Source: Elusimicrobiota bacterium
GTDB taxonomy: Bacteria; Elusimicrobiota; Endomicrobiia; CG1-02-37-114; JAHJSO01
Length of the DNA stretch: 64,000 nt
Assembly (NCBI GenBank): GCA_043826435.1
Contig: JBDRQF010000011.1
Location: 7,025-71,024 of the forward strand
Direction of reading: 5' to 3'
This document shows positions 1 to 64,000 of the stretch, piece by piece. The position numbers and the translations under genes were made by a program. Position 1 is the first letter of the stretch. Every line of letters starts with the position of its first letter. Under the pieces are notes generated by a model. It did not search any database and was not told the origin of the DNA. It was given only the letters and a program-made list of their open reading frames with translations.

Positions 1-642
1 TTTTTTCATCCGCAGATAAGTCATTTGCCGACCAGCATGGAATATTTGCCTTTTTTGACATCATCATCCACTTGAGCGACGGCAGGCGCGGGGTGTTTAT
101 CTCCTTCGTTACGGTTATAAGCGCCGGCATGGGCATTTCAAGGATGTCATACCCATCTTCCATCATTCTGAGCACCTTTATTTTATCCCCGGTTATTTCC
201 TCAATCTTACCGACGTAGGAGACGTGGGGTATGTCCAGGTGTTCCGCGATGCCCGGGCCGACCTGTGCGGTGTCTCCGTCGGACGCCTGTTTCCCGCAGA
301 TGATTAAATCGGGCATTCCGGCTTTTGTGATTGCCAGTGCCAGAGTATAAGAGGTTGCCAGCGTGTCCGAGCCGGCGAAGTTCCTGTCCGATATTAATAC
401 TGCCGAATCGCAGCCGCGGGATAATGCCTCTCTGAGGGCCGTTTCCGCCTGCGGCGGGCCCATGGTCAGGGCCGTAACCTTCCCGCCCGTTTTTTCCTTT
501 ATACGGACGGCCTCTTCAATTGCATATTCGTCAAAGGGGTTGATTATTGACTCCACTCCCTCCCGTTTCAGCGTGCCGGTTTTATCGTCAATTTGAACAT
601 TTGTTGTTGCAGGGACCTGTTTTATACAGACGATTATATTCA
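1..642 (-). CDS. etfB: Electron transfer flavoprotein beta subunit (3' end truncated by window edge)
   Basis: Reverse-strand translation from ATG at 640-642 gives MNIIVCIKQVPATTNVQIDDKTGTLKREGVESIINPFDEYAIEEAVRIKEKTGGKVTALTMGPP..., a typical EtfB N-terminus. The reading frame stays open to position 1. The gene is absent from the ORF track because it is partial. Confidence 0.8.
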
Positions 643-743
643 TTTTTGTTTTAATGATACCTCATAATATTCGGCAATCAGTTCTCATTGGGCTGCTATA
701 CGGTGGTTGCCCCCCTACCGTTATTCACGGGGCGGTTAATCTT

Positions 744-1901
744 TTATTTCCGAAGTGATTCTTTTATTAAGGCGAGTGCAATTTCGTTTCTCTGTATTTG
801 GCTTGTCCCCTCGTATATCTGAGTAATCTTTGCGTCTCTCATCCTTTTTTCAAACGGGTATTCCCGCATGTATCCATAACCGCCAGCCACCTGGACGGCA
901 TCGGTAGTTACTTTCATCGCTATCTCACTTGCAAACAACTTGCTCATTGCACTTTCTTTTGTGAACCGCCCAGCAGGATTTGCGCTTATTGTTTTTGCCG
1001 TGGCATAAACAAGGGACCTTGCTGCCTCAACCTGTGTGGCCATGTCCGCCAGCATGTGCTGTACTGCCTGCTGCGAAGAGATTGGATGACCGAACTGAAT
1101 CCTCTGCCGGCTATACTCAATGGCATCTTCAAGGGCACCTGATGCTATCCCGAGTGCTTGTGCCGCCACCCCGGGACGGGACACATCAAATGTTTTCATC
1201 GCCACAATAAATCCCATCCCTTCTTTTGCCAGTAAGTTTTCCTTGGGAACTTTGCAATTGTTGAATATCAGTTCCCCGGTTGCAGATGCTCTTATCCCCA
1301 TTTTCTTTTCTTTTTTGCCGAACGAAAATCCGTCCATTCCTTTTTCAAGAATAAAGGCAGATGCCCCCCTGGAACCCTTTGATTTGTCTGTCATTGCTAT
1401 TACAGTATATACATTCGCCTCGCCGGCATTTGTAATAAAACACTTTGTGCCATTGAGGATGTAGTGTTCGCCTTCTTTTTTTGCTGTGGTCTGAATCGCC
1501 CCGGCGTCACTGCCGGCATTCGGTTCGGTTATCGCAAACGCAGCAAGATTTTTCCCGGAAGCGATGTCGGGCAGGAACCTTTTTTTCTGTTGTTCGTTCC
1601 CGGATAGAAATATAGGGAATGTTCCCATGGCGGTTGCTGCAAGTGCCAGAGAGATTGCGCCATCAACCTTTGAAAGTTCCTCAACAACGAGGCAGAGTTC
1701 AAATATCCCCCCGCCGAAACCACCGTATTCCTGCGGAATGTACACGCCGCAGAGCCCTGCCCTGGCAATCTCCTCTACTATGGGCCAGGGAAATTCTTCG
1801 TTTTCTTCATAGTGTTCACGGACTGGCTTGATTTTTTCTACGGCAAGTTTTCTGGCCAGACCAACAATCATTTTCTGTTCATCAGTGAAAAAGTATTCCA
1901 T
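744..1901 (-). CDS. Acyl-CoA dehydrogenase (butyryl-CoA dehydrogenase-like), directly upstream of etfB
   Basis: 385 aa with the acyl-CoA dehydrogenase fold hallmarks (MEYFFTDEQKMI..., FITN, YEGTSQIQR). Forms a bcd-etf-type arrangement with etfB. Confidence 0.85.
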   Translation of the reverse strand: MEYFFTDEQKMIVGLARKLAVEKIKPVREHYEENEEFPWPIVEEIARAGLCGVYIPQEYGGFGGGIFELCLVVEELSKVDGAISLALAATAMGTFPIFLSGNEQQKKRFLPDIASGKNLAAFAITEPNAGSDAGAIQTTAKKEGEHYILNGTKCFITNAGEANVYTVIAMTDKSKGSRGASAFILEKGMDGFSFGKKEKKMGIRASATGELIFNNCKVPKENLLAKEGMGFIVAMKTFDVSRPGVAAQALGIASGALEDAIEYSRQRIQFGHPISSQQAVQHMLADMATQVEAARSLVYATAKTISANPAGRFTKESAMSKLFASEIAMKVTTDAVQVAGGYGYMREYPFEKRMRDAKITQIYEGTSQIQRNEIALALIKESLRK

Positions 1902-1973
1902 AACATTTCCTCGCTTTTTTATTGTATTTTTTATCCGTGATTTTTACAATTACGCCTGCAACGTTTATTTTAA

Positions 1974-2678
1974 TTAGTTCGTTTTATTCTTTAACAATAA
2001 TTGTCTGTTTCCTTGAGTTTTTAAGCGGATTAGCGCCTGTTTTGCAGATTCCTGTTCAGCTTCCTTTTTACTGTTGCCCGTGCCTTTACCGAATACTTTC
2101 TTTTTTATCCGGACGACCATCTCAAAGACCTTTTTATGTTCAGGTCCTGATTCTTTCGTTACCTCGTAAGATGGCAGTGCCTTGCTTTGGGACTGGACTA
2201 TTTCCTGGAGTTTTGACTTGTAATCGTACTCCAGGGAAAGTTTCTTGTTTGCGATGTATTCCCGGACGAACTTTTTTGCCGTATCAAAGCCCCTGTCAAG
2301 ATAGATTGCCCCTATCATCGCTTCAAGGGTGTCGGCGAGCATGTTGTCCCTGTCCCTGCCCCCCGTTATCTCTTCACCCTTGCTCATCAGGACGTAATTG
2401 CCCAGATTGATTTTTCTTGACCAGCCGGCGAGGACACCCCTTGAAACGATCTGCGATTTAAGTTTCGCCAGGTAGCCCTCGGGGGAGGCCGGGAATCTTG
2501 CAAACAGATATTCTGCGACGACGCATGACAACACGCTGTCGCCGAGGAACTCAAGCCGTTCGTTATAAACGTCCGATTTATTTTCCATGGCGTACGACTT
2601 GTGCGTCCGCGCCTCTGTCAGCAGTTTCTGGCTACGAAATTTTACTCCAAGAACAGATTCCAGTTCAGTCATTCCCAA
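1974..2678 (-). CDS. rnc: Ribonuclease III
   Basis: ERLEFLGDSVLSCVVAEYLF RNase III signature box plus a C-terminal dsRBD-like region. 234 aa. Confidence 0.9.
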   Translation of the reverse strand: MGMTELESVLGVKFRSQKLLTEARTHKSYAMENKSDVYNERLEFLGDSVLSCVVAEYLFARFPASPEGYLAKLKSQIVSRGVLAGWSRKINLGNYVLMSKGEEITGGRDRDNMLADTLEAMIGAIYLDRGFDTAKKFVREYIANKKLSLEYDYKSKLQEIVQSQSKALPSYEVTKESGPEHKKVFEMVVRIKKKVFGKGTGNSKKEAEQESAKQALIRLKTQGNRQLLLKNKTN

Positions 2679-3912
2679 ATTTTTTTACGACGATAACGGC
2701 ATTATGCCCGCCGAAACCCAGTGAATTTGAAATGGCGCAGGTTATCTGTGCTTCCCGCGCCTTGTTCGGAACATAGTCCAGGTCGCACTCAGGGTCGGGG
2801 GTTTCATAGTTTATCGTCGGATGAATAAACCCGTTATTCATGCACAACACTGTGGCGGCGAGTTCAATTGCACCCGCAGCCCCAAGCAGGTGCCCTGTCA
2901 TTGATTTCGTTGAAGATACCGGTATCTTGTAAGCCCGTTCACCGAATACCTTTTTTAAGGCCATGGTTTCCGTTTTGTCGTTCAGTGGGGTGGAAGTGCC
3001 GTGTGCATTTATGTAGTCAATATCGGCAGGCGTTACGCCTGCGTCCTCAATAGCCCGCTGTATCGCCTTAATTGCAGCAACTGCCTCCGGGTGGGGCGCC
3101 GTGATATGGTATGCATCGTCAGTCGCTCCGTAGCCGGCGAGTTCAGCGTATATCCTTGCACCGCGGCTTTTTGCGTGTTCTAAGGTTTCAACGACGAATA
3201 TCGCCGCTCCTTCTCCCATAACGAAACCGTCCCTGTCCTTGTCAAAAGGCCGCGATGCCTTCTGCGGCTGGTCGTTTCTCGCAGAGAGCGCCCTGGCCGC
3301 ACAGAACCCCGCCAAACTCAGCGGCGTTATGCCTGCTTCTGCGCCGCCCGTTATCATCACGTCCGCATCCCCGTATCTTATCAGACGCAGGGCATCTCCC
3401 AGGGCATGGTTTGCGCTGGCGCACGCGCTCACTGTCGCGTAATTGGGCCCCTGGAAACCGCAGTCCATGGCGATTTCTCCGCCCGCCATGTTTATAATTT
3501 CCATCGGTATGAGAAACGGGCTGACCCTTTTCGGGCCTTTTTCCAGCAGGTTTTTGTATTCCGCCTCAATGGTTGAAATACCGCCGATACCCGACCCGAC
3601 TACTATACCCGCCCGCGAAAGGTCTATCTTTGCAGTATCCAGTTTTGCGTCTTCAATCGCCATCTTTGCGGCGACTACGGCAAACTGCGTAAACCTGTCC
3701 ATCCTTCTGGCTTTCTTTTTGTCAATGAAATTTTCAGGATTGAAGTTTTTGACTTCCGCTGCAAATTGCGTGGTGAACTGCGACGTGTCAAAAAGGGTAA
3801 TCGGACCGACAGCATCGCTTTTGCCCGACCGCAGGGCTTCGGTAAAGTCCGCAAGCCCCATACCCAAGGGAGAAACAACCCCCATTCCGGTAATGACAAC
3901 TTGTTTCTTCAT
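2665..3912 (-). CDS. fabF: 3-oxoacyl-ACP synthase II
   Basis: 415 aa KAS II with a thiolase-fold ketosynthase (active-site Cys region SACASANHA, HGTSTPLND, GHLLGAAG). Sits immediately after acpP. Confidence 0.9.
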   Translation of the reverse strand: MKKQVVITGMGVVSPLGMGLADFTEALRSGKSDAVGPITLFDTSQFTTQFAAEVKNFNPENFIDKKKARRMDRFTQFAVVAAKMAIEDAKLDTAKIDLSRAGIVVGSGIGGISTIEAEYKNLLEKGPKRVSPFLIPMEIINMAGGEIAMDCGFQGPNYATVSACASANHALGDALRLIRYGDADVMITGGAEAGITPLSLAGFCAARALSARNDQPQKASRPFDKDRDGFVMGEGAAIFVVETLEHAKSRGARIYAELAGYGATDDAYHITAPHPEAVAAIKAIQRAIEDAGVTPADIDYINAHGTSTPLNDKTETMALKKVFGERAYKIPVSSTKSMTGHLLGAAGAIELAATVLCMNNGFIHPTINYETPDPECDLDYVPNKAREAQITCAISNSLGFGGHNAVIVVKKFGND

Positions 3913-3942
3913 AGAGTCACCTCAAATCAAACCCGTGCAGGG

Positions 3943-4188
3943 TTATTTTTGTACCTGGTGGGATTTAATGTAATCCACCGCCTGGCCCACCGTAGTGATC
4001 TTTTCCGCCTCTTCATCCGGTATTTCCATACCGAAATCTTCTTCAAAAGCCATTACCAGTTCAACGGTGTCAAGCGAGTCGGCACCCAGGTCATTGATGA
4101 AGTGTGACTGCGGCGTTACTTCAGCGGGGTCAACCCCTAAACGCTCAACGATAATTTCCTTTACCCTTGTTTCAATGTCGTTTGACAT
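3943..4188 (-). CDS. acpP: Acyl carrier protein
   Basis: 81 aa with the [21 protein letters not shown] phosphopantetheine attachment motif. Confidence 0.92.
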
Positions 4189-4223
4189 TTCTCCTACCTC
4201 CTGTTTTAAAATTGGTGCAGCGG

Positions 4224-4976
4224 TTACATATACATCCCGCCGTTTACGGAAAGGACATGGCCCGTTATGTAGCAGGAATCATCGCTACTTAAAAATATGA
4301 CCGCCTTTGCAACGTCCTCCGGCTCTCCAAGCCGGCCGACAGGTATAAGTTCGGATAATTTCTTTTTCTGTTCTTCGGAGAGTGATTCAGTCATCCGTGT
4401 TCTTATGAAGCCGGGTGCGATGGCGTTTACGAGAATGTTGCGGCCTGCCAGTTCACGGGCGCAGGTTTTTGTTAGCGCTATTACCCCGCCCTTTGAAGCG
4501 GAATAATTTATCTGTCCGGGATTTCCCATAAGCCCGACGACTGAGGCGATGTTTATTATCCTGCCCGAACGCTGTTTCATCATCACCTTGCCGGCCGATT
4601 TCGTACAATTGAAAACGCCCTTCAGGTTGATGTCAATGACTGAGTCCCACTCCTGTTCGCTCATCCTTATTATGAGATTGTCCCGGGTGATGCCTGCATT
4701 ATTGACGAGAATATCAATCTTTGAAAATTTTTCAAGCGCCAGTTTTACCATGTTTTCAACGTCCGCCGGGTTTGAAACGTCCGTCTTCACGGAGAGCGTT
4801 TGCGCCCCGGACTGTTTTGATATTTCTTCCGCGGCGTTTTTCGCCAGTGTTTCGTCTATGTCGGATATGACGATGTTTGCGCCCTCCATGGCAAGGGCTG
4901 ACGCTATCGCCTTCCCTATGCCCTGCGCCGCGCCGGTTACGATTGCGACCCTGTCAAGAAGTTTTTTTTCGCACAT
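4224..4976 (-). CDS. fabG: 3-oxoacyl-ACP reductase (SDR)
   Basis: 250 aa with [12 protein letters not shown] Rossmann motif, NAG, YSASK catalytic motif and FabG-like length. Fits the fab operon context. Confidence 0.85.
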
Positions 4977-4992
4977 TTTAGTTTTTTCGCTG

Positions 4993-5949
4993 TCATACGG
5001 CTGATGTCAGTTCCGCTATTGTTCTATCAAGTGTTGCAATGTCGGAGACATTCAGTGTCTTTATTCTTTTGTCTATCCGTTTAGCAAGCCCGGTGAGGAT
5101 ATTGCCCGGCCCGATTTCAATGAATGCGTCAGCCCCGGATTCAATCATAGCCTTCACCGATTTCTCCCACAACACCGGTCTGTTTATCTGGCCCGCAAGT
5201 TTGCTCTTTATTTCTTCCGATGTTTTTGACGGTTGGGCGTCAACGTTTGTAACGACCGAAAAATCAGGGTTTCTGAAATTATATCCTTCAAGTTCCTTTT
5301 GCATTTTTTGCGACGCTTCGTTCATCAGCGACGAGTGGAAAGCCCCGCTTACGGCAAGCGGTATCGCCTTGAGCGCACCCCTCTCCTTTGCATTTAACAC
5401 GACCGCCTGGACCGTGTTTAATGAGCCGGATATGACTATTTGTCCCGGGGCATTGAAATTGACGAGTTCCGCGACGCCGCCGTTCTGCGACTGCATTTCC
5501 CTGCAGAGTCCGGCGAGTTTTGTTTCGTCAAGCCCGACGATTGCAGCCATTGTCCCCGGGGTTTTTTGGCAACAGTCCTCAATGAACTCAGCCCGTTTTT
5601 GGACAAGTTGAAGCCCTGTTGAAAAATCAAACACACCTGCGGCATAAAGGGCGGTATATTCGCCCAGCGAGTGGCCTGCGGAGCAAATGCTCCCTTCCAG
5701 AATTTTTGGATATTTCGTTTTTGTCGCTTCAAGGCATGCAACGGATGTTACAAAGACAGCCGGTTGAGTATTTATTGTTTGTTTTAGCGACTCTTCGGGC
5801 CCCTCAAATATCAATCTTTTTATGTCATAACCAAGTATTTTATTCGCTGATTCAAAAATTTCCTTTGCCGCAGAGAAAGCATCATGAAATTCCTTCCCCA
5901 TTCCCACCTGCTGTGCGCCCTGTCCCGGAAAAACAATTGCGTATTTCAT
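4993..5949 (-). CDS. fabD: Malonyl-CoA:ACP transacylase
   Basis: 318 aa with FPGQGAQ and the GHSLGEY active-site motif. Confidence 0.9.
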   Translation of the reverse strand: MKYAIVFPGQGAQQVGMGKEFHDAFSAAKEIFESANKILGYDIKRLIFEGPEESLKQTINTQPAVFVTSVACLEATKTKYPKILEGSICSAGHSLGEYTALYAAGVFDFSTGLQLVQKRAEFIEDCCQKTPGTMAAIVGLDETKLAGLCREMQSQNGGVAELVNFNAPGQIVISGSLNTVQAVVLNAKERGALKAIPLAVSGAFHSSLMNEASQKMQKELEGYNFRNPDFSVVTNVDAQPSKTSEEIKSKLAGQINRPVLWEKSVKAMIESGADAFIEIGPGNILTGLAKRIDKRIKTLNVSDIATLDRTIAELTSAV

Positions 5950-6010
5950 AATTCTATTACCCCCTGTAGCCGAATGTGTCCGAACTCACAGGCGGACGGA
6001 AACCCCGATT

Positions 6011-6997
6011 TCATAATTCTATAACCGCCGCCCCCCAGGTGAGTCCTCCGCCAAAAGCAATAAGTTCAACAATGTCCCCTGTTTTTACCCTGCCCTGTTG
6101 TCTCGCTTCGTCAAGTGCAATAATGGTTGTTGCAGCGGAGATATTTCCATATTTGTCCAGGTTTACAAATACCTTTTCTCTTGGAAGAGTAAGTCGTTCA
6201 GCAATGGCTTCTATAATTCTCAGGTTTGCTTGATGAGGTATCAGCAGGGCAAGGTCTTCAATCTTTTTCCCGCTGGCTTCCAGGGCTTTCCGGGATGCCT
6301 CCAGCATTTTCATGACGGCAAGTTTGAATACCTCTTTTCCTTCCATTCTTATAAAATGCAGTCCTTCCTTTACCGTCTTTTCACTGGCAGGCATTCTTGA
6401 GCCCCCAGCAGGTAGTTCCAGGATGTTGGAATATCTGCCATCCGCCTCCATGTAAACAGAAAGTATTTTGTTGGTTTCTGAACGGGTTAGAATTGCAGCA
6501 CCAGCGCCATCGCCGAAGAGGATACAGGTTGTCTTATCCTTCCAGTTTGTAATTTTTGAAAGCATCTCGGCGCCTACCAGCAGGCAGGTTTTGAAGGGGC
6601 CTGATTCTATCATTGATTTTGCAACTGCAAGGCCATAGATAAAACCGCTACATGCGGCGGAGATGTCAAAACACGCGGCTTTCCTTATATTCAGTTTCTG
6701 CTGGACGATACATGCGGTTGAAGGGAAGTACATATCCGGGAGGGTGGTGGCAACGATTATCAAATCAATATCACCGGGTAAAATTTTCGCATCCTCAATC
6801 GCCTTTTTGGCCGCCTCAACAGCCAGGTCTGATGTTACCATGTTTTCAGGGGCTATCCTTCTTTCCCTGATGCCTGTCCGTTCAATAATCCACTGGTCGG
6901 ACGTATCAACCATCTTTTCCAGGTCAAAATTTGTTAGCACCTTTTCCGGCAGGTATGACCCGGTGCCTGCGATCCGGACTCCGAATTTTTCATTCAT
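6011..6997 (-). CDS. fabH: 3-oxoacyl-ACP synthase III
   Basis: 328 aa KAS III with active-site Cys in AACSGF, a C-terminal HQANLRI and the GGGLTWG motif. Confidence 0.9.
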   Translation of the reverse strand: MNEKFGVRIAGTGSYLPEKVLTNFDLEKMVDTSDQWIIERTGIRERRIAPENMVTSDLAVEAAKKAIEDAKILPGDIDLIIVATTLPDMYFPSTACIVQQKLNIRKAACFDISAACSGFIYGLAVAKSMIESGPFKTCLLVGAEMLSKITNWKDKTTCILFGDGAGAAILTRSETNKILSVYMEADGRYSNILELPAGGSRMPASEKTVKEGLHFIRMEGKEVFKLAVMKMLEASRKALEASGKKIEDLALLIPHQANLRIIEAIAERLTLPREKVFVNLDKYGNISAATTIIALDEARQQGRVKTGDIVELIAFGGGLTWGAAVIEL

Positions 6998-8015
6998 TGT
7001 TGCCTTCCATTCTATATTTTTCCATTTCCCCGGATATTTTTTTATTTATGCCTTTTTTGACAAATTCGTTTGCGGCCCTGAGTGCATTTTTTATCGCCTT
7101 TGAATTTGATATGCCGTGACAGATAATACACACACCGTCTATACCCAGCAGCGGGGCGCCGCCGTATTCGGAATAATCAATACGTTTCCTGAGGTCTTTC
7201 AGCGCTCCCCAGAGAAAAGGTATTGAAAGGAATGCAAGCGGGTGTTTCTTCAATTCCAATTTTATCAGTTTAAACAGCATCTCTGCAACCCCCTCGCCGA
7301 ATTTCAGAACGATGTTACCCGTAAAACCGTCGCATACAACCACATCCGCCTTCCCATGGGGGATGTCCTTGCCTTCAATGTTCCCGATAAAGTTGAGGTC
7401 TGTCCCGGAAATCAGGTCGTATGCCTCAAGGGTCAGCTCATTGCCTTTATTCCTTTCCTCGCCTATTGAGAGAAGGCCGACACGCGGGGACCGGATACCA
7501 AAGATATCTTTTACGTACGTGCTCCCCATTAGAGCAAATTGTAGTAAATTTTTAGGTTTGCTGTCAACATTCGCGCCGACATCCAGTATGATGCAGGCGC
7601 CCGTAAGCGTCGGCATTAAGGTTGTTATTGCAGGCCTCGTTATACCCGGCAGGCGGCGCATCAGCATTAATGAACACGCCATAACCGCCCCCGAGTTGCC
7701 TGCAGAAACGACTGCGCCCGCTTTGCGCTGCGCTACCAGTTGGGTGGCTACGGCGATTGAAGAATCCCTTTTTGCCCGGACGGCAGCCGCAGGGGACTCG
7801 TCCATACCTATATTTTCTTTAGCGTGGTGAACCGTTATTTTTTCAGGGTCGTATTTATATTTTGATAATTCGTCCCTGAGTTTTTTTTCATCACCGACCA
7901 GTATTACCCGGATGCCCAGATCGTCCGACGCCCGTACCGCGCCTTCAACGTTTACCCCTATGCCGCCGTCGCCGCCCATTGCATCCAGGGCTACCGGGAG
8001 ATTGTTATTGTCCAT
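6990..8015 (-). CDS. plsX: Phosphate acyltransferase PlsX
   Basis: 341 aa PlsX family (AMGGD..., HGKAD) in the classic position between rpmF and fabH. Confidence 0.88.
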   Translation of the reverse strand: MDNNNLPVALDAMGGDGGIGVNVEGAVRASDDLGIRVILVGDEKKLRDELSKYKYDPEKITVHHAKENIGMDESPAAAVRAKRDSSIAVATQLVAQRKAGAVVSAGNSGAVMACSLMLMRRLPGITRPAITTLMPTLTGACIILDVGANVDSKPKNLLQFALMGSTYVKDIFGIRSPRVGLLSIGEERNKGNELTLEAYDLISGTDLNFIGNIEGKDIPHGKADVVVCDGFTGNIVLKFGEGVAEMLFKLIKLELKKHPLAFLSIPFLWGALKDLRKRIDYSEYGGAPLLGIDGVCIICHGISNSKAIKNALRAANEFVKKGINKKISGEMEKYRMEGNNE

Positions 8016-8016
8016 A

Positions 8017-8223
8017 TCACCGCTTCCCGGCCTTTTCCTTTTTCTTTTCCTTTTTTATCACAACGAGTTCGCCGTTGTAAAACCCGCATGCCCCACACAC
8101 CCTGTGCGGGAGTTTCGGCTCTCCGCACCCGGGGCATTTGCCGGTGTTTTGGGCTGCGATTTTCCAGTTTGCGCGGCGCATGTCACGCCGCATTCCTGAG
8201 TGTTTCTTTTTTGGACAAGGCAT
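8017..8223 (-). CDS. rpmF: 50S ribosomal protein L32
   Basis: 68 aa: MPCPKKKHSGMRRDMRRANWK... is an L32 N-terminal consensus. Contains a CxxC...CxxC zinc ribbon (CPGCG...CGACG). Confidence 0.85.
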   Translation of the reverse strand: MPCPKKKHSGMRRDMRRANWKIAAQNTGKCPGCGEPKLPHRVCGACGFYNGELVVIKKEKKKEKAGKR

Positions 8224-8241
8224 TTTGTTATCCCTCTTAGT

Positions 8242-8655
8242 TTACTGTTTATTTGAACACTTGCACTTCTCTTTGTTAAGGTTTTGTCCGCAGGCAGGAC
8301 ACAACCCCCTGCACGACTCGCTGCAGACAAGTTTCATCGGAAGGGAAAGGAGCAGGTTCTCCCTTATCTCACCGTCAAGATTAAATTCATTACCGAATTC
8401 GTTTGTGTCAATCTTCCTTTTGTCTTTTGACAGGACATTGTATTTAAATTCTTCAAGGCATCTGTCACAAACAAACGTTAATTCGCCGGACATAGCGGTT
8501 TTCAGCATTATGTCCGTGTCGCCGCTGATTTCAGCCATGAACGAAATTTCCAGCGGCGAATCCTGCCTGTGTCCGGTTTGTTCGCCGAGGGTGGCATCCC
8601 CGTATGTCCCCTCTATCCTCTTTTTCTTTTTTAATTCCTGTAAAGAAATTTTCAT
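8242..8655 (-). CDS. yceD: YceD/DUF177 family protein (large-subunit rRNA accumulation protein)
   Basis: Conserved position upstream of rpmF. CxxC...CxxC pairs (CDRC..., CPAC) are typical of DUF177. Start moved to MKISLQEL (ATG ~8653-8655) because a consensus promoter overlaps the track's upstream start at 8703. Confidence 0.7.
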   Translation of the reverse strand: MKISLQELKKKKRIEGTYGDATLGEQTGHRQDSPLEISFMAEISGDTDIMLKTAMSGELTFVCDRCLEEFKYNVLSKDKRKIDTNEFGNEFNLDGEIRENLLLSLPMKLVCSESCRGLCPACGQNLNKEKCKCSNKQ

Positions 8656-8689
8656 ATTTAAAGACCGATGCTTACTTTCTTGTCCGCAT

Positions 8690-8719
8690 ATTATAACAAA
8701 CATAAAATTGCTTTGTCAA
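8690..8719 (-). promoter_or_regulatory. Sigma70-type consensus promoter TTGACA-18nt-TATAAT (minus strand) for the yceD-rpmF-plsX-fab operon
   Basis: On the minus strand: cacTTGACAaagcaattttatgtttgtTATAATatgcgg. Both hexamers are 6/6 with an 18-nt spacer. Confidence 0.5.
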
Positions 8720-8721
8720 GT

Positions 8722-8774
8722 GTAAATGCAAAAACTTGGTAAATGCAAAAACATGGCAAATACAAAAAAACCGG
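8722..8774. repeat. Three tandem ~17-18 bp direct repeats (taaatgcaaaaacttgg / taaatgcaaaaacatgg / caaatacaaaaaaaccgg) immediately upstream of the -35
   Basis: Seen directly at 8722-8739, 8740-8756 and 8757-8774. They lie between the ackA stop and the fab-operon promoter. Confidence 0.6.
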
Positions 8775-8778
8775 TGTG

Positions 8779-9936
8779 TTACAGAAATGGCATAACTTCA
8801 CGGGCGATTATAAGTTCTTCATCGGTCGGGATTACCATAACCTTTGTTGCGGAACCGCCTGCCGATATAACCCCTGAACTTACCGTACTGTTAAGAGCCC
8901 TGTCCAGGATTATACCCATTCCCTGTAAGTCGTCAAGGGATTTGCTCCTGATTAAAGGGGATTTTTCCCCTATGCCCGCAGTAAAAACAATTGCGTCAAC
9001 CTTTCCGAGGACGGCATAATAGGCGCCTATGTATTTCCGGACCCTGTAGGTGAACATATCAATTGCAAGCTGAGCCCTTTCGTTACCTGCGGCGGCTTCG
9101 TCAATTAATGTCTTCATATCATTTGAAATCCCGGAAATGCCGTACAGCCCGCTCTGTCCTGTAAGCAGGGTATTTATTTCGCTTAAAGTCAGTCCCTCGC
9201 TCGCCATAAGGTACGGGACTATCGCCGGGTCTATGTCGCCGCAGCGCGTCCCCATTATAAGCCCTTCAAGCGGGGTGAAACCCATTGATGTGTCCACGAC
9301 ACAGCCCTTCTTTACCGCAGTTATACTGCAGCCGTTACCAAGGTGACATGTAATTATATTGATGTCCGTCATCTCTTTGCCGAGTATTCCTGCTGCCGTC
9401 ATTGATACATACCGGTGCGATATACCGTGAAATCCGAACCTGCGTATAGTGTATTTTCTGTAAAGGTAATAAGGCAATGCGTAAAGATAAGAGTACCTCG
9501 GTATGGTGGAATGAAATGCCGTATCAAAGACTGCGATATTTTTTGCCCCGGGCAGGATTTTTTCAATCATCTCAATGCCTGACAGGTTATGCGGGTTGTG
9601 AAGAGGCGCCAGCTGGAAACATTTTTTTATTTCCTGTTTGACGGCGTCCGTTACCGGTACTGAATTGCGTAGTTTTTCGCCGCCATGCACGACCCTGTGG
9701 CCGACGGCAGTGATACTGCCTTTTTCAATATGTCCGAGAATATATTCAAGAGCCGTCTTGTGGTCGGGTATGTTGCATATTTCTTTGGATTCCGGCTCAT
9801 CTGAACGGTATGACAGGACACAGGCGTCCTTTGAAGATATCCTTTCAACAGACCCCCGTGCTATACGGTTAAGGTCCCTGTCAAAAATGGAATATTTTAT
9901 GGAAGAAGAACCGCAGTTTAAAACCAGTATTCTCAT
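8779..9936 (-). CDS. ackA: Acetate kinase
   Basis: MRILVLNCGSSSIKYSIFD N-terminal ASKHA motif, typical of acetate kinase. 385 aa. Confidence 0.85.
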   Translation of the reverse strand: MRILVLNCGSSSIKYSIFDRDLNRIARGSVERISSKDACVLSYRSDEPESKEICNIPDHKTALEYILGHIEKGSITAVGHRVVHGGEKLRNSVPVTDAVKQEIKKCFQLAPLHNPHNLSGIEMIEKILPGAKNIAVFDTAFHSTIPRYSYLYALPYYLYRKYTIRRFGFHGISHRYVSMTAAGILGKEMTDINIITCHLGNGCSITAVKKGCVVDTSMGFTPLEGLIMGTRCGDIDPAIVPYLMASEGLTLSEINTLLTGQSGLYGISGISNDMKTLIDEAAAGNERAQLAIDMFTYRVRKYIGAYYAVLGKVDAIVFTAGIGEKSPLIRSKSLDDLQGMGIILDRALNSTVSSGVISAGGSATKVMVIPTDEELIIAREVMPFL

Positions 9937-9952
9937 AAGTTAAATGTAGGGT

Positions 9953-10426
9953 TTATTTTTGTTTCCGGTATAGTTCCGAGGGGACCGCCAGTTCCCAGTC
10001 GTGTTCGTCGTAGTTGATTAATTCGCTCATCCTGAAGAAAAACTCTATTTCCCTCACTGCATTTTCAACTGAGTCGGCGGCGTGTACCAGGTTACGCGTG
10101 CCGTCCGTCCCGTACAGTTTTCTGAGAGTACCCGGTTCTGCGCTCTTTGAGTGGGTGGAGCCGATTATATTCCTGACGCGCCTGACGGCGTTTTCGCCCT
10201 CCCACACGCTCACTATAAGGGGGCCTGTCAGTATGAACTCTACAAGGGGGACGAAGAAATCCCTGTCCTTGTGAATAGAGTAAAAATTTTCAACCAGGGG
10301 GCGGGCCGGCCTGAACATTTTCATTGCAATAAGTTTCAACCCGTCCGTTTCAAGCCGGTCAATTATTTTTCCGGCCACCTTTTTTCCGATACCGTCCGGT
10401 TTGATTACAAGGCATGTTTTTTCCAT
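9953..10426 (-). CDS. ndk: Nucleoside diphosphate kinase
   Basis: EKTCLVIKPDG...NIIHGSD-like core (NIIGSTHSKSA..., YGTDGTRNLVHAADS). Start is probably the internal M of MEKTCLVIK, since the track's N-terminal extension is not NDK-like. Confidence 0.8.
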   Translation of the reverse strand: MEKTCLVIKPDGIGKKVAGKIIDRLETDGLKLIAMKMFRPARPLVENFYSIHKDRDFFVPLVEFILTGPLIVSVWEGENAVRRVRNIIGSTHSKSAEPGTLRKLYGTDGTRNLVHAADSVENAVREIEFFFRMSELINYDEHDWELAVPSELYRKQK

Positions 10427-10477
10427 TTTTTTGTCAGTATCCTCCATAGTGATTGGATGTCGCACAGGGCGTTCGCG

Positions 10478-11533
10478 TTATTTTAATTTTGATATTATCG
10501 CGTCTGCGGTTTCCGACATCTTTGCCGTTCCCCCAAGGTCATAGGTAAGGTGTTTGCCTTCCCGAATCACTGCGGCTACCGCATTCTCCAGTGATTGTGC
10601 GGTCTGCGTTTCGCCTATGTGTTCAAGCATAAGTTCGGCCGACAATACCATCGCAATAGGGTTCACCTTGTTTTGTCCAGTATATTTCGGGGCGGAGCCG
10701 TGGACCGCTTCAAAAACCGCGATACCGTCTCCGATGTTCGCCCCGGGAGCAACACCAAGCCCTCCGACCAGGCCGGCGCAAAGGTCCGACAGGATGTCCC
10801 CGTAGAGGTTCGGCAGGACGAGCACGTCGTAAAGGTGCGGTTTCTGGACGAGTTGCATGCACATGTTGTCAACGAGTTTTTCTTCGTATTCAATTTTGGG
10901 GTAGTCCTTTGCTACACCCCTGCCCGCATCAAAGAAAAGCCCGTCGGTAAATTTCATAATGTTCGCCTTGGTGACGGACGTAACCTTCCTGCGGCCGTGC
11001 CGGACGGCGTATTCAAAAGCGAACCGGACTATTCTTTCGGATGCCTGTTTTGAAATCGGCTTTATTGATATGGCGCTGCCCTTCCTTATTTTTCCTCCGG
11101 AGAGGGCTATGATTTTTTCAGCCCCTTCGCTTCCCGGTTCAAATTCAATGCCAGCGTAGAGGTCTTCGGTATTTTCACGGACTATTATTATGTCAACATC
11201 CGTATATTTTGAAACAATACCCCGGTAGATTTTACACGGCCTGAGGCATGCAAAAAGATTGAGTTCCTGTCTTATTGAAACGTTTACCGAGCGGAAGCCC
11301 GTCCCGATGGGAGTGGTGATCGGCCCCTTTAGCGCAACCTTATTTTTTCGGATTGAGTCCAGCGTTTCTTTGGGAAGCGGAGTGCCGTATTCTTTCAGCG
11401 CTGTTTCTCCGGCGGGCATAATTTCCCAGTCAACGTTCAGCCCCGCGGCGGAGAGTATCCTTTTGACGCAGTCGGTTATTTCCGGGCCTGTCCCGTCACC
11501 GGGTATCAGCGTGATTGTGTGTTTTTGATTCAT
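10478..11533 (-). CDS. Isocitrate/isopropylmalate dehydrogenase family protein (NAD-dependent IDH-like)
   Basis: 351 aa with [12 protein letters not shown], a C-terminal metal-binding [10 protein letters not shown] and the GSAP motif. An AGGAGA RBS lies 7 nt upstream of the ATG. Confidence 0.8.
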
Positions 11534-11633
11534 TTTGTATTCTCCTAGTTCCGGGCGAGCACATCCATCTTGCGGCGCTTTCCTGTTGTCTCAGACCCAT
11601 CTTGCGGCGCCTTACTTAATCCCGCCACCGGTT

Positions 11634-12818
11634 TTACCGCAGCGAATATTTAAGCAATTGTTTTATGTAAAGGTCTCCCTGTTGCCGGACCATATAATCA
11701 ATGTCAAATGTCTCGTCAATGGAATCCCTGGCAGTTTCCCCGATTTTCCGGCTTAGAACGGGGTCCTTCAGCAGGGTTATTACTCTTTCGGAAAGTTTAT
11801 TTATATCCTTCGGTTCTGCAAGGAAACCGGTCTCGCCGTCCTGCACTATGTCAACAAGCCCGTCAACCCCGTAAGCCACGACGGGCTTTGCAAGGCACAT
11901 CGCCTCAACGGCCGCCCTGGGGAGCCCCTCCCAGAGTGACGTTAATACGAACACGTCCGTAATTGAAAGGATACGGCTGATGTCTTTCCTCCAGTTTAGA
12001 AGGAGGACGTTCTGTTTTATGCCCGCCTCGGATATCATATTTTCAATCAGGGGCCTTTGTTCACCGTCCCCGACTATAAGGAATTTCGTGCCCGGGACAC
12101 GTTTCAGGATAATTGAAGCCGCAGTTACGAAGTCAGCCAGATTCTTTTGCGGCTTAAACGGGCCTATTGTTGTTACGGTTTTCTCCCCTCCGGCGATTCC
12201 GATTTCGTTCCTTACGGAGTTCTTTTCATCCTCCGCCAGTTTCGTTTTCCTGTAATCGGAAAGCCGTATCCCGCTGCGGACAAGGACGTACTTTTTTTCA
12301 TCCCCTATTTTATTTTTGACGGCCGTGTTAACATTGCTTCTGGAAACGGCTACAAGGACGTCGCTTACGGTCGCAGTCCATTTTTCAGCTGTCAGGAATA
12401 ACGTTCTTGTAAGTTTTTTCTGGTAGTCGTTGAACCCGAAGCCATGGAAGGTGTGGATTATAATTTTTATGCCTGCAAAATGCGCCGCCCACCTGCCGAT
12501 GATTCCCGCTTTTGAAGAGTGGGTATGGACTATGTCGGGTTTTTCCCTCTTCAATATAAGATATATTTGTACCAGGGCGGATATATCCCTCAGGGGGCTT
12601 ACCTGCCTTACGAGGTTCCGGATGAAGAATAATTTTATGCCCGGTATCATCCTTTTCGCTTCGTCGTCAAGGATACCGCCGGTGCCGGCCAGGAGTAGCG
12701 GTTCAAACAAAAGCGGGTCCAGGTGCGAGACGGTATAGAGTGTGTTCTGCTGCGCCCCGCCGAGTTCCAGCATTGTTATTATGTGGGCTACCTTTATTTT
12801 TTTTGTTTCCGGTGACAT
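11634..12818 (-). CDS. Glycosyltransferase family 4 (GT-B, group 1)
   Basis: 394 aa. N-terminal KVAHIITMLELGGAQQ is a GT4 donor-domain opener. The C-terminus has an EGLPRAAVEAM-type E-x7-E region. Confidence 0.8.
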   Translation of the reverse strand: MSPETKKIKVAHIITMLELGGAQQNTLYTVSHLDPLLFEPLLLAGTGGILDDEAKRMIPGIKLFFIRNLVRQVSPLRDISALVQIYLILKREKPDIVHTHSSKAGIIGRWAAHFAGIKIIIHTFHGFGFNDYQKKLTRTLFLTAEKWTATVSDVLVAVSRSNVNTAVKNKIGDEKKYVLVRSGIRLSDYRKTKLAEDEKNSVRNEIGIAGGEKTVTTIGPFKPQKNLADFVTAASIILKRVPGTKFLIVGDGEQRPLIENMISEAGIKQNVLLLNWRKDISRILSITDVFVLTSLWEGLPRAAVEAMCLAKPVVAYGVDGLVDIVQDGETGFLAEPKDINKLSERVITLLKDPVLSRKIGETARDSIDETFDIDYMVRQQGDLYIKQLLKYSLR

Positions 12819-12841
12819 ATATTTTTCTTCCGTTTTTATTG

Positions 12842-14146
12842 TCAGGCGCCTTTAATTTTTTCGACAACGGTTTTGGAGTCCAGTATTGATTCCTCAATGT
12901 ACGAGTATTTCCACCCGCCGAAACGCCCGATTGAATATATTCCGTTTTTATTCAGAAAAGAGTGAATTTCCCTGACGGCGGCTGTCCTGTTCCGGTCATA
13001 GATTATGTATGCATATGGCATCGGCAGGATATTGGTTATCCCGGGGCTTTTATCCCGCTTTGCTATTCCGCACGCCATCAATTGTCGCTGTAGGGCGCTC
13101 GCTGTCCTGTACGGGTCCGGTTTTTCTCCGGGAGTGTGCGATACCTCAACATAAAGAGATGCCTTGCCGGCAGGCGCCATGAATTTTGAAAAGTTGTGGT
13201 AAAACCCCGCCCTGTAAAACATGAATTTTTTTTCAGGGAAGTAAACCCAGTGTTTTGAGTCGTTTATATCCGTTGCGTCATACCCTAAGTTAAAACACAT
13301 CACCGAGTTCCACCGGAGTTTTTCTCCGAAGGCCTTCATTTTTTGCGGGACATTTTCAATAATGTTTAAAAGTTCCGGCAGAGGCATTGTGGATATTATA
13401 TTCTTATACGTAAAGGCGCCTTTTGTTGAAGTTATCCTTTTTTTCTTCATGTCTATTTTTATTGCCGGCGTATTCAGCAGCGGCGACCGTATCCTTTCAA
13501 GCAATGCGTCAATAAGCGACTGTATTCCGCCTTTTACCGGATAGTAAAACGATGCGTTGTAACCGTACTGTTTTGTCTGCATGGTGAATGCCCCGAGTAT
13601 CGTTTCTTCAAGGGTCGGGTTCGGCACAAAGGAAGCGACCCACTCGTCGGTAAGTTCCGATTCATCCACTGTCCAGAGTTTCCTGTTATACGGAAAGAAG
13701 AAGTGTTTTGCGAAGCCCATGCCGAATGTCTTAATCGTCCAGTCCCTGAAAGACAATACCCCGCCGGATGCCGCCGGCCGCCGCCCGGACTGCTGCCTGA
13801 TTTTTGCCTCTATCAACCCGGACAGGCAGTCCGCAATAACCTTGTGCGGAAGGCCGTAAAGATTCGCCTGAAAAGGGTAGCGGGTGTATGTGTCGTGTGA
13901 GAATATCCAGGCGTCCCGCTTGATTTTTTTGATGTTACAACGCAGGAGATTAAATATTAGGCGTTTTGTATAGGGGTTCCTCAGGTGCAGGAGGTGCCCC
14001 GTGTAATCAAATGTGTAACCGCCAGCGCGGACTGACCTGCACAGGCCGCCCGCCGAACCTTCCTTTTCAAGTATAATGCAGTCGTCCGCCATGTGGTAGG
14101 CAGCAGAAAGGCCGGTAATGCCCGCTCCTATTATTATGTTTTTCAT
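12842..14146 (-). CDS. FAD-dependent oxidoreductase (amine oxidase / UDP-galactopyranose mutase-like fold)
   Basis: IIIGAGITGLSAAY dinucleotide-binding motif. Start placed at MKNIIIGAG, which gives an ATGA overlap with the upstream WecA-like gene. The track's 55-aa N-terminal extension overlaps that gene and is rejected. Confidence 0.7.
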   Translation of the reverse strand: MKNIIIGAGITGLSAAYHMADDCIILEKEGSAGGLCRSVRAGGYTFDYTGHLLHLRNPYTKRLIFNLLRCNIKKIKRDAWIFSHDTYTRYPFQANLYGLPHKVIADCLSGLIEAKIRQQSGRRPAASGGVLSFRDWTIKTFGMGFAKHFFFPYNRKLWTVDESELTDEWVASFVPNPTLEETILGAFTMQTKQYGYNASFYYPVKGGIQSLIDALLERIRSPLLNTPAIKIDMKKKRITSTKGAFTYKNIISTMPLPELLNIIENVPQKMKAFGEKLRWNSVMCFNLGYDATDINDSKHWVYFPEKKFMFYRAGFYHNFSKFMAPAGKASLYVEVSHTPGEKPDPYRTASALQRQLMACGIAKRDKSPGITNILPMPYAYIIYDRNRTAAVREIHSFLNKNGIYSIGRFGGWKYSYIEESILDSKTVVEKIKGA

Positions 14147-15159
14147 GTCTGTATTTTTGAAAGCATCACTGCGATTAAAACTGCAACAAGCACCGAACAG
14201 GCGTATATGGCTACTGCGGTATAAAACTGCACGACCGTTACTATGAATGCGAGGAAAGAAAGTAGCATCCCCGCCGCATAAACATAGAGGAGTATTTTTT
14301 TTCTTGGCCACCCGCCTTTTTCAAGCCTGAGCGGGAAGTGGTCCTTACTGCCGACAAACGGCGATATGCCCCTCTTCCACCTGAAATACATTACAAGCAG
14401 TGTGTCGTATATGGGTATGGCGAGTATGAGCATAGGTGCAAACAGTCCCATGTCGTTTATGGTGGTATAACTGGTCCCGAGTGATACGGACGCAAGGATA
14501 AAACCGATAAATAAACTGCCGGTGTCACCCATAAATATTTTGAATTTTTTGCTGAGGTTGTAAGGCAAAAACCCGAGACATCCGCCTGCAAGCGCGACGC
14601 TTGCAAAGTTTACGTACAACTTCTCTTCAACGGGCAAGCCGATGAGGAAAAACCCCATAGCGGCGATAAAAGCGGCCCCGCCGGAGAGCCCGTCCATTAT
14701 GTCTATTATGTTGAAGGCGTTCGTTACGCCGACGACCCACAGGATAGTGATGCAGATGGCGAACCAATCCGGGCGCAAAAATTCAAGGTGTATGCCGTAG
14801 AAGATCAGCAGGATACCCGCGGCGACCTGGATTAAAAACTTGAATTTGAAATGCAGCCCTTTCAGTTTAATGTCGTCAATTATACCGAGGATGCATATTA
14901 TAAAACTTCCCAGGAAAATACCTCTCAGCGACCTGAGTGTCCCCGTGGGGAAGTCAGTAAAAATCCTGATAACCGAGAGCGAAACCCAGAAAGAGACGGC
15001 TATGGCCAGTCCGCCGAGGTACGGCACCGGCGCCTTGTGGGTTTTTATTATGGAGTGCGGGACGTCCATTATGCCGAGTTTTAAAGCAATTTTTCTCATA
15101 ACGGGAACAATCGCTATGGAAACCAGAAATGATAAAACAAAGCAAATCAGTAAGTACAT
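14143..15159 (-). CDS. Polyprenyl-phosphate N-acetylhexosamine-1-phosphate transferase (WecA/MraY family)
   Basis: 338 aa with about 10 TM helices. Has the VGVTNAFNIIDIMDGLSGG motif characteristic of the MraY/WecA PNPT family. Confidence 0.8.
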   Translation of the reverse strand: MYLLICFVLSFLVSIAIVPVMRKIALKLGIMDVPHSIIKTHKAPVPYLGGLAIAVSFWVSLSVIRIFTDFPTGTLRSLRGIFLGSFIICILGIIDDIKLKGLHFKFKFLIQVAAGILLIFYGIHLEFLRPDWFAICITILWVVGVTNAFNIIDIMDGLSGGAAFIAAMGFFLIGLPVEEKLYVNFASVALAGGCLGFLPYNLSKKFKIFMGDTGSLFIGFILASVSLGTSYTTINDMGLFAPMLILAIPIYDTLLVMYFRWKRGISPFVGSKDHFPLRLEKGGWPRKKILLYVYAAGMLLSFLAFIVTVVQFYTAVAIYACSVLVAVLIAVMLSKIQT

Positions 15160-15233
15160 TTATCGTTATTCCTTTAACGTCTGCCGAAGGCCCGGGGACG
15201 GGATTTATCGTTTCCCGCAGGGGGAAATCACCG

Positions 15234-17273
15234 TTACCCGGTCCTGTACAGGTAAACGTCATTTTTGTTAAATTCAACTTCAAGATTTTTTATGAGGTTT
15301 TCCCAGTTCTTTTTACCGCGCGGGGTAAAATTAAGAATGCCGTACGGAGCTAACCGCCCTGCTTCATTTTTGTTATACAGGAGGTGCGTAATTTTCGCAC
15401 CCCTGATTTTTGCAAGCATATCAGCATGGTTTTTTGAATCGTTCGCAAGTTTGGCGAAGGGGTCGGGTGCATATACGTTCGTAGCGATGTAGTCCCTTTT
15501 GCAGTAAAACCCGCGTTGCTCGCCTATGAAATAAATTTTGTCATTTACCGGGAGGTTCCTGTTAATGTAGTCAAAGGCGGGGTACGGGGAATATTTCAGT
15601 TTTTTTGCCAGGTATTCCCCCCGGGTTTCTATCCCCAGCGCCACCCAGAACGGGTCAATGATTTTCTGGATATTGAAATACAGGGAAAAATTTGAAACCA
15701 GCAATAAAACGACAAGGGAGTGGACGAATATTTTAATAAACGTCCCGCCCTCTTTCCGTATGGCGGAAATTGTGTACCCGGAAATCACCGCCAGTACAGG
15801 CAGTAAAGGATAGAGGAACCTCAGGACGGGTTTTGCAGAAAACCACACAATGAAATGCAGAAAGACATAACCTAACAGCAATAAGACCTCTTTCCTTTTT
15901 TCTTTCAGCAGCAGCACGGCGGGCACCGTCACAAAATATATGACCCAGCCGAAATCGCCAAGAACGTCAATCCCGCCGCCATATTTCTGGGGTGTTGAGA
16001 TAATATTCCATGGCAGTTGGAATAATTCAAGCAGGATGTTGCTTTTAAATCCGTACTCTGTCAGGACTGCAAAATAATTTCTGGCGCTTACCTGCGGCCA
16101 CGGGATATTTTTAAAACCGAGGACGTTGTATAAAAAAGGGAACACAGGATTGCCGACATTGATTATGTTCTTAATAGCCCACGGGAGAAAGAACATAACT
16201 GCGATGGAATTCATAACGAGTATCTTCTTAACTGATGCGAATGAAAGTTTTTTGTCTTTCAGCAGTATTATAAAGAGGATAACCGATATTGCGGCGGGGG
16301 TAATGACTCCCGTATATTTTGTACCCATGGCGAGCCCGGAAAAAGCGCCGGCAAGATATAAGAACCCGTCGGATCGGGATGCGGCGTAAATTGAAACGCT
16401 GAATACGGACATAAACGTAAAAAATGCAAGCCCGCCCTCAACGTAACTGCTGCCCGCAAGCAGCATGAAAGACGTTGTGGTTGAAAGCAGCAGGGCAGAG
16501 ACCAGCCCGGCAGCCGTCCCGTTAGCCATCCTGCCGGGCATTTCGTCAAGAGCCCCGCGGTTGAAGAAACGCCTGCAGAAACAGAAAACGGCGAGCAGCG
16601 AGAATATGCCGAAAGCAAAGGAGAAGAGGTTGGGCAACGTCTCCGTGCCGGTAAAAAGGGCGAGTGTATATAGCATCTCCATGTTTTGCGGAAAATGCGA
16701 GTAGATATTAAACAATGGGGAAAATATTTTGCCCTCCATTATGTACATTCCGGGCAGGGCAAGGTGATATACGAGCGAATCGTAATATGTCGGCGGGGCG
16801 AAACACGTCACGGCAACAAGCCCGGCGCTGATCAGGATAAAAAAAAGCACGGCGGCATGCAGGGCATCAATTTTCGGCATTTTTACTGCGGACAATTCCC
16901 TGAAAAGCGAAAGTATATCACGGTGCAAAAATGCAAACGCAGATAAAACCGCAACCCATATTATTGTTGTATGGTAAAGGCCGGCGACCCCCAGGATGAA
17001 CATAACGGCGATGACTGCGCCGGTACCGGCGCCGAATTCAAAGATGTTCTTTTCAAGCGCGCTCGCGAACCGGATTTCTGTTTTCGCGCTTATAGCCCGT
17101 ATAACCGCCCTCCCTGCTGCCATGCACAGCCCGACGAAAATAAGGAGCGCGGCAATGTCTTTCAGGATGATAGTAATGCCGGCCAGCGGGTAAGCGAGAA
17201 AATACCCAGCCGTAATCAGCACGGCAATCAAACAATAAAAAATCAGATATGCTTTGGAGAAAATAGTTTGCAT
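15234..17273 (-). CDS. Large polytopic membrane protein, GT-C-like (PMT_2/ArnT-type) glycosyltransferase candidate
   Basis: 679 aa with more than 12 predicted TM segments. Has an acidic first-loop motif ([12 protein letters not shown]) and a hydrophilic C-terminal domain. Sits next to a DPM-synthase-like GT2. Confidence 0.5.
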
Positions 17274-17983
17274 TTTATAATACCGCTTTTGTGGAACAGG
17301 TATTTCATTATTGTGAATAACGTTTCAACCCCGTATTTTGAACTCCGGATAAAATTTATTGACGACGCCTCTGCAAAATATTTTGCAGGCACAGGTACGT
17401 CCCCTATGCGGAACCCGAAATATGCCGCCTCTATCAGGAACTGCTGGTCAAATACGAAATCGTTAGAATTGTTTTCCCACGGTACCGTATCCAGCACCTT
17501 CCTTGAATAAGCCCTGAGCCCGGAGTGCCACTCACCCAGGTTTTGTCCTAAAATCAGGTTTTCAAGGATGGTAAGGAACCTGTTTGACAGGTATTTATAC
17601 AGGGGCATGCCGTTGCTTATGGCTTCCTTCCTTGTCCTTATGCGGTTACCGAGGACGAAATCACATATATCCTCTTTAATGAAAGCGGTCATATGCGAGA
17701 TTATCTTCGGGTCGTACTGGTAGTCGGGATGAATCATTACAATTAGGTCTGCTCCCGATTTAAGGGCCTCCCTGTAACAGGTCTTTTGGTTGGCGCCATA
17801 ACCCATGTTCTTTTCGTGTGTGATTGTCCTCAGCCCGAGTTTTTTTGCAATCTCCACGGTCCCGTCAGTTGAGCAGTCGTCAACAAGCAGTATTTCATCC
17901 GCAGTGCCCGGGGGAATTTCCCGCAGGGTCATTTCAAGCGTCTTTTCGGCATTGTAGGCAGGCATCACTATTATTGTTTTCAT
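17243..17983 (-). CDS. GT2 polyprenyl-phosphate glycosyltransferase (dolichol-P-mannose synthase/GtrB-like)
   Basis: 246 aa with [13 protein letters not shown]...[11 protein letters not shown]...NMGYG and a short C-terminal tail, typical of DPM1/GtrB-type synthases. Confidence 0.8.
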
Positions 17984-19104
17984 ACGAGGGCTCCCCTGTA
18001 AATATTCTCCGTTTCCTTGACCATCTTTTCCATGTTAAAAAATTTCCTGACTTTTTCCCGGGCATTGTTTCCCATCTTTTTCGCTGCCTCAGTATTTTCA
18101 ATAAGCCATATTATCTTCTCCGAAAGTTCTTTTGGGCTGGCCGGACGGACTATTAACCCGTTGAGCCCGTCGTCAATAATCTCCCGGACGCCGCCAGTGT
18201 CCGTTGAAATTACAGGTCTGCCCTGTGACATCGCCTCAAGCAGGACGTTCGGAGTGCCCTCCCACAGCGACGGCAGGACGAATATGTCGGACGATGAAAT
18301 TATCCGGACGGACTCGTCAGCCGGCTGAAAGCCCGTGAATATCACTTTATCTAGTATTTTCATTTTGAGCGCCTGCGCTTCAAGTTGTCTTTTCTGCGGC
18401 CCGTCACCGGTTATGACGAACAAGACGTTCTTGAATTTTGAAAGTACGGAGGGGATTGCAGAAATAAAATGTTCCATCCCCTTCTGTTCGTGCAGGCGGC
18501 CGGCCGTGCAGACCATAATGTCTCCGTCCGCAATTCCCAATTGCGACCTCACTGCTTCCCTTGCGCCGGGTTGCTGCACCGTTTGCTCAACTCCGTTATA
18601 CAGGACAACGAGTTTGTCGGCCGGCATCCCCCCTTTGACGAGGAAAGATTTGAGCGCCATTGAGTTCACTATGATTTTTCTGCACATGCCCGACGTCAGC
18701 CGTTCAACCGGGGCCTGCCATCTTTTCTGTTTCTCCATCACCCTTATGGAAGAAATGACGGGAACGCCCCCTGCCAGCAGTGCCGACAGTCGCCCCAGTA
18801 TATTCGCCTGGAAAAGAAAGGTATGGACTATGCCTATTTTTTCCCGCCTGATAAAATTCGCGAGCATGATGACAGATGCGACAGCCATAACCGGGAAGGC
18901 AATTATACCATATTTATACATCTCCAGGCAATAGACCTTTATGCCCCGCGCTCTGAGTTTTCCTGCATACTCGCCGCATTTTTTTATTGAGTAAACGAAC
19001 GGATTGAAATCCTTGTTTAACCGCGTGGCGGTCTCATACAGCATTTTTTCCGTGCCGCCCATGTTTAGGTCGGTTATTAAAAACAGGATATTTGTTCCGG
19101 CCAT
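17980..19104 (-). CDS. Glycosyltransferase family 4
   Basis: 374 aa GT-B with a C-terminal [18 protein letters not shown] motif. Confidence 0.8.
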
Positions 19105-20864
19105 TAGAATCCCCTTTTAAATATCTTGACTCCCACATTTTCACTCGGGACGAACGCCGCCGGGAAACGTATTCCGAGAAATCTTTCAACCCCGGGCCAT
19201 GAAATTATTTCGCTGTAAATTTTGCTGAATTGTTCAATGTTTTCAATGTCGTTATATATTTCCGGCACGATTATATATTCCGGGTAGGTGTAACCCCTGC
19301 TGTCCTGCCATGTTTCTTTTTCAAGCGGTACGTTTACAAGTTTGTATTTCAGGAAGTTAAAAGCAGGCATCGTGCCGGGCAGCGCCCATCCGGTCGGGAT
19401 GCCCACGCGGGAATTTCCGGGTATATTTTCGTTTATCCACTCGCCGGCGGCGGTAAAATTGCCGTGAATGACAAATAGGTTGTTCGCGTAGTGGAGAGAT
19501 CTCGCCAGCATAAAAAAAACAACTATTGCCGCGTAAAGCAGGACGCCGGTTTTTAACGCCGGCCTGTTTAATACCTTGAGAAAATGGATTATTGCAGCCG
19601 AAAGACATATTGCTATAACCGGATACCCTATTGACCACACGCCCTGGTGTCTTAAAAAAATTGCATTTGACGCAAAAAAGATGAGCCCGAATATGGAAAT
19701 GATTTTGCCCGCGGGGTTATTGCCGTAGAGCAAAACGGACATGCCCGCCGCAAAAAGCGGCAGGACGGTCCAGTGGTCGCCCCATGTGAAAATTCTGTGA
19801 ATAAATTTAAAGGTTTCAGAAGCATTAAAAATCCCGTAGCCGCTGTATATCTTCTGGTGGAGGATAAATCTCAGGAAACGTTCGGGGTGCAGGAGTAAAA
19901 AGTAATTTGTTGAAAGGAACGCAAGAAAGAAGAAAAACACCCCGAACCACAGTCCCCTGCTCCTGAATGAAAACCTTTTTTCCTTTATGAAGTGGGCGAT
20001 AAAAATTATTAAAATAAAAGACAGGTTGGTTATCAGGGCGCCGGCTGATAGCCCGAGAAAAACCCCTCCCAGCGCATAATATTTTGTCCCGGGAGCGGTA
20101 AATATTTTTAGAATAAAATACAGGCCGGCAAGCAACAGGAGCATTGAGAGAGCATGCGGTTTGGACAGGTGGCTGTGGATTGATACAAGCGGCGAAATCG
20201 CAAGGAACAGGCATGCCAGTGCCGGGTTTGCCACGCCGTTAAAAAATTTTGCGACCACTATGTATAACAATACTACGCTTAAAACGGAAAACAGGGCGCC
20301 GGCCCCACGCACGATAGTATAAATTCTTGTTGTCTCTTCGGGATGAAGGAAATAGTATCCCGTGTCTTTCGTCAGGGATATTATGCCGGCAAGTTTCGCC
20401 GCCACCAGTGACGAAGCCACCGTATAGTAATAAAACCCGCCGTATATGTAGTTCTTCGGGTCAAGGTCAAGTTTTTTAGGGTTCATAGAGGCAAGAGGGA
20501 AAATGGCGTGGGCTTCATCGGAGAGATTTACGTTTATGAAATACGCCCTTGAAAAATCCAGGACAACTTCTTTTGGAATGATGCCAAACGGTTTTGACTT
20601 TTCCGAATGCCCCCATGTATCCAGCATTGATTGTTCTATTTGTTTTAGTTTAACCTTTCCCTTTTCTTCAAATATCTTTTCCCTTTTGGAATAGTAGGCA
20701 TCCCTCAGGGCGATCATCCGGGGGACGTGTCCCTGCAGTTCTTCTTTTGAAGAAAACACCAGGAGGTTCCTGCGCCAGTTGGGAGTTCCCCATTGGATAT
20801 TCCCGAACTGTAAAAATGCAGACAGGGCGGTTAGTGCGGCAATGATAAAAATCTTATTTTTCAT
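19104..20864 (-). CDS. Membrane protein, GT-C-like candidate with N-terminal extracytoplasmic extension
   Basis: Signal/TM at the N-terminus, a ~160-aa hydrophilic region, then at least 9 TM helices. Carries HPEETTRIY and LSDEAH acidic motifs. Confidence 0.45.
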   Translation of the reverse strand: MKNKIFIIAALTALSAFLQFGNIQWGTPNWRRNLLVFSSKEELQGHVPRMIALRDAYYSKREKIFEEKGKVKLKQIEQSMLDTWGHSEKSKPFGIIPKEVVLDFSRAYFINVNLSDEAHAIFPLASMNPKKLDLDPKNYIYGGFYYYTVASSLVAAKLAGIISLTKDTGYYFLHPEETTRIYTIVRGAGALFSVLSVVLLYIVVAKFFNGVANPALACLFLAISPLVSIHSHLSKPHALSMLLLLAGLYFILKIFTAPGTKYYALGGVFLGLSAGALITNLSFILIIFIAHFIKEKRFSFRSRGLWFGVFFFFLAFLSTNYFLLLHPERFLRFILHQKIYSGYGIFNASETFKFIHRIFTWGDHWTVLPLFAAGMSVLLYGNNPAGKIISIFGLIFFASNAIFLRHQGVWSIGYPVIAICLSAAIIHFLKVLNRPALKTGVLLYAAIVVFFMLARSLHYANNLFVIHGNFTAAGEWINENIPGNSRVGIPTGWALPGTMPAFNFLKYKLVNVPLEKETWQDSRGYTYPEYIIVPEIYNDIENIEQFSKIYSEIISWPGVERFLGIRFPAAFVPSENVGVKIFKRGF

Positions 20865-21558
20865 TTTTTTGACAGACACACAAAAGCGACATTCCTGCGG
20901 GCGGCGTAATTATTTTTTCAAACTTTGCAATGAACGGCACAAACTTGTCAAATATCAACGGCTGCAGGATTGAGAATTTTTTTCTTTTCAGCAGCCGGCC
21001 GTTTAAGTACCATCCGAATATGCCGGGAAAGTTGCTGTAATTTATTTTCTTAATTTCAAAACCGGCGTTCTTTACCTTGTCGGAAAGGCCATTTTTGTCG
21101 TAGCGCCTGCAATGAGACAGAAAACGGTCCATCGTGCCGTACAGGGATGACATAGCGGGGACAAAGAGTATAAGTTTTCCCCCCGGGTCAAGGATGTCGT
21201 AAATATTTTTGAGCGACTGAACGTCGTTTTCAACGTGCTCAAGGACGTTGATGCAGACGATGGTGTCAAATTTTTCCGGGAATTTTTGATAGATATATTT
21301 GTCTGAAATATCGGCGCAAATAAAATTTATCGCCTGCCAGTCAATTTTCATGTGCCGGATGTAGGTATCTTCCCTGTCAAGGCAGGTCAGGTTTGTTATG
21401 TCTTTTAAATAACCGGTAATGTTCCCTGTGCCGCAGCCGACCTCAAGGGTCCTTTTGCCTACGTGTGGAAGGATCATATCAAAAATCCACTTGTTGTAAT
21501 TGTGTGCGAGTGCAAACGTTTTTAACACGTTTGATGCATAATCATAATTCATAGACAT
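20854..21558 (-). CDS. Class I SAM-dependent methyltransferase
   Basis: TLEVGCGTGNITGYL (motif I) and DTIVCINVLEHVEND (motif II/post II). Start moved to the internal MSMNYDY to remove a 128-nt overlap. Confidence 0.8.
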   Translation of the reverse strand: MSMNYDYASNVLKTFALAHNYNKWIFDMILPHVGKRTLEVGCGTGNITGYLKDITNLTCLDREDTYIRHMKIDWQAINFICADISDKYIYQKFPEKFDTIVCINVLEHVENDVQSLKNIYDILDPGGKLILFVPAMSSLYGTMDRFLSHCRRYDKNGLSDKVKNAGFEIKKINYSNFPGIFGWYLNGRLLKRKKFSILQPLIFDKFVPFIAKFEKIITPPAGMSLLCVCQKNEK

Positions 21559-23245
21559 ATATTTCAGGCCCTTTTGACGGCGCCGTTTGCCGTTTGCCGC
21601 CGTCCGTTTTATCGGGGAATTGTTTAAGTATCCGGGCGTTCTTTTCAACCCCGGTATAAAAGTCAACAATACCCTTATCCCGTGAATTTAATCCTGAATG
21701 CCTCGCCCAGGAATTCAGTACCAGGTACCGGATGCCCTTTTTTCGCAGGTATTTAAAACCGGGGGCAACGTCAACCAGGTCCTGCATTTTCTCCGCTTCT
21801 TCAACGACATATTTTATCCCGCTGACCTCTGCCGGCGGGCGATAGACCCTGTAAATCTCATAACCGTAATTTCCGTCCGGGTGGGCCTCCAGCAGGAGTT
21901 TTAGGTATTCCTTTTTATAATGGTTCAGCAGGGCCGCCCTGTCGTACAGCCGTTCAAGTTGGGTTTTCGTTTCCTTTATGGGCGGCGAGAAAGGGTACAG
22001 GTCAACAAGGACGGCGGCGCCGTGTGGCAGGTTTTTGTAAATCCACTCTTTTGCAATCGTCCGGTTATCTTTAAGCGTGTAGATATAACCGGTTTTGAGG
22101 CAGAGTATAACGGATGGGGTAAGGACTATGAGAAATGCCAGGATAAATGCCGGGGTGCTCAGTGAAGACGATTTTATTTTGCCGGCAAGTTTATCGGCGA
22201 GCCATCCACCCGCAAGCGCAAGGAACGGGAATGCAGGAAATAAATAACCGATACCGGGGCTGTGATAAAATACCACGGGTATTGAAAACAACGCGACGGG
22301 AACCATCAGGAGAAATCCTTTGGACAACAGCCATATCGCGCCTGCAAGGCACAGCATCCCTGCAAACGGCGGTCCCTGCGGCGGCGTCACGTGTCCCCTG
22401 TTCCCCATAAACAGGATGTTTGAAAAGACCTCCCTGATGTTGATTAATATGCTTGCCGGCGGAGTGCTCGCATGCGCAAAAAAATCCCTTCTGAAAGTGG
22501 CGAAGTCAAGGACGCTGTAAGGGGTGCCTGCTATAAAGGTTACCAGGACGATAGACAGCCCTAACCACAGCCGGGCGTCGGAAAGGGCCGCTATTTTTTT
22601 GTTACGCACAAAATAGACAACGGGCAGCATCACGACCATAGGTATTGCGTTGTAAAAGATTGATATTGATATGCCAAGGGATATACAGGACAGGTAGAAA
22701 TTTTTGTTTTTGCCCTCCATGTAGAATAACGCCAGGAAATAAAACGAAAGGACAAGGAAAAATAAACTCGGCTGGCTCGGCCGTATCTCGTGAGCTGAGA
22801 TTAATACCGAAGGGATGCAGGTAAACAACGCTGCGGCGCAAAGCCCCGCCTTTTTATTGAAGAGGAGTTTTCCCGTTTTATACACCAAAAGGGCCGCGCC
22901 CGTCGTCCACAAGACGGAGAATATCCGGAGCGTCAAATAGACGCCGCTTGGGTCTTTTACAAAGGATATTGCGAATTCCTGCGTGCTTGAGAATGCGCCG
23001 GCAATCCTTCCAATGATAAAATAAATCCCACATACAAAAAAGGTGAAATACAGATACAGGGACGGGTAGTTGAAAAAATGAGGGTTCAGGTCGCCCGTGC
23101 CGAACCTTAAGGCGTAATTCACCACCTTGTACTCCTCGGTGGTGTATATGTGGGGTAAATCATAGTTAATCCCCCACAGGCCCAGTGCCAGAGATGCGAG
23201 CATTATACAGACCGGCAAAATGTTATTTTTCAGGATACCATTCAT
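21542..23245 (-). CDS. GT-C family membrane glycosyltransferase (GT39/PMT_2/ArnT-like)
   Basis: 567 aa with at least 11 TM helices. The first-loop acidic motif YTTEEYKVVNYA and the topology with a C-terminal soluble domain fit PMT_2. Confidence 0.65.
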   Translation of the reverse strand: MNGILKNNILPVCIMLASLALGLWGINYDLPHIYTTEEYKVVNYALRFGTGDLNPHFFNYPSLYLYFTFFVCGIYFIIGRIAGAFSSTQEFAISFVKDPSGVYLTLRIFSVLWTTGAALLVYKTGKLLFNKKAGLCAAALFTCIPSVLISAHEIRPSQPSLFFLVLSFYFLALFYMEGKNKNFYLSCISLGISISIFYNAIPMVVMLPVVYFVRNKKIAALSDARLWLGLSIVLVTFIAGTPYSVLDFATFRRDFFAHASTPPASILINIREVFSNILFMGNRGHVTPPQGPPFAGMLCLAGAIWLLSKGFLLMVPVALFSIPVVFYHSPGIGYLFPAFPFLALAGGWLADKLAGKIKSSSLSTPAFILAFLIVLTPSVILCLKTGYIYTLKDNRTIAKEWIYKNLPHGAAVLVDLYPFSPPIKETKTQLERLYDRAALLNHYKKEYLKLLLEAHPDGNYGYEIYRVYRPPAEVSGIKYVVEEAEKMQDLVDVAPGFKYLRKKGIRYLVLNSWARHSGLNSRDKGIVDFYTGVEKNARILKQFPDKTDGGKRQTAPSKGPEIYVYEL

Positions 23246-24782
23246 ACCTTTGTTTGTCCCACCGGACTTTGGTAAAGGTTACGGGCGGTACGTCCCTCTG
23301 GAACAGGACTACCTGTGTCGGGGAATTCCGCAGAGTCATTTTGCGGTTAAACCCTTTTTTAATAACCTGCCCTAACGGGCTAGCCTCGTTAAAATTTTCC
23401 CACTCAAGTATAATTACAGTGCGGATTTTTTTATCCGTGACTGATTTTGCAATGTCCGTCTCAAAATCCGTAGCGGGCGGGATAACGTTCCTGCCGTGCG
23501 GGAAAATGCCTGCGAAGAAGTAGTACCTGTGTTCAGAATACATCGCTACGATTTCTTTTTCCACCGTGTGACTGCGGATTTCATCTGCGAGGGCCAGGTC
23601 ATGCCAGATGGTATATACCGATAAAGGGGTTTTTTGTTTTTGAAATTCAACCCCCGCGGGGTGTACCCTTATCAGGTAATAGAAGAAGCGCGCCGTGTTG
23701 AGTCCCACCCTTGCGGCAGCCGGCGCCAGAAGCAGGACGGTTAAAACGAAAGCAGTTTTCTTAAAACGTCCGAAGAACGGCGACTCCGCAATGTACTTCA
23801 TACCAATCCCGGCGAGTATAATCATTAGAGGTAGCGTTTGCAGGGTATAGTAGTGCCACAACTTCTGAAAATGTATCAAAAGCCCTGAAATAGCGAGGAC
23901 AAAAAGCAGGACCTCCGGCGAATTTATTTTTGTTTTATAAACACCATCCTTAATGATTTTTAATGCCCCGAGGAGAAAAAGAATCCAGAATAGAGGTATC
24001 TGTCCGGCGAAGAAGTCAAAAGCGGTTTTCCATCTGAATTCCCTTGGATATGCAGACACAACCTGCGGGAATATGTTGTCCCACACGAGCGATGCAAGTC
24101 CATGCAGGTGATAAAAAAAGAAAAACAAAAAAATTAAAAATAGAACCGCAACGGTAATACCAGAAATTCTCTTAAAAGTTTCTTTGAGTCGGGTCTCTCT
24201 GAAAAGAAAAGCAAGCAGACAAAAACAGGCATAGCCCAGAAGATAAAGTAGCCCGGTCTGTTTAAAGAGGAAGCACAAGAAAATAAGCCCTCCTATTGTT
24301 AGAAAATTCAGTATGGATTTTCCGTCCGAAAATAGGTCTTTTTTGATGTAGATATAAAAGGATAGAAGGCCCAAAAAGGCAATAAACTGTTCCGCCCGCA
24401 GGTCAGTTCCGCCGAACAGAGGTAATGACAAAATATATAAACAGACAGTTATCCATTTCTGGATATAAGTAAACTCAAAAAAAATCAGGGTTTTCCAGAG
24501 CAGCCACAGGGTGAGAATGTTCAAGCAAAAAATTGTAAGGCGGGCGACAAAAACATTGTAAGAGAATATCAAAAAAATGGGTGCCAGGAATATACCAGTG
24601 CCTGGTGTTTTGTGTGAGCCGGAAAACTGGTAGGGCAAAAAACCATTCATTATTCCCTGTGCGACAAGGCAGTACTCGTTTTCCCCGTTCCACGCAAAAA
24701 GCCATATAATGACTAAATTGTAAAAAATCAGCAGAAAAAAACATGAACGGATTAAAAGTTTAAAATTAATATTTTTTATCAT
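23223..24782 (-). CDS. GT-C family membrane glycosyltransferase paralog
   Basis: 519 aa and polytopic. Has a WNGENEYCLVAQG first-loop motif. Translationally coupled (overlapping) with its neighbours. Confidence 0.55.
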   Translation of the reverse strand: MIKNINFKLLIRSCFFLLIFYNLVIIWLFAWNGENEYCLVAQGIMNGFLPYQFSGSHKTPGTGIFLAPIFLIFSYNVFVARLTIFCLNILTLWLLWKTLIFFEFTYIQKWITVCLYILSLPLFGGTDLRAEQFIAFLGLLSFYIYIKKDLFSDGKSILNFLTIGGLIFLCFLFKQTGLLYLLGYACFCLLAFLFRETRLKETFKRISGITVAVLFLIFLFFFFYHLHGLASLVWDNIFPQVVSAYPREFRWKTAFDFFAGQIPLFWILFLLGALKIIKDGVYKTKINSPEVLLFVLAISGLLIHFQKLWHYYTLQTLPLMIILAGIGMKYIAESPFFGRFKKTAFVLTVLLLAPAAARVGLNTARFFYYLIRVHPAGVEFQKQKTPLSVYTIWHDLALADEIRSHTVEKEIVAMYSEHRYYFFAGIFPHGRNVIPPATDFETDIAKSVTDKKIRTVIILEWENFNEASPLGQVIKKGFNRKMTLRNSPTQVVLFQRDVPPVTFTKVRWDKQRYEWYPEK

Positions 24783-26316
24783 ATTTGTTTATCCGTTTGG
24801 TTTTTATTGTCTTTTCTGATTTCCTGTAGATTTTATATAATTTGCCTTCATATATTAGTTGGTAGTCGTTGTTCAGGGTAAACTGAATATGCGAGTATAT
24901 TTCCGGCCTGTTATTCCGGATGTTATTAAAGTCCTTTTCGTATGTTTCGTCAACTATAATGACGTCGGTTTTTTGTTTACTGTAATATCCGAGGGAATGG
25001 TCAGCCACCACCCTGTCAAAACCCAGTAAGAACGATGTTTCCCATGGGGCATTAATAGTGTCTGTGGGCGATAAAATTTGCAGGACCTTGTTTATATCGG
25101 GCAGGAATTTTTTATGATACTCGTTCCTTTTAAATCTGTATATGTTGACCCCCGAAGACAGCATTACTACAGGAATAAGTGCAAGCGTAAAAATCTGCCT
25201 GGGGATGGTTTTTTCTTTGAGACGGCTGCGAAAGATTACGACACATGCTGCGAATATAGGGACTATATGGACCAGATAAGTCGGCCATTTATGGCTGGAT
25301 AAAAACATTAATAGAAAAAAATAGATTGCCGTGAGGAAGAAAATCATGCGGGAGGGATAATTATCCTTTTTTCTGAGTATTAAATAACCGAGAGAGATGA
25401 ATGAAAAAAAGTAGACAACAAGTATAAATAATAATGCACGGGAATGAACTGAAAAATCTGACCCGAGCCCATATGCAAACAGATATCTCCATCTTATTTC
25501 ATTATAGATTGTTGTTATACTGAAACCACTTTGTGTCGGATAGTGTAATCCGAATACAATTCCAAAAAATTGATGATAAAAAGCGTCTAAATCCTTAAGA
25601 ATATACCATCCCCATGACAAAGCCCCGATAAAGTATGGAATGGCGGATATTAAAATATGTTTTATTTTTATTTTTTTAATGTCATGATATAAAACTAAAA
25701 ACAAAAGTGCTGCAAAGCCAAGAATTCCGTTTGGATGGGTTAACCCGGACATAACAATCAGAGTGTTTGATAGCAGGAGTGCTTTTGGAAGCGATCTTTC
25801 TCTTAGAGCCATATAACCCGCCCACGAGCAGAAGGCAAGGGAGGCGCACATAATGTCAAATACCCTGCCGCTTGCCGAGAAACGGGTGTATATAAAATCA
25901 ACGCTTATTAAAACCAGAGCGAACAAAGAGGTTTGTCCGTCAACATTGAATTTGTTAAGAATTATATACCATGCAAACAGTCCGATTAAACCCCAGAAAA
26001 CAGCAAGAGATCGCAGTTGAAACAAACCAATGCCAAACAATTTAAACCAGCAGGCCTGTGCTATTATAGATAATGGTGGTTGTCCATAATAATACTTGTC
26101 CAGTCCCTTCCACCATGGATTATATTCTGCAGGGACAACTGATTTTACCTGCGGGATTCCCATAAACCCGTTTCTTAGTAAATTTACAGCAACATTTGAT
26201 TGTATCATTTCATCTTCGTGTGGTCTTTGTACATATATCAAACCGGCAGCAAAAAACAAGTATAATATTAAAGGTATTAACAAAAATAATCTGGGATTAG
26301 TTGGATTATTAAACAT
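24766..26316 (-). CDS. GT-C family membrane glycosyltransferase paralog (PMT_2/ArnT-like)
   Basis: 516 aa and polytopic. RPHEDEMIQSNVAVNL is a strong PMT/ArnT-type DE loop motif. Confidence 0.65.
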   Translation of the reverse strand: MFNNPTNPRLFLLIPLILYLFFAAGLIYVQRPHEDEMIQSNVAVNLLRNGFMGIPQVKSVVPAEYNPWWKGLDKYYYGQPPLSIIAQACWFKLFGIGLFQLRSLAVFWGLIGLFAWYIILNKFNVDGQTSLFALVLISVDFIYTRFSASGRVFDIMCASLAFCSWAGYMALRERSLPKALLLSNTLIVMSGLTHPNGILGFAALLFLVLYHDIKKIKIKHILISAIPYFIGALSWGWYILKDLDAFYHQFFGIVFGLHYPTQSGFSITTIYNEIRWRYLFAYGLGSDFSVHSRALLFILVVYFFSFISLGYLILRKKDNYPSRMIFFLTAIYFFLLMFLSSHKWPTYLVHIVPIFAACVVIFRSRLKEKTIPRQIFTLALIPVVMLSSGVNIYRFKRNEYHKKFLPDINKVLQILSPTDTINAPWETSFLLGFDRVVADHSLGYYSKQKTDVIIVDETYEKDFNNIRNNRPEIYSHIQFTLNNDYQLIYEGKLYKIYRKSEKTIKTKRINKYDKKY

Positions 26317-26320
26317 TGGT

Positions 26321-27811
26321 TCAATCGGATTGTTTTTTAAAATTAAACACGAATAATATTTTTATAAATAAATAGAGTAAATTTATACCGAGAGAAGCGA
26401 GATAGAATAATTCCTTTAGGTTAATAAACCATCTGTCTGAGAGTAGGAACCATCCTACCGGGCCTTCTTTTTCAAGTAGTAAACGGATTACCCTTTTCGG
26501 CCTCAGCGAGAAAAAGAGATTTATTTTGAGCACGTCGTTCACCAGTTCTTTTTCCGTAGTTGTCCGCGGGACATAAGACAGCCGTGAACTTTTGAAGGGT
26601 GATTCCACCAGTGAACCGCAGGCATTGAGATTCTCCCAGTTTTTACCGGTATTCAGCCGGTTTTCTCTTTTTGCAATCTCATAGAGTTCCGTGCCGGGAT
26701 AGGGCGTGGCGTTGTTGAACCTGACATAATTCAGGTCCAGTTGTTTTGCAAGTTTATATGACTGCCATCTTTCTTCTTTCGTTTCAGTCGGCAGTCCTAA
26801 AATAAATGTAGCCGAGACCTGGAATCCGAATTTTTTTACCAGTTTAACCGCTTGTATGTTTTTCTCTACCGTCTCTCCCTTGTTTATCAATTTCATCAAC
26901 CGTTCGGAGGCAGTTTCTATGCCGAAATTAATCGTCCTGAAACCGGCCATTTTCAAATATTCAAGGATTTCCGGATTGATAGAATCGCCTCGCGTTTGAC
27001 AATCAAATTTCGCTTTCAGGTAAAACTTATTTTTGTGCATCAACGTGCATAATTTTTTTGTTCTGTTTTTGTTTACTGTGAAATCATCGTCAACGAACAA
27101 TATATATTTTTGTTTATATTTGTTTATCAACAAATCAAGCAGTTCAATTACTTTTTCAGGATTTATATAGCGATATGTTCTGCCGGAAATACATCTTTGA
27201 CTGCAGAAAATACAATTGTACGGACACCCCCTGGATGTGGCTATAAACCCAAAATTATATTTACCCAGATGTTTTTCAAACAGATGGTAAGGAAATGGTG
27301 GCAGGGAATCCATTGCGGGCAATCTGGCGTCCGGGTTGTGGATTAAGTTACCATGCCTGTCGTTGAATGAAATCCCCTGTATTTTTGAGTAGTCCTCTTT
27401 TCTTTTTATTGACTCATATAGCAAATTAAGGGTTTCTTCCCCTTCCCTTCTGACTACTATATCTACATAACCGGTTTTAAGCGCCTCTTCCGATAATACG
27501 GTCGGGTGTATTCCCCCCAGTATAATCTTTGAATCAGGATATTTTTCCTTTAGCATTTTTGCAAGTTCATATGCTCTGGAAATACCGGCAGTAAGGCATG
27601 AAATACCGAATATGTATGGAGCGACGGTGTCTCTTGAATATTCATCTATAAGTCCGGAATTAATTGGCGTAATGTTTTCATCTATTATTCCGACCTTTCT
27701 GTTCTGGCTGATTAAATATCCTGCCAGGGAGCCGAGACCGATGGGCACATACATCGGGACATACCGCGCAAACTTACCTAATTTTTGAACCTGAGGGTTT
27801 ATCAGAATCAT
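26321..27811 (-). CDS. B12-binding radical SAM protein (class B radical SAM, methyltransferase-like)
   Basis: N-terminal cobalamin-binding domain (...ILGGIHPT...) followed by SRGCPYNCIFCSQ (a CxxxCxxC radical SAM cluster). 496 aa. Confidence 0.85.
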   Translation of the reverse strand: MILINPQVQKLGKFARYVPMYVPIGLGSLAGYLISQNRKVGIIDENITPINSGLIDEYSRDTVAPYIFGISCLTAGISRAYELAKMLKEKYPDSKIILGGIHPTVLSEEALKTGYVDIVVRREGEETLNLLYESIKRKEDYSKIQGISFNDRHGNLIHNPDARLPAMDSLPPFPYHLFEKHLGKYNFGFIATSRGCPYNCIFCSQRCISGRTYRYINPEKVIELLDLLINKYKQKYILFVDDDFTVNKNRTKKLCTLMHKNKFYLKAKFDCQTRGDSINPEILEYLKMAGFRTINFGIETASERLMKLINKGETVEKNIQAVKLVKKFGFQVSATFILGLPTETKEERWQSYKLAKQLDLNYVRFNNATPYPGTELYEIAKRENRLNTGKNWENLNACGSLVESPFKSSRLSYVPRTTTEKELVNDVLKINLFFSLRPKRVIRLLLEKEGPVGWFLLSDRWFINLKELFYLASLGINLLYLFIKILFVFNFKKQSD

Positions 27812-27826
27812 TTATTTATCCGCCGT

Positions 27827-28378
27827 TTAGCCGCCCGGGTCTAATTTTAAAAAATCCTTCAGGAATTTGGACATCACCGCTATGTAATGCCCCTTTTTTG
27901 TATTCTTATATCGCCCGTTTTCTATGACAATACAATTTGATTCAAGTATGTGATGCAGCCGTCTTTTAAAAACATCATCAGGCGGGTATTTGTGTTTCAT
28001 TTCCTCGTAAGAAAGTTTTTTTGCGGGAGATGTTTCAAATTCAATCATCATCCTGCCGGTAATGGTGCGGTCAATGAAAAAATAAAACTGGCAGTAGCCA
28101 ATGAATAAAAAGACATACAGGATGTACCCCGTTATAAAATTAAGTATTTTTGAAACAGACAAAACAACTCTGGAAGTCAAAAGCAGGTCGGCGGGTATTA
28201 GCATAAGGATGTTTACCGGGATTAGAATGTATGCTAATACATAGCCGAGCGTGAACGCATAAAAGGTGATTTTTATTGTTCTGAATCTCTCTTTTATATT
28301 GAATAGATGGAAAATAATTATGTGTATTATAAAAAACAGAATAAAACATAAAAAGCCAATAATTAATCCTTTTAACAT
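27827..28378 (-). CDS. Small membrane protein with C-terminal winged-helix-like domain (paralog A)
   Basis: 183 aa with three N-terminal hydrophobic helices, then a charged cytoplasmic domain (SYEEMKHKYPPDDVFKRRLHHILESNCIVIENGRYKNTKKG). About 45% identical to the adjacent gene. Confidence 0.6.
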   Translation of the reverse strand: MLKGLIIGFLCFILFFIIHIIIFHLFNIKERFRTIKITFYAFTLGYVLAYILIPVNILMLIPADLLLTSRVVLSVSKILNFITGYILYVFLFIGYCQFYFFIDRTITGRMMIEFETSPAKKLSYEEMKHKYPPDDVFKRRLHHILESNCIVIENGRYKNTKKGHYIAVMSKFLKDFLKLDPGG

Positions 28379-28390
28379 GTTTTTTGCTCT

Positions 28391-28945
28391 TTAACCGCCG
28401 GGCCAGACATTCAGAATTTTCTTTGATATTCCGAACAAATTTGCTAAACAGCGTCCCTTTGTCGTATTTCTGTAGTAGCCCGCCTCTTCAACGATGCATC
28501 CGGATTCAACCATGTGTCTGAAGCGTCTTCTATAAATCTCGTCGGGCGAATAGACATTTTTCAGTTCTTCAAAAGAGACGCGTTTTTCCGGATGTCTTTC
28601 CAGTTCAACCATTACTCTGAGAGAGAGAGAACGATCAATTATAAAATAAAACTCGCCGTAAGACATAAAAAGAAAAACATACAGCATAAAACCGGTTACA
28701 AAGTTGAGAACTTTTGATATGGCCAGGACTGTTTCGGATGTCTGCATCGGGTCGGCGGGTATTAGCATAAGGATATCCCCGGAAATTAAAGTATAAAGGA
28801 CGATATAAAGAGGGATGAGTGAAAGGAAAATATTTCTTATTACCCTGAACCTTTTTTCAAATGGACCCCGATAGTGGAATACAATGGAGTGCAATATAAG
28901 GAACAACATGAAACAAAAAAAACCTATCAGGAGTCCTTTTAGCAT
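28391..28945 (-). CDS. Small membrane protein with C-terminal winged-helix-like domain (paralog B)
   Basis: 184 aa, same architecture as paralog A (MLKGLLIGFFCF..., ...SFEELKNVYSPDEIYRRRFRHMVESGCIVEEAGYYRNTTKG). A tandem duplicate. Confidence 0.6.
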   Translation of the reverse strand: MLKGLLIGFFCFMLFLILHSIVFHYRGPFEKRFRVIRNIFLSLIPLYIVLYTLISGDILMLIPADPMQTSETVLAISKVLNFVTGFMLYVFLFMSYGEFYFIIDRSLSLRVMVELERHPEKRVSFEELKNVYSPDEIYRRRFRHMVESGCIVEEAGYYRNTTKGRCLANLFGISKKILNVWPGG

Positions 28946-28961
28946 TGTTTTAACCCGGGCA

Positions 28962-30494
28962 TTACTTCATAAAACTCTGAATTAATTTTATCATGTCAGA
29001 GGGTTGTATGGTTTCTTTATTGCCTAAATACTGTACCGCGAGGGATCCTGCGCAGTTGCCTACAAAGGCAACTATTTCCGGATGGACATTTAAATAGGTT
29101 AAGGGGGATGTAAGAGCCAGGACGGCGTCCCCTGCACCGATCGTGTCAACGATTTTCCATGCCAATGCGGGGACCCTGTATAAACTTCCTTTACTGTAAT
29201 ATAAAGAGCCTTCATGTCCCAGTGTTGTATTTATTTTGGGGCATTTGAGTTGTAGGGCGATTTTTTTAACCATATCTTCTAAATTGCCGTGCTGGTCATG
29301 GCATGCCAGACGGATTTCTTCGTGGTCTAAAACAACATAGTCAGCCCTCGAGTATTTGGTTATCAGATTATATCCTAAATTTGCACTATTGGATTGAGCC
29401 ATCACCACCAGGTAAGGAGAGTTGTTGCAGAGAATATTAACAATTCCATTTGTTATGAACCCATGTCCGAAATCAGCGGAAATTACCATGTCATATCCGC
29501 CCACCATTTTGTTGAATAATTTTATTACATCCTTTTCAAGTTCAGGGTTTATGGGCTGTTCATTTAGAGAGCATATTTCAAACATTTTTTGATTAAAGAC
29601 GCGTTCAAGGAAGCGGGATTTTATTATTGTGGATCCATCATCGCGATAACATGGAAATAATTTTATATTTTTTTTCAGACGCGTCCTGATAAAATATTCC
29701 TTGGTATTTTGTTTACCTAACAGCCCTATAAGACCCACTTCCTTTACAAATCCCGCGATGTGATTTGCCACACACAGGGCGCCACCCGGGTATGTCTCCC
29801 TATGAGTAAATTTTGATGAAACAACCGTTGATTTTGATGCCCGCTGAAACAGATGACAAAAATTATATTCATCAATGATGGGTTCTCCTATGATTAACAC
29901 TTTAAGTTTTTTTAACCCTTCAATTGCATCCAAAACATCCTCAAGGGTGAACTTCTGCGTAAAACCAGAAAGGAAGTGTTTTATTTTGTCAGGCAGGATG
30001 TCAAAATGGTCTTTAAGGAGTTTTGTTGAGGAGAATATCTCTTCGTCCGTAAAAATAAGTTTCCCGCCGATTGATTTGACCACGGATGCTTCCCGGTCAA
30101 GTCGCCCGGTTGCATCGCTTTTTACCGATTCAAAATCGCTACCTTTGACATATAAATCGGGCCTGATGGTTTTCAATGTTTCTTCGGCAGTGGGCCATTG
30201 ATTTATAGCGACATAATCCGCGCAGTCAAGAGCAGCGATTGAGTCCGCCCTTTGTTTTTCGTTAAAGACAGGTCTGCCCGGCCCTCTCTTTATATAACAG
30301 TCGGGCGTGATGGTTACAACCAGAACGTCCCCCATCTTTTTTGCCGCCTGCAGATGTTTAATATGGCCGAAATGCATTAAATCAAAACAGCCGTGGCAAA
30401 GGACAATTTTTTTGCCCTGTTTTTTGATTTTAGTTATTATTTTAGAAAGGGTATTTAAATCTTTGATTTTGGTTGACGGTTCTATTTTGCTCAC
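28962..30494 (-). CDS. Bifunctional sugar-phosphate nucleotidyltransferase (RfaE-domain-II/cytidylyltransferase-like) / PfkB-family sugar kinase, HldE-like with reversed domain order
   Basis: N-terminus: IVLCHGCFDLMHFGHIKHLQAAKKMGDVLVVTITPD (HxGH nucleotidyltransferase, RfaE domain II type). C-terminus: PfkB signature DTIGAGDAVLA. 510 aa. Confidence 0.8.
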   Translation of the reverse strand: MSKIEPSTKIKDLNTLSKIITKIKKQGKKIVLCHGCFDLMHFGHIKHLQAAKKMGDVLVVTITPDCYIKRGPGRPVFNEKQRADSIAALDCADYVAINQWPTAEETLKTIRPDLYVKGSDFESVKSDATGRLDREASVVKSIGGKLIFTDEEIFSSTKLLKDHFDILPDKIKHFLSGFTQKFTLEDVLDAIEGLKKLKVLIIGEPIIDEYNFCHLFQRASKSTVVSSKFTHRETYPGGALCVANHIAGFVKEVGLIGLLGKQNTKEYFIRTRLKKNIKLFPCYRDDGSTIIKSRFLERVFNQKMFEICSLNEQPINPELEKDVIKLFNKMVGGYDMVISADFGHGFITNGIVNILCNNSPYLVVMAQSNSANLGYNLITKYSRADYVVLDHEEIRLACHDQHGNLEDMVKKIALQLKCPKINTTLGHEGSLYYSKGSLYRVPALAWKIVDTIGAGDAVLALTSPLTYLNVHPEIVAFVGNCAGSLAVQYLGNKETIQPSDMIKLIQSFMK

Positions 30495-30539
30495 TATTTT
30501 TCTCCTTTTATTAAATTATACATTTTTTATGTTTGTAAA

Positions 30540-31643
30540 TCAAATAAAATTTATATGTATTGGGGGTTCACCTTTTGGTTTTTCCAAGGTGGTATTTCCG
30601 TGTTTTAAGTCCCACAAAAACTCATTTACCTTATGTTGAAGGCAAAGAGTCCCACACATTGTTTTAGCATCAAAATTATCTAAAGCAATAAAATTCATAA
30701 CCTCCCAATAGCGTTCGCTGCGCCATATCTCTTTAAAAGATTTATCTACAATGTTACCAATGTGATATCTTTTATACTTTCTGTTGAACAACATACCACA
30801 AGGAGCAACAAGTCCTGAACCAGAGAATTGGGTAATAAAAGGTGGGCCATAACATTGGGAATATTTACGTTTCCCTTCACTCAAGATTTTTGACCATTTC
30901 ACTTTCACTAAGTAGCCCTCATCAGAATATCCTTCCGCTTCTTTTAAAACATTAACCAATTCAAAATATTTAGAGTAATTTACTCCTAAACTACCTTTTT
31001 CATCATCACTGCAATGCTTAATGATTGAATAATCAACTCCCAGTTCCTTGCCAAGTTTAGCAAAAGGTATAATCTGGCCGACAAATTGAGGGAGTAAAAC
31101 CATCTGTAAACCCAAAGTAACAGAAAGATTTTTTTCTTTTTTTATTCTTACCGCTTCTTTTATAGTGTTAAGTACTTTATAAAAATGTTCTTCCTTGCAT
31201 CCCATTATTTGAGAATAACGGAGTGGCTCCGCAGCAGAAATATTAAATCTAAGATATGTTAAACAAGGCAAAATTTCTTCTAATTTTTCATCTTTTAATA
31301 AATAGCCGTTTGTTCCCAATGCCATATCCAGTCCATTTGCTTTGCCTCTTAATATCGCATCATATAAATGTGGCGAACAAGTGCTTTCGCCGTCACTGAC
31401 AAAACTTATTGCTTTCACACCAATTTCAGTAGCATCGTCAAGGAATCTGAAAATTACATCTTTTGTCATTCTCTTTTCGTCGTTTGTTTGTAGTTGGCCA
31501 TAGCAATAAATACATCTGTAGGTGCACCTTCTGGTCAGTGAACAATCTATGGTTATAGGAGCAATTCTTTCGCCTCTAAGCCATGCCTCTATTCTATCTG
31601 TATGCCAGAGCATTTTATGACCATCTAAGATTAATTCGTCCAT
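30540..31643 (-). CDS. Radical SAM domain protein (no B12 domain), sugar-modifying candidate
   Basis: CSLTRRCTYRCIYCYG CxxxCxxC motif near the N-terminus, plus C-terminal extra cysteines (possible auxiliary cluster). 367 aa. Confidence 0.8.
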   Translation of the reverse strand: MDELILDGHKMLWHTDRIEAWLRGERIAPITIDCSLTRRCTYRCIYCYGQLQTNDEKRMTKDVIFRFLDDATEIGVKAISFVSDGESTCSPHLYDAILRGKANGLDMALGTNGYLLKDEKLEEILPCLTYLRFNISAAEPLRYSQIMGCKEEHFYKVLNTIKEAVRIKKEKNLSVTLGLQMVLLPQFVGQIIPFAKLGKELGVDYSIIKHCSDDEKGSLGVNYSKYFELVNVLKEAEGYSDEGYLVKVKWSKILSEGKRKYSQCYGPPFITQFSGSGLVAPCGMLFNRKYKRYHIGNIVDKSFKEIWRSERYWEVMNFIALDNFDAKTMCGTLCLQHKVNEFLWDLKHGNTTLEKPKGEPPIHINFI

Positions 31644-31649
31644 ATGTAT

Positions 31650-32429
31650 TTATCCTTTATTTAATGCTTGATAACGCTTTGCCGAGACGGAGTCAGGATT
31701 AATAGTTTGTCTTTCTTTCTTAAAATAAATGTGTGTAAACAATAGAAAAAATCCCTTTATTACTTTATAAAAAGAATGAAAGGACAATGCTTTTGACTTA
31801 CCCTCCTTTCTTAGTTTTAATCTGTAAGGAACTTCTGCAAAAAGATATTTTCTCTTGATTAATCTTATCAAGATATCAGTTTGATAAAAAAAACCGCTAT
31901 TCCTATGTTCCATCTCACTTAATAATGATTTTCTGTAAAGAACAGTTCCATTAGTATAGTTTAGCGAGACAAAAAAGGTATTATTTATAACAAGTTTATA
32001 AACAAACGAAATAAAGTTTCTAAAAAAAGAACGTGTCCCTTTATTAAAAACAAAAGGAATAACTATATCAACATTTTCTAGAAGGTAAATATAACGAAAA
32101 ATTTCTCCGGGCTCATTTTCATTATCCCCCGGTAACATACAAACTATATTTCCTTTTGCATTATCTACTCCATCCCAGAAAGAAGCGCCAAGTCCTTTTG
32201 GTTTGTTATGGTTAATCATTCTAACTTTTTCAGGATTTTCTTCCATTTTGCGTTGTATAATATTAGGAGTTGTATCAGAACTCCCGTCATTAATTACAAC
32301 TATTTCGCCTTTTATCCCAAACTCCCCAAACGCAGATAGAGTATCATCAATAGATGAGGAAATATTTTTTTCTTCATTGAGCGCGGGCATTATAATAGTT
32401 AAAAATATGCTATCGGTTTTATTCGCCAT
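31650..32429 (-). CDS. Glycosyltransferase family 2 (DPM-synthase-like)
   Basis: LTIIMPALNEEKNI...IVVINDGSSDTT DXD-region GT-A signature. 259 aa. Confidence 0.8.
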   Translation of the reverse strand: MANKTDSIFLTIIMPALNEEKNISSSIDDTLSAFGEFGIKGEIVVINDGSSDTTPNIIQRKMEENPEKVRMINHNKPKGLGASFWDGVDNAKGNIVCMLPGDNENEPGEIFRYIYLLENVDIVIPFVFNKGTRSFFRNFISFVYKLVINNTFFVSLNYTNGTVLYRKSLLSEMEHRNSGFFYQTDILIRLIKRKYLFAEVPYRLKLRKEGKSKALSFHSFYKVIKGFFLLFTHIYFKKERQTINPDSVSAKRYQALNKG

Positions 32430-32435
32430 TTTCAG

Positions 32436-33485
32436 TTATTTTTTTAAAAGTTTTTTTATTTCAAAAACTATATTTTCAACATTTGGATAATAAATTTTTT
32501 CTAAAACAGAACTCGCGGGTGTAGGAATATCGGGCAGTGCTATTCTTGATACAGGTGCTTTTAGAAATTTCAGAGCATTTTCCATCAAAAATGAAGAAAT
32601 TTCAGAACTAATTCCGCAAAATTTATAACCAAAATCTAAAACAATCGCCCTTTGCGTTTTTTTAACTGAACTTAGAATTAAATCATAATCAAGAGGCTTT
32701 ATTGTTCGCAAATCTACGATTTCAATATTTATCCCTTCGTCCTCAAGTCTTTTTGCTGCTTCTATTGCTAAGATTGTCATAAATGAATTGGTGATTAAAG
32801 TTAGATCTTTTCCCTCTTTTCTTAATACAGCTTTTCCTAAGGGTATTAAGTAAGGATCCTTTGGGACTATATCCTTATAGTCATAAAGCCATCGGTGTTC
32901 AATAAAAATTACAGGTGACTCATCCAGAATGCTTGACAGTAGCAATCCTTTTACATCATAAGCAGTGGAAGGCATAACGACTTTAAGTCCGGGGACATGG
33001 GTAAATAAAGATTGAAGAGGTTGAGAATGTTGTGCAGCAGACCCCCAGCCACCACCTATTATTGCCCTTACTACAATGGGAACAGATGCTTTCCCACCAA
33101 ACATATATTTCCACTTTGCAGCATGGTTTATTAACTGGTCCATTGATAATAGCATGAAGTCAGTCCTCATGTGAACCAAGACGGGTCTCAACCCTGCCAG
33201 AGAAGACCCAATAGCAATTCCTGTTAAAGTATTTTCACATAAGGGCGTATCAAACACCCTATCACTGCCAAATTCTTTATGAAGATTTAAAGTTGTTCCA
33301 AAAGTTCCGCCGGGGTCATCAACTCCTTCTCCAAATATAAAAACCCTCTTATCTTCTTTTAATGCTAGATACAATGCTTCTTTAATAGCTTCCCTGTAAC
33401 TGATTTCCCTCTCTTTTTTAGACCCTGTTTTCCGAGTGGAAATTTTTATTTTAGATAAATCTATTGGTGCTTTATCCCAGGACAT
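32436..33485 (-). CDS. TPP-dependent 2-oxoacid dehydrogenase E1 beta subunit / transketolase C-terminal-like
   Basis: 349 aa with the ...FGEGVDDPGGTFGTT...FDTPLCENT... motif typical of PDH/acetoin-DH E1-beta. Paired with an E1-alpha just upstream. Confidence 0.85.
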   Translation of the reverse strand: MSWDKAPIDLSKIKISTRKTGSKKEREISYREAIKEALYLALKEDKRVFIFGEGVDDPGGTFGTTLNLHKEFGSDRVFDTPLCENTLTGIAIGSSLAGLRPVLVHMRTDFMLLSMDQLINHAAKWKYMFGGKASVPIVVRAIIGGGWGSAAQHSQPLQSLFTHVPGLKVVMPSTAYDVKGLLLSSILDESPVIFIEHRWLYDYKDIVPKDPYLIPLGKAVLRKEGKDLTLITNSFMTILAIEAAKRLEDEGINIEIVDLRTIKPLDYDLILSSVKKTQRAIVLDFGYKFCGISSEISSFLMENALKFLKAPVSRIALPDIPTPASSVLEKIYYPNVENIVFEIKKLLKK

Positions 33486-33487
33486 AG

Positions 33488-34447
33488 TCAGTAAACATCC
33501 TTATATAGATCTTTTTCTTGAGGATAAGGGCTTTTCAGAGCAAAATCCAGCGCTTCCTCTATCTCTTTTTCTACTTCTCCGTCTATCTGTTTAAGGTCTT
33601 TTTCTTTAAGTAGATTATTTTCCAGGATATATCTTTTGAATTTTTCCAGGGGGCATTTCTTTGTCCATTTTTCAACTTCTTCTTTTTGTCTGAATCCTTT
33701 CTCTACATCTGTTTCAGGACCAACATGAGTTCTCCATCTATATGTTCTTGTTTCAATCAAAGAAGGACCTGAACCATTTCGTGTTCTCGCTATAAATTTT
33801 TTGGCTGTTTTGTGTACCTCAAATACATCATTTCCGTCAATGCAAATACCTGGCATGGAGAAAAAATCCGCTATCTTATAAATGTCAGTATTCACCTGTC
33901 TAACTTTTTGAAGAGAGTTTGTTGCATAAAAATTATTTTCACATACAAATATTATAGGCAACTTCTTTAACGAAGAAAAATTAAGAGATTCATAAAAAAC
34001 ACCTTCATCAACTGCCCCATCGCCAAAAAATGCTATAACAATTCTATTATCTTTCTTTATTTTAGAAGCCAATGCCGATCCAACTGCAATAGGTATTCCC
34101 CCGCCCACAATTGCAGAAGTTCCCAATATAGAATGTTTAACAGATATCATATGCATTGAACCACCTTTTCCGGACGAACAGCCAGTTTTTTTTCCATAAA
34201 GTTCTGCGAATAAAGGTTTTAAATCCACACCTTTGGCAATTAAATGACCGTGGTTTCTATGATTACTGAAGACATAATCTTCTTTTTTTAAGTTGATGCA
34301 AAAACCCACAGCAATAGCTTCTTGACCTATATATAAGTGAACAGGGGTGCACATATCCTGTTTTGGGTAAATTTGAATTATCTTCTCTTCAAATTTTCTA
34401 ATTTTTGTAAGGTAGTAATAAATTTTTTTTAATGTATCAGATGTCAT
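33488..34447 (-). CDS. TPP-dependent E1 alpha subunit (thiamine diphosphate-binding)
   Basis: GDGAVDEGVFYESLNFSSLKKLPIIFVCENNFYA TPP-binding GDG...N motif. 319 aa. Confidence 0.85.
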   Translation of the reverse strand: MTSDTLKKIYYYLTKIRKFEEKIIQIYPKQDMCTPVHLYIGQEAIAVGFCINLKKEDYVFSNHRNHGHLIAKGVDLKPLFAELYGKKTGCSSGKGGSMHMISVKHSILGTSAIVGGGIPIAVGSALASKIKKDNRIVIAFFGDGAVDEGVFYESLNFSSLKKLPIIFVCENNFYATNSLQKVRQVNTDIYKIADFFSMPGICIDGNDVFEVHKTAKKFIARTRNGSGPSLIETRTYRWRTHVGPETDVEKGFRQKEEVEKWTKKCPLEKFKRYILENNLLKEKDLKQIDGEVEKEIEEALDFALKSPYPQEKDLYKDVY

Positions 34448-34467
34448 ATCTCTTTATTATATAAAAT

Positions 34468-35583
34468 CTAACCGGAAAAATCAAGATAAAATTTTCTTAT
34501 TTTATCAACGATATAGTCCAGTTGTTTTTCTGTCAATTCAGGATAAACGGGCAAACTTAAAATCTCTCCCGCCAGACGTTCGGTTACGGGAAAAGCGCCT
34601 TTTTTATATCCTAACGGTTTAGCCGCCCTCTGCATATGTATGGGCAGCGGATAGTGGATTTTTGTTTCAATCCCGTTTTTTGCAAGGTAGGTTTGAAGCC
34701 GGCCCCTCTTTTCTGCCCGGATTATAAAAGTATGGTAAACACATTTTTCATGGCTGTTTTCTTCCGGTGTTTTTACGAATCCATTCATGTCAGATAAATT
34801 TTTTATATAGTATTTTGCAACCTTTCTTCTGCCTTCAATCCATCTGTCCAGATATTTAAACTTAACATTGAGTATTGCCGCCTGCATAGTATCAAGCCGG
34901 CTGTTATACCCCCACTGCGGAGATTCATTTCTGTTTTTTAATCCGATGTTTCTGAGTCGGATTAATTTTTGGTATAGTTTTTTATCGCCTGTCGTGATGA
35001 AACCCCCGTCACCGCAGGCATTCAGTGTTTTTAATGGATGTAAACTGAAACAGCCGAATGTCCCGAATGAACCCACTCTCTTTCCTCTGTATTCTGCGCC
35101 GAGTGACTGTGCAGCATCTTCAATAATATACAGGTTGTATTTTTTTGCTGTTTCCATAATCGGGTGCATGTCCGCTGTCTTTCCTGTTAAATGCACCAGA
35201 AGGATTGCTTTTGTTTTCCGGGTGATTTTTTCAGATATAAGGTCCGGGTCAATATTCATATCTTCCCGGACATCTACAAAAACCGGCTTTAGCCCTGCTG
35301 TGATTATGCTTGAGGTTGTAGAGAGAAAGGAGTTTGGGACCGTAATAACCTCATCGTCATCTTTTAACCCTAACGATTTCATCGCAAGAAAGAGTGCATC
35401 AGTTCCTGAGTTGACCCCGACAGCGTATTTTGTATCGCAGTAGTGCGCCGCCCTTTGTTCAAACAGCGAGACCTCTTTGCCGAGAATAAAGTCGGCCCTT
35501 TCAAGGGTTTTTGAAACCGCCGCGAGTATCTCTCTTTTCAGTTTTTTATGCTGGGCTTTCAGGTTTATGTAAGGTATTTTCAT
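34468..35583 (-). CDS. DegT/DnrJ/EryC1/StrS family PLP-dependent sugar aminotransferase (copy 1)
   Basis: 371 aa aspartate-aminotransferase-fold family. FSLHPLKTLNACGDGGFITT contains the conserved lysine region. The ...GVNSGTDALFLA... N-terminus is typical. Confidence 0.85.
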   Translation of the reverse strand: MKIPYINLKAQHKKLKREILAAVSKTLERADFILGKEVSLFEQRAAHYCDTKYAVGVNSGTDALFLAMKSLGLKDDDEVITVPNSFLSTTSSIITAGLKPVFVDVREDMNIDPDLISEKITRKTKAILLVHLTGKTADMHPIMETAKKYNLYIIEDAAQSLGAEYRGKRVGSFGTFGCFSLHPLKTLNACGDGGFITTGDKKLYQKLIRLRNIGLKNRNESPQWGYNSRLDTMQAAILNVKFKYLDRWIEGRRKVAKYYIKNLSDMNGFVKTPEENSHEKCVYHTFIIRAEKRGRLQTYLAKNGIETKIHYPLPIHMQRAAKPLGYKKGAFPVTERLAGEILSLPVYPELTEKQLDYIVDKIRKFYLDFSG

Positions 35584-35630
35584 AAAAATTTTTTGGCGGA
35601 TATATTGGCCGTTTACAACGGATATTTTAC

Positions 35631-36629
35631 CTATTTCAACCCTATGGATTTCATCTTCCTGACATTGTAATAATTTATGTCCTGCCAGTCAACAATCCTT
35701 TTTGTTTCAAATGCAATTTTAATGTCGCTGATTGCGTCCCTTATTGTTTTTGCAGGAATAAGGCCCAGTTCTTTTTTGATTTTTTCGGAAGATATGTGGT
35801 ATGACCTGTTGTCTTTTGTCGGGACGGTCTCTATCGGTACGTGGGCACTAACCGTTTCTTTTACCATATTAGCAAGATCCATTACAGTATAATTTTCATA
35901 GCCGGCATTATATATTTTGCCGGCAATTTTTTCCTTTGGGACTTCTAATAATTTCACATAATAGTCGGTTATATCTTCAATATGAATATTTGGCCGTTTC
36001 TGTCCGCCGCCGAAGACAGTAATTTTGTTTGTGTTTAAAGCATTTGCGGTGAGGATATTAACTGTCAGGTCAAGCCGCATCCTCGGCGAAAATCCACACA
36101 CAGTAGCAGGTCTGATTACAGTGCAGGTGAACTCAGGGGTCTGGTTTTTCAGCAGGAATTCCTCGCACAGCACTTTGTATTTTGAGTAGTCAGTAAGCGG
36201 CTCAAGAGGCAGTGTCTCTGTTACATTCTCTTCTTTTTTTACGCCGTACACGCTTGAACTAGAAGCAAAAACGAATAGTCCGACCCCCGATTTTTTTGAA
36301 ACATCAACCAGATCAAGGAATGCATCGTAATTTATGGATTTTGAAAGTAACGGGTCAAGTTCATAACTTGGGTCGTTGGAAATGCACGCAAGATGTATAA
36401 CCGCGTCCGTTCCCGGTATTATTTTTTCAAGCAGAGCCCTGTCCCGGATGTCTCCCTTTACCTGTTGCAGGCCCGGGTGATTCTTTACTTCGTCCAGGAC
36501 GTGTTTGCCGTATATGTACAAATCAATGACTTTTACCCTGTACCCTTTTTTCAGGAGTTTGGGGACAAGGACGCTGCCGACGTATCCCGCCCCGCCCGTT
36601 ACAAGTATATTTTTTTGTTTATGGTTCAT
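35631..36629 (-). CDS. NAD-dependent epimerase/dehydratase (extended SDR)
   Basis: ILVTGGAGYVGSVLV Rossmann motif and YSKYK catalytic motif. Start moved to MNHKQKNIL to limit overlap with the upstream gene. Confidence 0.85.
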   Translation of the reverse strand: MNHKQKNILVTGGAGYVGSVLVPKLLKKGYRVKVIDLYIYGKHVLDEVKNHPGLQQVKGDIRDRALLEKIIPGTDAVIHLACISNDPSYELDPLLSKSINYDAFLDLVDVSKKSGVGLFVFASSSSVYGVKKEENVTETLPLEPLTDYSKYKVLCEEFLLKNQTPEFTCTVIRPATVCGFSPRMRLDLTVNILTANALNTNKITVFGGGQKRPNIHIEDITDYYVKLLEVPKEKIAGKIYNAGYENYTVMDLANMVKETVSAHVPIETVPTKDNRSYHISSEKIKKELGLIPAKTIRDAISDIKIAFETKRIVDWQDINYYNVRKMKSIGLK

Positions 36630-37740
36630 TATAGGCACCCTTTCCGTAAAATTCTCTGACCTTCCCGATGACGTATTCAACCTGTTGCGGGCTCAGGTGC
36701 TGATGCACGGGCAGCGATATTATTGACTCCGCCTGTTTTTCAGCCACGGGGAAGTCGCCCTTTTTATAACCGAACTGTTTGCTCGCCTCCTGCAGGTGCA
36801 GGGGAATGGGGTAGTGGATTTTTGCTTCAATTTCATTTTTTATGAGATATAAAAGAAGTTCGTCCCTTTTTTCTACCTGAATGATATAGATGTGGAATAC
36901 GTTTTTGAACCTTTTATCTCTCGGTGGAATTGCGATAAATTCCTTTAAGTTGGCAAATGCGTCATCATATTTTTGTGCATTCCGGATCCTTTTGATTGTG
37001 ATGTCCTCAACCTGGTCAATAAGGTGCAGGCCGACGATCGCCTGTATTGTATCCAGACGGCTGTTGTATCCGAAGATTTCTATCTCATCCCTGTTTTTAA
37101 GACCGTGGTTCCGCAACAGTATAAGTTTGTTTCTTATTTCTTCCGAATCGGTTATCGCAAGCCCCGCATCCCCCCACACGTTTAAGTTTTTTAGCGGGTG
37201 CAAACTGTAACCCGCGGCAAGCCCGAACGTGCCCACGGGTTTGTCGTTGATTTTGGCGCCTATTGCCTGGCAGGCGTCCTCAATAACGAGAAGATTATGC
37301 TTTCCGGCTATTTTCATTATTTCAGGCATGTCTGCCGGGTTGCCGGAGTAGTGGACGGGCATAATTACTTTTGTTTTTTGGGTAATGGCTGATTCTATTT
37401 TTGAGACATCTATGTTGTAGTCGTCCTGCACATCAACAAATACCGGCCTCGCACCGGCGGCGACTATCGCACCGACGGTTGCTATGAAAGTATCCGGGGC
37501 GGTTATCACCTCGTCTCCCGGCATGACGCCAGCGGTTTTCAGGGACAGGAAGAGCGCATCCGTGCCCGAATTTACTCCAACGGCGTATTTTGTCCCGCAC
37601 AAAACGGCGAATTTCTTCTCAAACTCTTCAACCTCGGCGCCCAGGGTGAAATCACATTTTTTGAGCTGGTTTTTTATCGCCTCAAGAATTTTCTCCGGGC
37701 GAGCAAACTGGTCAACCAGATAAGAATAAGGTACTTTCAT
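36619..37740 (-). CDS. DegT-family PLP-dependent sugar aminotransferase (copy 2)
   Basis: 373 aa. The GVNSGTDALFLS...YSLHPLKNLNVWGDAGLAIT motif is typical of DegT. Confidence 0.85.
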   Translation of the reverse strand: MKVPYSYLVDQFARPEKILEAIKNQLKKCDFTLGAEVEEFEKKFAVLCGTKYAVGVNSGTDALFLSLKTAGVMPGDEVITAPDTFIATVGAIVAAGARPVFVDVQDDYNIDVSKIESAITQKTKVIMPVHYSGNPADMPEIMKIAGKHNLLVIEDACQAIGAKINDKPVGTFGLAAGYSLHPLKNLNVWGDAGLAITDSEEIRNKLILLRNHGLKNRDEIEIFGYNSRLDTIQAIVGLHLIDQVEDITIKRIRNAQKYDDAFANLKEFIAIPPRDKRFKNVFHIYIIQVEKRDELLLYLIKNEIEAKIHYPIPLHLQEASKQFGYKKGDFPVAEKQAESIISLPVHQHLSPQQVEYVIGKVREFYGKGAYNEP

Positions 37741-39440
37741 TTTAATTTTTTGTAAATTATTATTTCAGGATTAGGTATTAACCAATCGTGCGGCGGATAG
37801 TTTTTCCTGAAAACTATTCCCATGAACGATGCCTGCCTGTTGAACCGCGCAACCTCTTCAAATCTATCAGTGTTGAACATTATGCTTTGTAAAATTTCTG
37901 CGCCCCGCAAAACTTTGTCTTTTTCCTGTTCCTGTTTTGAAAAATAATTAGCAAGAAAATCAGGATAATAAATATAGTCCCTGTACTCAAATTCAGACAG
38001 GACGACGTAGTCCGCTTCTTTTTTGATTGAGTCAAGCCCAAGGACCGCCTCGCTCAAAGCGGATTGTATATCCCCGCCCATCAGGAGATTGTAAGGCGGG
38101 TTGTATTGCCGCAGGATGCCAGGCGTCCAGAAATAACTCCTGGGTATGGCGACCTTTGCCGATTCCGGAACGTTATTCTTAATCCATTCCGACGTTTCTT
38201 CCCTTGTGTTTTTTGAGACGTATAAATTCAGGTTTGCGAGTGAATAGACGGAGGAATAAGCAAATATAAAAACAAGGGCCAGCAGGGTTATGACTGCCGG
38301 AACAGATTTTTTCACGATTTTTGAAGAGAGCATCGCCCCGGCCGTTCTTGCAGCGAACAGAACAAAGAAGGGTATAACTGGCAGGGTGTACCATGCCGCC
38401 TGGTTTTTGGGCCGGGTGATGACAAAGTAAATAATAATTCCTGAAATCAAAAAGAGCATGTCATAGGGCGCTCCGGATTGGCTCCTACTTTTTATAGAGG
38501 ATAACTGCTTTGCCGTTATGTAAACAAAACCCGCCAGCCCCCCTGCAAGTAGCGGCCAGCCCATTGCATGCGGGAGGTAGTATCTTATGTAACTTAACCA
38601 CCCCGGGCCGAAAAGCGCAAATTCAACAGGATGGGTGGTCCCTCCGGCAAACGCAAAATTCATTTTCATGTAATACCAGAAAGTAGGGAAGTCAAAAATG
38701 GAATAAGGACAGCCGATTAAAAACCCAGCGGCAGATGATGCAATTAATATCCAGAGGTTCTTGTTTTTAACGGAGTCGCCGCGGATGAAATGCGCCAGTA
38801 CCGGGACTATCACGTAAACGCCGGCGCTGAGTTTTGTCGCCGTGGCAAGCCCGACGCAAATGCCCGCAAGGACGTAGTACTTTGTCCGGTTTCTGCCGGA
38901 AATTATCATAACTGAAAACAGTGCCCCGAGCAAAGCGAAAAACAACATGATAACGTCGGGCCGGACATAGAATGAATTTATGATATGCCCCGCGGTTATG
39001 CACAATAGCCCCGCAGAAATAAGCCCCGTGGTACTGTTGTATGCCTTTTTGGCTATAAGATAAATCAGCAGTATGCTCAGCGTCCCGAAGATTATTGAAA
39101 TCAACCGGCCGATAACGTAGAGTTTGTCCGCCTCGTGAAGGTTTGCAATGAGGAACTCCCTTGTGACAGGGCTCACCATGCCCGCTACCTGGCTTATCTT
39201 CAGGAAAAACCCGAGAATATAAACGCTGAAACCGCCCCAGAGGAACGCCCTCTTCGGGCTGAAATCAAGTTTTGAAGGGACCATGCGTTCAAGCGAGTAA
39301 TAGGAGAGCGGTTCGTCGGGATTGTACGTCGTTAAGGCGAGGTTTTTACTCGGGAGGCCGAATCTTATCGGCGCCACTCTTAAAAAAAAACCTGCCAGCA
39401 GGATAAGTATCAACAAAAAAATGTGCGTCTTATCCTTCAT
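37737..39440 (-). CDS. GT-C family membrane glycosyltransferase (PMT_2/ArnT-like)
   Basis: 567 aa and polytopic. YNPDEPLSYYSLE is a first-loop DE motif. Confidence 0.65.
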   Translation of the reverse strand: MKDKTHIFLLILILLAGFFLRVAPIRFGLPSKNLALTTYNPDEPLSYYSLERMVPSKLDFSPKRAFLWGGFSVYILGFFLKISQVAGMVSPVTREFLIANLHEADKLYVIGRLISIIFGTLSILLIYLIAKKAYNSTTGLISAGLLCITAGHIINSFYVRPDVIMLFFALLGALFSVMIISGRNRTKYYVLAGICVGLATATKLSAGVYVIVPVLAHFIRGDSVKNKNLWILIASSAAGFLIGCPYSIFDFPTFWYYMKMNFAFAGGTTHPVEFALFGPGWLSYIRYYLPHAMGWPLLAGGLAGFVYITAKQLSSIKSRSQSGAPYDMLFLISGIIIYFVITRPKNQAAWYTLPVIPFFVLFAARTAGAMLSSKIVKKSVPAVITLLALVFIFAYSSVYSLANLNLYVSKNTREETSEWIKNNVPESAKVAIPRSYFWTPGILRQYNPPYNLLMGGDIQSALSEAVLGLDSIKKEADYVVLSEFEYRDYIYYPDFLANYFSKQEQEKDKVLRGAEILQSIMFNTDRFEEVARFNRQASFMGIVFRKNYPPHDWLIPNPEIIIYKKLK

Positions 39441-40545
39441 ATTTTTTCAGCGCGTCCGCGACGTATTCAATTTCCTGTTCCGTTATACCGGGAAACATCG
39501 GCAGCGAGAGGATTTCATCCGACAACCTTTCAGCCACCGGTAAATCCCCCTTCTTATAACCGAGGCCGGCAAAGACCGGGCTCAGGTGCAACGGCATGGG
39601 ATAGTGGATGCCGGCGCCGATGTCATTCTTGGACAGGTATTCCCTGAGTTTGTCCCTGTTTTTTGTCCGTATCACAAAGAGATGGTATACGTGCCTTGCA
39701 TGCTCCGACTCGGCAGGGAGTATAAAACCGGCTCCTGAAAGCATCTTCCTGTAAATCCCTGCCGCCGTCCTCCTCTGTGAATTCCATTCGTCCAGAGAAT
39801 GCAATTTTATAGACAGAACAATTGCTTGCAGTGAATCAAGTCGGGCGTTAAATCCGAGCATGGTATGTTCACTTTTTTTCTTTTGTCCCAGGTCACGCAG
39901 GGCATAGACCTCTTCCGCAATTGATTTGTCATTTGTTACGACGGCGCCCGCATCCCCGAGTGCCCCGAGGTTCTTCCCGGGATAAAAACTAAAACACCCT
40001 GCCCTGCCAATTGTCCCTGACTTTATCCAGTTTTTGTCTACAAGGCATTCGGCTCCGTGCGACTGGCAAGCGTCTTCTATTATGTCAACCTTGTATTCGT
40101 TTGCAATCCCGAGCAGGCCCGCCATATTGCATGGCTGCCCGTAAAGATGAACGGGGATTATCGCCTTTATCTTTTGCTTTTGCATGGCCTCACGGACTTT
40201 CTGCAAATCAATATTATACGTATTCTCTTCAACGTCAACAAACACAGGCCTTGCGCCCGTATATGCGACTGCAAGGGCGGTTGATATGAAAGTGTTGGCA
40301 GGCACGATAACACTATCGCCGCTGCCTGCTGAAACGGATCTGAGTGCAAGTTGAAGCGCATCCGTCCCCGAGCTTATGCCGACGCAGTACTTCGTCCCGC
40401 AGTATTCCGCAAACTGTTTTTCAAAAGCGGCGACTTCACCCGAGAGGATAAAATGACTCTGCTGTATCGCCGTATCAATGGCTGAAACAATCTCGCCCCT
40501 TATGGCATTGTGTTGCCTGGACAAATCAACGAACGGTACTTTCAT
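39430..40545 (-). CDS. DegT-family PLP-dependent sugar aminotransferase (copy 3)
   Basis: 371 aa with GISSGTDALQLAL...FSFYPGKNLGALGDAGAVVT motifs. Confidence 0.85.
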   Translation of the reverse strand: MKVPFVDLSRQHNAIRGEIVSAIDTAIQQSHFILSGEVAAFEKQFAEYCGTKYCVGISSGTDALQLALRSVSAGSGDSVIVPANTFISTALAVAYTGARPVFVDVEENTYNIDLQKVREAMQKQKIKAIIPVHLYGQPCNMAGLLGIANEYKVDIIEDACQSHGAECLVDKNWIKSGTIGRAGCFSFYPGKNLGALGDAGAVVTNDKSIAEEVYALRDLGQKKKSEHTMLGFNARLDSLQAIVLSIKLHSLDEWNSQRRTAAGIYRKMLSGAGFILPAESEHARHVYHLFVIRTKNRDKLREYLSKNDIGAGIHYPMPLHLSPVFAGLGYKKGDLPVAERLSDEILSLPMFPGITEQEIEYVADALKKYEG

Positions 40546-40597
40546 AAATATGTCCTTCCCTTCCTTTCCTGCGCCCTTTCTTCGGGTGCCTTTCCTT

Positions 40598-41602
40598 TTA
40601 ACTTATCTTTATTATTTTGCCCCTGTTCTTTGCGGACTCCTCAGCTGCAGCAAGCACTTTTACGACGTTCACGCCGTAAGTTATGTCACTTTTGGGTTTT
40701 TTGTTTTTCTCTACACTCTCAAGGAAATCGGCGCATTCAGTTTTCAACGGTTCGGCTACCGGTAAGCGGGGGCTTATAATGTCCCCCGAGCGGTAGGTTA
40801 ACTGGAACTCTCCGAATGTCTCAGGGTTTTTCACGACGCCCTCGTTGTAAATCTTTATCTTTTCAACCGGCTCAATGTCGTCGTAAACCGCCATCCGCTT
40901 GCTTCCTATGAGAACGGTCCTGCGGAGTTTGCACGGGGCAAGCCAGCTTATGTGCAGATGCGCGACGATGTTTTTGCTGAAGAACAACGTTATGTATGCC
41001 ACCTCAAATATTTCTTTGCGTATGTACGATTTTCCGTGGCATGCTACCGCATGTGGAGTTTCGCCGAGCCAGTATATCATAATTGATGCATCGTGCGGGG
41101 CGAGGTCCCACACCACGCTGACGTCCGGCTGGAACAGTCCCAGGTTAACCCTGGAAGAATCAATGTAAAAGAGCCGGCCCAGCGTTTTTTTGTCAAGGAG
41201 TTCCTTCACCCGTATCACGGGCGGGCTGTAAAGGAAGGTATGGCTGACCGAGACAATTTTTTTCTTTTTTTCGGAGATGTCCAGGAGTTTCTTCGCCTCT
41301 TCAACGGAGGTGCAGAGGGGTTTTTCAATTAGAACGTTTTTCCCCGCCTCCAGGAATTTTTTTGCAAGCGGGAAGTGGGTTGATACCGGCGTTGCGATGG
41401 CGACTGCGTCAATTGTATTGTCCGCCAGTATCTGGTCGTAATTTTTCGTCAATTTTACGTAAGGATACTTTTCCCCTGCTTTCCTGAGGTTCTTGTCGTG
41501 CAGGTCACAGATGTATTTCAGATTACAGCCGGGCAACTCAAAGAAGTTCCTTGCCAGGTTCGGCCCCCAGTAGCCATAACCGATTATCGCAATGTTTATC
41601 AT
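40598..41602 (-). CDS. Gfo/Idh/MocA family NAD(P)-dependent sugar oxidoreductase (WbpB-like)
   Basis: INIAIIGYGYWGPNLARNF N-terminal Rossmann motif of the Gfo/Idh/MocA family. 334 aa. Confidence 0.85.
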   Translation of the reverse strand: MINIAIIGYGYWGPNLARNFFELPGCNLKYICDLHDKNLRKAGEKYPYVKLTKNYDQILADNTIDAVAIATPVSTHFPLAKKFLEAGKNVLIEKPLCTSVEEAKKLLDISEKKKKIVSVSHTFLYSPPVIRVKELLDKKTLGRLFYIDSSRVNLGLFQPDVSVVWDLAPHDASIMIYWLGETPHAVACHGKSYIRKEIFEVAYITLFFSKNIVAHLHISWLAPCKLRRTVLIGSKRMAVYDDIEPVEKIKIYNEGVVKNPETFGEFQLTYRSGDIISPRLPVAEPLKTECADFLESVEKNKKPKSDITYGVNVVKVLAAAEESAKNRGKIIKIS

Positions 41603-41749
41603 AATGCCTCCGTATCGTGTGTCATTGCGAGGAGCGTTAGCGACGAAGCAATCTCGTTATTAAAATAAGTAGATTGCCACGCTCCCTTCGGTCGCTCGCA
41701 ATGACACTTTGATTGCCACGCCCTTCGGGCTCGCGATGACAATGTTTAT
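41590..41749. repeat. Composite REP/MITE-like element made of three palindromic units (TGTGTCATTGCGAGG-N-GAAGCAATC), flanked by the 10-bp direct repeat CAATGTTTAT
   Basis: Unit 1 (direct) ~41619-41655. Units 2 and 3 (inverted) ~41672-41705 and ~41711-41740. CAATGTTTAT occurs at 41590-41599, overlapping the start codon of the downstream gene, and again at 41740-41749. Confidence 0.6.
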
Positions 41750-41845
41750 ATCCCTTTGTTTTCTGCGTTTGTATCAAGCGGTAATTATACCATATTTAAT
41801 GAAAATATTCAAATTTTCTGCGCTGCGTATATTTTTTGCGACGGT

Positions 41846-42550
41846 TTACGACAGGAGATACAGGATAATGTCAGCGGCGGCCTTGAGCACGACTGCGATC
41901 TTGTTGCCCGTGGCTCCGCCGCCCGTCCTCGGGAGGTGTTCAATGGATACCTCAACCGTTTTACCCCCGCCTTTCAGGACGCTTAAAAAAATCTCGGCAT
42001 GTATAAAAGCGCCCCTGGATTTAAAACGGATGTTTTTAAGTATTTCCCTGCGGAAGAGGACTACGCTGTCAACGTCAAAAACCCGCTTCAGTCCCATGAA
42101 ACTTATTACCATATTGTAAATCCAGGCATTCATCCGTCTTACGGCGTTGTCTTTTCTGGCAATTCTCCTGCCGATTATATAATCGTAATTGGCTGTCCAA
42201 GGGAGTAATTTGTGAATCTCCGCGGCGGGTATCTGCCCGTCTCCGGGTATAAAAAATACCCATTCCTTTGTGGGATAGGAGACGACGTCCTTTAACGTCG
42301 GCCCGATGCCCATATTTTTATCATGACGGTATATGCGTAGTCCGGGATGATGAGCGGATAACTCCCGGAGAATTTTTGCGGTTGAGTCGGTGGAACCGTC
42401 GTCAATTACTACGACCTCGTAGTCGTCAGTCAGAGCGGACAGCACTTTAAAGCTGTCCCCCACGACCCTGGCGATGGCTCCTTCCTCATTGTAAGCCGGG
42501 ATACTTATTGATATGGACTTCATAGTAGTGATGGGGTCAGGTCTTGACAT
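41846..42550 (-). CDS. GT2 polyprenyl-phosphate glycosyltransferase (DPM synthase/GtrB-like)
   Basis: ISISIPAYNEEGAI...VVVIDDGSTDST...HDKNMGIG. 234 aa. Confidence 0.8.
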   Translation of the reverse strand: MSRPDPITTMKSISISIPAYNEEGAIARVVGDSFKVLSALTDDYEVVVIDDGSTDSTAKILRELSAHHPGLRIYRHDKNMGIGPTLKDVVSYPTKEWVFFIPGDGQIPAAEIHKLLPWTANYDYIIGRRIARKDNAVRRMNAWIYNMVISFMGLKRVFDVDSVVLFRREILKNIRFKSRGAFIHAEIFLSVLKGGGKTVEVSIEHLPRTGGGATGNKIAVVLKAAADIILYLLS

Positions 42551-42565
42551 TTGACAAAATGCTAA

Positions 42566-43219
42566 TTATTTATTTCCCCTGTCCGGGTAAGGTCTGTCCG
42601 TAATGCCCTTATCGCACACGAGTTCCGAAACCTTTCCGCACACACGCGCCGGGTTTCCGTACGCGACCGAACCGGCGGGTATGTTCTTTGTCACAACGCT
42701 CCCTGCGCCGACCAGGCAGTTCTTTCCGATAACGACAAAAGGCAGAATAGTTGAATTCACTCCTATGCGGGCGCCCTTTTTTATTGTCGGCCCACGCATG
42801 CACTTCTTTGAAAAACTGCAGCCGGGGTGCGGGTCGTTTGCAATAGTTACTCCGGGCGCAAGGAACACGCCGTCCTCCAACGCCGTGTATTGCGCCACAT
42901 AGACGTTTGAATGGACCTTAACGTTATTGCCTATCGTGCACCCGTAATCAATTACCGAGTTATTCCAGATGTTAAAATTGTCGCCAATCTTATTTTCTTC
43001 CCGTATTACCGCGTTGTGGCCTGTTTCAAGGCCGTCACCTATTGTCGTATTGCCGTAAATCACCGCGCCTGAACGGACAATCGCTCCCCTGCCTATCCCG
43101 AGGCGCCCTGCAGATTTTTTTCTCGGGGAAGCCATACCGAGTATTGCTGTCCTGTGGATTTTGCACCCTTTACCGAGAGATACGTTTCCGTTTTTAACTG
43201 AAATTTTACTCTTTGACAT
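42566..43219 (-). CDS. Sugar N-acetyltransferase with left-handed beta-helix (hexapeptide repeats; WbpD/PglD-like)
   Basis: 217 aa with repeated [LIV]G-x4 hexapeptide pattern (IGDNFNIWNNSVIDYGCTIGNNVKVHSNVYV...). Confidence 0.8.
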   Translation of the reverse strand: MSKSKISVKNGNVSLGKGCKIHRTAILGMASPRKKSAGRLGIGRGAIVRSGAVIYGNTTIGDGLETGHNAVIREENKIGDNFNIWNNSVIDYGCTIGNNVKVHSNVYVAQYTALEDGVFLAPGVTIANDPHPGCSFSKKCMRGPTIKKGARIGVNSTILPFVVIGKNCLVGAGSVVTKNIPAGSVAYGNPARVCGKVSELVCDKGITDRPYPDRGNK

Positions 43220-43256
43220 TTTTCCGGGTAACCTCCTGCTGTCGTGCCTGCGTGCG

Positions 43257-44516
43257 TCATTTCAAAATTTTATCTTTTATACCCATCAGCCCGTAAACGG
43301 CGAAAAACATTATATATGGTTCAATGGGGAGACGGTACCTTGCGACTGAAGTGATAACGTTGTGCATTACGGTGAAATACACGAACAGGACCGTAACCGG
43401 GAGATAGTCCAGCCGGTATTGTTTTGACTTTATAAAACCGAAGCACGCCATCGCCAGCCATACAAAATGAAACAGATACATTGCAATGCCGATTTTTTTT
43501 GACCTTTCTGCGACGAGCGACTGTCCCACGGGCTGGAACCAGAACCTGACAAATTTTTTAACCGTAAGTTTCATAAAACCGGACGGGTTTTCTCTGATGT
43601 TCCTTATCCCTTCACGGAACATCTCCTTCTCACCGTCAACGGGATTTTTTATTTTTCCGAACCTTTCCCAAAAATAGGGATCCCTGTCGGTTATGGCGAG
43701 GCCGTCCCACGGGAGGTAAGTGCCTGCCCAGAACAGTTCTCCCGCGCTTGTATTGACGAGGAGGAACCTGTCAAACGTACGGTAGTTCCGGAGCGTCCAC
43801 GGGAGGACAGGCAGTAAACTTATAAGAATAAACAGCACTAATTCAACGGTCCGCTTCCGGAACGTTTCTTTGGCAGGCATCACAAGAAAGATTGCTGCTG
43901 CCAGAAAGAAAGGATAAAATATCGCCGTTGACCTGCACAGGTTTGATACACCTAACACAAAGCCGCCGCATAAGAGAATAAACCTGTCCCGGTACTTGAG
44001 GCCTGTGAGAATACAATACACCCAGACCGACATCAGAAAGATATAAAGCGTTTCAGTCCCGATTATGTGCGTATATACGACCAGCGGCGGATAAACCGCA
44101 AGCAGGAGTGCCGTTATGACAGGTATGTCCATGCCGAGGGCCGGAAGCATGGTGCCGTCGTGTCCTGCCGTATGACTCCCGTCCGTTTTTTTGGCGCCCA
44201 GAATTCCCCTTGATATTAAATAAAGTACAACTACGGTGGCTGAGCCGGCAACTGCCTGAAATATTTTTATGGACAAAAAATTATGTCCGAAGAGTAAATA
44301 TAAAAAGGCAAGGATTATGGGATAGACGGGAGCCCTGATTGACGTCGGCGTGCCGTCCGCCTCAAGGAAGCCCCTGCCGTTCGCCAGGTTGTTCGCCACC
44401 GCGTCCCATGAGAGAGTGTCGTCCCAGTGGACGGGCCTCGGAGGCATGACGGCAAGGAATATTAGCCGGACAAAAAGGGACACCAGAAATATTTTCAATA
44501 AAAGGTTGTGTTTCAT
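43257..44516 (-). CDS. Polytopic membrane protein, GT-C-like (ArnT/PMT_2-like) candidate
   Basis: 419 aa with about 11 TM helices. PVHWDDTLSWDAVANNLANGRGF resembles the ArnT/PMT_2 first periplasmic loop. Confidence 0.5.
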   Translation of the reverse strand: MKHNLLLKIFLVSLFVRLIFLAVMPPRPVHWDDTLSWDAVANNLANGRGFLEADGTPTSIRAPVYPIILAFLYLLFGHNFLSIKIFQAVAGSATVVVLYLISRGILGAKKTDGSHTAGHDGTMLPALGMDIPVITALLLAVYPPLVVYTHIIGTETLYIFLMSVWVYCILTGLKYRDRFILLCGGFVLGVSNLCRSTAIFYPFFLAAAIFLVMPAKETFRKRTVELVLFILISLLPVLPWTLRNYRTFDRFLLVNTSAGELFWAGTYLPWDGLAITDRDPYFWERFGKIKNPVDGEKEMFREGIRNIRENPSGFMKLTVKKFVRFWFQPVGQSLVAERSKKIGIAMYLFHFVWLAMACFGFIKSKQYRLDYLPVTVLFVYFTVMHNVITSVARYRLPIEPYIMFFAVYGLMGIKDKILK

Positions 44517-44521
44517 TCTTG

Positions 44522-45958
44522 TTATGCCCCGCCCGACTTTTTAAAAATTTTTACCGATTTAATTAATTGCAAGTTGAACCTTATCATTTCGCCTGTTTTC
44601 ATCCTGTACAATTTGAATACGTAGTTGTAAAGATAGATTACGGAGAAAATAGCGTCGTATATAAAGGTGAGCGGCAGTTTAATCAGAATCTTTATCAACG
44701 GGAACAGCCGGGGGAACCGCGCGGCTATCAAAAAAAATTTCTGCAGGTTGACGAGTTGCCTTATATTATCCTGCTTTATGACGCTCCGTTTCAGATAGAA
44801 CTCGGGGATACTGTCAAGGTTAAAACCGTCCTCAACAAAACCGTTCCGGATTGCAAAATCCCCTGCCTCGGTCCCGGGGTATGGGGTAAAAATAGAACAC
44901 CATGGATATGTTGATTTTATCTTCTGGTTGAGGGTTACCGTCTCATACGCCTCTTCAAGCGTTTCCCCCGGCAGGCCCACCATGTTGAATGTTTTAAATT
45001 CAATACCGTATTTGCGCAGCAGGTCGGCGGTATTGGTAATCTGGTGGTTTGTGATATTTTTCTTTAGCACGTTTTGTCTTATTAATTCATTTCCGTGTTC
45101 AATGCCGAATGATACGGCAAAACAGGAACTCATTTTTAACTCCCTGACAATTTCTTCGGTTACCAGGTTCGCCCTCAGGTTGCAGTGGAACGGCAGGTTT
45201 ATGCGTTTGCGGTATAACTCAAGAAACTTAAACAGCCAGGATGTGTTCAGAATAAACGTGTCGTCATGAAAATGGACCCGTTCAAGCGGCCGGGTTCCCC
45301 TGTATTCTTCTATTTCGTTTACGACGTTCTCCGGGCTCCTGTACCTGACATATTTCCCTTCCTGCAAAGTTGATGCCGCCCGGTTAAAACAGAAACTGCA
45401 CTTATACGGGCAGCCCCTTGAGGCGATGAAGAAAGCCATTGTGCTTTTTCTGAAATAGGTATATCTGTCATAGTGCGAGCGGTCCGGGAACGGCAGGGTG
45501 TTAAGATCACCTACAAGAGGCCTTGTATTGTTTGCGATAATCCTGCCGTCTTCTTTTGTTGAAAGGTTTAATATCTTTTTTATTTCTTTGCGTCCGTCTA
45601 TGGCGTCAAGCAGTTCCAACGTTGCGAGTTCCCCTTCACCCCTGCAGATTATATCAACCTGCGGTTTTTCCAGTACAGGCGGATAAAATGTCGGGTGCGG
45701 GCCGCCGAAGACCGTCAATATATTTTTGAACCTCTCCTTTATCGATGCGGATACGTTCAGCGTCCACCTGTGCGCCCCTGTGATGCAGTAAAAACCAACC
45801 ACGTCGGGCGAGAAATTTTTAACCTCGTCAATAATTTTGCGGGTGTCGGGCTCAATGATTATCCTGGATTCGTGTCCCTTTGATTTCACGTAGGACGAAA
45901 TCCACATCGGGCCCGCCAGGTCAACCCATATATTCTGGACAAAAATTATCCTTGCCAT
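44522..45958 (-). CDS. B12-binding radical SAM protein (copy 2)
   Basis: Cobalamin-binding domain (...VFGGPHPTFYP...) plus SRGCPYKCSFCFN. 478 aa. Confidence 0.85.
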   Translation of the reverse strand: MARIIFVQNIWVDLAGPMWISSYVKSKGHESRIIIEPDTRKIIDEVKNFSPDVVGFYCITGAHRWTLNVSASIKERFKNILTVFGGPHPTFYPPVLEKPQVDIICRGEGELATLELLDAIDGRKEIKKILNLSTKEDGRIIANNTRPLVGDLNTLPFPDRSHYDRYTYFRKSTMAFFIASRGCPYKCSFCFNRAASTLQEGKYVRYRSPENVVNEIEEYRGTRPLERVHFHDDTFILNTSWLFKFLELYRKRINLPFHCNLRANLVTEEIVRELKMSSCFAVSFGIEHGNELIRQNVLKKNITNHQITNTADLLRKYGIEFKTFNMVGLPGETLEEAYETVTLNQKIKSTYPWCSIFTPYPGTEAGDFAIRNGFVEDGFNLDSIPEFYLKRSVIKQDNIRQLVNLQKFFLIAARFPRLFPLIKILIKLPLTFIYDAIFSVIYLYNYVFKLYRMKTGEMIRFNLQLIKSVKIFKKSGGA

Positions 45959-45960
45959 TG

Positions 45961-46641
45961 TTAATCAAAAATCCTGTATTTTATGAGAGTCCAGATGGCC
46001 GCGAGCCCGTCTTTCCAGTTTATCTTCTTCCCCTCCCGGTAAGTCCTCGGGTAATAACTAACAGGCACCTCGTAAATCTTGTGACCATTTTTGAGAATTT
46101 TCGCAGTAACCTCGGGACAGAATTCAAAGCGGCGGCATTTCAACTCAATTGATTTAAGCGCTGAGATATGAAAAACCTTGTAGCAGGTGGCTTCGTCGCT
46201 GATGTTTGATTTATATAGGACGTTTGTCAAAAAAGACAAAAACTTCACGCCGTAATGGAATATTAAACTGCGGGTAGGGGCTTTACCGAGGATACGCGAG
46301 CCGTAAACCACCATGGCTTTACCGGAAATAATCGGCTCAATCAGTTTCGGATAGTCGGCAGGGTCGTACTCCATGTCGGCGTCCTGGACAAGGACTATGT
46401 CTCCGGTTACCTCTTTCAGCCCCGTCCTTATGGCGCTTCCCTTGCCCATGTTCCTTTCATGAAAAATTACTTTAACCCCGCCGTCAGCAGCGATTTTTTT
46501 TAATATTTCTCTGGTAGCATCATCAGAGCCATCGTCCACTATAATTATTTCTTTATCAATCGGGACGGCCCGGACCCTCTCCAGTAATTTTAATACGGTC
46601 TCTTTTTCATTATAAACAGGAATTATTATTGATAGTTTCAT
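45961..46641 (-). CDS. GT2 polyprenyl-phosphate glycosyltransferase (DPM synthase-like)
   Basis: MKLSIIIPVYNEKETV...IIIVDDGSDDATREI...NMGKGSA. The track start uses TTG, so the ATG at MKLSIII is preferred. Confidence 0.8.
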   Translation of the reverse strand: MKLSIIIPVYNEKETVLKLLERVRAVPIDKEIIIVDDGSDDATREILKKIAADGGVKVIFHERNMGKGSAIRTGLKEVTGDIVLVQDADMEYDPADYPKLIEPIISGKAMVVYGSRILGKAPTRSLIFHYGVKFLSFLTNVLYKSNISDEATCYKVFHISALKSIELKCRRFEFCPEVTAKILKNGHKIYEVPVSYYPRTYREGKKINWKDGLAAIWTLIKYRIFD

Positions 46642-46802
46642 TCTTGTCAATCAAGACTGTCGGGCTACCCCGTCCGGCCACCCCGTCGCCGACACTACCC
46701 ACAATTTGCTTATTTTAGCAAATTATCCGTGTAATTGCAAATTTCAAGGGGCATGCGGGCAGGATTTGGATGTTACCGGCTTTAATACAGGGGTTCTTAT
46801 AT

Positions 46803-48710
46803 TTAGATGGGGCTGATTTTCTTGTCAATAAACACACGGTGCCAGATTTCAAGCACCAGCAACGCCCAAAGACGATAGCCGTGGTCCTGTTTCCCCTCTA
46901 TGTGCTGTTCTATGAGTTTTTTTAATTCGTTTGAGTCAAAGTACCCTCTCTGTAAGGACTCCCTGTCCAGCAGGATTTCCCTGATGTAGTCCTTAAGGTT
47001 TTCCCTGAACCATTTTCCAACCGGCAACCCGAAGCCCTGTTTTTGACGATTTAATATTTCTTTTGGCAGAATGTATCCGAATGTCTTTTTGAGGATGTAT
47101 TTTGTTGTCAGCCCATGGATTTTCCATTTAGCGGGCAGGGTCGCAGCGAATTCAACTAATTTATGGTCTAAAAAGGGAGAACGCGCCTCAAGGGAGTTCG
47201 CCATTGAAGCGACGTCCATTTTTACAAGAAGGCATTCCGGCAGGTACGTGTTTATGTCGGAGCAGAAAGCCCTGTCAAGGACACCGTCTGCCGGGGCGTT
47301 AAGGAATGCGTTTATGAGATAATCGTAGGCGTTTGCGCCGGCAGTCATCTTTTTCATTCCCCCCGAATATATCCGTTGTTTCGTTTCATTGTCAAAATAA
47401 CAGTGCCACAGGAGGTTCCTCATGTGAGGCGGTTCCGCCGCAGCGGACAGGAGGCGGCCTATTTGTTTAAGATAGGTTGATTTTGACTGCGGGAACATGG
47501 AGGCGATTTTTGAGGTGAATTTTTTGCCCGCCAGCGCGAACAAGGATGAAAAATACATAGTCCCTTTCATTGCCTTGTACCGCAGGTAACCGCCGAAATT
47601 TTCATCCCCCCCGTCGCCGTTCAGGGCGACCTTTACGTGTTTGCGCGTTATTTCGGATACGTAGTAAGAGGGCAGAGCGGATGTGTCTGCAAACGGTTGG
47701 TCGTAATGCCAGATGATTTTCGGAAGTATTTCTACGAACTGTGGTTTCACGATAAGTTCATGGTGCTCCGTCTTAAACCTGTCCGCCACGAGACGGGCAT
47801 AGGGCAGTTCCGAGAACGCCTCGTCTTCAAAGCCGATTGAAAATGTTTTTATCGGCGCGCTGGACAGATGACTCATAAGCCCTACCACAATACTTGAGTC
47901 GTGTCCCCCTGAAAGAAACGCACCCAGGGGCACATCGGATATCATTCGCAGTTTAGTCGCCTCAGTCAGGATTTGCCTGGTGTAGTTACATGCTTCGGGG
48001 AATGTCATGCTGGTTTTCTTTGTAAAATCCAGATGCCAGTATTTCTCAATTTTTTTAATACCTGAGCCGCTGCATACCAGATAAGATGCGGGCGGAAGAC
48101 GGTGTATGTTTTTGAAGATTGTCATTGGTGATGGTATGTATTGATATGTAAGATATAAATCAATTGCAGACAGGTTAATCTCCGGGGTGGCGCCTTCCAT
48201 CCCCGCCCCTGCAAGGATGGCTTTTATCTCTGAAGCGAAAATAAACGAGCCGTTTTTTTGTGTCCAGTATAACGGTTTTTTCCCGAGGCGGTCCCTGGCA
48301 ATAAAAAGCAGGTCATTTTTTTTATCCCACAGGGCAAAAGCAAACATCCCCCTCATGTGCAGGACGCAGTTGTGACCGTACTCTTCGTATAAATGAACAA
48401 TTGTTTCTGTATCTGATTTTGTATGGAATTTGTGATTTTTTTTCTCAAGTTCCTCTCTCAGTTCCTGAAAATTGTATATTTCCCCGTTTAAAATTACAGA
48501 GATACTTTTATCTTCATTGAATATCGGCTGATTCCCCGTCTGCAAGTCAATTATGGAAAGACGTCTCATCCCGAAGCCAAAGTTTTTTTCTGTGTAAATT
48601 CCCTTGTCATCAGGACCCCTGTGCTTTATTATATTGCACATTTTCTCAATAGTGCCTGATTCAACAGGTTTCTTATTCCCGAAATTATATATACCGCATA
48701 TCCCGCACAT
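46803..48710 (-). CDS. asnB: Asparagine synthetase (glutamine-hydrolysing) family amidotransferase (AsnB/WbpS-like)
   Basis: MCGICGIY N-terminal nucleophile Cys (Ntn glutaminase), an SGGHDSS/SGGLDSS-type PP-loop (FLSGGHDSSIV) and 635 aa length. Confidence 0.85.
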   Translation of the reverse strand: MCGICGIYNFGNKKPVESGTIEKMCNIIKHRGPDDKGIYTEKNFGFGMRRLSIIDLQTGNQPIFNEDKSISVILNGEIYNFQELREELEKKNHKFHTKSDTETIVHLYEEYGHNCVLHMRGMFAFALWDKKNDLLFIARDRLGKKPLYWTQKNGSFIFASEIKAILAGAGMEGATPEINLSAIDLYLTYQYIPSPMTIFKNIHRLPPASYLVCSGSGIKKIEKYWHLDFTKKTSMTFPEACNYTRQILTEATKLRMISDVPLGAFLSGGHDSSIVVGLMSHLSSAPIKTFSIGFEDEAFSELPYARLVADRFKTEHHELIVKPQFVEILPKIIWHYDQPFADTSALPSYYVSEITRKHVKVALNGDGGDENFGGYLRYKAMKGTMYFSSLFALAGKKFTSKIASMFPQSKSTYLKQIGRLLSAAAEPPHMRNLLWHCYFDNETKQRIYSGGMKKMTAGANAYDYLINAFLNAPADGVLDRAFCSDINTYLPECLLVKMDVASMANSLEARSPFLDHKLVEFAATLPAKWKIHGLTTKYILKKTFGYILPKEILNRQKQGFGLPVGKWFRENLKDYIREILLDRESLQRGYFDSNELKKLIEQHIEGKQDHGYRLWALLVLEIWHRVFIDKKISPI

Positions 48711-49943
48711 CTATGTGTTTGTCCCCCCTGATTTTTCTATGGCAGACACATACAGCCGCTCAAATTTTTCAGCGGACAGCTGCCATGTGTAGTTTTTCAA
48801 CACCATATCCCGTCCCGCGGCAGAAATCCTTCCGGCTAACGCTCTGTCTTTTAGCAATTGAATAATTTTATTTGCAAAACTTTGTGGCTCGGACGAGCCA
48901 TCAGCAGCGATTAAAATATTTTCACCATCTTTTGTTTCGTTTATCCCGTCGCATGCAATTTGGGTTGCAACAACAGGCCTGGCGAGGGCCATCGCCTCCA
49001 GTATTTTATATTTAATCCCTGTGCCTGTTCTCATCGGACATATATTTACAGACGCCCTGCTCATCCACTCCCTGATGTCCCCTACCTCACCTGTTACGAT
49101 GCAGTTTTTGTCAGCCGAGAGTGAGGTTATTTCTTTTGATGGATTTTTGCCGACGATATAAAATTTTAATTCAGGAAATTCCTTTAACACCAGAGGATAT
49201 ATTTCTCTATAGAAATAAAGTACCGCATCCACATTGGGGAAGAAGTTCATAACCCCGCGAAAAATCACAGATGGGTAGTCCTCATCGTATGATATCGGTT
49301 TAAAATATTCAGGGTCAATCCCGACAGGAATAACCTCAATATCGGAATTCTTACCCAGCCAGTCCCGGTCAACCGCCGACACAACGGCCGTTTTCCGGGT
49401 TTTTGAAGAAACATAATTTTCCCACCGTTTCATCTTTTTGTATTGAGAAATCAGGTAAAATTTTTTCAGCAAATTTTTTTCTTTCCCGGCATTTCTTAAA
49501 AAATGCAGGGACATAGCGTCGTGCGGGTAATATACTACCGACAGTCCTTTTAATGCCCTGACATATATTGAAGTATTGACGAAATGCAGGTGGGCGATAT
49601 CAAATTTTGTTCCGGAGATAACCTCCGAAATCTTTTCTGTCAGTTCCCTTGAATAAAACTGAAGGACAGAAAACGGTTCTTTTTCAAAGATAAGATTTTT
49701 GAGTCGCCGAATCGCTAATTTCGGAATAGTATGAATAACTGTAATAATCCTGCTGCAGTATTTTTTCAGTTCGGGGACATATTTTTCTTCTTCAGACGAT
49801 TCAATTAAAGATGCCAGGACAATAGTGTGTTTTTTAGAGAGTTCTCTTATTAGATTGTAGGCGGACATCTTTATGCCTTCATTAACCGGGAAAGGAAAAG
49901 TGTGGGTTATAAAAAGTATGTCCATCGGGTAATTATGTGTCAT
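48711..49943 (-). CDS. Glycosyltransferase family 4
   Basis: 410 aa GT-B with a C-terminal GTGIKYKILEAMALARPVV motif. Confidence 0.75.
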   Translation of the reverse strand: MTHNYPMDILFITHTFPFPVNEGIKMSAYNLIRELSKKHTIVLASLIESSEEEKYVPELKKYCSRIITVIHTIPKLAIRRLKNLIFEKEPFSVLQFYSRELTEKISEVISGTKFDIAHLHFVNTSIYVRALKGLSVVYYPHDAMSLHFLRNAGKEKNLLKKFYLISQYKKMKRWENYVSSKTRKTAVVSAVDRDWLGKNSDIEVIPVGIDPEYFKPISYDEDYPSVIFRGVMNFFPNVDAVLYFYREIYPLVLKEFPELKFYIVGKNPSKEITSLSADKNCIVTGEVGDIREWMSRASVNICPMRTGTGIKYKILEAMALARPVVATQIACDGINETKDGENILIAADGSSEPQSFANKIIQLLKDRALAGRISAAGRDMVLKNYTWQLSAEKFERLYVSAIEKSGGTNT

Positions 49944-50016
49944 TGCGAGGGGCGAAGCCCCGAAGCAATCTCATTTTATGATAATGTCATTGCGAGGCGC
50001 AGCTGAAGCAATCCCA
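49936..50016. repeat. Two direct copies of the same palindromic REP-like unit (TGTGTCATTGCGAGGGGCGAAGCCCCGAAGCAATCTC; TGTCATTGCGAGGCGCAGCTGAAGCAATCCC)
   Basis: Copy A ~49937-49972 is a near-perfect hairpin ATTGCGAGGGGC-GAA-GCCCCGAAGCAAT. Copy B ~49984-50015. They overlap the 3' end of the upstream CDS. Confidence 0.6.
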
Positions 50017-51083
50017 ATAACAGCACTGCTCATCAGCCGGTTTCGGTCGCAGTGTGATTTTTCTGTTTCCACCGAGATGCCCAGTTCTTCATACAATCGC
50101 TCATACTGTTTCCTGACGATAGAATAATCAAAATTTGATGCAATCTGTTTTGCCTTTTCAGAATTTGTTTTGCGGAGTTGCGGGTCTGACAGATATTTTC
50201 TTATGTTTTCTGCGAGTGCTTCCGAGTTGTGATTTGGGTGGAACAATGCACACCCCCTGAACGGCTCAAATGTGCCATAATCAGGAACACACAGAGGCAC
50301 ACCCGCAGAGGCGGACTCATATACAGCGCTCCCCATTGCTTCGCCATCCTCGTCGGATGAGTTAATATAGATTGTTGATGCATCAAAAGCAGAAGCGAGC
50401 CCGGCGGCGTCAAGGTGCCCGGTAAAAATTATATTCCTGCCGGAAACCAGGGAGTCCAGCACCGCCTGTCCGATTTTAAATCCCCCGTACACCCCTTTTG
50501 CCGTAAGTTTGTCTTTATAGCCGGCGATTATCAGTTTTATTTTTGCAATCTGACAGGCACCGATAATGATCTCGGGGTTTTTATGATAACTCGTTCCGAT
50601 GGTAAAGGCAAATGGTTCACCGGGGCTGATTCCAAACTTTTTTCTGAAGCCCGCGCCGTTTGTCTCCGGATGTTTTTTTGAAAAATACTCATAGTCAATG
50701 GGTAGCGGTATTACGGCAAGTTTCTCCGGTTTGATTCCCTGCCTGATGTAATTCTGCCTTGCCCAATCGCTCTGCACTACAATTCTGTCGTACCTGTTGA
50801 AAAGGAAGCGCCGGACGATTACTGCATACCACTTCTGCCCTATGAAATTATTGTGAAAAGTATAAACGGACTTTCTGGCAAACAGGCAACTCATTTCGGG
50901 GAAAGGCAAACCCCTACCGTGCCCGTGGACATCCTGGCCCCAGATTTTTTTAATTACCGTAAAGGATCTTACCCCGGCTACCGGGACGACTTCCCCTCCT
51001 GTAATTTTAGCCGGAAGTCCAAGATAATCGCCCCTCGGTGTTGACGTATAATGCGGGTAAAAAGGCACCACTGCTTTCATCAT
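49971..51083 (-). CDS. Glycosyltransferase, GT-B (group 1-like)
   Basis: 370 aa. The C-terminal region EAMGSAVYESASAGVPLCVPD is GT4-like. The last ~20 codons read through the REP repeat, so the true C-terminus is uncertain. Confidence 0.6.
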   Translation of the reverse strand: MMKAVVPFYPHYTSTPRGDYLGLPAKITGGEVVPVAGVRSFTVIKKIWGQDVHGHGRGLPFPEMSCLFARKSVYTFHNNFIGQKWYAVIVRRFLFNRYDRIVVQSDWARQNYIRQGIKPEKLAVIPLPIDYEYFSKKHPETNGAGFRKKFGISPGEPFAFTIGTSYHKNPEIIIGACQIAKIKLIIAGYKDKLTAKGVYGGFKIGQAVLDSLVSGRNIIFTGHLDAAGLASAFDASTIYINSSDEDGEAMGSAVYESASAGVPLCVPDYGTFEPFRGCALFHPNHNSEALAENIRKYLSDPQLRKTNSEKAKQIASNFDYSIVRKQYERLYEELGISVETEKSHCDRNRLMSSAVIGIASAAPRNDIIIK

Positions 51084-51088
51084 AATTT

Positions 51089-51964
51089 TTATCGGTTCCC
51101 CTTAAGCATCCGGGTGATTTTCAGCACAGGCATCTTCCACAGTCGCAGGATGGCAGCGAGAATTATCCATGCAATAATGCCGTAGTGTTTCCTGTAGTAA
51201 TACAAGAAACTGTTGTCAAATATCTTTTCTTTTTTTTCTCTGCCAAGTTTATCCATGGACACGCCCCAGTGGTGTATGACCTGTGCATCTGCAACAAAAA
51301 AAATCTTCCAGCCATGTTTTTTTATTTTATGACACCAGTCAATTTCTTCAAAATACGCAGTAAAATTTTCGTCCAACAATCCCACCTGTTGAATAACTTC
51401 TTTTCTAACCAGCAGGCAGGCACCACTGACCGAATCAACTTCTCTTGTGTCTTCCCTATTCCAGTCAAAAAGTGTGCGGTTTTTCTTAACAATATTATTC
51501 GGAAATAAAGTATTCAATAGACCGACCTCAAACAGCCCCCATAAAAATGTTGGAAATTTTTCTCCTGACCACTGGTGTCGTCCTTGCCGGTCAATCAATT
51601 TTGGACCACACGCTCTGCAACGCAATTCAGTGTCCATAAAATTGACCATCCTGCCGAGTGCATTATCTAAAATAACAGTATCAGGATTTAATAACAACAG
51701 ATATCTCCCGGTAGAATTTTTTAGTGCCTGATTGTGGGCTTTTGTAAAAAAGAAGTTTTCCTGATTGACAATCAATTTCACATCCGGAAATTTTTGTTTA
51801 AGCATCTCCGCACTTCCGTCCCCAGATGCATTATCAACCACTATAATTTCGTATTTGATGTTTTTTGTATTTTGATAAATGGAAGATAAGCATTCTTCTA
51901 AAAATTTTTTTGTATTGTAGTTTACAATTGTAATTGATAAATCAAGCATTGCCTTTGGACCCAA
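51089..51964 (-). CDS. Glycosyltransferase family 2
   Basis: LSITIVNYNTKKFL...IIVVDNASGDGS GT-A signature. 291 aa. Confidence 0.8.
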   Translation of the reverse strand: MGPKAMLDLSITIVNYNTKKFLEECLSSIYQNTKNIKYEIIVVDNASGDGSAEMLKQKFPDVKLIVNQENFFFTKAHNQALKNSTGRYLLLLNPDTVILDNALGRMVNFMDTELRCRACGPKLIDRQGRHQWSGEKFPTFLWGLFEVGLLNTLFPNNIVKKNRTLFDWNREDTREVDSVSGACLLVRKEVIQQVGLLDENFTAYFEEIDWCHKIKKHGWKIFFVADAQVIHHWGVSMDKLGREKKEKIFDNSFLYYYRKHYGIIAWIILAAILRLWKMPVLKITRMLKGNR

Positions 51965-52643
51965 TATCGGTCAAAACAAAAATAAACTGGTACCCGAAAA
52001 GTGTCGGGCAAAGAGAATAAATTTTTTTAAGAAATTTCCAGCCACCAGGTATTCTTAAAAATACTCCATGAAACCTTGGAATACCTTTATCGGGGTCAAT
52101 AGATAAGTGTTCTATTTTTAGCCCAGATGACTCAATCATTTCTTTTGCTGTCTTCAAAGTAAAAAATCTCAGATGTGTATTGTCCAGAATCCCATAGTCC
52201 TCATAATCAAATTTGCCAAAAAGCAACCGTACTCTAATTGAGAAGTGAGCAATATTTGGCAGTGTGATTATTACACGCCCCGCGGGAGCCAGAAATTTTT
52301 TTATTTTTTGCAGCACTCCCAGAGGGTTTACTAAGTGTTCCAATACATTCATACACAGGATAAAATCAAATTTCCGGTCTATTTGCTGAAGTATTTGTTC
52401 ATTTTCAATGTTTCCCACCAGTATTTTCTGATAATATGGCTTTGCCATTTCTGCCGAGTCAGGGTCAATTTCAACTCCCCAAGACTCGCAGTTCACTTTT
52501 TCTTTCAGGTATTTTCCGATATAACCGGTGGCACACCCGATTTCAAGTACTTTGGAATTTGGTTTGACTAATTTTACTACCTGATAGTCAGTCCACAACG
52601 GACAGATTTTATCTATATCATAATTTTGGCGATGGTATTTCAT
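51942..52643 (-). CDS. Class I SAM-dependent methyltransferase
   Basis: VLEIGCATGYIGKYL (motif I) and DFILCMNVLEHL (motif II). ATGA overlap with the downstream small ORF. Confidence 0.8.
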   Translation of the reverse strand: MKYHRQNYDIDKICPLWTDYQVVKLVKPNSKVLEIGCATGYIGKYLKEKVNCESWGVEIDPDSAEMAKPYYQKILVGNIENEQILQQIDRKFDFILCMNVLEHLVNPLGVLQKIKKFLAPAGRVIITLPNIAHFSIRVRLLFGKFDYEDYGILDNTHLRFFTLKTAKEMIESSGLKIEHLSIDPDKGIPRFHGVFLRIPGGWKFLKKIYSLCPTLFGYQFIFVLTDIGSKGNA

Positions 52644-53070
52644 TGTTTTGTTTCTAATGCTTCGTCTATTTTACTAATCAAGTATTCAAAATTCTTATCA
52701 GAGTAATATTTCCGCATTCCTGCTTCAAGAATTGAACCAAGTGCGACCCTATAGTCGGTTATCTTGAATGATTTTATTATATTTTTTATCCTGATTAAAT
52801 TTTCTTTTTTTGTATTCAGGGGTATCCCCCGCCTCAATAAAAATTCTATATCAAAACAATCTCTGACCTCACCCCTGTTTAAGAATGTCTCTATTTTGTT
52901 TTTCATCATTTGTTCAAGTGTTGCACTTCCTTATTGAACTTGGGAGTTTAAATAAGTCATTTTATCAATGTTTGTTAGTTAACAATTTTGTTAACTAGTT
53001 ATACTTAATAATTTTTTAATTGTCAATACCCTTTTGAGATAATGTCGTAATTTTGGCGATGGTATTTCAT
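52622..53070. repeat. 22-bp perfect direct repeat (AATTTTGGCGATGGTATTTCAT) at 52622-52643 and 53049-53070, flanking a ~427-bp segment
   Basis: Both copies include the TGA/ATG (tcat) overlap. The second copy encodes a vestigial MKYHRQNYDIISKGY* reading frame that duplicates the methyltransferase start. Confidence 0.7.
52640..52909 (-). CDS. Hypothetical 89-aa protein carried on a ~427-bp insert
   Basis: ORF only, with no recognisable motif. It lies inside a segment bounded by 22-bp direct repeats. Confidence 0.35.
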   Translation of the reverse strand: MMKNKIETFLNRGEVRDCFDIEFLLRRGIPLNTKKENLIRIKNIIKSFKITDYRVALGSILEAGMRKYYSDKNFEYLISKIDEALETKQ

Positions 53071-53975
53071 CGTTTAACCGTCCTCAGAATTTCTTCTGCC
53101 CGGTGGTCATAGGTGTGTTTTAAAACAACTTCTCTATGTCCTGTCAGAGCAATCTCCTCTCGTTCTGTTTCGTGTTTCAGGTAATAGTCAATTTTTTCCA
53201 ACAGGTCATTCCCATTATCATATAAAACCAGATGTTTTTTATCTTGGAAAAGTTCTTCCAGTCCTGCTTCCAGTTTTAACCGGTCAGTGATAAGTAAACT
53301 TCCACAAGAAAGCGCTTCGAAAACACGCATATTCAAATCACCCCTTATACTTTTATTGAAAACTATCTTTGCTTGACTATATATTTTAGCCATATCTTCA
53401 CCGAATATTCCTGGAAATACTTGGATATTAAATTTCTGACCAATCAATTTTAACAATGTAACTCTCTCTGGATAAACCATAGGATTGGTGTTACCTACAA
53501 ATACAACATCATAAATTTTGGGCAATTCATATTTTCTATGTATTTCGTGGTCACATGCAACTGGCAACCATTGACTACTATTCCCAAATTTGCACATATA
53601 GTTTTTATGGCAGGAGAAAACATAAGAAAAATCGTTTTTTAAATAGGTGTGAAATTTTATTTTATCTGGTTCATGGGTATCTAATGACCATAATATCGCA
53701 GGGATACTAAGTTTGTTGAATCCTATTAGATGATATTGGCCAGCGGAATCAACTTCAACAATAATGTCAAACGATTTTTTCATTTTTTTTATCACCGATT
53801 GAACATAAACAGGAAGACCTTTAGGAATAAAAAATGGTAGATGGTTGTATAAATTAGTCCAGTATGGCGTTTTACCCAAATCAAAACTTTCCACAAAATG
53901 TTTTTTTCTTAATGCTTTTTCTAAATACATTCCAGTTGTCCAGGGAATTTTATTATATGCCAGAAATATGTTCAT
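53067..53975 (-). CDS. CgeB-like / GT-B C-terminal-domain glycosyltransferase candidate
   Basis: 302 aa. The C-terminal region (VFVGN...ERV..L...G..VFPG..., FEALSCGSLLITD) resembles the CgeB/GT1 C-terminal domain. Confidence 0.45.
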   Translation of the reverse strand: MNIFLAYNKIPWTTGMYLEKALRKKHFVESFDLGKTPYWTNLYNHLPFFIPKGLPVYVQSVIKKMKKSFDIIVEVDSAGQYHLIGFNKLSIPAILWSLDTHEPDKIKFHTYLKNDFSYVFSCHKNYMCKFGNSSQWLPVACDHEIHRKYELPKIYDVVFVGNTNPMVYPERVTLLKLIGQKFNIQVFPGIFGEDMAKIYSQAKIVFNKSIRGDLNMRVFEALSCGSLLITDRLKLEAGLEELFQDKKHLVLYDNGNDLLEKIDYYLKHETEREEIALTGHREVVLKHTYDHRAEEILRTVKR

Positions 53976-55543
53976 TTTTTTATTAAATCTGCTCTTTGTT
54001 TACAGTTTTGGTATTCAACAATTTCCCTGATTTTGTCTTCAACACATTCATATCTTAATTTTGTATCCGATAAAACTTCAGCCAAAAAAAGTTTATTTTT
54101 TTCTGCAAGTTTCAAGTAATTATGCAAGGTTAAACTTCTTAGTTGTCTATGAAATTCTGTATGCAATCTTTCTAAATCTAAAATACTAAAACTTTCAGTT
54201 CCAATCAGTGAGGTGCCAGATATGAGTGACCTATAATTTTCGTTTTCAAGTGAAACTTGCAGATAATTTTTTTCTTTACATATTTGATATAACTTTGTTC
54301 CAACATATGGCATAGCAATATGAATATAAGGATAAACACCATATTTTTCAAGCATCTCTAAAGTAAAATCTATAGTTTGTTTAATATTGTCAATGGTTTC
54401 TCCAGGAAATCCAAAAACATAGAATGCTCGTAGGTCTATACCTAAATCTTGACACCATTGAGCACACTGAATAACTTTTTTCAAATCCAGTCGTTTGTGT
54501 ATTATTTTATCAAGTACACCTTGATTGCCTGATTCAACTCCTATAATAAGATATGTACATTTAGATTTTTTTATTTTCTTCAAAATTTCTAAACTAAGAC
54601 CGTCGGCTCGCAATCCATTTGGTGTATCCCAGGTAATCCCTGAGTTAAGATGAATTATGCCGTCAACTATTTTCTCAAATCTTTTAATGTCAATATTGAT
54701 AGTGTCATCCTCAAAGTGTATGTGTTTTACGTCGTACTCTTCGGTAACAAATTTGATATAATTTAAGACATACTTTGCAGAATGAGGTCTCCATTTTCTG
54801 CCCATATGTAAATGCACAGAACAAAAAATACAATTATAAGGACAACCTCGACTTGTAATCATTGGAATACATCTTTCCGAACCAGGATAATTATATCTGC
54901 CTCTTATTTCAAATCCAAGTTCTTGTGCTTTGAAATATTTCTCCAACCGGATGAGATGATATGCAGGATAAGGTAAATCGTCTAAGTTTGAAATTGGTTC
55001 ACGGATTCCGTTATTTATGATTTTACCGTCCATACTACGATAAGTAATTCCTTTAATTTTTTGCAAAGATTTTTTACCATTATAGGCATCAATTATATCT
55101 AATATAACATATTCTCCTTCTCGCATAACAACAATATCAATAGCGTTTGATAACTTCAAAAAAGATTCCGGGCAAACAGAAGCATGTGGTCCACCAACTA
55201 TAGTTAGGATATTTTTATTGGCTGATTTCACAACTTCTGCTACTCTTACAGCATTAAATATTTGTGCACTAAATTGATTGGTAATGCCAACAACATCGGG
55301 GTTTTTATGTTGAATAACTTTTTTTAATTCAGTTATCCAATGTTTCTCTACAAATTCTTTATTTGCGTATGTATTTAATAATTTATGGTCAGCAAAATCT
55401 ACTCTTGCATCAAAAACTTCTACTTGATAACCATTTTTTTCCAACACACCGGCTATGTAAAGAATCCCTAACGGTAAATCCAATTGAAATCCTCGTAAAT
55501 TTTCACCATAACTTGAAGGCGGTCTGACAAGAAGTATTTTCTT
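53972..55543 (-). CDS. B12-binding radical SAM protein (copy 3)
   Basis: MKKILLVRPP...PLGILYIAGVL cobalamin-domain N-terminus, ...GGPHAS... and SRGCPYNCIFCSVH. Start is likely the internal MKKILLV. Confidence 0.85.
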   Translation of the reverse strand, partial: KKILLVRPPSSYGENLRGFQLDLPLGILYIAGVLEKNGYQVEVFDARVDFADHKLLNTYANKEFVEKHWITELKKVIQHKNPDVVGITNQFSAQIFNAVRVAEVVKSANKNILTIVGGPHASVCPESFLKLSNAIDIVVMREGEYVILDIIDAYNGKKSLQKIKGITYRSMDGKIINNGIREPISNLDDLPYPAYHLIRLEKYFKAQELGFEIRGRYNYPGSERCIPMITSRGCPYNCIFCSVHLHMGRKWRPHSAKYVLNYIKFVTEEYDVKHIHFEDDTINIDIKRFEKIVDGIIHLNSGITWDTPNGLRADGLSLEILKKIKKSKCTYLIIGVESGNQGVLDKIIHKRLDLKKVIQCAQWCQDLGIDLRAFYVFGFPGETIDNIKQTIDFTLEMLEKYGVYPYIHIAMPYVGTKLYQICKEKNYLQVSLENENYRSLISGTSLIGTESFSILDLERLHTEFHRQLRSLTLHNYLKLAEKNKLFLAEVLSDTKLRYECVEDKIREIVEYQNCKQRADLIKK

Positions 55544-55605
55544 CATATATCCATTTATCTTTTTTCGCAAAAAATTACCTCGTTAATCTATTTTGTCAGG
55601 GTGGT

Positions 55606-56358
55606 TTAATCCTGATCACAACCTTGTTTAGAAGCAACTGTAATAAAAACACTTCCGTACATGAAAGAAATTGCTCGTTTATCAATTAAAGCAATAAACC
55701 TTTTTACAAAATCCTTAATTTTATTACCAGTAAGAGGAATTTTAGGAACTAATTTGCAAAATTCTACTTTAAGCCCACTTTCAGTAAGAATTCCTTTCAT
55801 CTTTTCCTCATCAAACGATGCTAAATGTTCTGAAGGAGGAAAAACAGCATAACAATCCGGACAGACAACTTTTTGAATATTTTCTTTATAGGGAACAGTA
55901 ATTATAACTTTCCCCAACGGCTTTAGAACTCTTTTTATTTCTTTAAGCCCTTTTTCAAGAGTGTCCGGCAAAAGATGTTCTAATACCTCAGTCACAAACA
56001 CATAATCAAAAAAACATGTCACAAGCGGCAAATTTGTTATACTCCCCTCTTTAAGAATAATATTTTTATTTAAAGAACTAAATTTTTCTTTTAGACTTTT
56101 TATATTTTGGCGAGAAACATCACATCCATAGACTTCAAATCCTATATTATAAAGTTCATCCATAAGTGTCCCTATTCCACATCCTATATCAAGGGCCTTT
56201 CCAGGCAACCTAAAAAACTTTTTTACATTTTTAATAACACATTTATAAAAATCTGCTGGCAAAAACATACCTTCAGAGAGTTCCGGCAATGTTTCATACA
56301 TTTCCCATAAACTTTTTATTTTTTCTTCGGCCCATTCTACTTCGTGAATTTTTTTCAT
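55606..56358 (-). CDS. Class I SAM-dependent methyltransferase
   Basis: ALDIGCGIGTLMDEL (motif I) and DYVFVTEVLEHL. C-terminal CPDC suggests a small Zn-ribbon-like insertion. Confidence 0.8.
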   Translation of the reverse strand: MKKIHEVEWAEEKIKSLWEMYETLPELSEGMFLPADFYKCVIKNVKKFFRLPGKALDIGCGIGTLMDELYNIGFEVYGCDVSRQNIKSLKEKFSSLNKNIILKEGSITNLPLVTCFFDYVFVTEVLEHLLPDTLEKGLKEIKRVLKPLGKVIITVPYKENIQKVVCPDCYAVFPPSEHLASFDEEKMKGILTESGLKVEFCKLVPKIPLTGNKIKDFVKRFIALIDKRAISFMYGSVFITVASKQGCDQD

Positions 56359-56385
56359 TTACCGGAGGCCCCCTTAACTATCTTT

Positions 56386-56526
56386 TTAAAACTTTATGAG
56401 ATGCCTGTTTTCAAGGACGGCTGCGAGATATAACAGCCCGAGCGGAGGCAGGTAAGAGCCGACTTTTGTAAGCCCACCGTACCTCTCTTCCCCTAACATA
56501 GGCGGAAAAACCAGAAGTATTTTCAT
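56386..56526 (-). pseudogene. Remnant N-terminal fragment (46 aa) of a B12-binding radical SAM gene
   Basis: Minus-strand translation MKILLVFPPMLGEERYGGLTKVGSYLPPLGLLYLAAVLENRHLIKF* matches the conserved N-terminus of the B12-rSAM paralogs (MKKILLVRPP...PLGILYIAGVL). The fragment is GC-richer than its flanks. Confidence 0.6.
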
Positions 56527-56530
56527 GGCG

Positions 56531-57541
56531 TTATTTGTTTTTGAAGTAAGATTTATACCAGGCGATTGTTTTTTTGAGACCTTCTTTTAATGAATATTTT
56601 GCCTTCCAGCCCAGCGCCCTCCTTGCTTTTTCAGATGACAGGTATTGTGCATGTATTTCTGTAAATGGCTTGTCTTTGCCAAGTATTCTTGGCCTGAGTG
56701 TTGACCTGCGATGGAGAGAAATCAGCATTTTAACCAGGTCTAATGCCGTTATTGGTGTTTCACAACTGAAGTTGAATGCATCGCCCCTGACTTCCGGTTT
56801 TTTGACAACTTTTTCCGCCAGGGTTAAATATGCCGAGACAGCATCTTCAATATAAAAATAGTCCCGCACAGGAGTTCCGTCAGAGCGGATGATTGGCGCC
56901 TCATTGTGAATTAAAGAACGGATAGTGCCGGGGATTATTCTTGACCAGTGAAAATCGCCGGGTCCATATAGATTGCCGCACCTGGTTATCGCAATAGGCA
57001 GGTTAAAGGCGTGAAAGTAAGCTTTTGCAAGTGTTTCGGCACATACCTTTGAAGCATCGTATGGATAGAACCCCACCAGGAGATAGTCCTCTTTATATGG
57101 AAGTTTTTTGTGTTCCCCGTACGCCTTATCACTGGAAGCAATAACAACCGATTCAATAGTCCTGCATTCCCGTGCGGATTCCAGGACACACCATGTTCCT
57201 TTTATGTTTGTTTCAAATGTATTTAAGGGAAAGTTTTTTGCAAACGACTCAACTGCCGTAGCGGCCAGATGGAAACATACCTGAATTTCATATTCATTTA
57301 AAACTCTTTTAATAATCGGGTGGTTGGTAATTGAACCCGGAACAATTGATATTTTTTTGTCATAGCTCCCCAGGCAGAGTAGTGAAACAGGAATATAATC
57401 ATTGCTGATCCCTACAATATTTGCTCCTTTTTTGAGGAGATATATTATAATATTTGATGCCAGAAATCCGTAGCAGCCGGTTACGAGGACATTTTTTCCC
57501 CGCCAGAAGTTTTTGTTGGCTTTCATTTCATTTACCTCCAT
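56531..57541 (-). CDS. NAD-dependent sugar 4,6-dehydratase-like SDR (CDP-glucose 4,6-dehydratase-like)
   Basis: NFWRGKNVLVTGCYGFLASN resembles the RfbG N-terminus (FW.GK.V.VTG.TGF). YDASK catalytic motif. 336 aa. Confidence 0.75.
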   Translation of the reverse strand: MEVNEMKANKNFWRGKNVLVTGCYGFLASNIIIYLLKKGANIVGISNDYIPVSLLCLGSYDKKISIVPGSITNHPIIKRVLNEYEIQVCFHLAATAVESFAKNFPLNTFETNIKGTWCVLESARECRTIESVVIASSDKAYGEHKKLPYKEDYLLVGFYPYDASKVCAETLAKAYFHAFNLPIAITRCGNLYGPGDFHWSRIIPGTIRSLIHNEAPIIRSDGTPVRDYFYIEDAVSAYLTLAEKVVKKPEVRGDAFNFSCETPITALDLVKMLISLHRRSTLRPRILGKDKPFTEIHAQYLSSEKARRALGWKAKYSLKEGLKKTIAWYKSYFKNK

Positions 57542-58229
57542 AAAATTTCCACCGCAGTATATTTTTCAGCATCTGAAAACTTGCAGAAAGTTTTATGTGT
57601 GAATTTCCTTTTTCCCTTTTTTGAAAACTGAGGGGAACCTCTGACATTTTGGCTCCGAGAGATGAGGATTTTATAATAAACTCAGAATCAATAAACCAGT
57701 CCTTTGACACAGGAGATATTTTTTCATAAAGAGACCTGGTAAAAATTTTTGGGTTGCTGCCTATGTCTATCGACGGATTGGGGAAGAAAAACTGAAATAG
57801 TATATTAAATATTTTTGAATTTATCTTTCGGAGAAATCCATCCTCTCGGGTTATCCTTTTACCCTGGGCAAAATCAAGCCCTTCCTCTTTTATTTTCTTA
57901 AATACCCTGACTACATCTTCGGGTTTTATCTGGCCGTCTCCTGCCATGTAGCCAACATATTTTCCAGTGGCAGATTTTAGTCCCTGTATTACTCCCCAGC
58001 CATAGCCCTGGTTTATTTCAACGGTTACAACTTTTATTTGCGGATATTTGCCTGCTAATTTTTTCAGGAGTTCGGGTGTTCTGTCGTAAGAGCCATTGTT
58101 GACCGCCACGATTTCATAATGGATGCTATGTTTTGTGAATTCATTTGAGAGGTCTCCGCAGACCTTTTCCACATTTTCTTCTTCGTTGTAGAAAGGAATA
58201 ACTATAGACAAATCAACCGAAGGGATCAT
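57528..58229 (-). CDS. GT2 polyprenyl-phosphate glycosyltransferase (DPM synthase/GtrB-like)
   Basis: LSIVIPFYNEEENV...VAVNNGSYDRT...INQGYGWG. 233 aa. Confidence 0.8.
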   Translation of the reverse strand: MIPSVDLSIVIPFYNEEENVEKVCGDLSNEFTKHSIHYEIVAVNNGSYDRTPELLKKLAGKYPQIKVVTVEINQGYGWGVIQGLKSATGKYVGYMAGDGQIKPEDVVRVFKKIKEEGLDFAQGKRITREDGFLRKINSKIFNILFQFFFPNPSIDIGSNPKIFTRSLYEKISPVSKDWFIDSEFIIKSSSLGAKMSEVPLSFQKREKGNSHIKLSASFQMLKNILRWKFYGGK

Positions 58230-59035
58230 TTTGATTTTTCTCGCCGGGAAATTTTTGAAATATTTAACCTTATTCGGACAAGGTCTCTGAGAATTTTTAA
58301 GAATTCCCTGCGGGGATTGAGCCGTGTGTCAAAATCGCATGACCATTTTAAGGGAAATTCTTTTATGGTGTATCCGAGTCGTTGGGCTATTGACAGGACT
58401 TCAACATCAAAAATGAAGCCGTTTATTTTTTGCTGACTGAGAATTTTTTGGGCTACTTCTTTTTTGAAAAATTTGAAACCGCATTGTGTATCCACTATCC
58501 CCTTAATGTTAACGATTGCTCTTGTAATGGAAGCGAATATCCTGCCGGAAATCGTTCTATAGAATGGTTGCTTTATAACTATTTCCGACTCGCTTAACAG
58601 CCGTGAGCCGATTGCAATATCATATCCGTTTTCTAAAAAATTTATGCCCTTTTCTGTTTCATGAAAAGGAACGCAATATCCAGCGTCAACAAAAAGAATA
58701 TATTTGCCGGTTGCCTGTAAAACCCCAGTTTTCACTGCATAACCTTTTCCTTTGTTTTCAGGATAACTTACTATTTTTAAATTTTTGTGGCGTTCTTTGA
58801 TTTTTGTTAATATATCAAGTGTTTTGTCTTTGCTCCCGTCGTTAACGATTATTATTTCAAAATTATATGTTTGTTTATTGAAATACTCGTATAGCAGTTT
58901 TATGTCTTTCTCTATTTTGTTTTCCTCGTTGTAAGACGGGACTACAACCGAAAGATAAATATCATGCTCTGGTTTCATATAATCGGGCATTTCACGATAA
59001 TCCTCTCTGTAACCCCTACACTGAAAGGGATACAT
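58226..59035 (-). CDS. GT2 polyprenyl-phosphate glycosyltransferase (DPM synthase-like), tandem paralog
   Basis: LSVVVPSYNEENKI...IIIVNDGSKDKT...NKGKGYAV. 269 aa. Confidence 0.8.
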   Translation of the reverse strand: MYPFQCRGYREDYREMPDYMKPEHDIYLSVVVPSYNEENKIEKDIKLLYEYFNKQTYNFEIIIVNDGSKDKTLDILTKIKERHKNLKIVSYPENKGKGYAVKTGVLQATGKYILFVDAGYCVPFHETEKGINFLENGYDIAIGSRLLSESEIVIKQPFYRTISGRIFASITRAIVNIKGIVDTQCGFKFFKKEVAQKILSQQKINGFIFDVEVLSIAQRLGYTIKEFPLKWSCDFDTRLNPRREFLKILRDLVRIRLNISKISRREKSK

Positions 59036-59056
59036 TTTTCAATTTTTAGTTCTTGA

Positions 59057-59563
59057 TTAATCAATTCCATGTATCTCTCTTTTGTTCTTATGTATTTGCC
59101 TATATCGGTTGCAATCAAAATCCGCCCGAAGATGTTGTTTCTTTGATTGAACTATGGGTTCAGCGATTACAACAAGTTTTTTTGTAACCCTGTTTGCTTC
59201 TTTTATTGCTTTAATAAAGGTATCATCGTCAACATGGTGAAGTGTTTCAAGTATAACTGTTTTGTCAAACGATTTATCAGGGAAATTAAGTTTTGAGATA
59301 TCCATAGCCAGGAAATTTTTTTTATATTTTTCTCTTGCATACTCTATAAATTTTCTATTAATATCAATTCCTGTGTAATTTTGAGTAACCCCCGAAAATC
59401 TTCCTGTGCCGCAGCCCATATCTAATAATGTTTCTGTCTCTGTCAGTTGAAGTTCCTCTTTTATAATTTTAATATACCTGTTGTAATAGCCGGGTTCAAA
59501 CAGCAGGGTTACAAGTTTTCTGACAAAGTTGCGGATATATGCGTTGTCCAGTAATTTTCCCAT
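59057..59563 (-). CDS. Small class I SAM-dependent methyltransferase (C-terminus possibly truncated)
   Basis: LLDMGCGTGRFSG (motif I) and KTVILETLHHVDDD (motif II). Only 168 aa and ends soon after motif III. Confidence 0.6.
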   Translation of the reverse strand: MGKLLDNAYIRNFVRKLVTLLFEPGYYNRYIKIIKEELQLTETETLLDMGCGTGRFSGVTQNYTGIDINRKFIEYAREKYKKNFLAMDISKLNFPDKSFDKTVILETLHHVDDDTFIKAIKEANRVTKKLVVIAEPIVQSKKQHLRADFDCNRYRQIHKNKREIHGID

Positions 59564-59571
59564 GGGTTACC

Positions 59572-61191
59572 CTAAATTTTGCTCAATGTCTTGCTTATGT
59601 CATATATTTTTATTTCGTCATTTTCAAATATCTGCACATCGGGGCTGTTATGTTCTTCCCAGTAGAGCGGTTTGATTTTCCCCGTTCCGAGCGGCACTCT
59701 AAAAACCGGTTCGGATTCGCGGACGATTTCAGTTATCAGGGAATTCAGCGGTATCCTGTTGTACGTATTAACGTGTAAATATTTGACATACAGCATATAC
59801 CGTACATTTTGTTTCCTGTAGAGGGCAAGTAATTCGTCTTTTGATTTTATGTAACTCACATCTATTGTGTTTTCCTTACCGGCAAAAAATTCAGAATTGG
59901 GATAACAAAAACTGATATGTTTCGGGCAGCCGCTTTTAATGATGTATTCAACAGCGGACTTATAGCCGGATTTTATTCCGAGTATCTTAAGGGACTTGTA
60001 AATCCCGGGTGCAGTTATGACAACGAGGGCTGCTGCCAGTTTTACAAGAAAGCTGACCGAAGGGAAAAAACTCAGCAATACCATGACGCCCGTGGACGAT
60101 ATTATGGACATTGAATAGATGGAAGACGAAATAAGGCGGGGCAGGGCGTAGGCATAGGTACCTGTACCGTCGTCCATTGCCAGCGCCTTTTCACGCGATA
60201 TGTCGGGCCTCCCGCTCCAGAATAAAAGAGGGATAAAAAACTGACTGAGCAGGACACCTCCCTCAAAGGATATGTTTTTTAACAGGAGGACGGCGCCCAG
60301 AAAGACAAGCAGGATGGTGAGCGGGCCGTCGAACGCATAGATGGTTTTGAGGTACATCCTTAAAAACGGGAGGCGGGCCGTCGGTAAAACGAAATTCCCC
60401 GACCTAAAAAAGAGTTGTCTGAAGAAGGTCGGGTAAGGGTAACCGATTTCCTTTAGGATGACGAAGAATTCCTCAATGATAATCAGGGGCAATGCCATTG
60501 CCGTGAAGAGCAGTATAAACCGCGAAACCACAATGTCTGCGGGGAATTTAAATAACACCGCTGCCACGATTTCCCACCCGGCAAAGAAAACAGGCAGGTA
60601 GAATTGCCGCGTGTTACAACAGAATGCAGCGCCGACGAAAATGCCGGCGATTATCAGGTAAATGAAATTACCGGTTTTACAACTCATTAAGTAAAGATAG
60701 GTCGCCCATACATAAAATGCCCCGCATGTTATTTCTGCATGTACCGACCTTGAATACACAAGGTGATAACCTGAAACCGTTAGGATTAAGGCGGAGATAA
60801 TGGCGAACAAAGGGCCGAAAATGATTTTACCGGTAAAATATACGCCAAGGATTCCGATTATGCCGAAGAAAGCGTTGGCATATAGGGCAGAGTATTCCAC
60901 ATTGCGGACGACTTTTGAAGTGAGGTAATAAATGAATATGTTAAGCGGGTTCGTGTCAAACAAATAACGCCCGCGGAAACCGGCAGCCGCCTGCCCGAGG
61001 CCAATCTTCTTTTTTGAAAGCAACGGCCTGATGTTCTTTTTGATAAACGTCATTAGGTCGTCAAGGAACGCCACTTCAAGCATCCGGAGCCCGTCGTCAA
61101 AATGAAGGAGCCCCCTCTGTTTGAGAGCATAAAACCTTAGGAAGGCGCCGAGTAGCAGAACAAAAATAACCAGAATCCACGTTAATGCCAT
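59572..61191 (-). CDS. Polytopic membrane protein, GT-C-like glycosyltransferase candidate
   Basis: 539 aa with at least 11 TM helices. Acidic N-terminal loop (HFDDGLRMLEVAFLDD) and a C-terminal hydrophilic domain. Confidence 0.5.
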   Translation of the reverse strand: MALTWILVIFVLLLGAFLRFYALKQRGLLHFDDGLRMLEVAFLDDLMTFIKKNIRPLLSKKKIGLGQAAAGFRGRYLFDTNPLNIFIYYLTSKVVRNVEYSALYANAFFGIIGILGVYFTGKIIFGPLFAIISALILTVSGYHLVYSRSVHAEITCGAFYVWATYLYLMSCKTGNFIYLIIAGIFVGAAFCCNTRQFYLPVFFAGWEIVAAVLFKFPADIVVSRFILLFTAMALPLIIIEEFFVILKEIGYPYPTFFRQLFFRSGNFVLPTARLPFLRMYLKTIYAFDGPLTILLVFLGAVLLLKNISFEGGVLLSQFFIPLLFWSGRPDISREKALAMDDGTGTYAYALPRLISSSIYSMSIISSTGVMVLLSFFPSVSFLVKLAAALVVITAPGIYKSLKILGIKSGYKSAVEYIIKSGCPKHISFCYPNSEFFAGKENTIDVSYIKSKDELLALYRKQNVRYMLYVKYLHVNTYNRIPLNSLITEIVRESEPVFRVPLGTGKIKPLYWEEHNSPDVQIFENDEIKIYDISKTLSKI

Positions 61192-61259
61192 TTCTTATAT
61201 GTGCTCCTTTTCGTATGCTATCCCGCTACGGTTAAGTGTCCACAACTTTGTTTTTGGGT

Positions 61260-62681
61260 TCATCCTTTCGCCTCTGTTTTTTGTTTCATTATTATTTTTT
61301 TAATAAGAAGGAAGTCATCAATTGTTAATAGTCTGAGTGATATAATATATACGGCAAATACAGGGATGGACACGCTTAAATGGGACAGAAGCCCGGTTAT
61401 TATACTTAAGGATAAACCAAGTAAAAGTAGCAGGTTTGTTTTTATGAGAGGTATCTTATATTTTGATATTACTATGGTTATTATTATTGTCTGGATTGTT
61501 AAACCGGCAATCGCGCTGATGGCGGGACCTGTGGATTTAAACGCCGGTATCAGCCAGAAGTTTAATGAAGTGGAAATGATGAAATAGATAAAACCCGCGG
61601 CTATAACCAGGAACGGCCTGTTTATCGAGTAGAAAAATGGGCCGAAGAACGCCTGGAGCCCGAACAAAAAAAGAGTAAATGAATATATTTGAGTAACCTT
61701 TATACTTTCAGCATAAACATTGGTGAACAGTAGGGGAATTATTTTATCGGCGAAACTGAAGATCACAAGGGATATAAAACCGAATGCAATGCCGAGCGTC
61801 TTGCTGCCGAATTGGACGATTTTTTCCTTTGTTTCTACGGTGTCGGGATGTGAAAAATAATACAGGAACGGGACAGGGAGAGATGCGAGCGATAATGATT
61901 CTATTAACTGGGGGACTCTCAGTCCGGCAGAGTAATAACCGACATCAACCGGGTTTTTTAACAGAACCCTTAGCATCACATAGTGCAGTGTTGTTAATAA
62001 GATAAATAATATTTGTCCGACAAACATTGCGAGTCCGAAATTGAATATGTCTTTCCTGATATTCAGGTTGGTGAAGCCAAGATTTTTCCTTATGAATACA
62101 AAATTTATTGCTATAAAGAACAACATTACGAAAAACATGTTGTATATGACGGTTTTAAAACTGTTTGATATAAGGACGATAATTATTATTGAGATGGCCC
62201 GCCAGAAAAATTCATAAGCGCCCTCCAGTATGGACCATTTCAGGAATTTGCCCAGTCCGCGGTAAACCCCCTGGAATATGTTTATAAAAGCATAAAGCAG
62301 TATAAGAAACAGGAATATATTTTTAATTTCCCTGATTTCAATCGGGTACAATTTTGGGAACTTATTTATGCTGAATACAAAAAACAGCGAGAATAGGAGG
62401 AAAGCGATAAAGGTTATTTCAAATGACTGGGAACAAAGATTTTTTTTCTCGTTTTGATTGTTTATTTCGGGCAGGAATCTTGAAAGCGTGCCGGAAAAGC
62501 CGAAACTCAATAACAACCCGATGGTTACTATCAGCTGGGTTACAAGTGAAAATCTGCCATATTCGTCCGGCCCAAGGAGCCGTACCACAAAAATAGACAG
62601 AAATCCGGACAATACCTGAAAAAATATCTTCAATACAAAATATTTTGAACTGGAATGAAATATTTCGGAGTATTTTGACAT
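61260..62681 (-). CDS. Wzx-like oligosaccharide flippase (MOP superfamily, polysaccharide biosynthesis protein family)
   Basis: 473 aa with about 12-14 TM helices. The N-terminus VLKIFFQVLSGFLSIFVVRLLGPDEYGRFSL is typical of PST/Wzx-family exporters. Confidence 0.7.
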   Translation of the reverse strand: MSKYSEIFHSSSKYFVLKIFFQVLSGFLSIFVVRLLGPDEYGRFSLVTQLIVTIGLLLSFGFSGTLSRFLPEINNQNEKKNLCSQSFEITFIAFLLFSLFFVFSINKFPKLYPIEIREIKNIFLFLILLYAFINIFQGVYRGLGKFLKWSILEGAYEFFWRAISIIIIVLISNSFKTVIYNMFFVMLFFIAINFVFIRKNLGFTNLNIRKDIFNFGLAMFVGQILFILLTTLHYVMLRVLLKNPVDVGYYSAGLRVPQLIESLSLASLPVPFLYYFSHPDTVETKEKIVQFGSKTLGIAFGFISLVIFSFADKIIPLLFTNVYAESIKVTQIYSFTLFLFGLQAFFGPFFYSINRPFLVIAAGFIYFIISTSLNFWLIPAFKSTGPAISAIAGLTIQTIIITIVISKYKIPLIKTNLLLLLGLSLSIITGLLSHLSVSIPVFAVYIISLRLLTIDDFLLIKKIIMKQKTEAKG

Positions 62682-64000
62682 TACTTGTTATAGGGGACTT
62701 TTTTTATTAACGGTGACACCAGTTGTTTCTGCCTGCCGACAAACTTTATTAAACGGCTCAAACCCGCCGCCAACCCGTATAGGTTTAATCTGATAAAAAT
62801 CCTGAACAAGTTTCCCAACAGTTTATTCGCTATTTTTTCAAGACGTTCTCTCCCGCCTAAAAAATTCTTAAAACTTTTTGCATCTAGCCAGGTTGCGACA
62901 TAAGCCATTTCTTTTACAAACTCAAATTTTTTGCTGTCGTCCTGCAGCCATGGATAAAGTTTTGATTCCCACGCCTCATAATCAAATTTGACCCAGTCCT
63001 CCATTTTTTCAGGGGGCTTAAATCCATACTGTTTCGCAACCTCAAACAATTCCATCCCGGGATACAGGGTGACCATCATCAATTGTGTTATGTAGGCGGA
63101 CGGATTGTCTTCAAGCAGCCGGTTAATCAGTTTAATTGTTAATTTCACGTCCTCTATGGTTTCCGTCGGGAACCCTGCCATGAAGCCGAACCTTGCCGTG
63201 ATTCCGACTTCCCTCAATTTTTTATTTACTTCAATCACCTGTTCCACCGTTATGTCTTTTTTTATGTCATTTAGTATCTTTGCCGAGCCGGACTCTACCC
63301 CGATGTATATTTCAACAAAACCGGCTCTCTTAAGCAGTTTCAGGTAATCCATGGAAAAACAATAAAGGTAATTCGCCCTGCAGCCACTGGTAAGTTTTAT
63401 TGAAATGTTTTTTTCGATGATAAGCCCACATATTTCCGTCGCACGGTCAAAATCGGCAAAAAAATTGTCATCCAGTAACTGGATCGTTGATATTTCCGGG
63501 TTTTTGACTAAATATTCAATGTGGGGCAAAACAGATTTCGGTTCTATTGCCCGGTGTTTCCTGAAATTAAACGCAACGTTGTAGCAGAAACCGCACCTGT
63601 GCGGGCAACCTCTGCTGGTAAAAATTGGGAACAGTCCGTTAATTATATAATCGTTGACGTTTATCAGACCATAATTCGGTATTGGAGATTTATTGAGATT
63701 TGCAAACCCGCAGGGCTGATTTACAATAATTTTGCCTTTTTCCCTGTATCCAATCCCCTTCATCTTTTTGATGGCTTCAGGGTTGCCCAGGTTTTTAAGC
63801 AATTCAACGAACGTTTCTTCACCGTCGCCGATAACAACGTAATCCACAAATTCATTTTGCAGCGTGTCGTCGGGCATCAGGGAAGGGTGTACACCCCCTA
63901 AAATGACAGGAATGGCACTGTCAATAGTTTTTATGAATTTCGCTACTTCAAGGGCGGATTTAATCTGATAACCGCTCATGGCGCTCAGCCCCACGGCGTA
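62681..64000 (-). CDS. B12-binding radical SAM protein (copy 4; N-terminus runs off the window)
   Basis: ...PVILGGVHPSL... cobalamin-domain motif and TSRGCPHRCGFCYN. The frame is open through position 64000. Confidence 0.8.
   Translation of the reverse strand, partial: YAVGLSAMSGYQIKSALEVAKFIKTIDSAIPVILGGVHPSLMPDDTLQNEFVDYVVIGDGEETFVELLKNLGNPEAIKKMKGIGYREKGKIIVNQPCGFANLNKSPIPNYGLINVNDYIINGLFPIFTSRGCPHRCGFCYNVAFNFRKHRAIEPKSVLPHIEYLVKNPEISTIQLLDDNFFADFDRATEICGLIIEKNISIKLTSGCRANYLYCFSMDYLKLLKRAGFVEIYIGVESGSAKILNDIKKDITVEQVIEVNKKLREVGITARFGFMAGFPTETIEDVKLTIKLINRLLEDNPSAYITQLMMVTLYPGMELFEVAKQYGFKPPEKMEDWVKFDYEAWESKLYPWLQDDSKKFEFVKEMAYVATWLDAKSFKNFLGGRERLEKIANKLLGNLFRIFIRLNLYGLAAGLSRLIKFVGRQKQLVSPLIKKVPYNK

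Follow-up and report, generated by a model that had tools for sequence, protein, structure and literature searches.

Results

A tandem pair of small membrane proteins

The window, a 64,000-nucleotide stretch of DNA from an Elusimicrobiota bacterium, carries on its minus strand two small adjacent genes, which we designate paralogue B and paralogue A (Table 1). An earlier note, made from the sequence alone, had described adjacent paralogous proteins of about 183 amino acids at this position, and this description was accurate: the genes share one reading frame, are separated by a spacer of 12 nt, and encode proteins with 50% identity from end to end (BLASTP E=1e-66), a similarity that places their paralogy far beyond chance. 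An HMM of the protein family described below matched B with E=4e-67 and A with E=7e-63. The location of the pair between a B12-binding radical SAM enzyme (B12-rSAM) and a sugar-activation gene, the cytidylyltransferase-like/PfkB kinase fusion, was likewise borne out by Pfam searches.

Table 1. Features of the gene pair and its surroundings, in coordinates of the window
Feature	Coordinates	Strand	Description	Basis
B12-binding radical SAM enzyme	26321..27811	minus	496 aa; directly downstream of pair	Pfam
Paralogue A	27827..28378	minus	183 aa; second gene of pair; architecture as in B	ORF
Paralogue B	28391..28945	minus	184 aa; first gene of pair; 3-TM + cytoplasmic winged-helix-like domain	ORF
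B C-terminal W-P-G-G	28394..28405	minus		Alignment
B winged-helix-like cytoplasmic domain, residues 107-178	28412..28627	minus	H1, H2, H3, beta-hairpin wing, C-terminal helix	AF2
B TM3, residues 71-105	28631..28735	minus	Conserved Gly85, Tyr96, Phe99, Tyr100	Alignment, AF2
B TM2, residues 32-53	28787..28852	minus	Basic cytoplasmic loop KRFRVIR just before	Hydropathy, AF2
B TM1, residues 2-26	28868..28942	minus	Family-conserved His19, His24 near cytoplasmic end	Hydropathy, alignment, AF2
Cytidylyltransferase-like/PfkB kinase fusion	28962..30494	minus	510 aa; directly upstream of pair	Pfam
rSAM-SPASM enzyme	30540..31643	minus	367 aa; immediately downstream of GT2	Pfam
ArnC/DPM1/GtrB-type GT2	31650..32429	minus	259 aa; TM-less; GKSK motif at residue 210	
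E1 beta + E1 alpha (TPP-dependent)	32436..34447	minus	Conserved cassette subunits	Pfam

A broad family that is kept in pairs

Searches of A and B against Pfam and NCBIfam returned noise only, with no model covering either protein, and NCBIfam gave no match for 105 family members; literature searches found no description of the family or of the gene cassette in which it lies. The proteins had been said to match nothing recognisable, and this held. According to the earlier note, a clear match to a known family, or a lack of conserved homologues outside this genome, would count against its reading. Neither was found: although a word-indexed search with a single protein gave 3 matches, and a single-protein genome scan detected one Elusimicrobia MAG only, an exhaustive HMMER search identified 414 clusters (50% level), with lengths of 165-190 aa in nearly every case, so that homologues extend well beyond this genome. 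This is a genuine new, broad and uncharacterised family, whose function we infer.

Tandem pairs of family members were present in 12 of 13 loci that were anchored on the family, and in 28 of the 31 loci that were anchored on the neighbouring glycosyltransferase (GT2) and contained family matches. The two partners are often only 20-35% identical and form position-specific orthologous groups, and in several old pairs one member lacks the DRS motif described below. This combination of ancient divergence and asymmetric motif loss fits an obligate asymmetric heteromer. The proposal of a tandem duplication was thus correct as to paralogy, but the duplication is neither recent nor specific to this genome, being family-wide and often ancient.

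Membrane topology and conserved residues

Hydropathy and charge distribution indicated three TM segments in both A and B, with a basic TM1-TM2 loop and hence an external N-terminus and a cytoplasmic C-terminal domain. The AlphaFold2 (AF2) membrane helices (2-26, 32-53 and 71-105) fit the architecture originally predicted, three TM helices followed by a C-terminal winged-helix-like domain. TM3, the most conserved stretch of the family, ends in the junction motif D104-R105-S106. Conserved across the family are His19/His24, Tyr96/Tyr100, a D-R-S-x-S-x-R junction and, frequently, a C-terminal GG, with L-x-L-G-x-G-G forming the terminus of 66 of 130 members. These residues gather at the cytoplasmic membrane interface (His19, His24, Arg32, Tyr96, Tyr100, Asp104-Arg105-Ser106, Ser108 and Arg110), and the middle of the membrane contains no conserved polar residues. 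The LMLIPAD sequence that had been singled out as a conserved motif was retained only in A, B and their closest relatives in the 130-member alignment; its columns (61-68) are filled in only 7-22% of members, which marks it as an insertion of one clade, in the periplasmic loop, rather than a motif of the family.

We considered a haem-binding anchor like SdhC/SdhD in view of the histidines in the TM helices and the 3+3 arrangement of these helices. This candidate was dropped because 18-25% of members have Gln or Arg in place of these His residues and there is no conserved redox partner. For the C-terminal GG, which we record as an unexplained observation, a ubiquitin-like role found no supporting context.

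A predicted winged-helix-like cytoplasmic domain

In the AF2 models, all of monomers, the soluble part consists of helices 107-117, 125-131 and 134-147, a hairpin at 151-160 (strands 151-154 and 157-160) and a final helix at 162-178, so that the predicted structure has the order H1-H2-H3 followed by a beta-hairpin wing; TM3 runs into winged-helix (WH) helix 1 without a linker. The full-length model had a mean pLDDT of 86.4, and a model of the isolated domain one of 85.7. The domain comprises about 80 aa and not the ~70 aa of the original estimate. The match lists of three independent searches consisted almost entirely of winged-helix proteins at weak significance: individually non-significant matches came from Foldseek against the PDB (best E=0.13; YodB with probability 0.99 and a TM score of about 0.5) and from PDB profile searches (best E=0.022 to 0.08). 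By structure and sequence, the closest analogues were for the most part DNA-binding regulators (YodB, HxlR, MarR, IclR, PadR and Sso10a). Among 105 family members, Pfam wHTH models were matched by 18 (PF25213 HVO_A0261_N, best 6e-8), 8 (HTH_45) and 7 (HemN_C), and none matched A or B themselves. On these models and matches, the C-terminal domain of A and B appears to be winged-helix-like. Its assignment to a MarR/PadR-type module did not survive: A and B had no MarR or PadR Pfam match at E<=10, and neither family was among the top Pfam families for the 105 members. The domain is net basic (family mean +4.6), and the tip of its wing is rich in Gly, Glu and Asp.

A TM-less ArnC/DPM1-type glycosyltransferase as the constant neighbour

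The GT2 of the window matched sequences of ArnC (7e-12), PfDPMS (2e-10) and GtrB (9e-8) in the PDB, and it aligns to these enzymes up to the GxSK motif, ending where their TM helices begin. A single orthologous group of such GT2s, defined by mutual best matches, lies beside the pair in the window and in loci L001, L004, L005, L012, L014, L015 and L016. Its members are 31-50% identical (100-263 bits) to one another, all 8 are TM-less, 7 of them carry the GxSK motif, and the group is distinct from the six other short GT2s of the window. The pair-anchored loci in which the group was recognised thus number 8; it was not recognised in L010, where the pair occurs with TM-bearing GT2s of another type, or in L011. 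GT2 and pair were direct neighbours in at least 11 loci, and in L016 the stop and start of the two overlap; the distance from the GT2 to the start of the pair downstream is often no more than ~100 bp.

In the reciprocal direction, family members were present in 18 of 30 long loci containing this GT2, an enormous enrichment for ~414 clusters among 1.8e9 representatives. In the remaining 12, a threshold of E<10 still gave no family member and the GT2s lack TM helices just the same, so that a pair encoded at the same locus is not an absolute requirement of the GT2. We had predicted a self-anchored GT2 where the pair is missing, which the long loci did not bear out; an N-terminal TM helix in the GT2 itself was found in three short contigs only, and no fusion of GT2 to the family occurred among the 150 best matches.

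The other neighbours of the pair are variable (B12-rSAM, DUF2079, PMT_2, DprE1/E2-like, formyltransferase and deacetylase genes), and the GT2 is constant. The B12-rSAM of the window has its own C-terminal hydrophobic helix (about residues 468-492 by hydropathy), and the same B12-rSAM subfamily lies behind the pair in L001/L017, L029, L079 and L090. As a conserved partner it is ruled out by four pair neighbourhoods without rSAM genes (L010, L012, L015 and L016) and by its equal frequency with (8/18) and without (6/12) the pair. The neighbourhood survey proposed in the earlier note, which had looked to B12-rSAM or GT-C genes as the constant neighbours, thus pointed to the TM-less ArnC/DPM1-type GT2 instead.

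Several other genes recur in the 30 long GT2 loci: the rSAM-SPASM enzyme in 26 (it is fused to the GT2 orthologue in L076 and L068), the cytidylyltransferase-like/PfkB fusion in 23 and E1 alpha in 27. The A/B family is a marker for the conserved cassette of CTP-transferase/kinase, SIS, E1 alpha/beta, rSAM-SPASM and GT2, by which Elusimicrobia and other uncultivated lineages probably make an unusual lipid-linked sugar.

Discussion

A proposed membrane docking subunit and its alternatives

We propose, tentatively and by analogy with split synthases, that A and B may form a heteromeric membrane docking or lipid-presenting subunit of a split polyprenyl-phosphate sugar synthase. The two proteins would be the subunits of a hetero-oligomeric inner-membrane accessory, each with three membrane crossings, its N-terminus out and its C-terminus in. 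As TM3 continues without interruption into the first helix of the WH domain, this domain would abut the cytoplasmic side of the membrane. There, the pair could use its WH domains as protein-protein modules to dock the soluble TM-less GT2, along with the rSAM-SPASM enzyme that adjoins it or is fused to it, at the membrane, and the interfacial cluster from His19 to Arg110 could help to bind or present the polyprenyl-phosphate head group. Of the suggestion that the proteins are adaptors docking a cytoplasmic enzyme to the GT-C machinery, the docking is favoured by gene context, but GT-C is not the constant partner.

The WH-like fold, its mostly DNA-binding nearest analogues and its net basic charge could also be read as those of membrane-tethered transcription regulators that sense lipid-linked intermediates, bind DNA and control the glycan operon, and membrane-bound one-component regulators such as BcrR, ToxR and CadC provide precedents. 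We consider this reading, which the earlier note had raised and for which nothing positive beyond the fold emerged, very improbable. The genes lie mid-operon between enzymes, with 12-16 nt spacers, and are translationally coupled to the GT2 elsewhere; they are kept as anciently diverged pairs with asymmetrically lost motifs; and the TM3/WH junction and the TM helices are the most strongly conserved parts, rather than the surface of the recognition helix. The acidic and Gly-rich composition of the wing tip and the start of H1 at the membrane, with no linker, also argue against it, as does the equally high rank of WH domains that do not bind DNA (DnrK-type methyltransferase dimerisation). A role in later steps, instead of with the GT2, would be close to the adaptor to GT-C machinery of the earlier note: the pair might tether tailoring enzymes of the lipid-linked sugar (the membrane-anchored B12-rSAM, DprE1/E2-like enzymes or the deacetylase), or hand the product to the GT-C enzyme. 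In the window and the four positions listed above, the pair is followed directly by a gene for a B12-rSAM with a C-terminal TM helix, and in five other loci by one for a GT-C-like protein (DUF2079 or PMT_2). Moreover, HemN_C, which seven family members matched, is the WH-like C-terminal domain of an rSAM family, and the pair is optional for the GT2 cassette, as a step-specific accessory would be. However, the downstream neighbours are heterogeneous with none conserved, rSAM genes are missing around the pair in four loci, and the B12-rSAM is as frequent without the pair as with it, which makes such a role quite unlikely.

In a further alternative, A and B (3+3 TM) would form a heterodimer that flips the polyprenyl-monophosphate sugar produced by the GT2 and is coupled to the synthase through its WH domains. 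The pair would then fill the slot held elsewhere by GtrA, ArnE/ArnF, the SMR-type Rv3789 or MATE, a slot that is filled by unrelated families, none of them demonstrated directly (PMC11127046). The loci combine a polyprenyl-P-type GT2 with large polytopic GT-C-like proteins (PMT_2, YfhO, DUF2079, DUF6044) and are usually without a recognisable flippase for a monophosphate-linked sugar, the window having only Wzx, for a PP-linked unit. The order GT2, pair and GT-C-like gene resembles gtrB/gtrA/gtrC and arnC..arnE/arnF/arnT, ArnE/ArnF are likewise small tandem paralogues, and L012 and L015 look like Arn loci (deacetylase, or formyltransferase + DegT). On the other hand, there are three TM helices per protein, and neither GtrA nor EamA/SMR nor MATE is similar to the family; the mid-bilayer is without conserved polar residues, with conservation at the cytoplasmic interface instead; and the conserved WH domain has no evident use in a flippase. 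LPG_synthase_TM/COG0392, itself a predicted flippase (PMC5898192), adjoins the pair or the GT2 in L005, L007, L014, L015 and L065, so that those loci would have two. Loci without the pair contain one EamA-like and one PQ-loop protein, no GtrA and no consistent substitute, and across GT2 loci we saw no pattern of complementary distribution with GtrA, EamA or LPG_synthase_TM flippases. We regard a flippase as unlikely and retain the docking subunit as our tentative preference. For the broader statement that the family is a heterodimer of 3-TM + winged-helix proteins, forming either the membrane half of a split synthase or a new class of lipid-linked-sugar flippase, we judge the chances to fall just short of even.

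Significance

Polyprenyl-phosphate sugars serve extracytoplasmic glycosylation in systems such as GtrABC, ArnC-T, DPM/PMT and mycobacterial DPA, with effects on O-antigens, teichoic acids, antibiotic resistance and protein glycosylation. Small membrane components are the least understood part of these processes. The A/B family has a new architecture, its genes are closely associated with those of one TM-less ArnC/DPM1-type synthase and of radical-SAM enzymes for sugar tailoring, and it is a concrete candidate for a missing component whichever reading holds. Were the pair a synthase subunit, winged-helix domains would gain a new non-DNA role at the membrane; were it a flippase, it would represent a new class of transporter; and under both readings synthase/flippase/GT-C systems would acquire a further, new component.

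Comparison with known systems

The soluble domain resembles HxlR/YodB, MarR and PadR regulators in its helix-helix-helix-hairpin-helix order, in the pattern '...RRL..M...G.l....g.Y.lT.KG' and in its top profile and fold matches. Those regulators, however, are soluble homodimeric DNA-binding proteins, whereas A and B are integral membrane proteins in an enzyme-operon context, without a significant Pfam match and predicted to form heteromeric pairs. The N-terminal WH domain of DnrK/TamK-type O-methyltransferases, which makes protein-protein and not DNA contacts, is weakly similar (Foldseek E=0.13-0.6), but it is part of a soluble enzyme with no membrane segment.

GtrA proteins are about 120-150 aa long with four TM helices, and ArnE/ArnF are a tandem paralogous pair that is thought to be heterodimeric. 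Like both, A and B are small proteins of the inner membrane whose genes accompany those of an ArnC/GtrB-type GT2 and a GT-C transferase; the likeness to ArnE/ArnF extends to their being tandem paralogues beside an ArnC-type GT2 and a GT-C enzyme. The known proteins differ in having four TM helices, no soluble domain and an EamA/SMR-like or GtrA Pfam assignment, whereas A and B have three TM helices, a WH domain and no EamA/SMR match. The earlier statement that they are not GtrA-like is upheld by this 3-TM architecture with its 80-aa soluble domain and by the lack of a GtrA (PF04138) match.

Eukaryotic dolichol-phosphate mannose (DPM) synthase provides the analogy on which our preferred reading, the docking subunit, draws. 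As described in PMC7728079, this enzyme consists of Dpm1, Dpm2 and Dpm3 in many organisms, in which DPM3 and DPM2 are small membrane proteins beside a TM-less DPM1 and the cytoplasmic domain of one of them tethers the enzyme; in yeast, a TM domain of Dpm1 itself replaces Dpm3. The A/B family differs in having three TM helices and not two, in carrying a winged-helix-like module of ~80 aa instead of a short helical tail, in that A and B are paralogous to each other, and in that the pair is missing from 40% of loci with the same GT2. The Pfam models of DPM2 and DPM3 matched neither A, B nor any of 105 family members, so that any likeness is that of an analogue and not of a homologue. The likeness itself lies in the arrangement of two small membrane proteins beside a catalytic DPM1-type GT2 that has no TM anchor, and, if A and B are indeed synthase subunits, the eukaryotic solution of a split DPM synthase would have arisen independently in bacteria.

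Gene structure, topology and predicted fold

The adjacent genes A and B were located on the minus strand exactly where the earlier note had placed them, with 12 nt between B and A and 16 nt from the upstream gene's stop to the start of B, and their products shared 50% identity from end to end (E=1e-66). Three transmembrane (TM) segments per protein were derived from hydropathy and the positive-inside rule, and because the TM1-TM2 loop is basic (KRFRVIR), the N-terminus is predicted to lie outside and the C-terminal ~80 residues in the cytoplasm; this topology had been proposed earlier, with a domain of ~70 residues, which was too small. An AlphaFold2 model of B, from an input alignment of 19 sequences, was confident (mean pLDDT 86.4, pTM 0.69), with TM helices at residues 2-26, 32-53 and a long third at 71-105, followed with no linker by the soluble part (helices 107-117, 125-131 and 134-147, a beta-hairpin at 151-154/157-160, and a helix at 162-178). 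The soluble domain modelled alone had the same structure (pLDDT 85.7).

The helix-helix-helix-hairpin-helix order of the modelled domain is that of a winged helix (WH). Neither Foldseek comparison with the PDB (best E=0.7 for the full-length B model, 0.13 for the domain alone) nor searches of PDB sequences with the family profile (best E=0.08; 0.022 with a domain-only profile) gave a significant match; the match lists consisted almost entirely of winged-helix proteins, every one aligned over the same region. They included YodB (prob 0.99), HxlR-type 3df8 and 2f2e, MarR, HucR, IclR, PadR/LmrR, Sso10a, AspA, the Hel308 WH domain and the WH dimerisation domain of DnrK-type methyltransferases. Pfam wHTH models matched some of 105 family members (HVO_A0261_N in 18, best 6e-8; HTH_45 in eight; HemN_C in seven). 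Given these match lists and Pfam matches, we accepted the modelled domain as winged-helix-like, which preserves part of the proposed wHTH/MarR-PadR-type assignment; membership in MarR or PadR was not accepted. No Pfam or NCBIfam model matched A or B, which the earlier note had described as matching nothing recognised, and no NCBIfam model covered any of the 105 members.

Positions of the genes, motifs and fusions discussed
Feature	Locus	Position	Strand	Remarks
B	window	28391-28945	minus	ORF, 184 aa
A	window	27827-28378	minus	ORF, 183 aa
C-terminal GG motif of B	window	28394-28405		conserved family-wide
C-terminal GG motif of A	window	27830-27841		conserved family-wide
GT2	window	31650-32429	minus	259 aa
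GT2 and rSAM-SPASM	window	30540-32429		separate neighbours
B12-rSAM after the pair	window	26321-27811	minus	TM-tailed
Cassette	window	28962-34447
Methyltransferase	window	20854-21669		neighbours 21542-23245, 19104-20879
Second family member	L010	10527-11063
GT2-rSAM-SPASM fusion	L076	9995-11845		one polypeptide
GT2-rSAM-SPASM fusion	L068	6929-8095		one polypeptide
SIS-GT2 fusion	L021	3924-5345
GT2, pair and following genes	L016	678-5619
163-165-aa ORF	L089	9442-9936
113-116-aa protein	L004	13101-13442
113-116-aa protein	L005	16925-17275

Family conservation and pairing

HMMER, run exhaustively against 1.84 billion cluster representatives, recovered 414 proteins with E<=1e-3, of which 109 reached E<=1e-10. 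Homologues therefore exist outside the source genome; the earlier note had named their absence as a refutation. Nearly all were 165-190 aa and aligned end to end, and their annotation at source was 'hypothetical'; close relatives came from Elusimicrobia MAGs, and one relative is labelled Nitrospinota. Conservation over 130 members (B numbering) fell on His19, Phe23 and His24 in TM1, on Arg32, on Gly85, Leu92, Tyr96, Phe99 and Tyr100 in TM3, and on Tyr132, Arg141-Leu142, Gly149, Tyr158 and Thr161-x-Lys163-Gly164 in the WH domain, and was strongest at the TM3/WH junction (Asp104-Arg105-Ser106, termed DRS, Ser108, Arg110 and Glu114). The core of the bilayer held none of the conserved polar and aromatic residues, which lay where the membrane meets the cytoplasm. 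LMLIPAD, earlier called a conserved motif, occupied columns filled in just 7-22% of the 130 members and is a periplasmic-loop insertion specific to the A/B clade. The C-terminus read L-x-L-G-x-G-G right before the stop codon, and 66 of the 130 members ended in GG; it is unusual for a membrane protein to conserve a free Gly-Gly at its C-terminus.

Two adjacent family genes were present in 12 of the 13 loci reached from family members (the window, L001, L004, L005, L007, L008, L010, L011, L012, L013, L015 and L016), and L014 had a single copy. The second member in L010 has a public call (144 aa) that apparently starts too late, as the alignment to the family HMM begins at a Met further upstream, which gives 178 aa including TM1. 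Partners were often just 20-35% identical to each other, position-specific groups joined different loci (L008_1 with L011_1; L008_2 with L011_2; L004_2/L005_2/L007_2 with L012_2), and in these old pairs the DRS motif was often lost from one member. Together these observations indicate that the duplication is ancient and maintained, a pattern typical of a hetero-oligomer that is obligate and probably asymmetric. With 50% identity and DRS/DRT in both, A and B are a relatively symmetric example.

Genomic neighbourhood and the recurring GT2

From ~11.6 kb to its end (about 11600-64000) the window is one unusually large co-directional glycan region, encoding a WecA/MraY-type transferase, a Wzy-like protein, one Wzx, at least seven PMT_2 GT-C proteins, at least seven short GT2s, four B12-rSAMs (starting at 26321, 44522, 53972 and 62681), one rSAM-SPASM, AsnB, three or more DegT aminotransferases, epimerases and methyltransferases. 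GC content was 0.34-0.39 at 24-36 kb, 0.32-0.34 at 52-56 kb and 0.45-0.51 elsewhere, which suggests mosaic or horizontally acquired modules. For one methyltransferase the longest ORF begins with a TTG at 21669, which gives an overlap of ~128 nt with the upstream PMT_2 gene; translation probably starts at a later codon.

The order around the pair was E1 alpha, E1 beta, GT2, rSAM-SPASM, cytidylyltransferase/PfkB, B, A, B12-rSAM, PMT_2, which bears out the placement of the pair between a B12-rSAM and sugar-activation genes; distant relatives (33-37% identity) had the same gene set in shuffled order. The earlier note had asked whether a B12-rSAM or GT-C gene is always a neighbour; no rSAM gene lay near the pair in L010, L012, L015 or L016, and one GT2 recurred instead. 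The B12-rSAM after the pair has a C-terminal hydrophobic helix (~residues 468-492), absent from the window's B12-rSAM at 53972 and its SPASM enzyme. Besides the window, five loci (L001/L017, L029, L079, L090) have a member of this TM-tailed subfamily after the pair, and the tail suggests action on a membrane-bound, lipid-linked substrate. In two distant loci, L004 and L005, a conserved 113-116-aa protein without a Pfam match directly follows and overlaps a 597-aa B12-rSAM.

The window GT2 and those of L001, L004, L005, L014, L015, L016 and L012 (there the N-terminal half of a GT2-SDR fusion) were mutual best hits at 100-263 bits and 31-50% identity; the six other short GT2s of the window fall outside this group. 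None of the eight had C-terminal TM helices, and seven had a GxSK motif near residue 205-218. Up to GxSK the window GT2 matched ArnC (E=7e-12), Pyrococcus DPM synthase (2e-10) and GtrB (9e-8), and it stops where these proteins start their TM helices. In L016 the GT2 overlaps the start of the pair. Besides a SIS-GT2 fusion, GT2 was twice fused to rSAM-SPASM; the latter fusions imply that the two enzymes act together, either on a nucleotide sugar or on a polyprenyl-P-sugar. Downstream of GT2 and the pair, L016 encodes an SDR, an amidohydrolase and a FAD_binding_4/ALO oxidase. The set is reminiscent of DprE2/DprE1, the enzymes that epimerise a sugar linked to decaprenyl phosphate, and by this analogy supports the idea that tailoring may occur on a lipid-linked intermediate.

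Scanning metagenome contigs with the GT2 alignment yielded 80 loci, and the family HMM found members in 31, with two copies in 28 of these. The pair often began within ~100 bp downstream of GT2; at least 11 loci had the arrangement [GT2][pair], and four had [GT2][SPASM][pair]. Among the 30 long loci (>=4 kb either side of GT2), the family was present in 18 and absent from 12, even at E<10. In the window and these 30 metagenome loci (within L017-L096), GT2 is in most cases surrounded by a cassette with a constant core, which comprises a CTP-transferase/PfkB kinase (23/30), SIS isomerase, E1 alpha (27/30) and E1 beta TPP enzymes, rSAM-SPASM (26/30) and the TM-less GT2. The expectation that loci without the pair would have a self-anchored GT2 failed, their GT2s being TM-less like those of pair-positive loci; an N-terminal TM helix on GT2 was seen in three short contigs only, and no consistent substitute membrane protein was found in pair-negative loci. 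As far as local gene content shows, the pair is thus a specific but facultative accessory of the GT2 cassette. E. coli HldE has its domains in the reverse order of the cassette's CTP-transferase/PfkB fusion. The cassette probably makes an unusual lipid-linked sugar, possibly chain-extended or branched. In L035, L040, L054, L079 and L089 a 163-165-aa ORF stands in place of E1 beta just upstream of GT2, possibly E1 beta in truncated or split form.

Proposed role and comparison with known systems

The most economical reading, which we hold tentatively and at less than even confidence because the pair is absent from 40% of GT2 loci and docking is putative, makes A and B the subunits of a hetero-oligomeric platform in the membrane that would serve a 'split' polyprenyl-phosphate sugar synthase. 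Their WH domains would dock the TM-less ArnC/DPM1-type GT2 and its SPASM partner, and the His/Tyr/Asp-Arg-Ser cluster at the interface would contribute to binding of the head group of polyprenyl phosphate. A membrane-tethered regulator, as the earlier note had considered, is improbable: the genes sit mid-operon, the pairing is ancient and asymmetric, the conservation pattern speaks against it and the WH domain joins the membrane without a linker.

That A and B are instead a new heterodimeric flippase seems unlikely, even though the synthase/flippase/GT-C scheme needs one and its slot is filled elsewhere by unrelated families (PMC11127046), since intramembrane polar conservation is absent and a predicted flippase, COG0392 (PMC5898192), lies beside the pair in several loci. 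An adaptor for tailoring or GT-C steps is a somewhat more doubtful proposal.

No account of either the family or the cassette turned up in the literature that could be searched. The family, its 3-TM-plus-winged-helix architecture and its putative heteromeric pairing are new; small membrane accessories of polyprenyl-phosphate glycosylation systems are already known as a kind of component. The proposed platform for a TM-less GT2 has a parallel in DPM3 and DPM2, which accompany a TM-less DPM1 (PMC7728079).

Follow-up and report, generated by a model that had tools for sequence, protein, structure and literature searches.

A split E1-like thiamine-diphosphate enzyme among glycosyltransferase and radical-SAM genes in an Elusimicrobiota bacterium: a candidate carboligase for surface-sugar biosynthesis

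Pyruvate dehydrogenase (PDH) E1-like pairs that move the C2 unit of pyruvate onto keto-sugars have been proposed or shown genetically (PMC4802897, PMC10338323). The only biochemically characterized example cited of a C2 branch attached in a thiamine-diphosphate (ThDP)-dependent reaction is YerE of the yersiniose A pathway, which transfers it from pyruvate to a CDP-4-keto-sugar (PMC4802897, PMC10338323). The pairs AviB1/AviB2 (eurekanate), Plm8/Plm9 (paulomycose), EvdU5/EvdS3 and the kosinostatin pair are split E1 alpha/beta ThDP enzymes without E2 or E3 that are encoded among sugar-tailoring genes, and the pair described here resembles them in all of these respects. The actinomycete pairs, however, belong to antibiotic clusters of aerobes and are adjoined by SDR dehydratases/decarboxylases and Leloir GT1 transferases, whereas our clade comes from uncultured anaerobes and has radical-SAM/SPASM enzymes, B12-radical-SAM enzymes, an ArnC/GtrB-like GT2 and a GT-C as fixed partners. 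YerE itself belongs to the acetolactate-synthase type of flavoproteins and has a single chain. Since our pair consists of E1_dh and Transket_pyr/Transketolase_C proteins, the likeness to YerE is one of function and not of family. Of the precedents named in the preliminary description, PDH-E1-like pairs are real (Plm8/9, AviB1/B2 and EvdU5/EvdS3 are examples), and YerE can serve only as a functional analogue from another ThDP family.

A second point of comparison is lipid-carrier glycosylation. In the Arn and Gtr systems, a GT2 (ArnC/GtrB), a flippase (ArnE-F/GtrA) and a GT-C (ArnT/GtrC) act together, and ArnA/ArnB tailor the sugar via a 4-keto intermediate. The locus described here has a GT2 that among solved structures comes closest to ArnC, DPMS and GtrB (a weak match, E about 1e-11), paired small membrane proteins at the position expected for a flippase, a PMT_2 GT-C that follows, and ArnB-like DegT aminotransferases. 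It differs in that the GT2 has no transmembrane (TM) helices, the small proteins have no detectable GtrA or ArnE/F homology, and neither the Arn nor the Gtr system includes steps comparable to those of E1 and the radical-SAM enzymes.

The window (the whole 64,000-nucleotide stretch that we analyzed, from contig JBDRQF010000011.1) contains the following genes of interest, all on the minus strand:

24766..26316, minus strand: PMT_2-type GT-C membrane glycosyltransferase (516 aa; Pfam PMT_2, 26.2 bits against a cut-off of 26.1)
26321..27811, minus strand: B12-binding radical-SAM enzyme (496 aa; Pfam B12-binding and Radical_SAM; CPYNCIFC motif)
27827..28378, minus strand: small membrane protein, second of a tandem pair (50% identity to the first)
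28391..28945, minus strand: small membrane protein, first of the tandem pair (three predicted TM helices and a C-terminal domain of about 70 aa)
28962..30494, minus strand: bifunctional nucleotidyltransferase/PfkB sugar kinase (Pfam CTP_transf_like, N-terminal, and PfkB, C-terminal)
30540..31643, minus strand: radical-SAM/SPASM enzyme of the "367-aa type" (Pfam Radical_SAM and SPASM; CTYRCIYC motif; GC3 0.283)
31650..32429, minus strand: small soluble GT2, polyprenyl-phosphate glycosyltransferase-like (259 aa; Pfam Glycos_transf_2; GC3 0.235)
32436..33485, minus strand: E1-beta-like subunit (349 aa; Pfam Transket_pyr and Transketolase_C, about 1e-36 each; GC3 0.254)
33488..34447, minus strand: E1-alpha-like ThDP subunit (319 aa; Pfam E1_dh, 1.4e-76; GC3 0.244)
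34468..35583, minus strand: DegT-family sugar aminotransferase directly upstream of E1-alpha (Pfam DegT_DnrJ_EryC1, 1.5e-111)
35631..36629, minus strand: GalE-like SDR (332 aa from the ATG, the open reading frame reaching 36680; Pfam Epimerase)
36619..37740, minus strand: second DegT-family aminotransferase (Pfam DegT_DnrJ_EryC1, 3e-108; PLP lysine present)

Pfam matches and translations agree with the preliminary description that its seven genes lie at these coordinates with intact cofactor motifs. An operon-like unit is plausible, because between 23223 and 41602 genes overlap or are separated by at most 52 nt. Within this unit E1-alpha, E1-beta, the GT2 and the 367-aa-type radical-SAM gene form a sharp four-gene compositional island (GC3 0.24–0.28 versus 0.38–0.61 elsewhere). 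The second DegT gene (GC3 0.545) is like the surrounding cluster and unlike the island.

Judged by motifs and residues, the E1 pair appears catalytically intact. E1-alpha carries the GDG...ENN motif (GDG at residues 142–144, ENN at 170–172). It shares about 40% identity with human PDHA1, whose catalytic H263 corresponds to H241. The solved structure nearest to E1-beta is that of Geobacillus stearothermophilus E1-beta (1w85_B), and the equivalents of Glu59 and His128 do not vary among 76 clade members. Heterotetrameric PDH E1 enzymes (human PDHA1/PDHB and the G. stearothermophilus enzyme) thus resemble our pair at about 40% identity in fold, ThDP motif and catalytic Glu and His. A difference in E1-alpha is the invariant His in place of human Tyr89. 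Both active-site histidines for reductive acylation of lipoamide are kept as well, so a lipoyl-type acceptor would be compatible with the sequence.

One could therefore take the pair for the E1 of an ordinary pyruvate or acetoin dehydrogenase, located in a glycan cluster by chance, with E2 and E3 encoded elsewhere. All canonical E1 catalytic residues are kept, E1-beta exceeds the cut-off of a subfamily-level PDH model (343 versus 321 bits), and several sources automatically annotate homologues as PDH or acetoin E1. We nevertheless consider this explanation very improbable. Both subunits stay below equivalog cut-offs (359 versus 393.85 for E1-alpha against the NCBIfam PDH-E1-alpha model; 328 versus 454 for E1-beta against NF008854). 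The equivalent of G. stearothermophilus E1-beta Glu285, which we take to be the salt-bridge partner of the E2 peripheral subunit-binding domain (PSBD), is Lys in the window and Lys or Arg in 70 of 76 clade members. Searches for E2 and E3 domains found none in any window ORF of at least 150 aa, none in ten loci carrying precomputed Pfam calls and, by a motif scan, none within about 10 kb in the 87 loci from which the 80 related loci discussed below derive. The absence of E2/E3 from the preliminary description's gene cluster hence extends to all 80 relatives at that distance. Further evidence against a conventional dehydrogenase is the synteny with radical-SAM and GT2 genes across phyla (about 80% of loci), the recurring fusion of E1-beta to a GT2 in some lineages, and co-inheritance with the GT2 and radical-SAM genes as a compositional island. 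The pair is best read as an enzyme of a glycan pathway, rather than as the E1 of a dehydrogenase for pyruvate or acetoin.

When 185,579 species genomes were scanned with a pattern, 519 relatives emerged, of which we analyzed the best 80. These are 51–74% identical and represent five or more phyla, with members in Omnitrophota, Thermodesulfobacteriota, Planctomycetia, Nitrospirae and Dehalococcoidales. A radical-SAM/SPASM gene lies directly upstream of E1-alpha in 58 of 74 loci, and in 58 of 71 the gene that immediately follows E1-beta encodes an ArnC/GtrB/DPMS-like GT2. Neighbors were counted in the 58 loci of at least 12 kb: GT2 occurs in 54, the radical-SAM gene rSAM354 in 52, a B12-radical-SAM gene in 42, and a GT9-like transferase and rSAM290 in 36 each; tandem small proteins with three TM helices are also frequent, as is a PMT_2 GT-C. 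Glycan genes thus co-occur with the E1 pair across related loci, which bears out its placement within glycan biosynthesis. The same cannot be said for the choice of key partners in the preliminary description: the conserved ones are the radical-SAM/SPASM enzyme and the GT2, and the GT2 gene (31650–32429) had not been listed. As a unit, the proposed gene set (nucleotidyltransferase/kinase, SDR, two DegT, E1 and radical SAM) recurs only partly. It is complete in loci L019/L025, and DegT, SDR and kinase/nucleotidyltransferase genes are accessory (11–15 of 58). Variants without the GT2 (L093) or without radical-SAM/SPASM (L061) also occur. The window is a recurrent minority variant in which DegT, GalE-like SDR and nucleotidyltransferase/kinase genes replace the upstream radical-SAM gene; a DegT gene directly precedes E1-alpha in six other loci.

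Flanked by the radical-SAM gene and E1-beta, the GT2 gene is the most informative neighbor of the E1 pair. Its product is no close match to ArnC itself (54 bits against a cut-off of 529). E1-beta–GT2 fusions form at least 13 diverged protein clusters (P0121–P0133, down to 63% identity) that combine Transket_pyr, Transketolase_C and Glycos_transf_2 domains. Eleven are 594–615 aa long and two are shorter and partial (449 and 525 aa). In both genomic contexts examined, those of P0127 (L091) and P0124 (L092), the full cassette surrounds the fusion. The tight coupling and fusion to E1-beta point to action at a nucleotide-sugar or lipid-linked stage.

This also bears on the idea that the pair is a DXS/transketolase-like chain extender at the sugar-phosphate stage, which would join a 2-oxoacid-derived unit to an aldose phosphate to give a ketose phosphate with more carbons, from which a GmhA-like isomerase, kinase and nucleotidyltransferase would then make an NDP-higher sugar. 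A module of nucleotidyltransferase/kinase, SIS (GmhA-like), rSAM354, E1-alpha and E1-beta genes in 13 of 58 loci fits this idea, as do weak Pfam DXP_synthase_N matches of E1-alpha and the heptosyltransferase-like GT9 genes counted above. DXS shares a homologous ThDP fold and couples hydroxyethyl-ThDP, formed from pyruvate, to the aldehyde group of a sugar, as we propose for the E1 pair; DXS is, however, one polypeptide of about 620 aa, and the window proteins match DXS models weakly in both Pfam and NCBIfam (27–83 bits against a cut-off of 466). SIS and kinase/nucleotidyltransferase genes are missing from the majority of cassettes (type A), the window lacks an SIS gene, and the GT2 coupling points to a nucleotide-sugar or lipid-linked stage. 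We therefore regard sugar-phosphate extension as rather unlikely.

Still less probable, in our view, is that the pair decarboxylates a sugar alpha-keto acid (an ulosonic acid or keto-uronic intermediate) non-oxidatively and so shortens the sugar. 2-Oxoacids are general E1 substrates, and GmhA-like, HldE-like and GT9-like accessory genes hint at higher-sugar chemistry. Yet the cassettes examined contain no NeuB/KdsA-type ulosonic-acid synthase or CMP-transferase, and among solved and curated proteins the closest ones are E1s with pyruvate as their specific substrate.

The nucleotidyltransferase/kinase has intact HFGH and DTIGAGD motifs, its domain order is opposite to that of HldE, and it scores well under the cut-offs of HldE-domain models; its orthologue in L001/L002 (43% identity) adjoins a GmhA-like SIS gene. 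All three DegT proteins of the window keep the PLP lysine. For the one next to E1-alpha (lysine in SLHPLK) the best NCBIfam match is PseC, below cut-off, and the second is likewise PseC-like and below cut-off. The SDR, annotated with the same length of 332 aa in other assemblies, matches GalE best in NCBIfam (117 bits) and has SSSSVYG and YSKYK motifs. It had been described as an epimerase/dehydratase. Its translation is GalE-like and does not contain the TDE motif of 4,6-dehydratases; hence no classical generator of NDP-4-keto-6-deoxy-sugars adjoins E1. That such an SDR is no recognized source of keto-sugars speaks against the pathway proposed below.

The 367-aa-type radical-SAM enzyme is 77–85% identical to the gene after the GT2 in L001–L003 and is thus more conserved than E1. 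It shares about 30% identity with the "354-aa" paralogue that precedes E1-alpha in most loci. The B12-radical-SAM enzyme is 59% identical to a cassette gene of L003, and among solved structures it comes closest to 9ccb (an unnamed radical-SAM protein), OxsB, AprD4 and TokK. Neither enzyme reaches the cut-off of a curated family. The first small membrane protein has no Pfam or NCBIfam match and a low-confidence AF2 model; its family has 622 representatives in a library of 1.84 billion proteins. Where a cassette encodes such proteins, they almost always form a tandem pair, as in L091; a lone copy in L066 lies close to the locus end. The GT-C has multiple TM segments, and its position matches that of the PMT_2 gene in L091.

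How might these parts work together? In the window variant, the nucleotidyltransferase/kinase would make an activated sugar, which the GalE-like SDR and DegT would tailor, with a carbonyl arising through this SDR/aminotransferase route. In most relatives, the radical-SAM/SPASM enzyme upstream of E1-alpha would instead add the carbonyl as a BtrN- or anSME-like anaerobic dehydrogenase. E1 would then decarboxylate pyruvate to hydroxyethylidene-ThDP and join the C2 unit to the sugar carbonyl. The outcome would be a branch (C-acetyl or 1-hydroxyethyl) or, as with DXS, a chain longer by two carbons. The adjacent GT2 would load the product onto polyprenyl phosphate, and the second radical-SAM/SPASM and B12-radical-SAM enzymes could make further changes to it, C-methylation being one option. 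Flipping the product across the membrane may be the task of the tandem small membrane proteins, and the PMT_2 GT-C would attach it to an acceptor in the periplasm or at the surface.

From the sequences, we give about an even chance to the E1 pair being a stand-alone ThDP carboligase of a lipid-carrier glycosylation cassette and not part of a 2-oxoacid dehydrogenase. We infer that its product is C-branched or chain-extended. Because the pair lies next to, or is fused with, GT2 and radical-SAM partners in at least five phyla and has no dehydrogenase partners, it is likely to take part in building surface sugars, and making a branched or chain-extended surface sugar would be its most likely role.

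All the genes on which the preliminary description built its proposal of a C-branched sugar pathway are present on the minus strand where it placed them, and their Pfam domains agree with it. The listed genes are real, but a GT2 glycosyltransferase gene next to E1-beta had been left out. On the minus strand the cassette runs 5' to 3' from a DegT gene (37740-36619) to a PMT_2 GT-C gene (26316-24766).

Genes of the cassette in the window, in minus-strand order 5' to 3'
36619-37740, minus, DegT aminotransferase (Pfam DegT_DnrJ_EryC1)
35631-36629, minus, GalE-like SDR (Pfam Epimerase family)
34468-35583, minus, DegT aminotransferase (Pfam DegT_DnrJ_EryC1)
33488-34447, minus, E1-alpha (Pfam E1_dh, 1.4e-76)
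32436-33485, minus, E1-beta (Pfam Transket_pyr and Transketolase_C)
31650-32429, minus, GT2 of 259 aa between E1-beta and rSAM/SPASM (Pfam Glycos_transf_2)
30540-31643, minus, radical-SAM/SPASM enzyme of 367 aa, rSAM367 (Pfam Radical_SAM and SPASM)
28962-30494, minus, nucleotidyltransferase/kinase (N-terminal CTP_transf_like, C-terminal PfkB)
28391-28945, minus, small 3-TM protein
27827-28378, minus, small 3-TM protein, tandem paralogue of the preceding one (50% identical)
26321-27811, minus, B12-radical-SAM enzyme (B12-rSAM)
24766-26316, minus, PMT_2 GT-C

The translations show a CTYRCIYC motif in the radical-SAM/SPASM protein, HFGH and DTIGAGD motifs in the nucleotidyltransferase/kinase, and the PLP lysine in every DegT protein of the window (n=3). 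With the catalytic lysine present in all three, we could rule out that the DegT proteins are PMP-dehydrases of the RfbH/ColD type. The nucleotidyltransferase/kinase has the opposite domain order to HldE (N-terminal kinase, C-terminal adenylyltransferase) and fails the curated HldE models (151 vs 521 for NF008454, 110 vs 181.5 for domain II and 106 vs 345 for domain I). The multi-TM PMT_2 protein lies just above its cut-off (26.2 vs 26.1 bits), and the equivalent position in a related locus (L091) is also PMT_2. Rfam families and tRNAs, including ThDP and cobalamin riboswitches, were looked for in the window and none were found.

The preliminary description had named loss of the thiamine-diphosphate (ThDP) residues as evidence that would count against it. 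Instead, the GDG (142-144)...ENN (170-172) motif of E1-alpha is intact and the catalytic Glu and His residues are all kept. E1-alpha and human PDHA1 share about 40% identity; the human catalytic His H263 corresponds to H241 of the window protein. The nearest solved relative of E1-beta is the Geobacillus stearothermophilus (Bst) subunit. Bst beta Glu59 and His128 have invariant equivalents across 76 clade members, and the enzyme is therefore almost certainly active.

One could argue that such a pair is simply the E1 of a conventional pyruvate or acetoin dehydrogenase, with which it shares the ThDP motif and the catalytic Glu and His. We strongly disfavor this explanation. E1-alpha scores 359.4, below the 393.85 cut-off of the PDH-E1-alpha equivalog TIGR03182, and E1-beta scores 327.9, below the cut-off of 454 for equivalog NF008854; E1-beta exceeds the cut-off for the subfamily model NF006667 only (343 vs 321). 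Judged by these models, the pair is not a curated PDH. The clade also has an invariant H-R-x-H-G-H, as against Y-R-x-H-G-F in PDHA1. At the position of Bst E1-beta Glu285, which we take to be the salt-bridge partner of the peripheral-subunit-binding domain (PSBD) of E2 in an arrangement that other PDHs presumably do not share, the window has Lys, and 70 of the 76 clade members have Lys or Arg. This is weak evidence against pairing with an E2; a literature search on E1-beta/PSBD contact residues retrieved no source.

The E2 and E3 partners of conventional E1 enzymes, whose genes usually lie beside those of E1, are missing from the window and from the loci scanned. As the preliminary description had observed, the window lacks any lipoyl-E2 or E3 domain; our annotation covered all ORFs of at least 150 aa in its 64 kb. 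A motif scan of the ORFs of 87 loci found neither the E2 (DHRxxDG) nor the E3 (CxNxGCxPxK) signature, and 2-oxoacid_dh, Biotin_lipoyl and E3-type reductase domains are absent from the Pfam-annotated related loci. The homologue context, which the preliminary description had suggested as a check, bears it out: at the scanned loci the E1 pair sits among glycan genes with no E2 or E3.

E1-alpha homologues reach 70-77% identity in Omnitrophota MAGs; those from Deltaproteobacteria/Thermodesulfobacteriota, Planctomycetes and Brocadia-like genomes are 55-60% identical. A pattern-limited scan of one genome per species found E1 relatives in 519 species-level genomes. The best 80 of these 519 are 51-74% identical, all uncultured MAGs, and fall into Omnitrophota, Thermodesulfobacteriota, Planctomycetia, Nitrospirae and Dehalococcoidales, plus one Patescibacteria bin.

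We called the ORFs of the related loci and labelled them by phmmer against the window proteins and the proteins of Pfam-annotated loci. There are two main layouts, in which two radical-SAM/SPASM paralogues are named by length (rSAM354 and rSAM367). Type A, mostly in Thermodesulfobacteriota, reads rSAM354 – E1-alpha – E1-beta – GT2 – B12-rSAM – small protein – GT9-like – rSAM(290), followed on the opposite strand by PMT_2, TPR and pilin-like (N_methyl) genes. Type B, in Omnitrophota, Nitrospirae and others, reads [SDR – nucleotidyltransferase/kinase – GmhA-like SIS] – rSAM354 – E1-alpha – E1-beta – GT2 – rSAM367 – B12-rSAM – two small 3-TM proteins – PMT_2. The gene directly upstream of E1-alpha is rSAM354 in 58 of 74 loci, DegT in 6 and SDR in 2, and GT2 lies directly downstream of E1-beta in 58 of 71. 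Among the 58 loci of at least 12 kb, GT2 is present in 54, rSAM354 in 52, B12-rSAM in 42, GT9-like and rSAM290 in 36 each, rSAM367 in 20, SDR in 15, nucleotidyltransferase/kinase and SIS in 13 each, and DegT in 11. Pfam and NCBIfam gave no family-level identity for the rSAM, B12-rSAM, GT9-like, rSAM290 and small proteins. A literature search for the cassette (E1 with radical SAM and glycosyltransferase; Omnitrophota; anammox S-layer glycan) found no description of it.

The opposite-strand trio after the type-A cassette was seen in Thermodesulfobacteriota at 16580-20426 of L005, with equivalents in L022, L037, L045, L048 and L055. Its members are a PMT_2 GT-C, a TPR protein (about 570-600 aa) and a shorter protein (about 130 aa) with an N_methyl, type IV pilin-like domain, the last being a possible glycosylation target.

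The strongest single argument that E1 would partner GT2 and not an E2 is a gene fusion. At 10975-12801 of locus L070, a 608-aa ORF holds a complete E1-beta in frame with a complete GT2. Used as a query, it retrieved 13 distinct clusters (P0121-P0133) that are 63-100% identical and have the Pfam domains Transket_pyr, Transketolase_C and Glycos_transf_2; the assemblies behind them are independent ones from NCBI, JGI, ENA and Logan. Of these clusters, 11 are 594-615 aa long and two are shorter partial proteins of 449 and 525 aa. The two contexts examined (P0127 in L091 and P0124 in L092) are full type-B cassettes with the fusion at 10001-11839 in both. The fusion is stable, and elsewhere its two parts are separate proteins; this is a classic sign that E1-beta and GT2 work together. 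Only L070 and P0121-P0133 are counted here as fusions. The apparent E1-beta–GT2 fusion in L075 is not, with the E1-beta C-terminus lost and a frameshift possible, and an apparent rSAM–E1-alpha fusion in L046 is an artefact of high-GC DNA, where the ORF was wrongly extended upstream.

The nearest solved relatives of GT2 are ArnC, dolichol-phosphate-mannose synthase and GtrB, all of them polyprenyl-phosphate glycosyltransferases. The match is modest (E 7e-12 to 9e-8), GT2 scores 54 bits against the ArnC model (cut-off 529), and no TM helix is predicted for the GT2 of the window.

The fusion also bears on the most plausible of the three rival explanations, in which the E1 pair would extend the chain of a sugar in a DXS-like manner at the sugar-phosphate stage. 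SIS and kinase genes do recur among the loci, as one would expect under this scenario. Type A, however, has neither gene, and an E1-beta fused to GT2 fits it poorly. We prefer to see E1 as the partner of a putative lipid-carrier GT2.

The window itself carries a type-B cassette without the upstream rSAM354 and the SIS gene, and with a DegT/SDR/DegT set instead. DegT or SDR also lies directly 5' of E1-alpha in L011, L019, L025, L030, L061, L067, L072 and L083, and L093, on a 3.3-Mb contig, reads nucleotidyltransferase – PfkB – SDR – E1-alpha – E1-beta – unknown – rSAM/SPASM – DegT – DegT. Because this substitution recurs, the gene set that attracted attention initially is a coherent minority variant and no coincidence. 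Just downstream of the E1/rSAM/DegT cassette of L093, at 16226-20334, are a glycyl-radical enzyme (PFL-like + Gly_radical) and an activating radical-SAM enzyme.

The composition of the window is layered. GC3 is 0.24-0.28 in E1-alpha, E1-beta, GT2 and rSAM367 (30540-34447), 0.38-0.46 in one DegT gene (DegT1), the SDR and the rest of the cassette, and 0.51-0.61 in the surrounding cluster including the other (DegT2). These three strata suggest that the E1-alpha–E1-beta–GT2–rSAM/SPASM block is a unit with its own history and was recently acquired jointly, which is consistent with the cross-phylum synteny.

The SDR next to E1 has SSSSVYG/YSKYK, which we take to be of GalE type, and lacks the TDE triad, presumably the mark of 4,6-dehydratases. 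Therefore, no classical 4-keto-6-deoxy sugar generator adjoins E1; a CDP-glucose-4,6-dehydratase-like SDR lies at 56531-57541, 22 kb away. Sugar pathways of the AviB1/B2 and Plm8/9 type would call for a 4,6-dehydratase or a UDP-GlcA decarboxylase to make the NDP-4-keto-sugar; in most relatives the place upstream of E1-alpha is taken by an rSAM/SPASM gene. The B12-rSAM of the window has a hydrophobic C-terminal tail. We considered such an anchor as a general sign of a membrane-bound step and rejected it, as only 4 of 49 cassette B12-rSAMs have the tail.

The genes at 0.7-11.5 kb of the window have housekeeping roles (fatty-acid synthesis, RNase III, acetate kinase and NDK). From 11634 to 63994 (about 11.6-64 kb) the minus strand is taken up without a break by a glycan super-cluster of over 50 kb, with eight PMT_2 GT-C genes, seven small GT2 genes, five B12-radical-SAM genes, GT4 genes, several methyltransferases, an AsnB-type amidotransferase, a Wzx-like flippase and a WecA-like initiating transferase. 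Its density of GT2/GT-C pairs is unusual. A second low-GC island (52000-56000, GC 0.32-0.34) holds a B12-radical-SAM gene (53972-55570), a Glyco_trans_1_2 gene (53067-53975) and methyltransferases. The genes at 39430-43219 encode a UDP-GlcNAc-3-dehydrogenase-like GFO oxidoreductase, a DegT, a NeuD/PglB-type acetyltransferase and a small GT2, a content that suggests a 3-acetamido-sugar module; the trio recurs in L057 directly upstream of rSAM354–E1-alpha. Another B12-radical-SAM (44522-45958) is 34-37% identical to the type-A B12-rSAM of L005 and L006, to which it is nearer than the E1-cassette B12-rSAM (26321-27811) is. Next to it are PMT_2, an acetyltransferase and a GT2 with 30% identity to that of the cassette; this could be the lipid-carrier module a second time, lacking E1. 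As listed, the ORFs 20854-21669 and 21542-23245 share 128 nt; for the downstream methyltransferase ORF, the TTG start was probably set too far upstream.

Each of the small membrane proteins has three TM helices in its N-terminal part, and its conserved C-terminal domain ends in PGG. The family has 622 representatives in a library of 1.84 billion proteins, and an orthologue is annotated in an 'Elusimicrobia' Rifle MAG. They are paired in nearly all cassettes that have them; the single copy in L066 is near the locus end. An AF2 model from a four-sequence alignment has a mean pLDDT of 61, with the C-terminal domain below 50, too low for fold matches to carry meaning. As in Arn/Gtr systems, the cassette includes a multi-TM GT-C (PMT_2). 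Where those systems have the flippases GtrA or ArnE/ArnF, the window has the 3-TM tandem pair, for which Pfam and NCBIfam gave no match.

Of the systems known, the PDH-E1-like pairs that act in the deoxysugar pathways of actinomycetes come closest. Plm8/Plm9 supply 2,6-dideoxy- and 2,3,6-trideoxyhexoses with a two-carbon chain that comes from pyruvate, and AviB1/B2 and EvdU5/EvdS3 have been assigned the same role for eurekanate (PMC4802897; PMC10338323). With AviB1/B2 and Plm8/9 the window pair has in common a split E1 alpha/beta without E2/E3 inside a sugar-biosynthesis cluster. There are three differences. The window clade lives in uncultured, mostly anaerobic phyla; its partners are radical-SAM and B12-radical-SAM enzymes, a putative lipid-carrier GT2 and a GT-C instead of SDR dehydratases and GT1; and it includes E1-beta–GT2 fusions. 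The preliminary description had also drawn on YerE, which performs the same chemistry as the actinomycete pairs but is of a different ThDP family, a single-chain acetolactate-synthase-like ThDP/FAD protein (TPP_enzyme_N/M/C). That parallel does not extend to the family of the window pair, which is E1_dh plus Transket_pyr/Transketolase_C with a marginal, partial TPP_enzyme_C match. There is a fair chance that the chemistry goes beyond a variation on the actinomycete kind.

We propose tentatively, and with rather more doubt than confidence, that a glycan-tailoring system not described before occurs across these mostly anaerobic phyla, in which a PDH-E1-derived ThDP carboligase is physically coupled, and at times fused, to a polyprenyl-phosphate glycosyltransferase, and an rSAM/SPASM enzyme and not an NAD-dependent SDR supplies the sugar carbonyl. 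Together with B12-rSAM it would produce a branched or chain-extended sugar on a lipid carrier, which a GT-C would pass to surface acceptors, perhaps the pilin-like proteins in Thermodesulfobacteriota. E1 would convert pyruvate to hydroxyethylidene-ThDP and add it to the carbonyl of an activated sugar. Alternatively, E1 might decarboxylate a sugar alpha-keto acid, which we rank second in plausibility among the three rivals. Under the carboligase model, rSAM/SPASM would make the carbonyl in most lineages, acting like BtrN and anSME, which are radical-SAM dehydrogenases; in the window variant an SDR/aminotransferase route would do so. The DegT adjoining E1-alpha could aminate the new ketone. GT2 would then transfer the product to polyprenyl phosphate, and radical-SAM tailoring would follow. 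The paired 3-TM proteins are a possible flippase, like ArnE/F or GtrA, and the PMT_2 GT-C would carry out the final transfer.

As a genomic marker of the system, the E1-beta–GT2 fusion is simple and specific, and it gives a handle for heterologous reconstitution. The homologues are routinely labelled 'pyruvate dehydrogenase E1' or 'acetoin dehydrogenase' by automatic annotation, and metabolic reconstructions of the anaerobes that carry them would be distorted by this. If our model is true, then cell-surface glycan synthesis has taken over a component of central metabolism, stably and as widely as the 519 species-level genomes of the pattern-limited scan. The partner set of radical SAM, B12-radical SAM, putative lipid-carrier GT2 and GT-C has no characterized counterpart, which leads us to predict sugars of a new class, C-branched or higher-carbon. 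Their hosts would be Omnitrophota, Thermodesulfobacteriota, Planctomycetia and Nitrospirae, whose envelopes are, to our knowledge, almost unstudied.

Follow-up and report, generated by a model that had tools for sequence, protein, structure and literature searches.

The locus considered here raises the question of what kind of DNA occupies the 243-bp gap (41603-41845) between the GT2 gene (41846-42550) and the sugar-dehydrogenase gene of the Gfo/Idh/MocA type (40598-41602), both of which are encoded on the minus strand. The window, that is, the whole stretch of 64,000 nucleotides that was analyzed, stems from an Elusimicrobiota MAG, and the setting of the array is a surface-glycan cluster. A preliminary description had recognized three stem-loop units in the gap, one on the plus and two on the minus strand, and this is confirmed from the sequence: units of about 35 nt each (U1 to U3) fill part of the gap, and two more (U4 and U5) are located further along the window. 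The features are as follows:

41590-41599, no strand: proximal copy of the 10-bp direct repeat, codons 2-4 (ATA AAC ATT G) of the Gfo/Idh/MocA gene
41600-41612, minus strand: Shine-Dalgarno sequence (GGAGG) and ATG of the Gfo/Idh/MocA gene, between both 10-bp copies
41620-41656 (core 41621-41653), plus strand: unit U1, T-GTCATTGCGAG-GAGCGTTAGCGAC-GAAGCAATC-TCG, intact
41654-41671, no strand: 18-nt spacer between U1 and U2, within the tail-to-tail pair
41669-41706 (core 41672-41705), minus strand: unit U2, T-GTCATTGCGAG-CGACCGAAGGGAGC-GTGGCAATC-TAC
41708-41741 (core 41711-41740), minus strand: unit U3, T-GTCATCGCGAG-CCCGAAGGGC-GTGGCAATC-AAA, an additional solo unit, arranged in tandem with U2
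41740-41749, no strand: distal copy of the 10-bp direct repeat, overlapping the 5' T-G (first 1-2 nt) of U3
41784-41812, minus strand: promoter-like TTGAAT-17-(TG)TATAAT upstream of the array, 10/12 matches, consensus match only
49938-49973, plus strand: unit U4, T-GTCATTGCGAG-GGGCGAAGCCCC-GAAGCAATC-TCA, occupying the short stretch that separates two GT4-type genes
49985-50016, plus strand: unit U5, T-GTCATTGCGAG-GCGCAGCT-GAAGCAATC-CCA, in tandem with U4

The base stem of each unit comprises 5 bp (ATTGC/GCAAT); it is followed by an internal loop (GA/GAA) and by an inner stem-loop that is variable and in U1, a long-form hairpin, is accompanied by nested tandem G·A / A·G. U1 and U2 together constitute an 87-bp inverted pair (41620-41706), a canonical miniature element, and a subterminal inverted repeat surrounds their spacer (arms 41648-41661 and 41664-41677, 86% complementary). 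U3 carries one mismatch (GTCATCGCGAG), its base stem contains a C·A mismatch, and it is probably a local duplicate because the centre CCGAAGGG is common to U3 and U2. U4 is the best-folding unit (z = -2.2), and U5 encodes the last ~14 codons of the ORF at 49971-51083. Exact GTCATTGCGAG occurs within the 64 kb only at the array sites, at 49939 and at 49986, and the signature T-GTCAT...AATC-Y is present in U1, U2, U4 and U5. A candidate extra hairpin at 63467-63485 was dropped; it is situated inside an ORF and occurs at chance frequency.

Species-representative genomes were scanned with the exact pattern GTCATTGCGAG-N5-25-GWRGCAATC, and matches were found at no fewer than 120 loci, spread over about a dozen phyla among the matches listed. 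The listed carriers include Alpha- and Gammaproteobacteria, Chloroflexi, Patescibacteria, Oscillospiraceae, Bacteroidota, Cyanobacteria, Helicobacter, Planctomycetota, Nitrospirota, Zixibacteria and others, and at least 120 further loci came from viral contigs in IMG/VR. The unit consensus reads Y-GTCATTGC-GA-(covarying stem-loop)-GAA-GCAATC-YMG with a variable middle of 4-27 nt. Fuzzy matching recovered 254 units in the listed loci as compared to five in shuffled sequences, far beyond chance, and the flanks are conserved as well (251 units: Y at position -1 in 93%, Y at +1, M at +2 and a G bias at +3). Among 42 units of equal length, 87% of the cells in the hairpin are paired, a value reached in none of 500 shuffles (slid controls: 23-55% paired), and double changes were found in six out of ten stem pairs. 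The base stem is likewise swapped in a compensatory manner between ATTGC/GCAAT, ATTCC/GGAAT and ATCGC/GCGAT. The units are mostly extragenic and alternate in orientation: 78 of 97 adjacent units in the listed loci are arranged tail to tail ('+-'), typically with gaps of 7-60 nt, and the '--' arrangement of U2 and U3 is rare (2/97 adjacencies). We conclude that the units form a hairpin-repeat family that extends across many bacterial phyla. What the preliminary description had called palindromic REP units stands as a dispersed, structured, REP-like family, but neither as plain palindromes nor as a lineage-specific REP. Rfam contributed no match at gathering score over the entire 64-kb window and only chance-level matches (E of 4.6 or more) when 41560-41860 was scanned at E ≤ 10. 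Literature searches with raw sequence (CATTGCGAG with GCAATC; GCGAAGC) returned nothing but primer noise.

Further information came from genes enclosed by such pairs. In Neisseria, repeats termed NTS (consensus CGTCATTCCCGCGMAVGCGGGAATCYRG) flank the gene for the nuclease SsnA in an NTS–ssnA–NTS architecture (Chenal et al., Nat Commun 2025; PMC11893778). The conserved flanks of the units, Y at -1 and Y-M-G behind AATC, resemble this NTS consensus. A strict GIY-YIG regular expression yielded one irrelevant match, and a relaxed one pointed to the informative locus L067. Here, in Oscillospiraceae, and in a planctomycetotal locus (L081), a gene for a 98-aa GIY-YIG protein resides inside the unit pair. 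The same pair with its subterminal inverted repeat encloses GIY-YIG genes for proteins of 96-98 aa, and the full elements measure 386-432 bp. Exactly this unit occurs on either side, with identical geometry, in 18 of 80 metagenome loci encoding homologues; when a rule independent of stem class is applied, hairpins are found on both sides in 42 of 63 loci. The flanking stem classes comprise GTCATTGC, the class of the window, and GTCATTCC, the Neisseria NTS class (GTCATTCC...GGAATC), and hairpins of the canonical NTS class, for example TGTCATTCCCGTGAAAACGGGAATCCAG at locus L160, flank homologues with ~60% identity. Inverted repeats on both sides of a single-domain GIY-YIG gene are thus a trait of the family, not of the window locus: tblastn and an HMM built from 41 homologues detected no ssnA homologue in the 64-kb window. 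In the 120 listed viral loci, a narrow HMM found no Ssn-like ORFs. The product of the associated gene (96-98 aa) matches Pfam PF01541 only; there was no match to an NCBIfam model, and in the PDB, 1zg2 (UPF0213) was matched only weakly. Pfam PF01541, the size of the protein and the NTS-class-flanked homologues lend indirect support to its assignment to the Ssn clade, to which it would belong.

Short pairs and full ssnA elements share their subterminal inverted repeats (tcccggta...taccggga) and their terminal units. The short pairs therefore have a MITE-like appearance and resemble internal-deletion derivatives. The idea of a non-autonomous mobile element is retained in this form, as miniature derivatives of a gene-carrying element; a target-site duplication and a recent insertion are not (see below). 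With the family, its covariation, its pair architecture, its link to a GIY-YIG gene and its lack of target-site duplications as observations, we consider it highly probable that the five units in the window are copies of an NTS/SRM-type repeat, the cognate DNA of small GIY-YIG Ssn nucleases, and that U1/U2 is a gene-less deletion form. They constitute a new stem class within the already known NTS/SRM–Ssn kind. The published SRM search string, HGTCWYN(0-2)YYVSBRHN(0-5)WNVSBRGN(0-2)RNCYNB, matches the Neisseria NTS consensus but none of the 254 units and no site in the window; it needs YY after GTCWY, where the window class has GC. The case for formal membership is accordingly built on architecture and gene link. 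Since a stem class with hardly any variation across about a dozen phyla escapes the string, the number of Ssn-related repeats counted so far is probably too low.

The gap had originally been interpreted as a classical MITE, a non-autonomous cut-and-paste insertion immediately 5' of the gene that duplicated a 10-bp target, ATAAACATTG. In favor of this view, CAATGTTTAT is indeed present as an exact 10/10 repeat on either side of the array (41590-41599 and 41740-41749), permuted cluster flanks share a match of at least 10 nt in only about 0.3% of cases, the termini of the U1/U2 pair are inverted, and at the syntenic but distant locus L124 (64% aa identity) GT2 and Gfo are separated by 68 bp that contain no unit. 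Matches of this length being uncommon by chance, a locus-specific event is possible. Local 10-mer repeats are nevertheless common in the window (106 pairs within 300 bp vs 27 in shuffles), and a third CAATGTTTAT is present at 61713 on the minus strand inside an unrelated ORF. The proximal copy does not comprise the ATG and codons 2-3, as had been stated, but codons 2-4, with the ATG (41600-41602) just outside. It lies 20 nt from the end of U1, whereas the distal copy, which is preceded by GAT, overlaps U3. The repeat consequently does not bound the element symmetrically, and neither copy abuts a unit end. No homology extends beyond the 10-mer around the two copies. The interval between them cannot consist entirely of inserted DNA, since it includes the Shine-Dalgarno sequence and the ATG, which are conserved in a relative with a 90% identical Gfo/Idh/MocA protein; both are ancestral. 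The relative L123 keeps GGAGGCA..ATGATAAA, which matches this stretch, and its coding sequence homologous to the proximal copy reads ATAAAGATTG. In the 90%-identity relative, a decayed unit is already present where U1 lies in the window, and the array is therefore old rather than recently inserted. This only close relative is represented by a contig of 1171 bp whose end falls within the repeat array, and no relative of the window GT2 protein exceeds 57%. A precise empty site (...GGGAT-ATAAACATTG-CGATAATC..., with nothing between the copies) was found neither on this contig nor in L124. Across the family, 78 clusters were compared for the longest substring common to their flanks, which agrees with the permutation control, and 12 full elements and 18 listed pairs are devoid of target-site duplications, i.e., the hairpin-repeat family does not make them. 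Furthermore, the linked gene encodes a GIY-YIG nuclease and not a DDE transposase. Taken together, a classical MITE is largely refuted and very unlikely, and the 10-bp repeat is most likely a coincidence or a local micro-duplication and not an insertion scar.

Another possibility is that the hairpins are retained as RNA elements acting in cis, as stabilizers, processing sites or translational attenuators of Gfo/Idh/MocA. REP elements stabilize upstream mRNA and provide a precedent. Folding calculations, as suggested in the preliminary description, showed that lone units fold weakly as DNA (z-scores +1.4 to -2.3), and that the gene-sense RNA of the whole gap is unusually stable (-71.6 kcal/mol, z = -3.7): U2 and U1 pair to a long RNA hairpin of ~38 bp that ends 21 nt before the ATG. 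A promoter-like site is located upstream of the array, and if it is used, the three units would be part of the 5' UTR of the Gfo/Idh/MocA mRNA. On the other hand, the units in the window stand in both orientations relative to genes, there is no transcription-strand bias between co-directional genes in the listed loci (40 same vs 28 opposite), and an identical 35 nt is present beside unrelated genes in about a dozen phyla. A terminator role, also considered earlier, is not borne out, as a terminator-like hairpin followed by a T-run occurs neither in 41603-41845 nor at 49.9 kb. SsnA, moreover, is reported not to bind the RNA form of the repeat (PMC11893778). We regard a primary function as RNA as unlikely; the stable fold could be a side effect rather than the reason why the family exists, and such an effect on the Gfo/Idh/MocA mRNA, via a large predicted 5'-UTR hairpin adjoining the Shine-Dalgarno sequence, is possible. 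Mobilization as REP/BIME by a RAYT, an HUH Y1 transposase, or as IS200/IS605 ends would agree with short, directional, mostly extragenic hairpins in alternating orientation without target-site duplications, and the resemblance of Ssn repeats to REP/BIME has been pointed out before (PMC11893778). The units, however, begin with GTCAT and not with GTAG/GTGG, the window unit is absent from the GTAG-type REP tables of Nunvar 2010, and the gene between units is that of a GIY-YIG nuclease. Neither a Y1 transposase nor any other recurrent family resides near the units in 874 kb of listed loci, and an all-vs-all blastp of 817 ORFs from 120 listed loci revealed no recurrent neighbor. REPs are lineage-specific and the window unit is nearly invariant across phyla. 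This origin is extremely improbable.

For the NTS/SRM-type repeat, the following mechanism can be proposed by analogy with Neisseria SsnA. The unit is directional (5'-Y-GTCAT-stem ... stem-ATC-YMG-3') and would act as single-stranded DNA; the strand reading GTCAT...AATC would fold to a hairpin and be bound by the nuclease, which would nick a few nt 5' of GTCAT. We infer binding and cleavage of single-stranded DNA for the stem class of the window from the published work, in which such biochemistry exists for the Neisseria and Wolbachia homologues only (PMC11893778). A complete element is composed of unit(+), subterminal repeat, ssnA, subterminal repeat and unit(-), about 400 bp in total, the 87-bp U1/U2 pair would be its gene-less internal-deletion form, and U3 an extra local copy. 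The subterminal repeats common to short pairs and ssnA elements support the hypothesis of NTS–ssnA–NTS mobility, present or past.

More speculatively, and with considerable doubt, the GTCATTGCGAG...GCAATC class might be a major, recently spreading, IS-like element without target-site duplications that uses a GIY-YIG single-stranded DNA nuclease of ~95 aa as its 'transposase' and leaves gene-less pairs of ~80-100 bp in at least a dozen phyla and in phage contigs, the array in the window being one such footprint. If true, a family of prokaryotic transposons that operates on single-stranded DNA hairpins would have GIY-YIG as its catalytic core, in parallel to the HUH enzymes. For the window itself, a fresh MITE insertion with its target-site duplication is removed as a false lead, and intergenic DNA receives a concrete identity. 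The repeats also have practical consequences. They break metagenome assemblies, and the homologue genes are found on very short contigs. Homologue proteins bear unit-derived N-terminal junk (SLRGAKRRGNL, HCEERSDVAIS, LLLAMT), and the ends of database proteins show spurious peptides of this kind (HCEERSDEAIS, SLRGAKRR.NL, LLAMT, ARND), a concern for the quality of annotation.

Compared with known systems, the family shares with the DDE-derived classical MITEs (Correia, RUP, Nezha) that its short forms are gene-less, have inverted ends and originate from a gene-carrying parent, and also the frequent intergenic position and possible co-transcription with genes; MITEs, in contrast, have target-site duplications of fixed length and are lineage-restricted. 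REP/BIME-RAYT and IS200/IS605 likewise present hairpins in alternating orientation that flank the gene for their own enzyme, with presumed single-stranded DNA substrates and no target duplication, but their enzymes have an HUH and not a GIY-YIG fold, and the part of Ssn in transposition is putative. The dRS3 repeats of Neisseria (ATTCCC-N8-GGGAAT) have a base, ATTCC/GGAAT, that is one compensatory swap away from ATTGC/GCAAT, and like the window repeats they cluster around surface-related genes; as defined, dRS3 lacks the oriented GTCAT and ATC-YRG flanks and is confined to Neisseria. The closest counterpart is NTS/SRM–SsnA (Ssn family, cd10448). The window class differs in its stem base (ATTGC/GCAAT), its GA/GAA internal loop, the variable length of its inner stem, and its host, an Elusimicrobiota MAG without ssnA in the 64-kb window. 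In both cases, the repeat is a directional hairpin of ~30 nt with a non-G residue, usually Y, and GTCAT on the 5' side, a C immediately after the palindrome and a Y-R/M-G tail. Both are multi-copy, mostly intergenic and diversified into many co-varying stem classes, both show the repeat-gene-repeat arrangement around a single-domain GIY-YIG gene for a protein of ~95 aa, and both are carried by homologues of one and the same GIY-YIG gene.

The repeat site lies in a glycan-biosynthesis cluster whose genes are all on the minus strand and which also encodes a DegT aminotransferase, PMT_2 proteins, a hexapeptide transferase and GT4s; the window sequence is identical to contig JAHJSO010000248.1 of the Elusimicrobiota MAG GCA_018830385.1. 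Three copies (U1-U3) of a directional hairpin repeat, hereafter the unit, were confirmed in the 243-bp gap between the GT2 and Gfo/Idh/MocA genes, as was an exact 10-bp direct repeat, CAATGTTTAT. The latter had been described as containing the start codon; it comprises codons 2-4 (ATA AAC ATT G) of Gfo/Idh/MocA and adjoins the ATG without including it. One copy is separated from U1 by 20 nt; the other extends over the initial bases of U3.

Features at the two unit clusters (window coordinates)
40598-41602, minus strand: Gfo/Idh/MocA gene, glycan cluster
41590-41599 and 41740-41749: exact copies of CAATGTTTAT
41621-41653, plus strand: core of U1, intact
41672-41705, minus strand: core of U2, intact
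41711-41740, minus strand: core of U3, one mismatch
41846-42550, minus strand: GT2 gene, glycan cluster
49939-49970, plus strand: U4
49986-50013, plus strand: U5

Two low-GC islands in the glycan cluster (24000-36000 and 52000-60000; 32-39% vs. about 47-49% elsewhere) suggest a mosaic locus shaped by horizontal exchange; the two unit clusters are situated in its higher-GC parts, near module boundaries. At the second cluster, units have reshaped ORF ends (49971-50016, 49923-49943): a GT4-like ORF (49971-51083) takes its final ~14 residues (GIASAAPRNDIIIK) and its stop codon from U5 and the spacer, and the longest ORF 48711-49943 gets its ATG from the CAT within GTCAT of U4, the ATG at 49925 (MDILFITH...) being the more likely true start.

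The consensus derived from 171 exact-pattern and 254 fuzzy copies reads Y-GTCATTGC-GA-G[variable stem-loop]C-GAA-GCAATC-Y-M-G, i.e., a base stem ATTGC/GCAAT followed by a GA/GAA internal loop and an inner stem that varies in sequence and length (middle 4-27 nt). GAG-CGAAGC-GAA is a common short form, while a common long form, GAG-GA-GC-GAA-GC-GA-C-GAA, has a second tandem G·A/A·G nested inside. Among 42 equal-length units, 87% of cells were paired and both-side changes occurred in 6 of 10 pairs, a level reached by none of 500 shuffles (slid controls, 23-55%); the base stem covaries too (ATTGC/GCAAT, ATTCC/GGAAT and ATCGC/GCGAT were all found). Single window units fold only modestly as DNA (z +1.4 to -2.3); across the whole gap, pairing between U2 and U1 makes the gene-sense RNA fold well (z = -3.7).

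The exact pattern GTCATTGCGAG-N5-25-GWRGCAATC was retrieved from at least 120 loci in a collection made up of a single genome for each species and from at least 120 loci in IMG/VR viral contigs. The matches listed include isolates (Bradyrhizobium, Sphingomonas, Pedobacter and Helicobacter rodentium) and MAGs of Chloroflexi, Patescibacteria, Oscillospiraceae, Cyanobacteria, Planctomycetota, Nitrospirota, Zixibacteria, Desulfobacterota, Armatimonadota, Melainabacteria and Neisseriaceae; this spread over many taxa and viral contigs rules out a lineage-specific REP. Most units lie between genes or at gene edges, and 78 of 97 adjacent units form tail-to-tail inverted pairs with spacers of 7-60 nt, so that the outer pair ends read TGTCATTGCGAG...CTCGCAATGACA. 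Unlike these usual pairs, some viral contigs carry same-strand head-to-tail arrays with CRISPR-like spacing (L259, 2670-2856 and 5030-6932, up to 15 units, period ~40 nt; L283, 2695-2818, 4 units, period 33 nt; L220, 11383-11520).

Clustering of all neighbouring ORFs yielded no recurrent gene family near the units. At an Oscillospiraceae locus (L067), a 98-aa GIY-YIG gene resides within a unit pair, and the same unit-gene-unit layout recurs in a second phylum (L081, Planctomycetota). Homologues of the protein at ≥78% identity number in the thousands, most of them on contigs below 2 kb (0.5-2 kb for proteins P0121-P0240), which points to multi-copy DNA at which assemblies break. Longer homologues are extended at the N-terminus by translated unit sequence (SLRGAKRRGNL, HCEERSDVAIS, LLLAMT); such unit-derived junk peptides occur in database proteins P0148, P0152 and P0182, for example. 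In a metagenome sample of 80 homologue-encoding loci, GTCATTGC-class units were present within 200 nt upstream in 27 of 73 and downstream in 22 of 74; at 18 of the 80 they stood on both sides, unit(+) preceding the start by 20-90 nt and unit(-) following the stop by 10-50 nt. A class-independent hairpin rule (GTC + X5 + N4-45 + rc(X5) + C; 391 matches vs. 51 in shuffles) placed hairpins of any stem class at both flanks in 42 of 63 loci, with counts of 38 for GTCATTCT, 32 for the window's class GTCATTGC, 25 for GTCATCCT, 14 for GTCATTCC and 10 for GTCACCCT. Further classes beside GIY-YIG homologues (TGTCACCCTGAGG...AGGGTC, TGTCATCCTGAAC..., TGTCATTCTGAGCGAAGCGAAGAATC and GTGTCATTTCGA...GAAATC; loci L144, L146, L150, L151, L154, L167, L193, L194, L203 and L206) make up a range of nuclease and hairpin pairs that co-vary. 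Complete elements measure 386-432 bp and share with short pairs, U1/U2 included, a subterminal inverted repeat immediately internal to the units (e.g., tcccggta...taccggga), as internal-deletion derivatives would. This supports, without proving, that the units are or were GIY-YIG-driven ssDNA transposons with miniature derivatives that leave no target-site duplication.

The preliminary description, REP-like and MITE-like, was broadly right, but its target-site duplication, recent insertion and terminator do not hold. For 78 clusters whose flanks were complete, the longest substring common to left and right was distributed as in the permutation control, the few longer matches being A/T runs or the repeat's own parts, and no flanking duplication was found at 12 complete elements or the listed pairs. 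Around the two CAATGTTTAT copies there is no homology past the 10-mer. Since a 10-nt flank match arises in only about 0.3% of permuted pairs, we leave a slim chance that a locus-specific duplication made the repeat; against a target-site duplication, the copies do not adjoin element ends, and the interval between them contains the SD (GGAGG) and ATG of Gfo/Idh/MocA. The closest relative (L123, Gfo/Idh/MocA protein 90% identical) has the same GGAGGCA..ATGATAAA, with a decayed unit upstream (outer end TCCTCGCAATCACA vs. TCCTCGCAATGACA in the window); SD and ATG are therefore ancestral, and a unit stood there before the lineage split. The 1171-bp L123 contig breaks off within the unit array. In the syntenic but distant Elusimicrobia RIFOXYA2_FULL_39_19 (L124, 64% aa), the GT2-Gfo spacer (68 bp, AT-rich) is unit-free, which shows that the units do not represent an ancient regulatory region. 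This spacer does not amount to a precise empty site. A third exact CAATGTTTAT copy (61713-61722, minus strand; 3 in the window vs. 0.29 expected) within a Polysacc_synt-family ORF (61260-62681) is probably an A/T-rich coincidence with no link to the units.

The GT2-Gfo/Idh/MocA gap contains no terminator-like site. Upstream of the array, a near-consensus sigma-70-like site with TG extension (TTGAAT-17-TGnTATAAT, 41812-41784, minus strand) suggests, from its sequence, an internal operon promoter. If used, the three units would form the 5' UTR of the Gfo/Idh/MocA mRNA, in which a long hairpin that stops 21 nt short of the ATG could alter stability or translation. Because this operon contains units in either orientation and the family has no significant transcription-strand bias relative to co-directional flanking genes (40 same, 28 opposite), any mRNA effect is taken as a side effect. 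Read outward, the outer unit end (GCAATGACA) offers a -35-like ATGACA hexamer, followed at both loci (41598-41625 and 49915-49943, both minus strand) by a weak -10-like hexamer 16-17 nt further downstream, together a putative promoter; IS and MITE ends are known to carry outward-facing promoter halves.

By its architecture and its link to the GIY-YIG gene, the element belongs to the NTS/SRM-Ssn kind published in 2025. As described there, the Neisseria Transformation Sequence (CGTCATTCCCGCGMAVGCGGGAATCYRG) is a directional hairpin with hundreds of copies that flanks ssnA, a 94-aa single-domain GIY-YIG gene (cd10448) (Chenal et al., Nat Commun 2025, PMC11893778). SsnA binds the repeat as ssDNA only, on one strand only, and neither as RNA nor as duplex, cuts a few nucleotides upstream of it, and in N. 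meningitidis reduces transformation by NTS-containing DNA; related SRM motifs flank 71% of homologues across phyla (PMC11893778). The authors likened the IS-like NTS-ssnA-NTS architecture to REP/RAYT and IS200/IS605 and already raised a GIY-YIG transposon as a hypothesis (PMC11893778). Within the 64-kb window there is no ssnA homologue, and Elusimicrobiota were not found among the taxa named in the available text. Window-class units and NTS have GTCATT...AATC-Y-R/M-G in common and are set apart, at the base of the stem, by a single compensatory base-pair swap; homologues of one GIY-YIG gene carry either stem class (e.g., L160 with TGTCATTCCCGTGAAAACGGGAATCCAG). As the degenerate SRM search string in that text matches 0 of 254 units, we file the unit as a new stem class of a known kind rather than one already catalogued: it is a widespread class that the published pattern misses.
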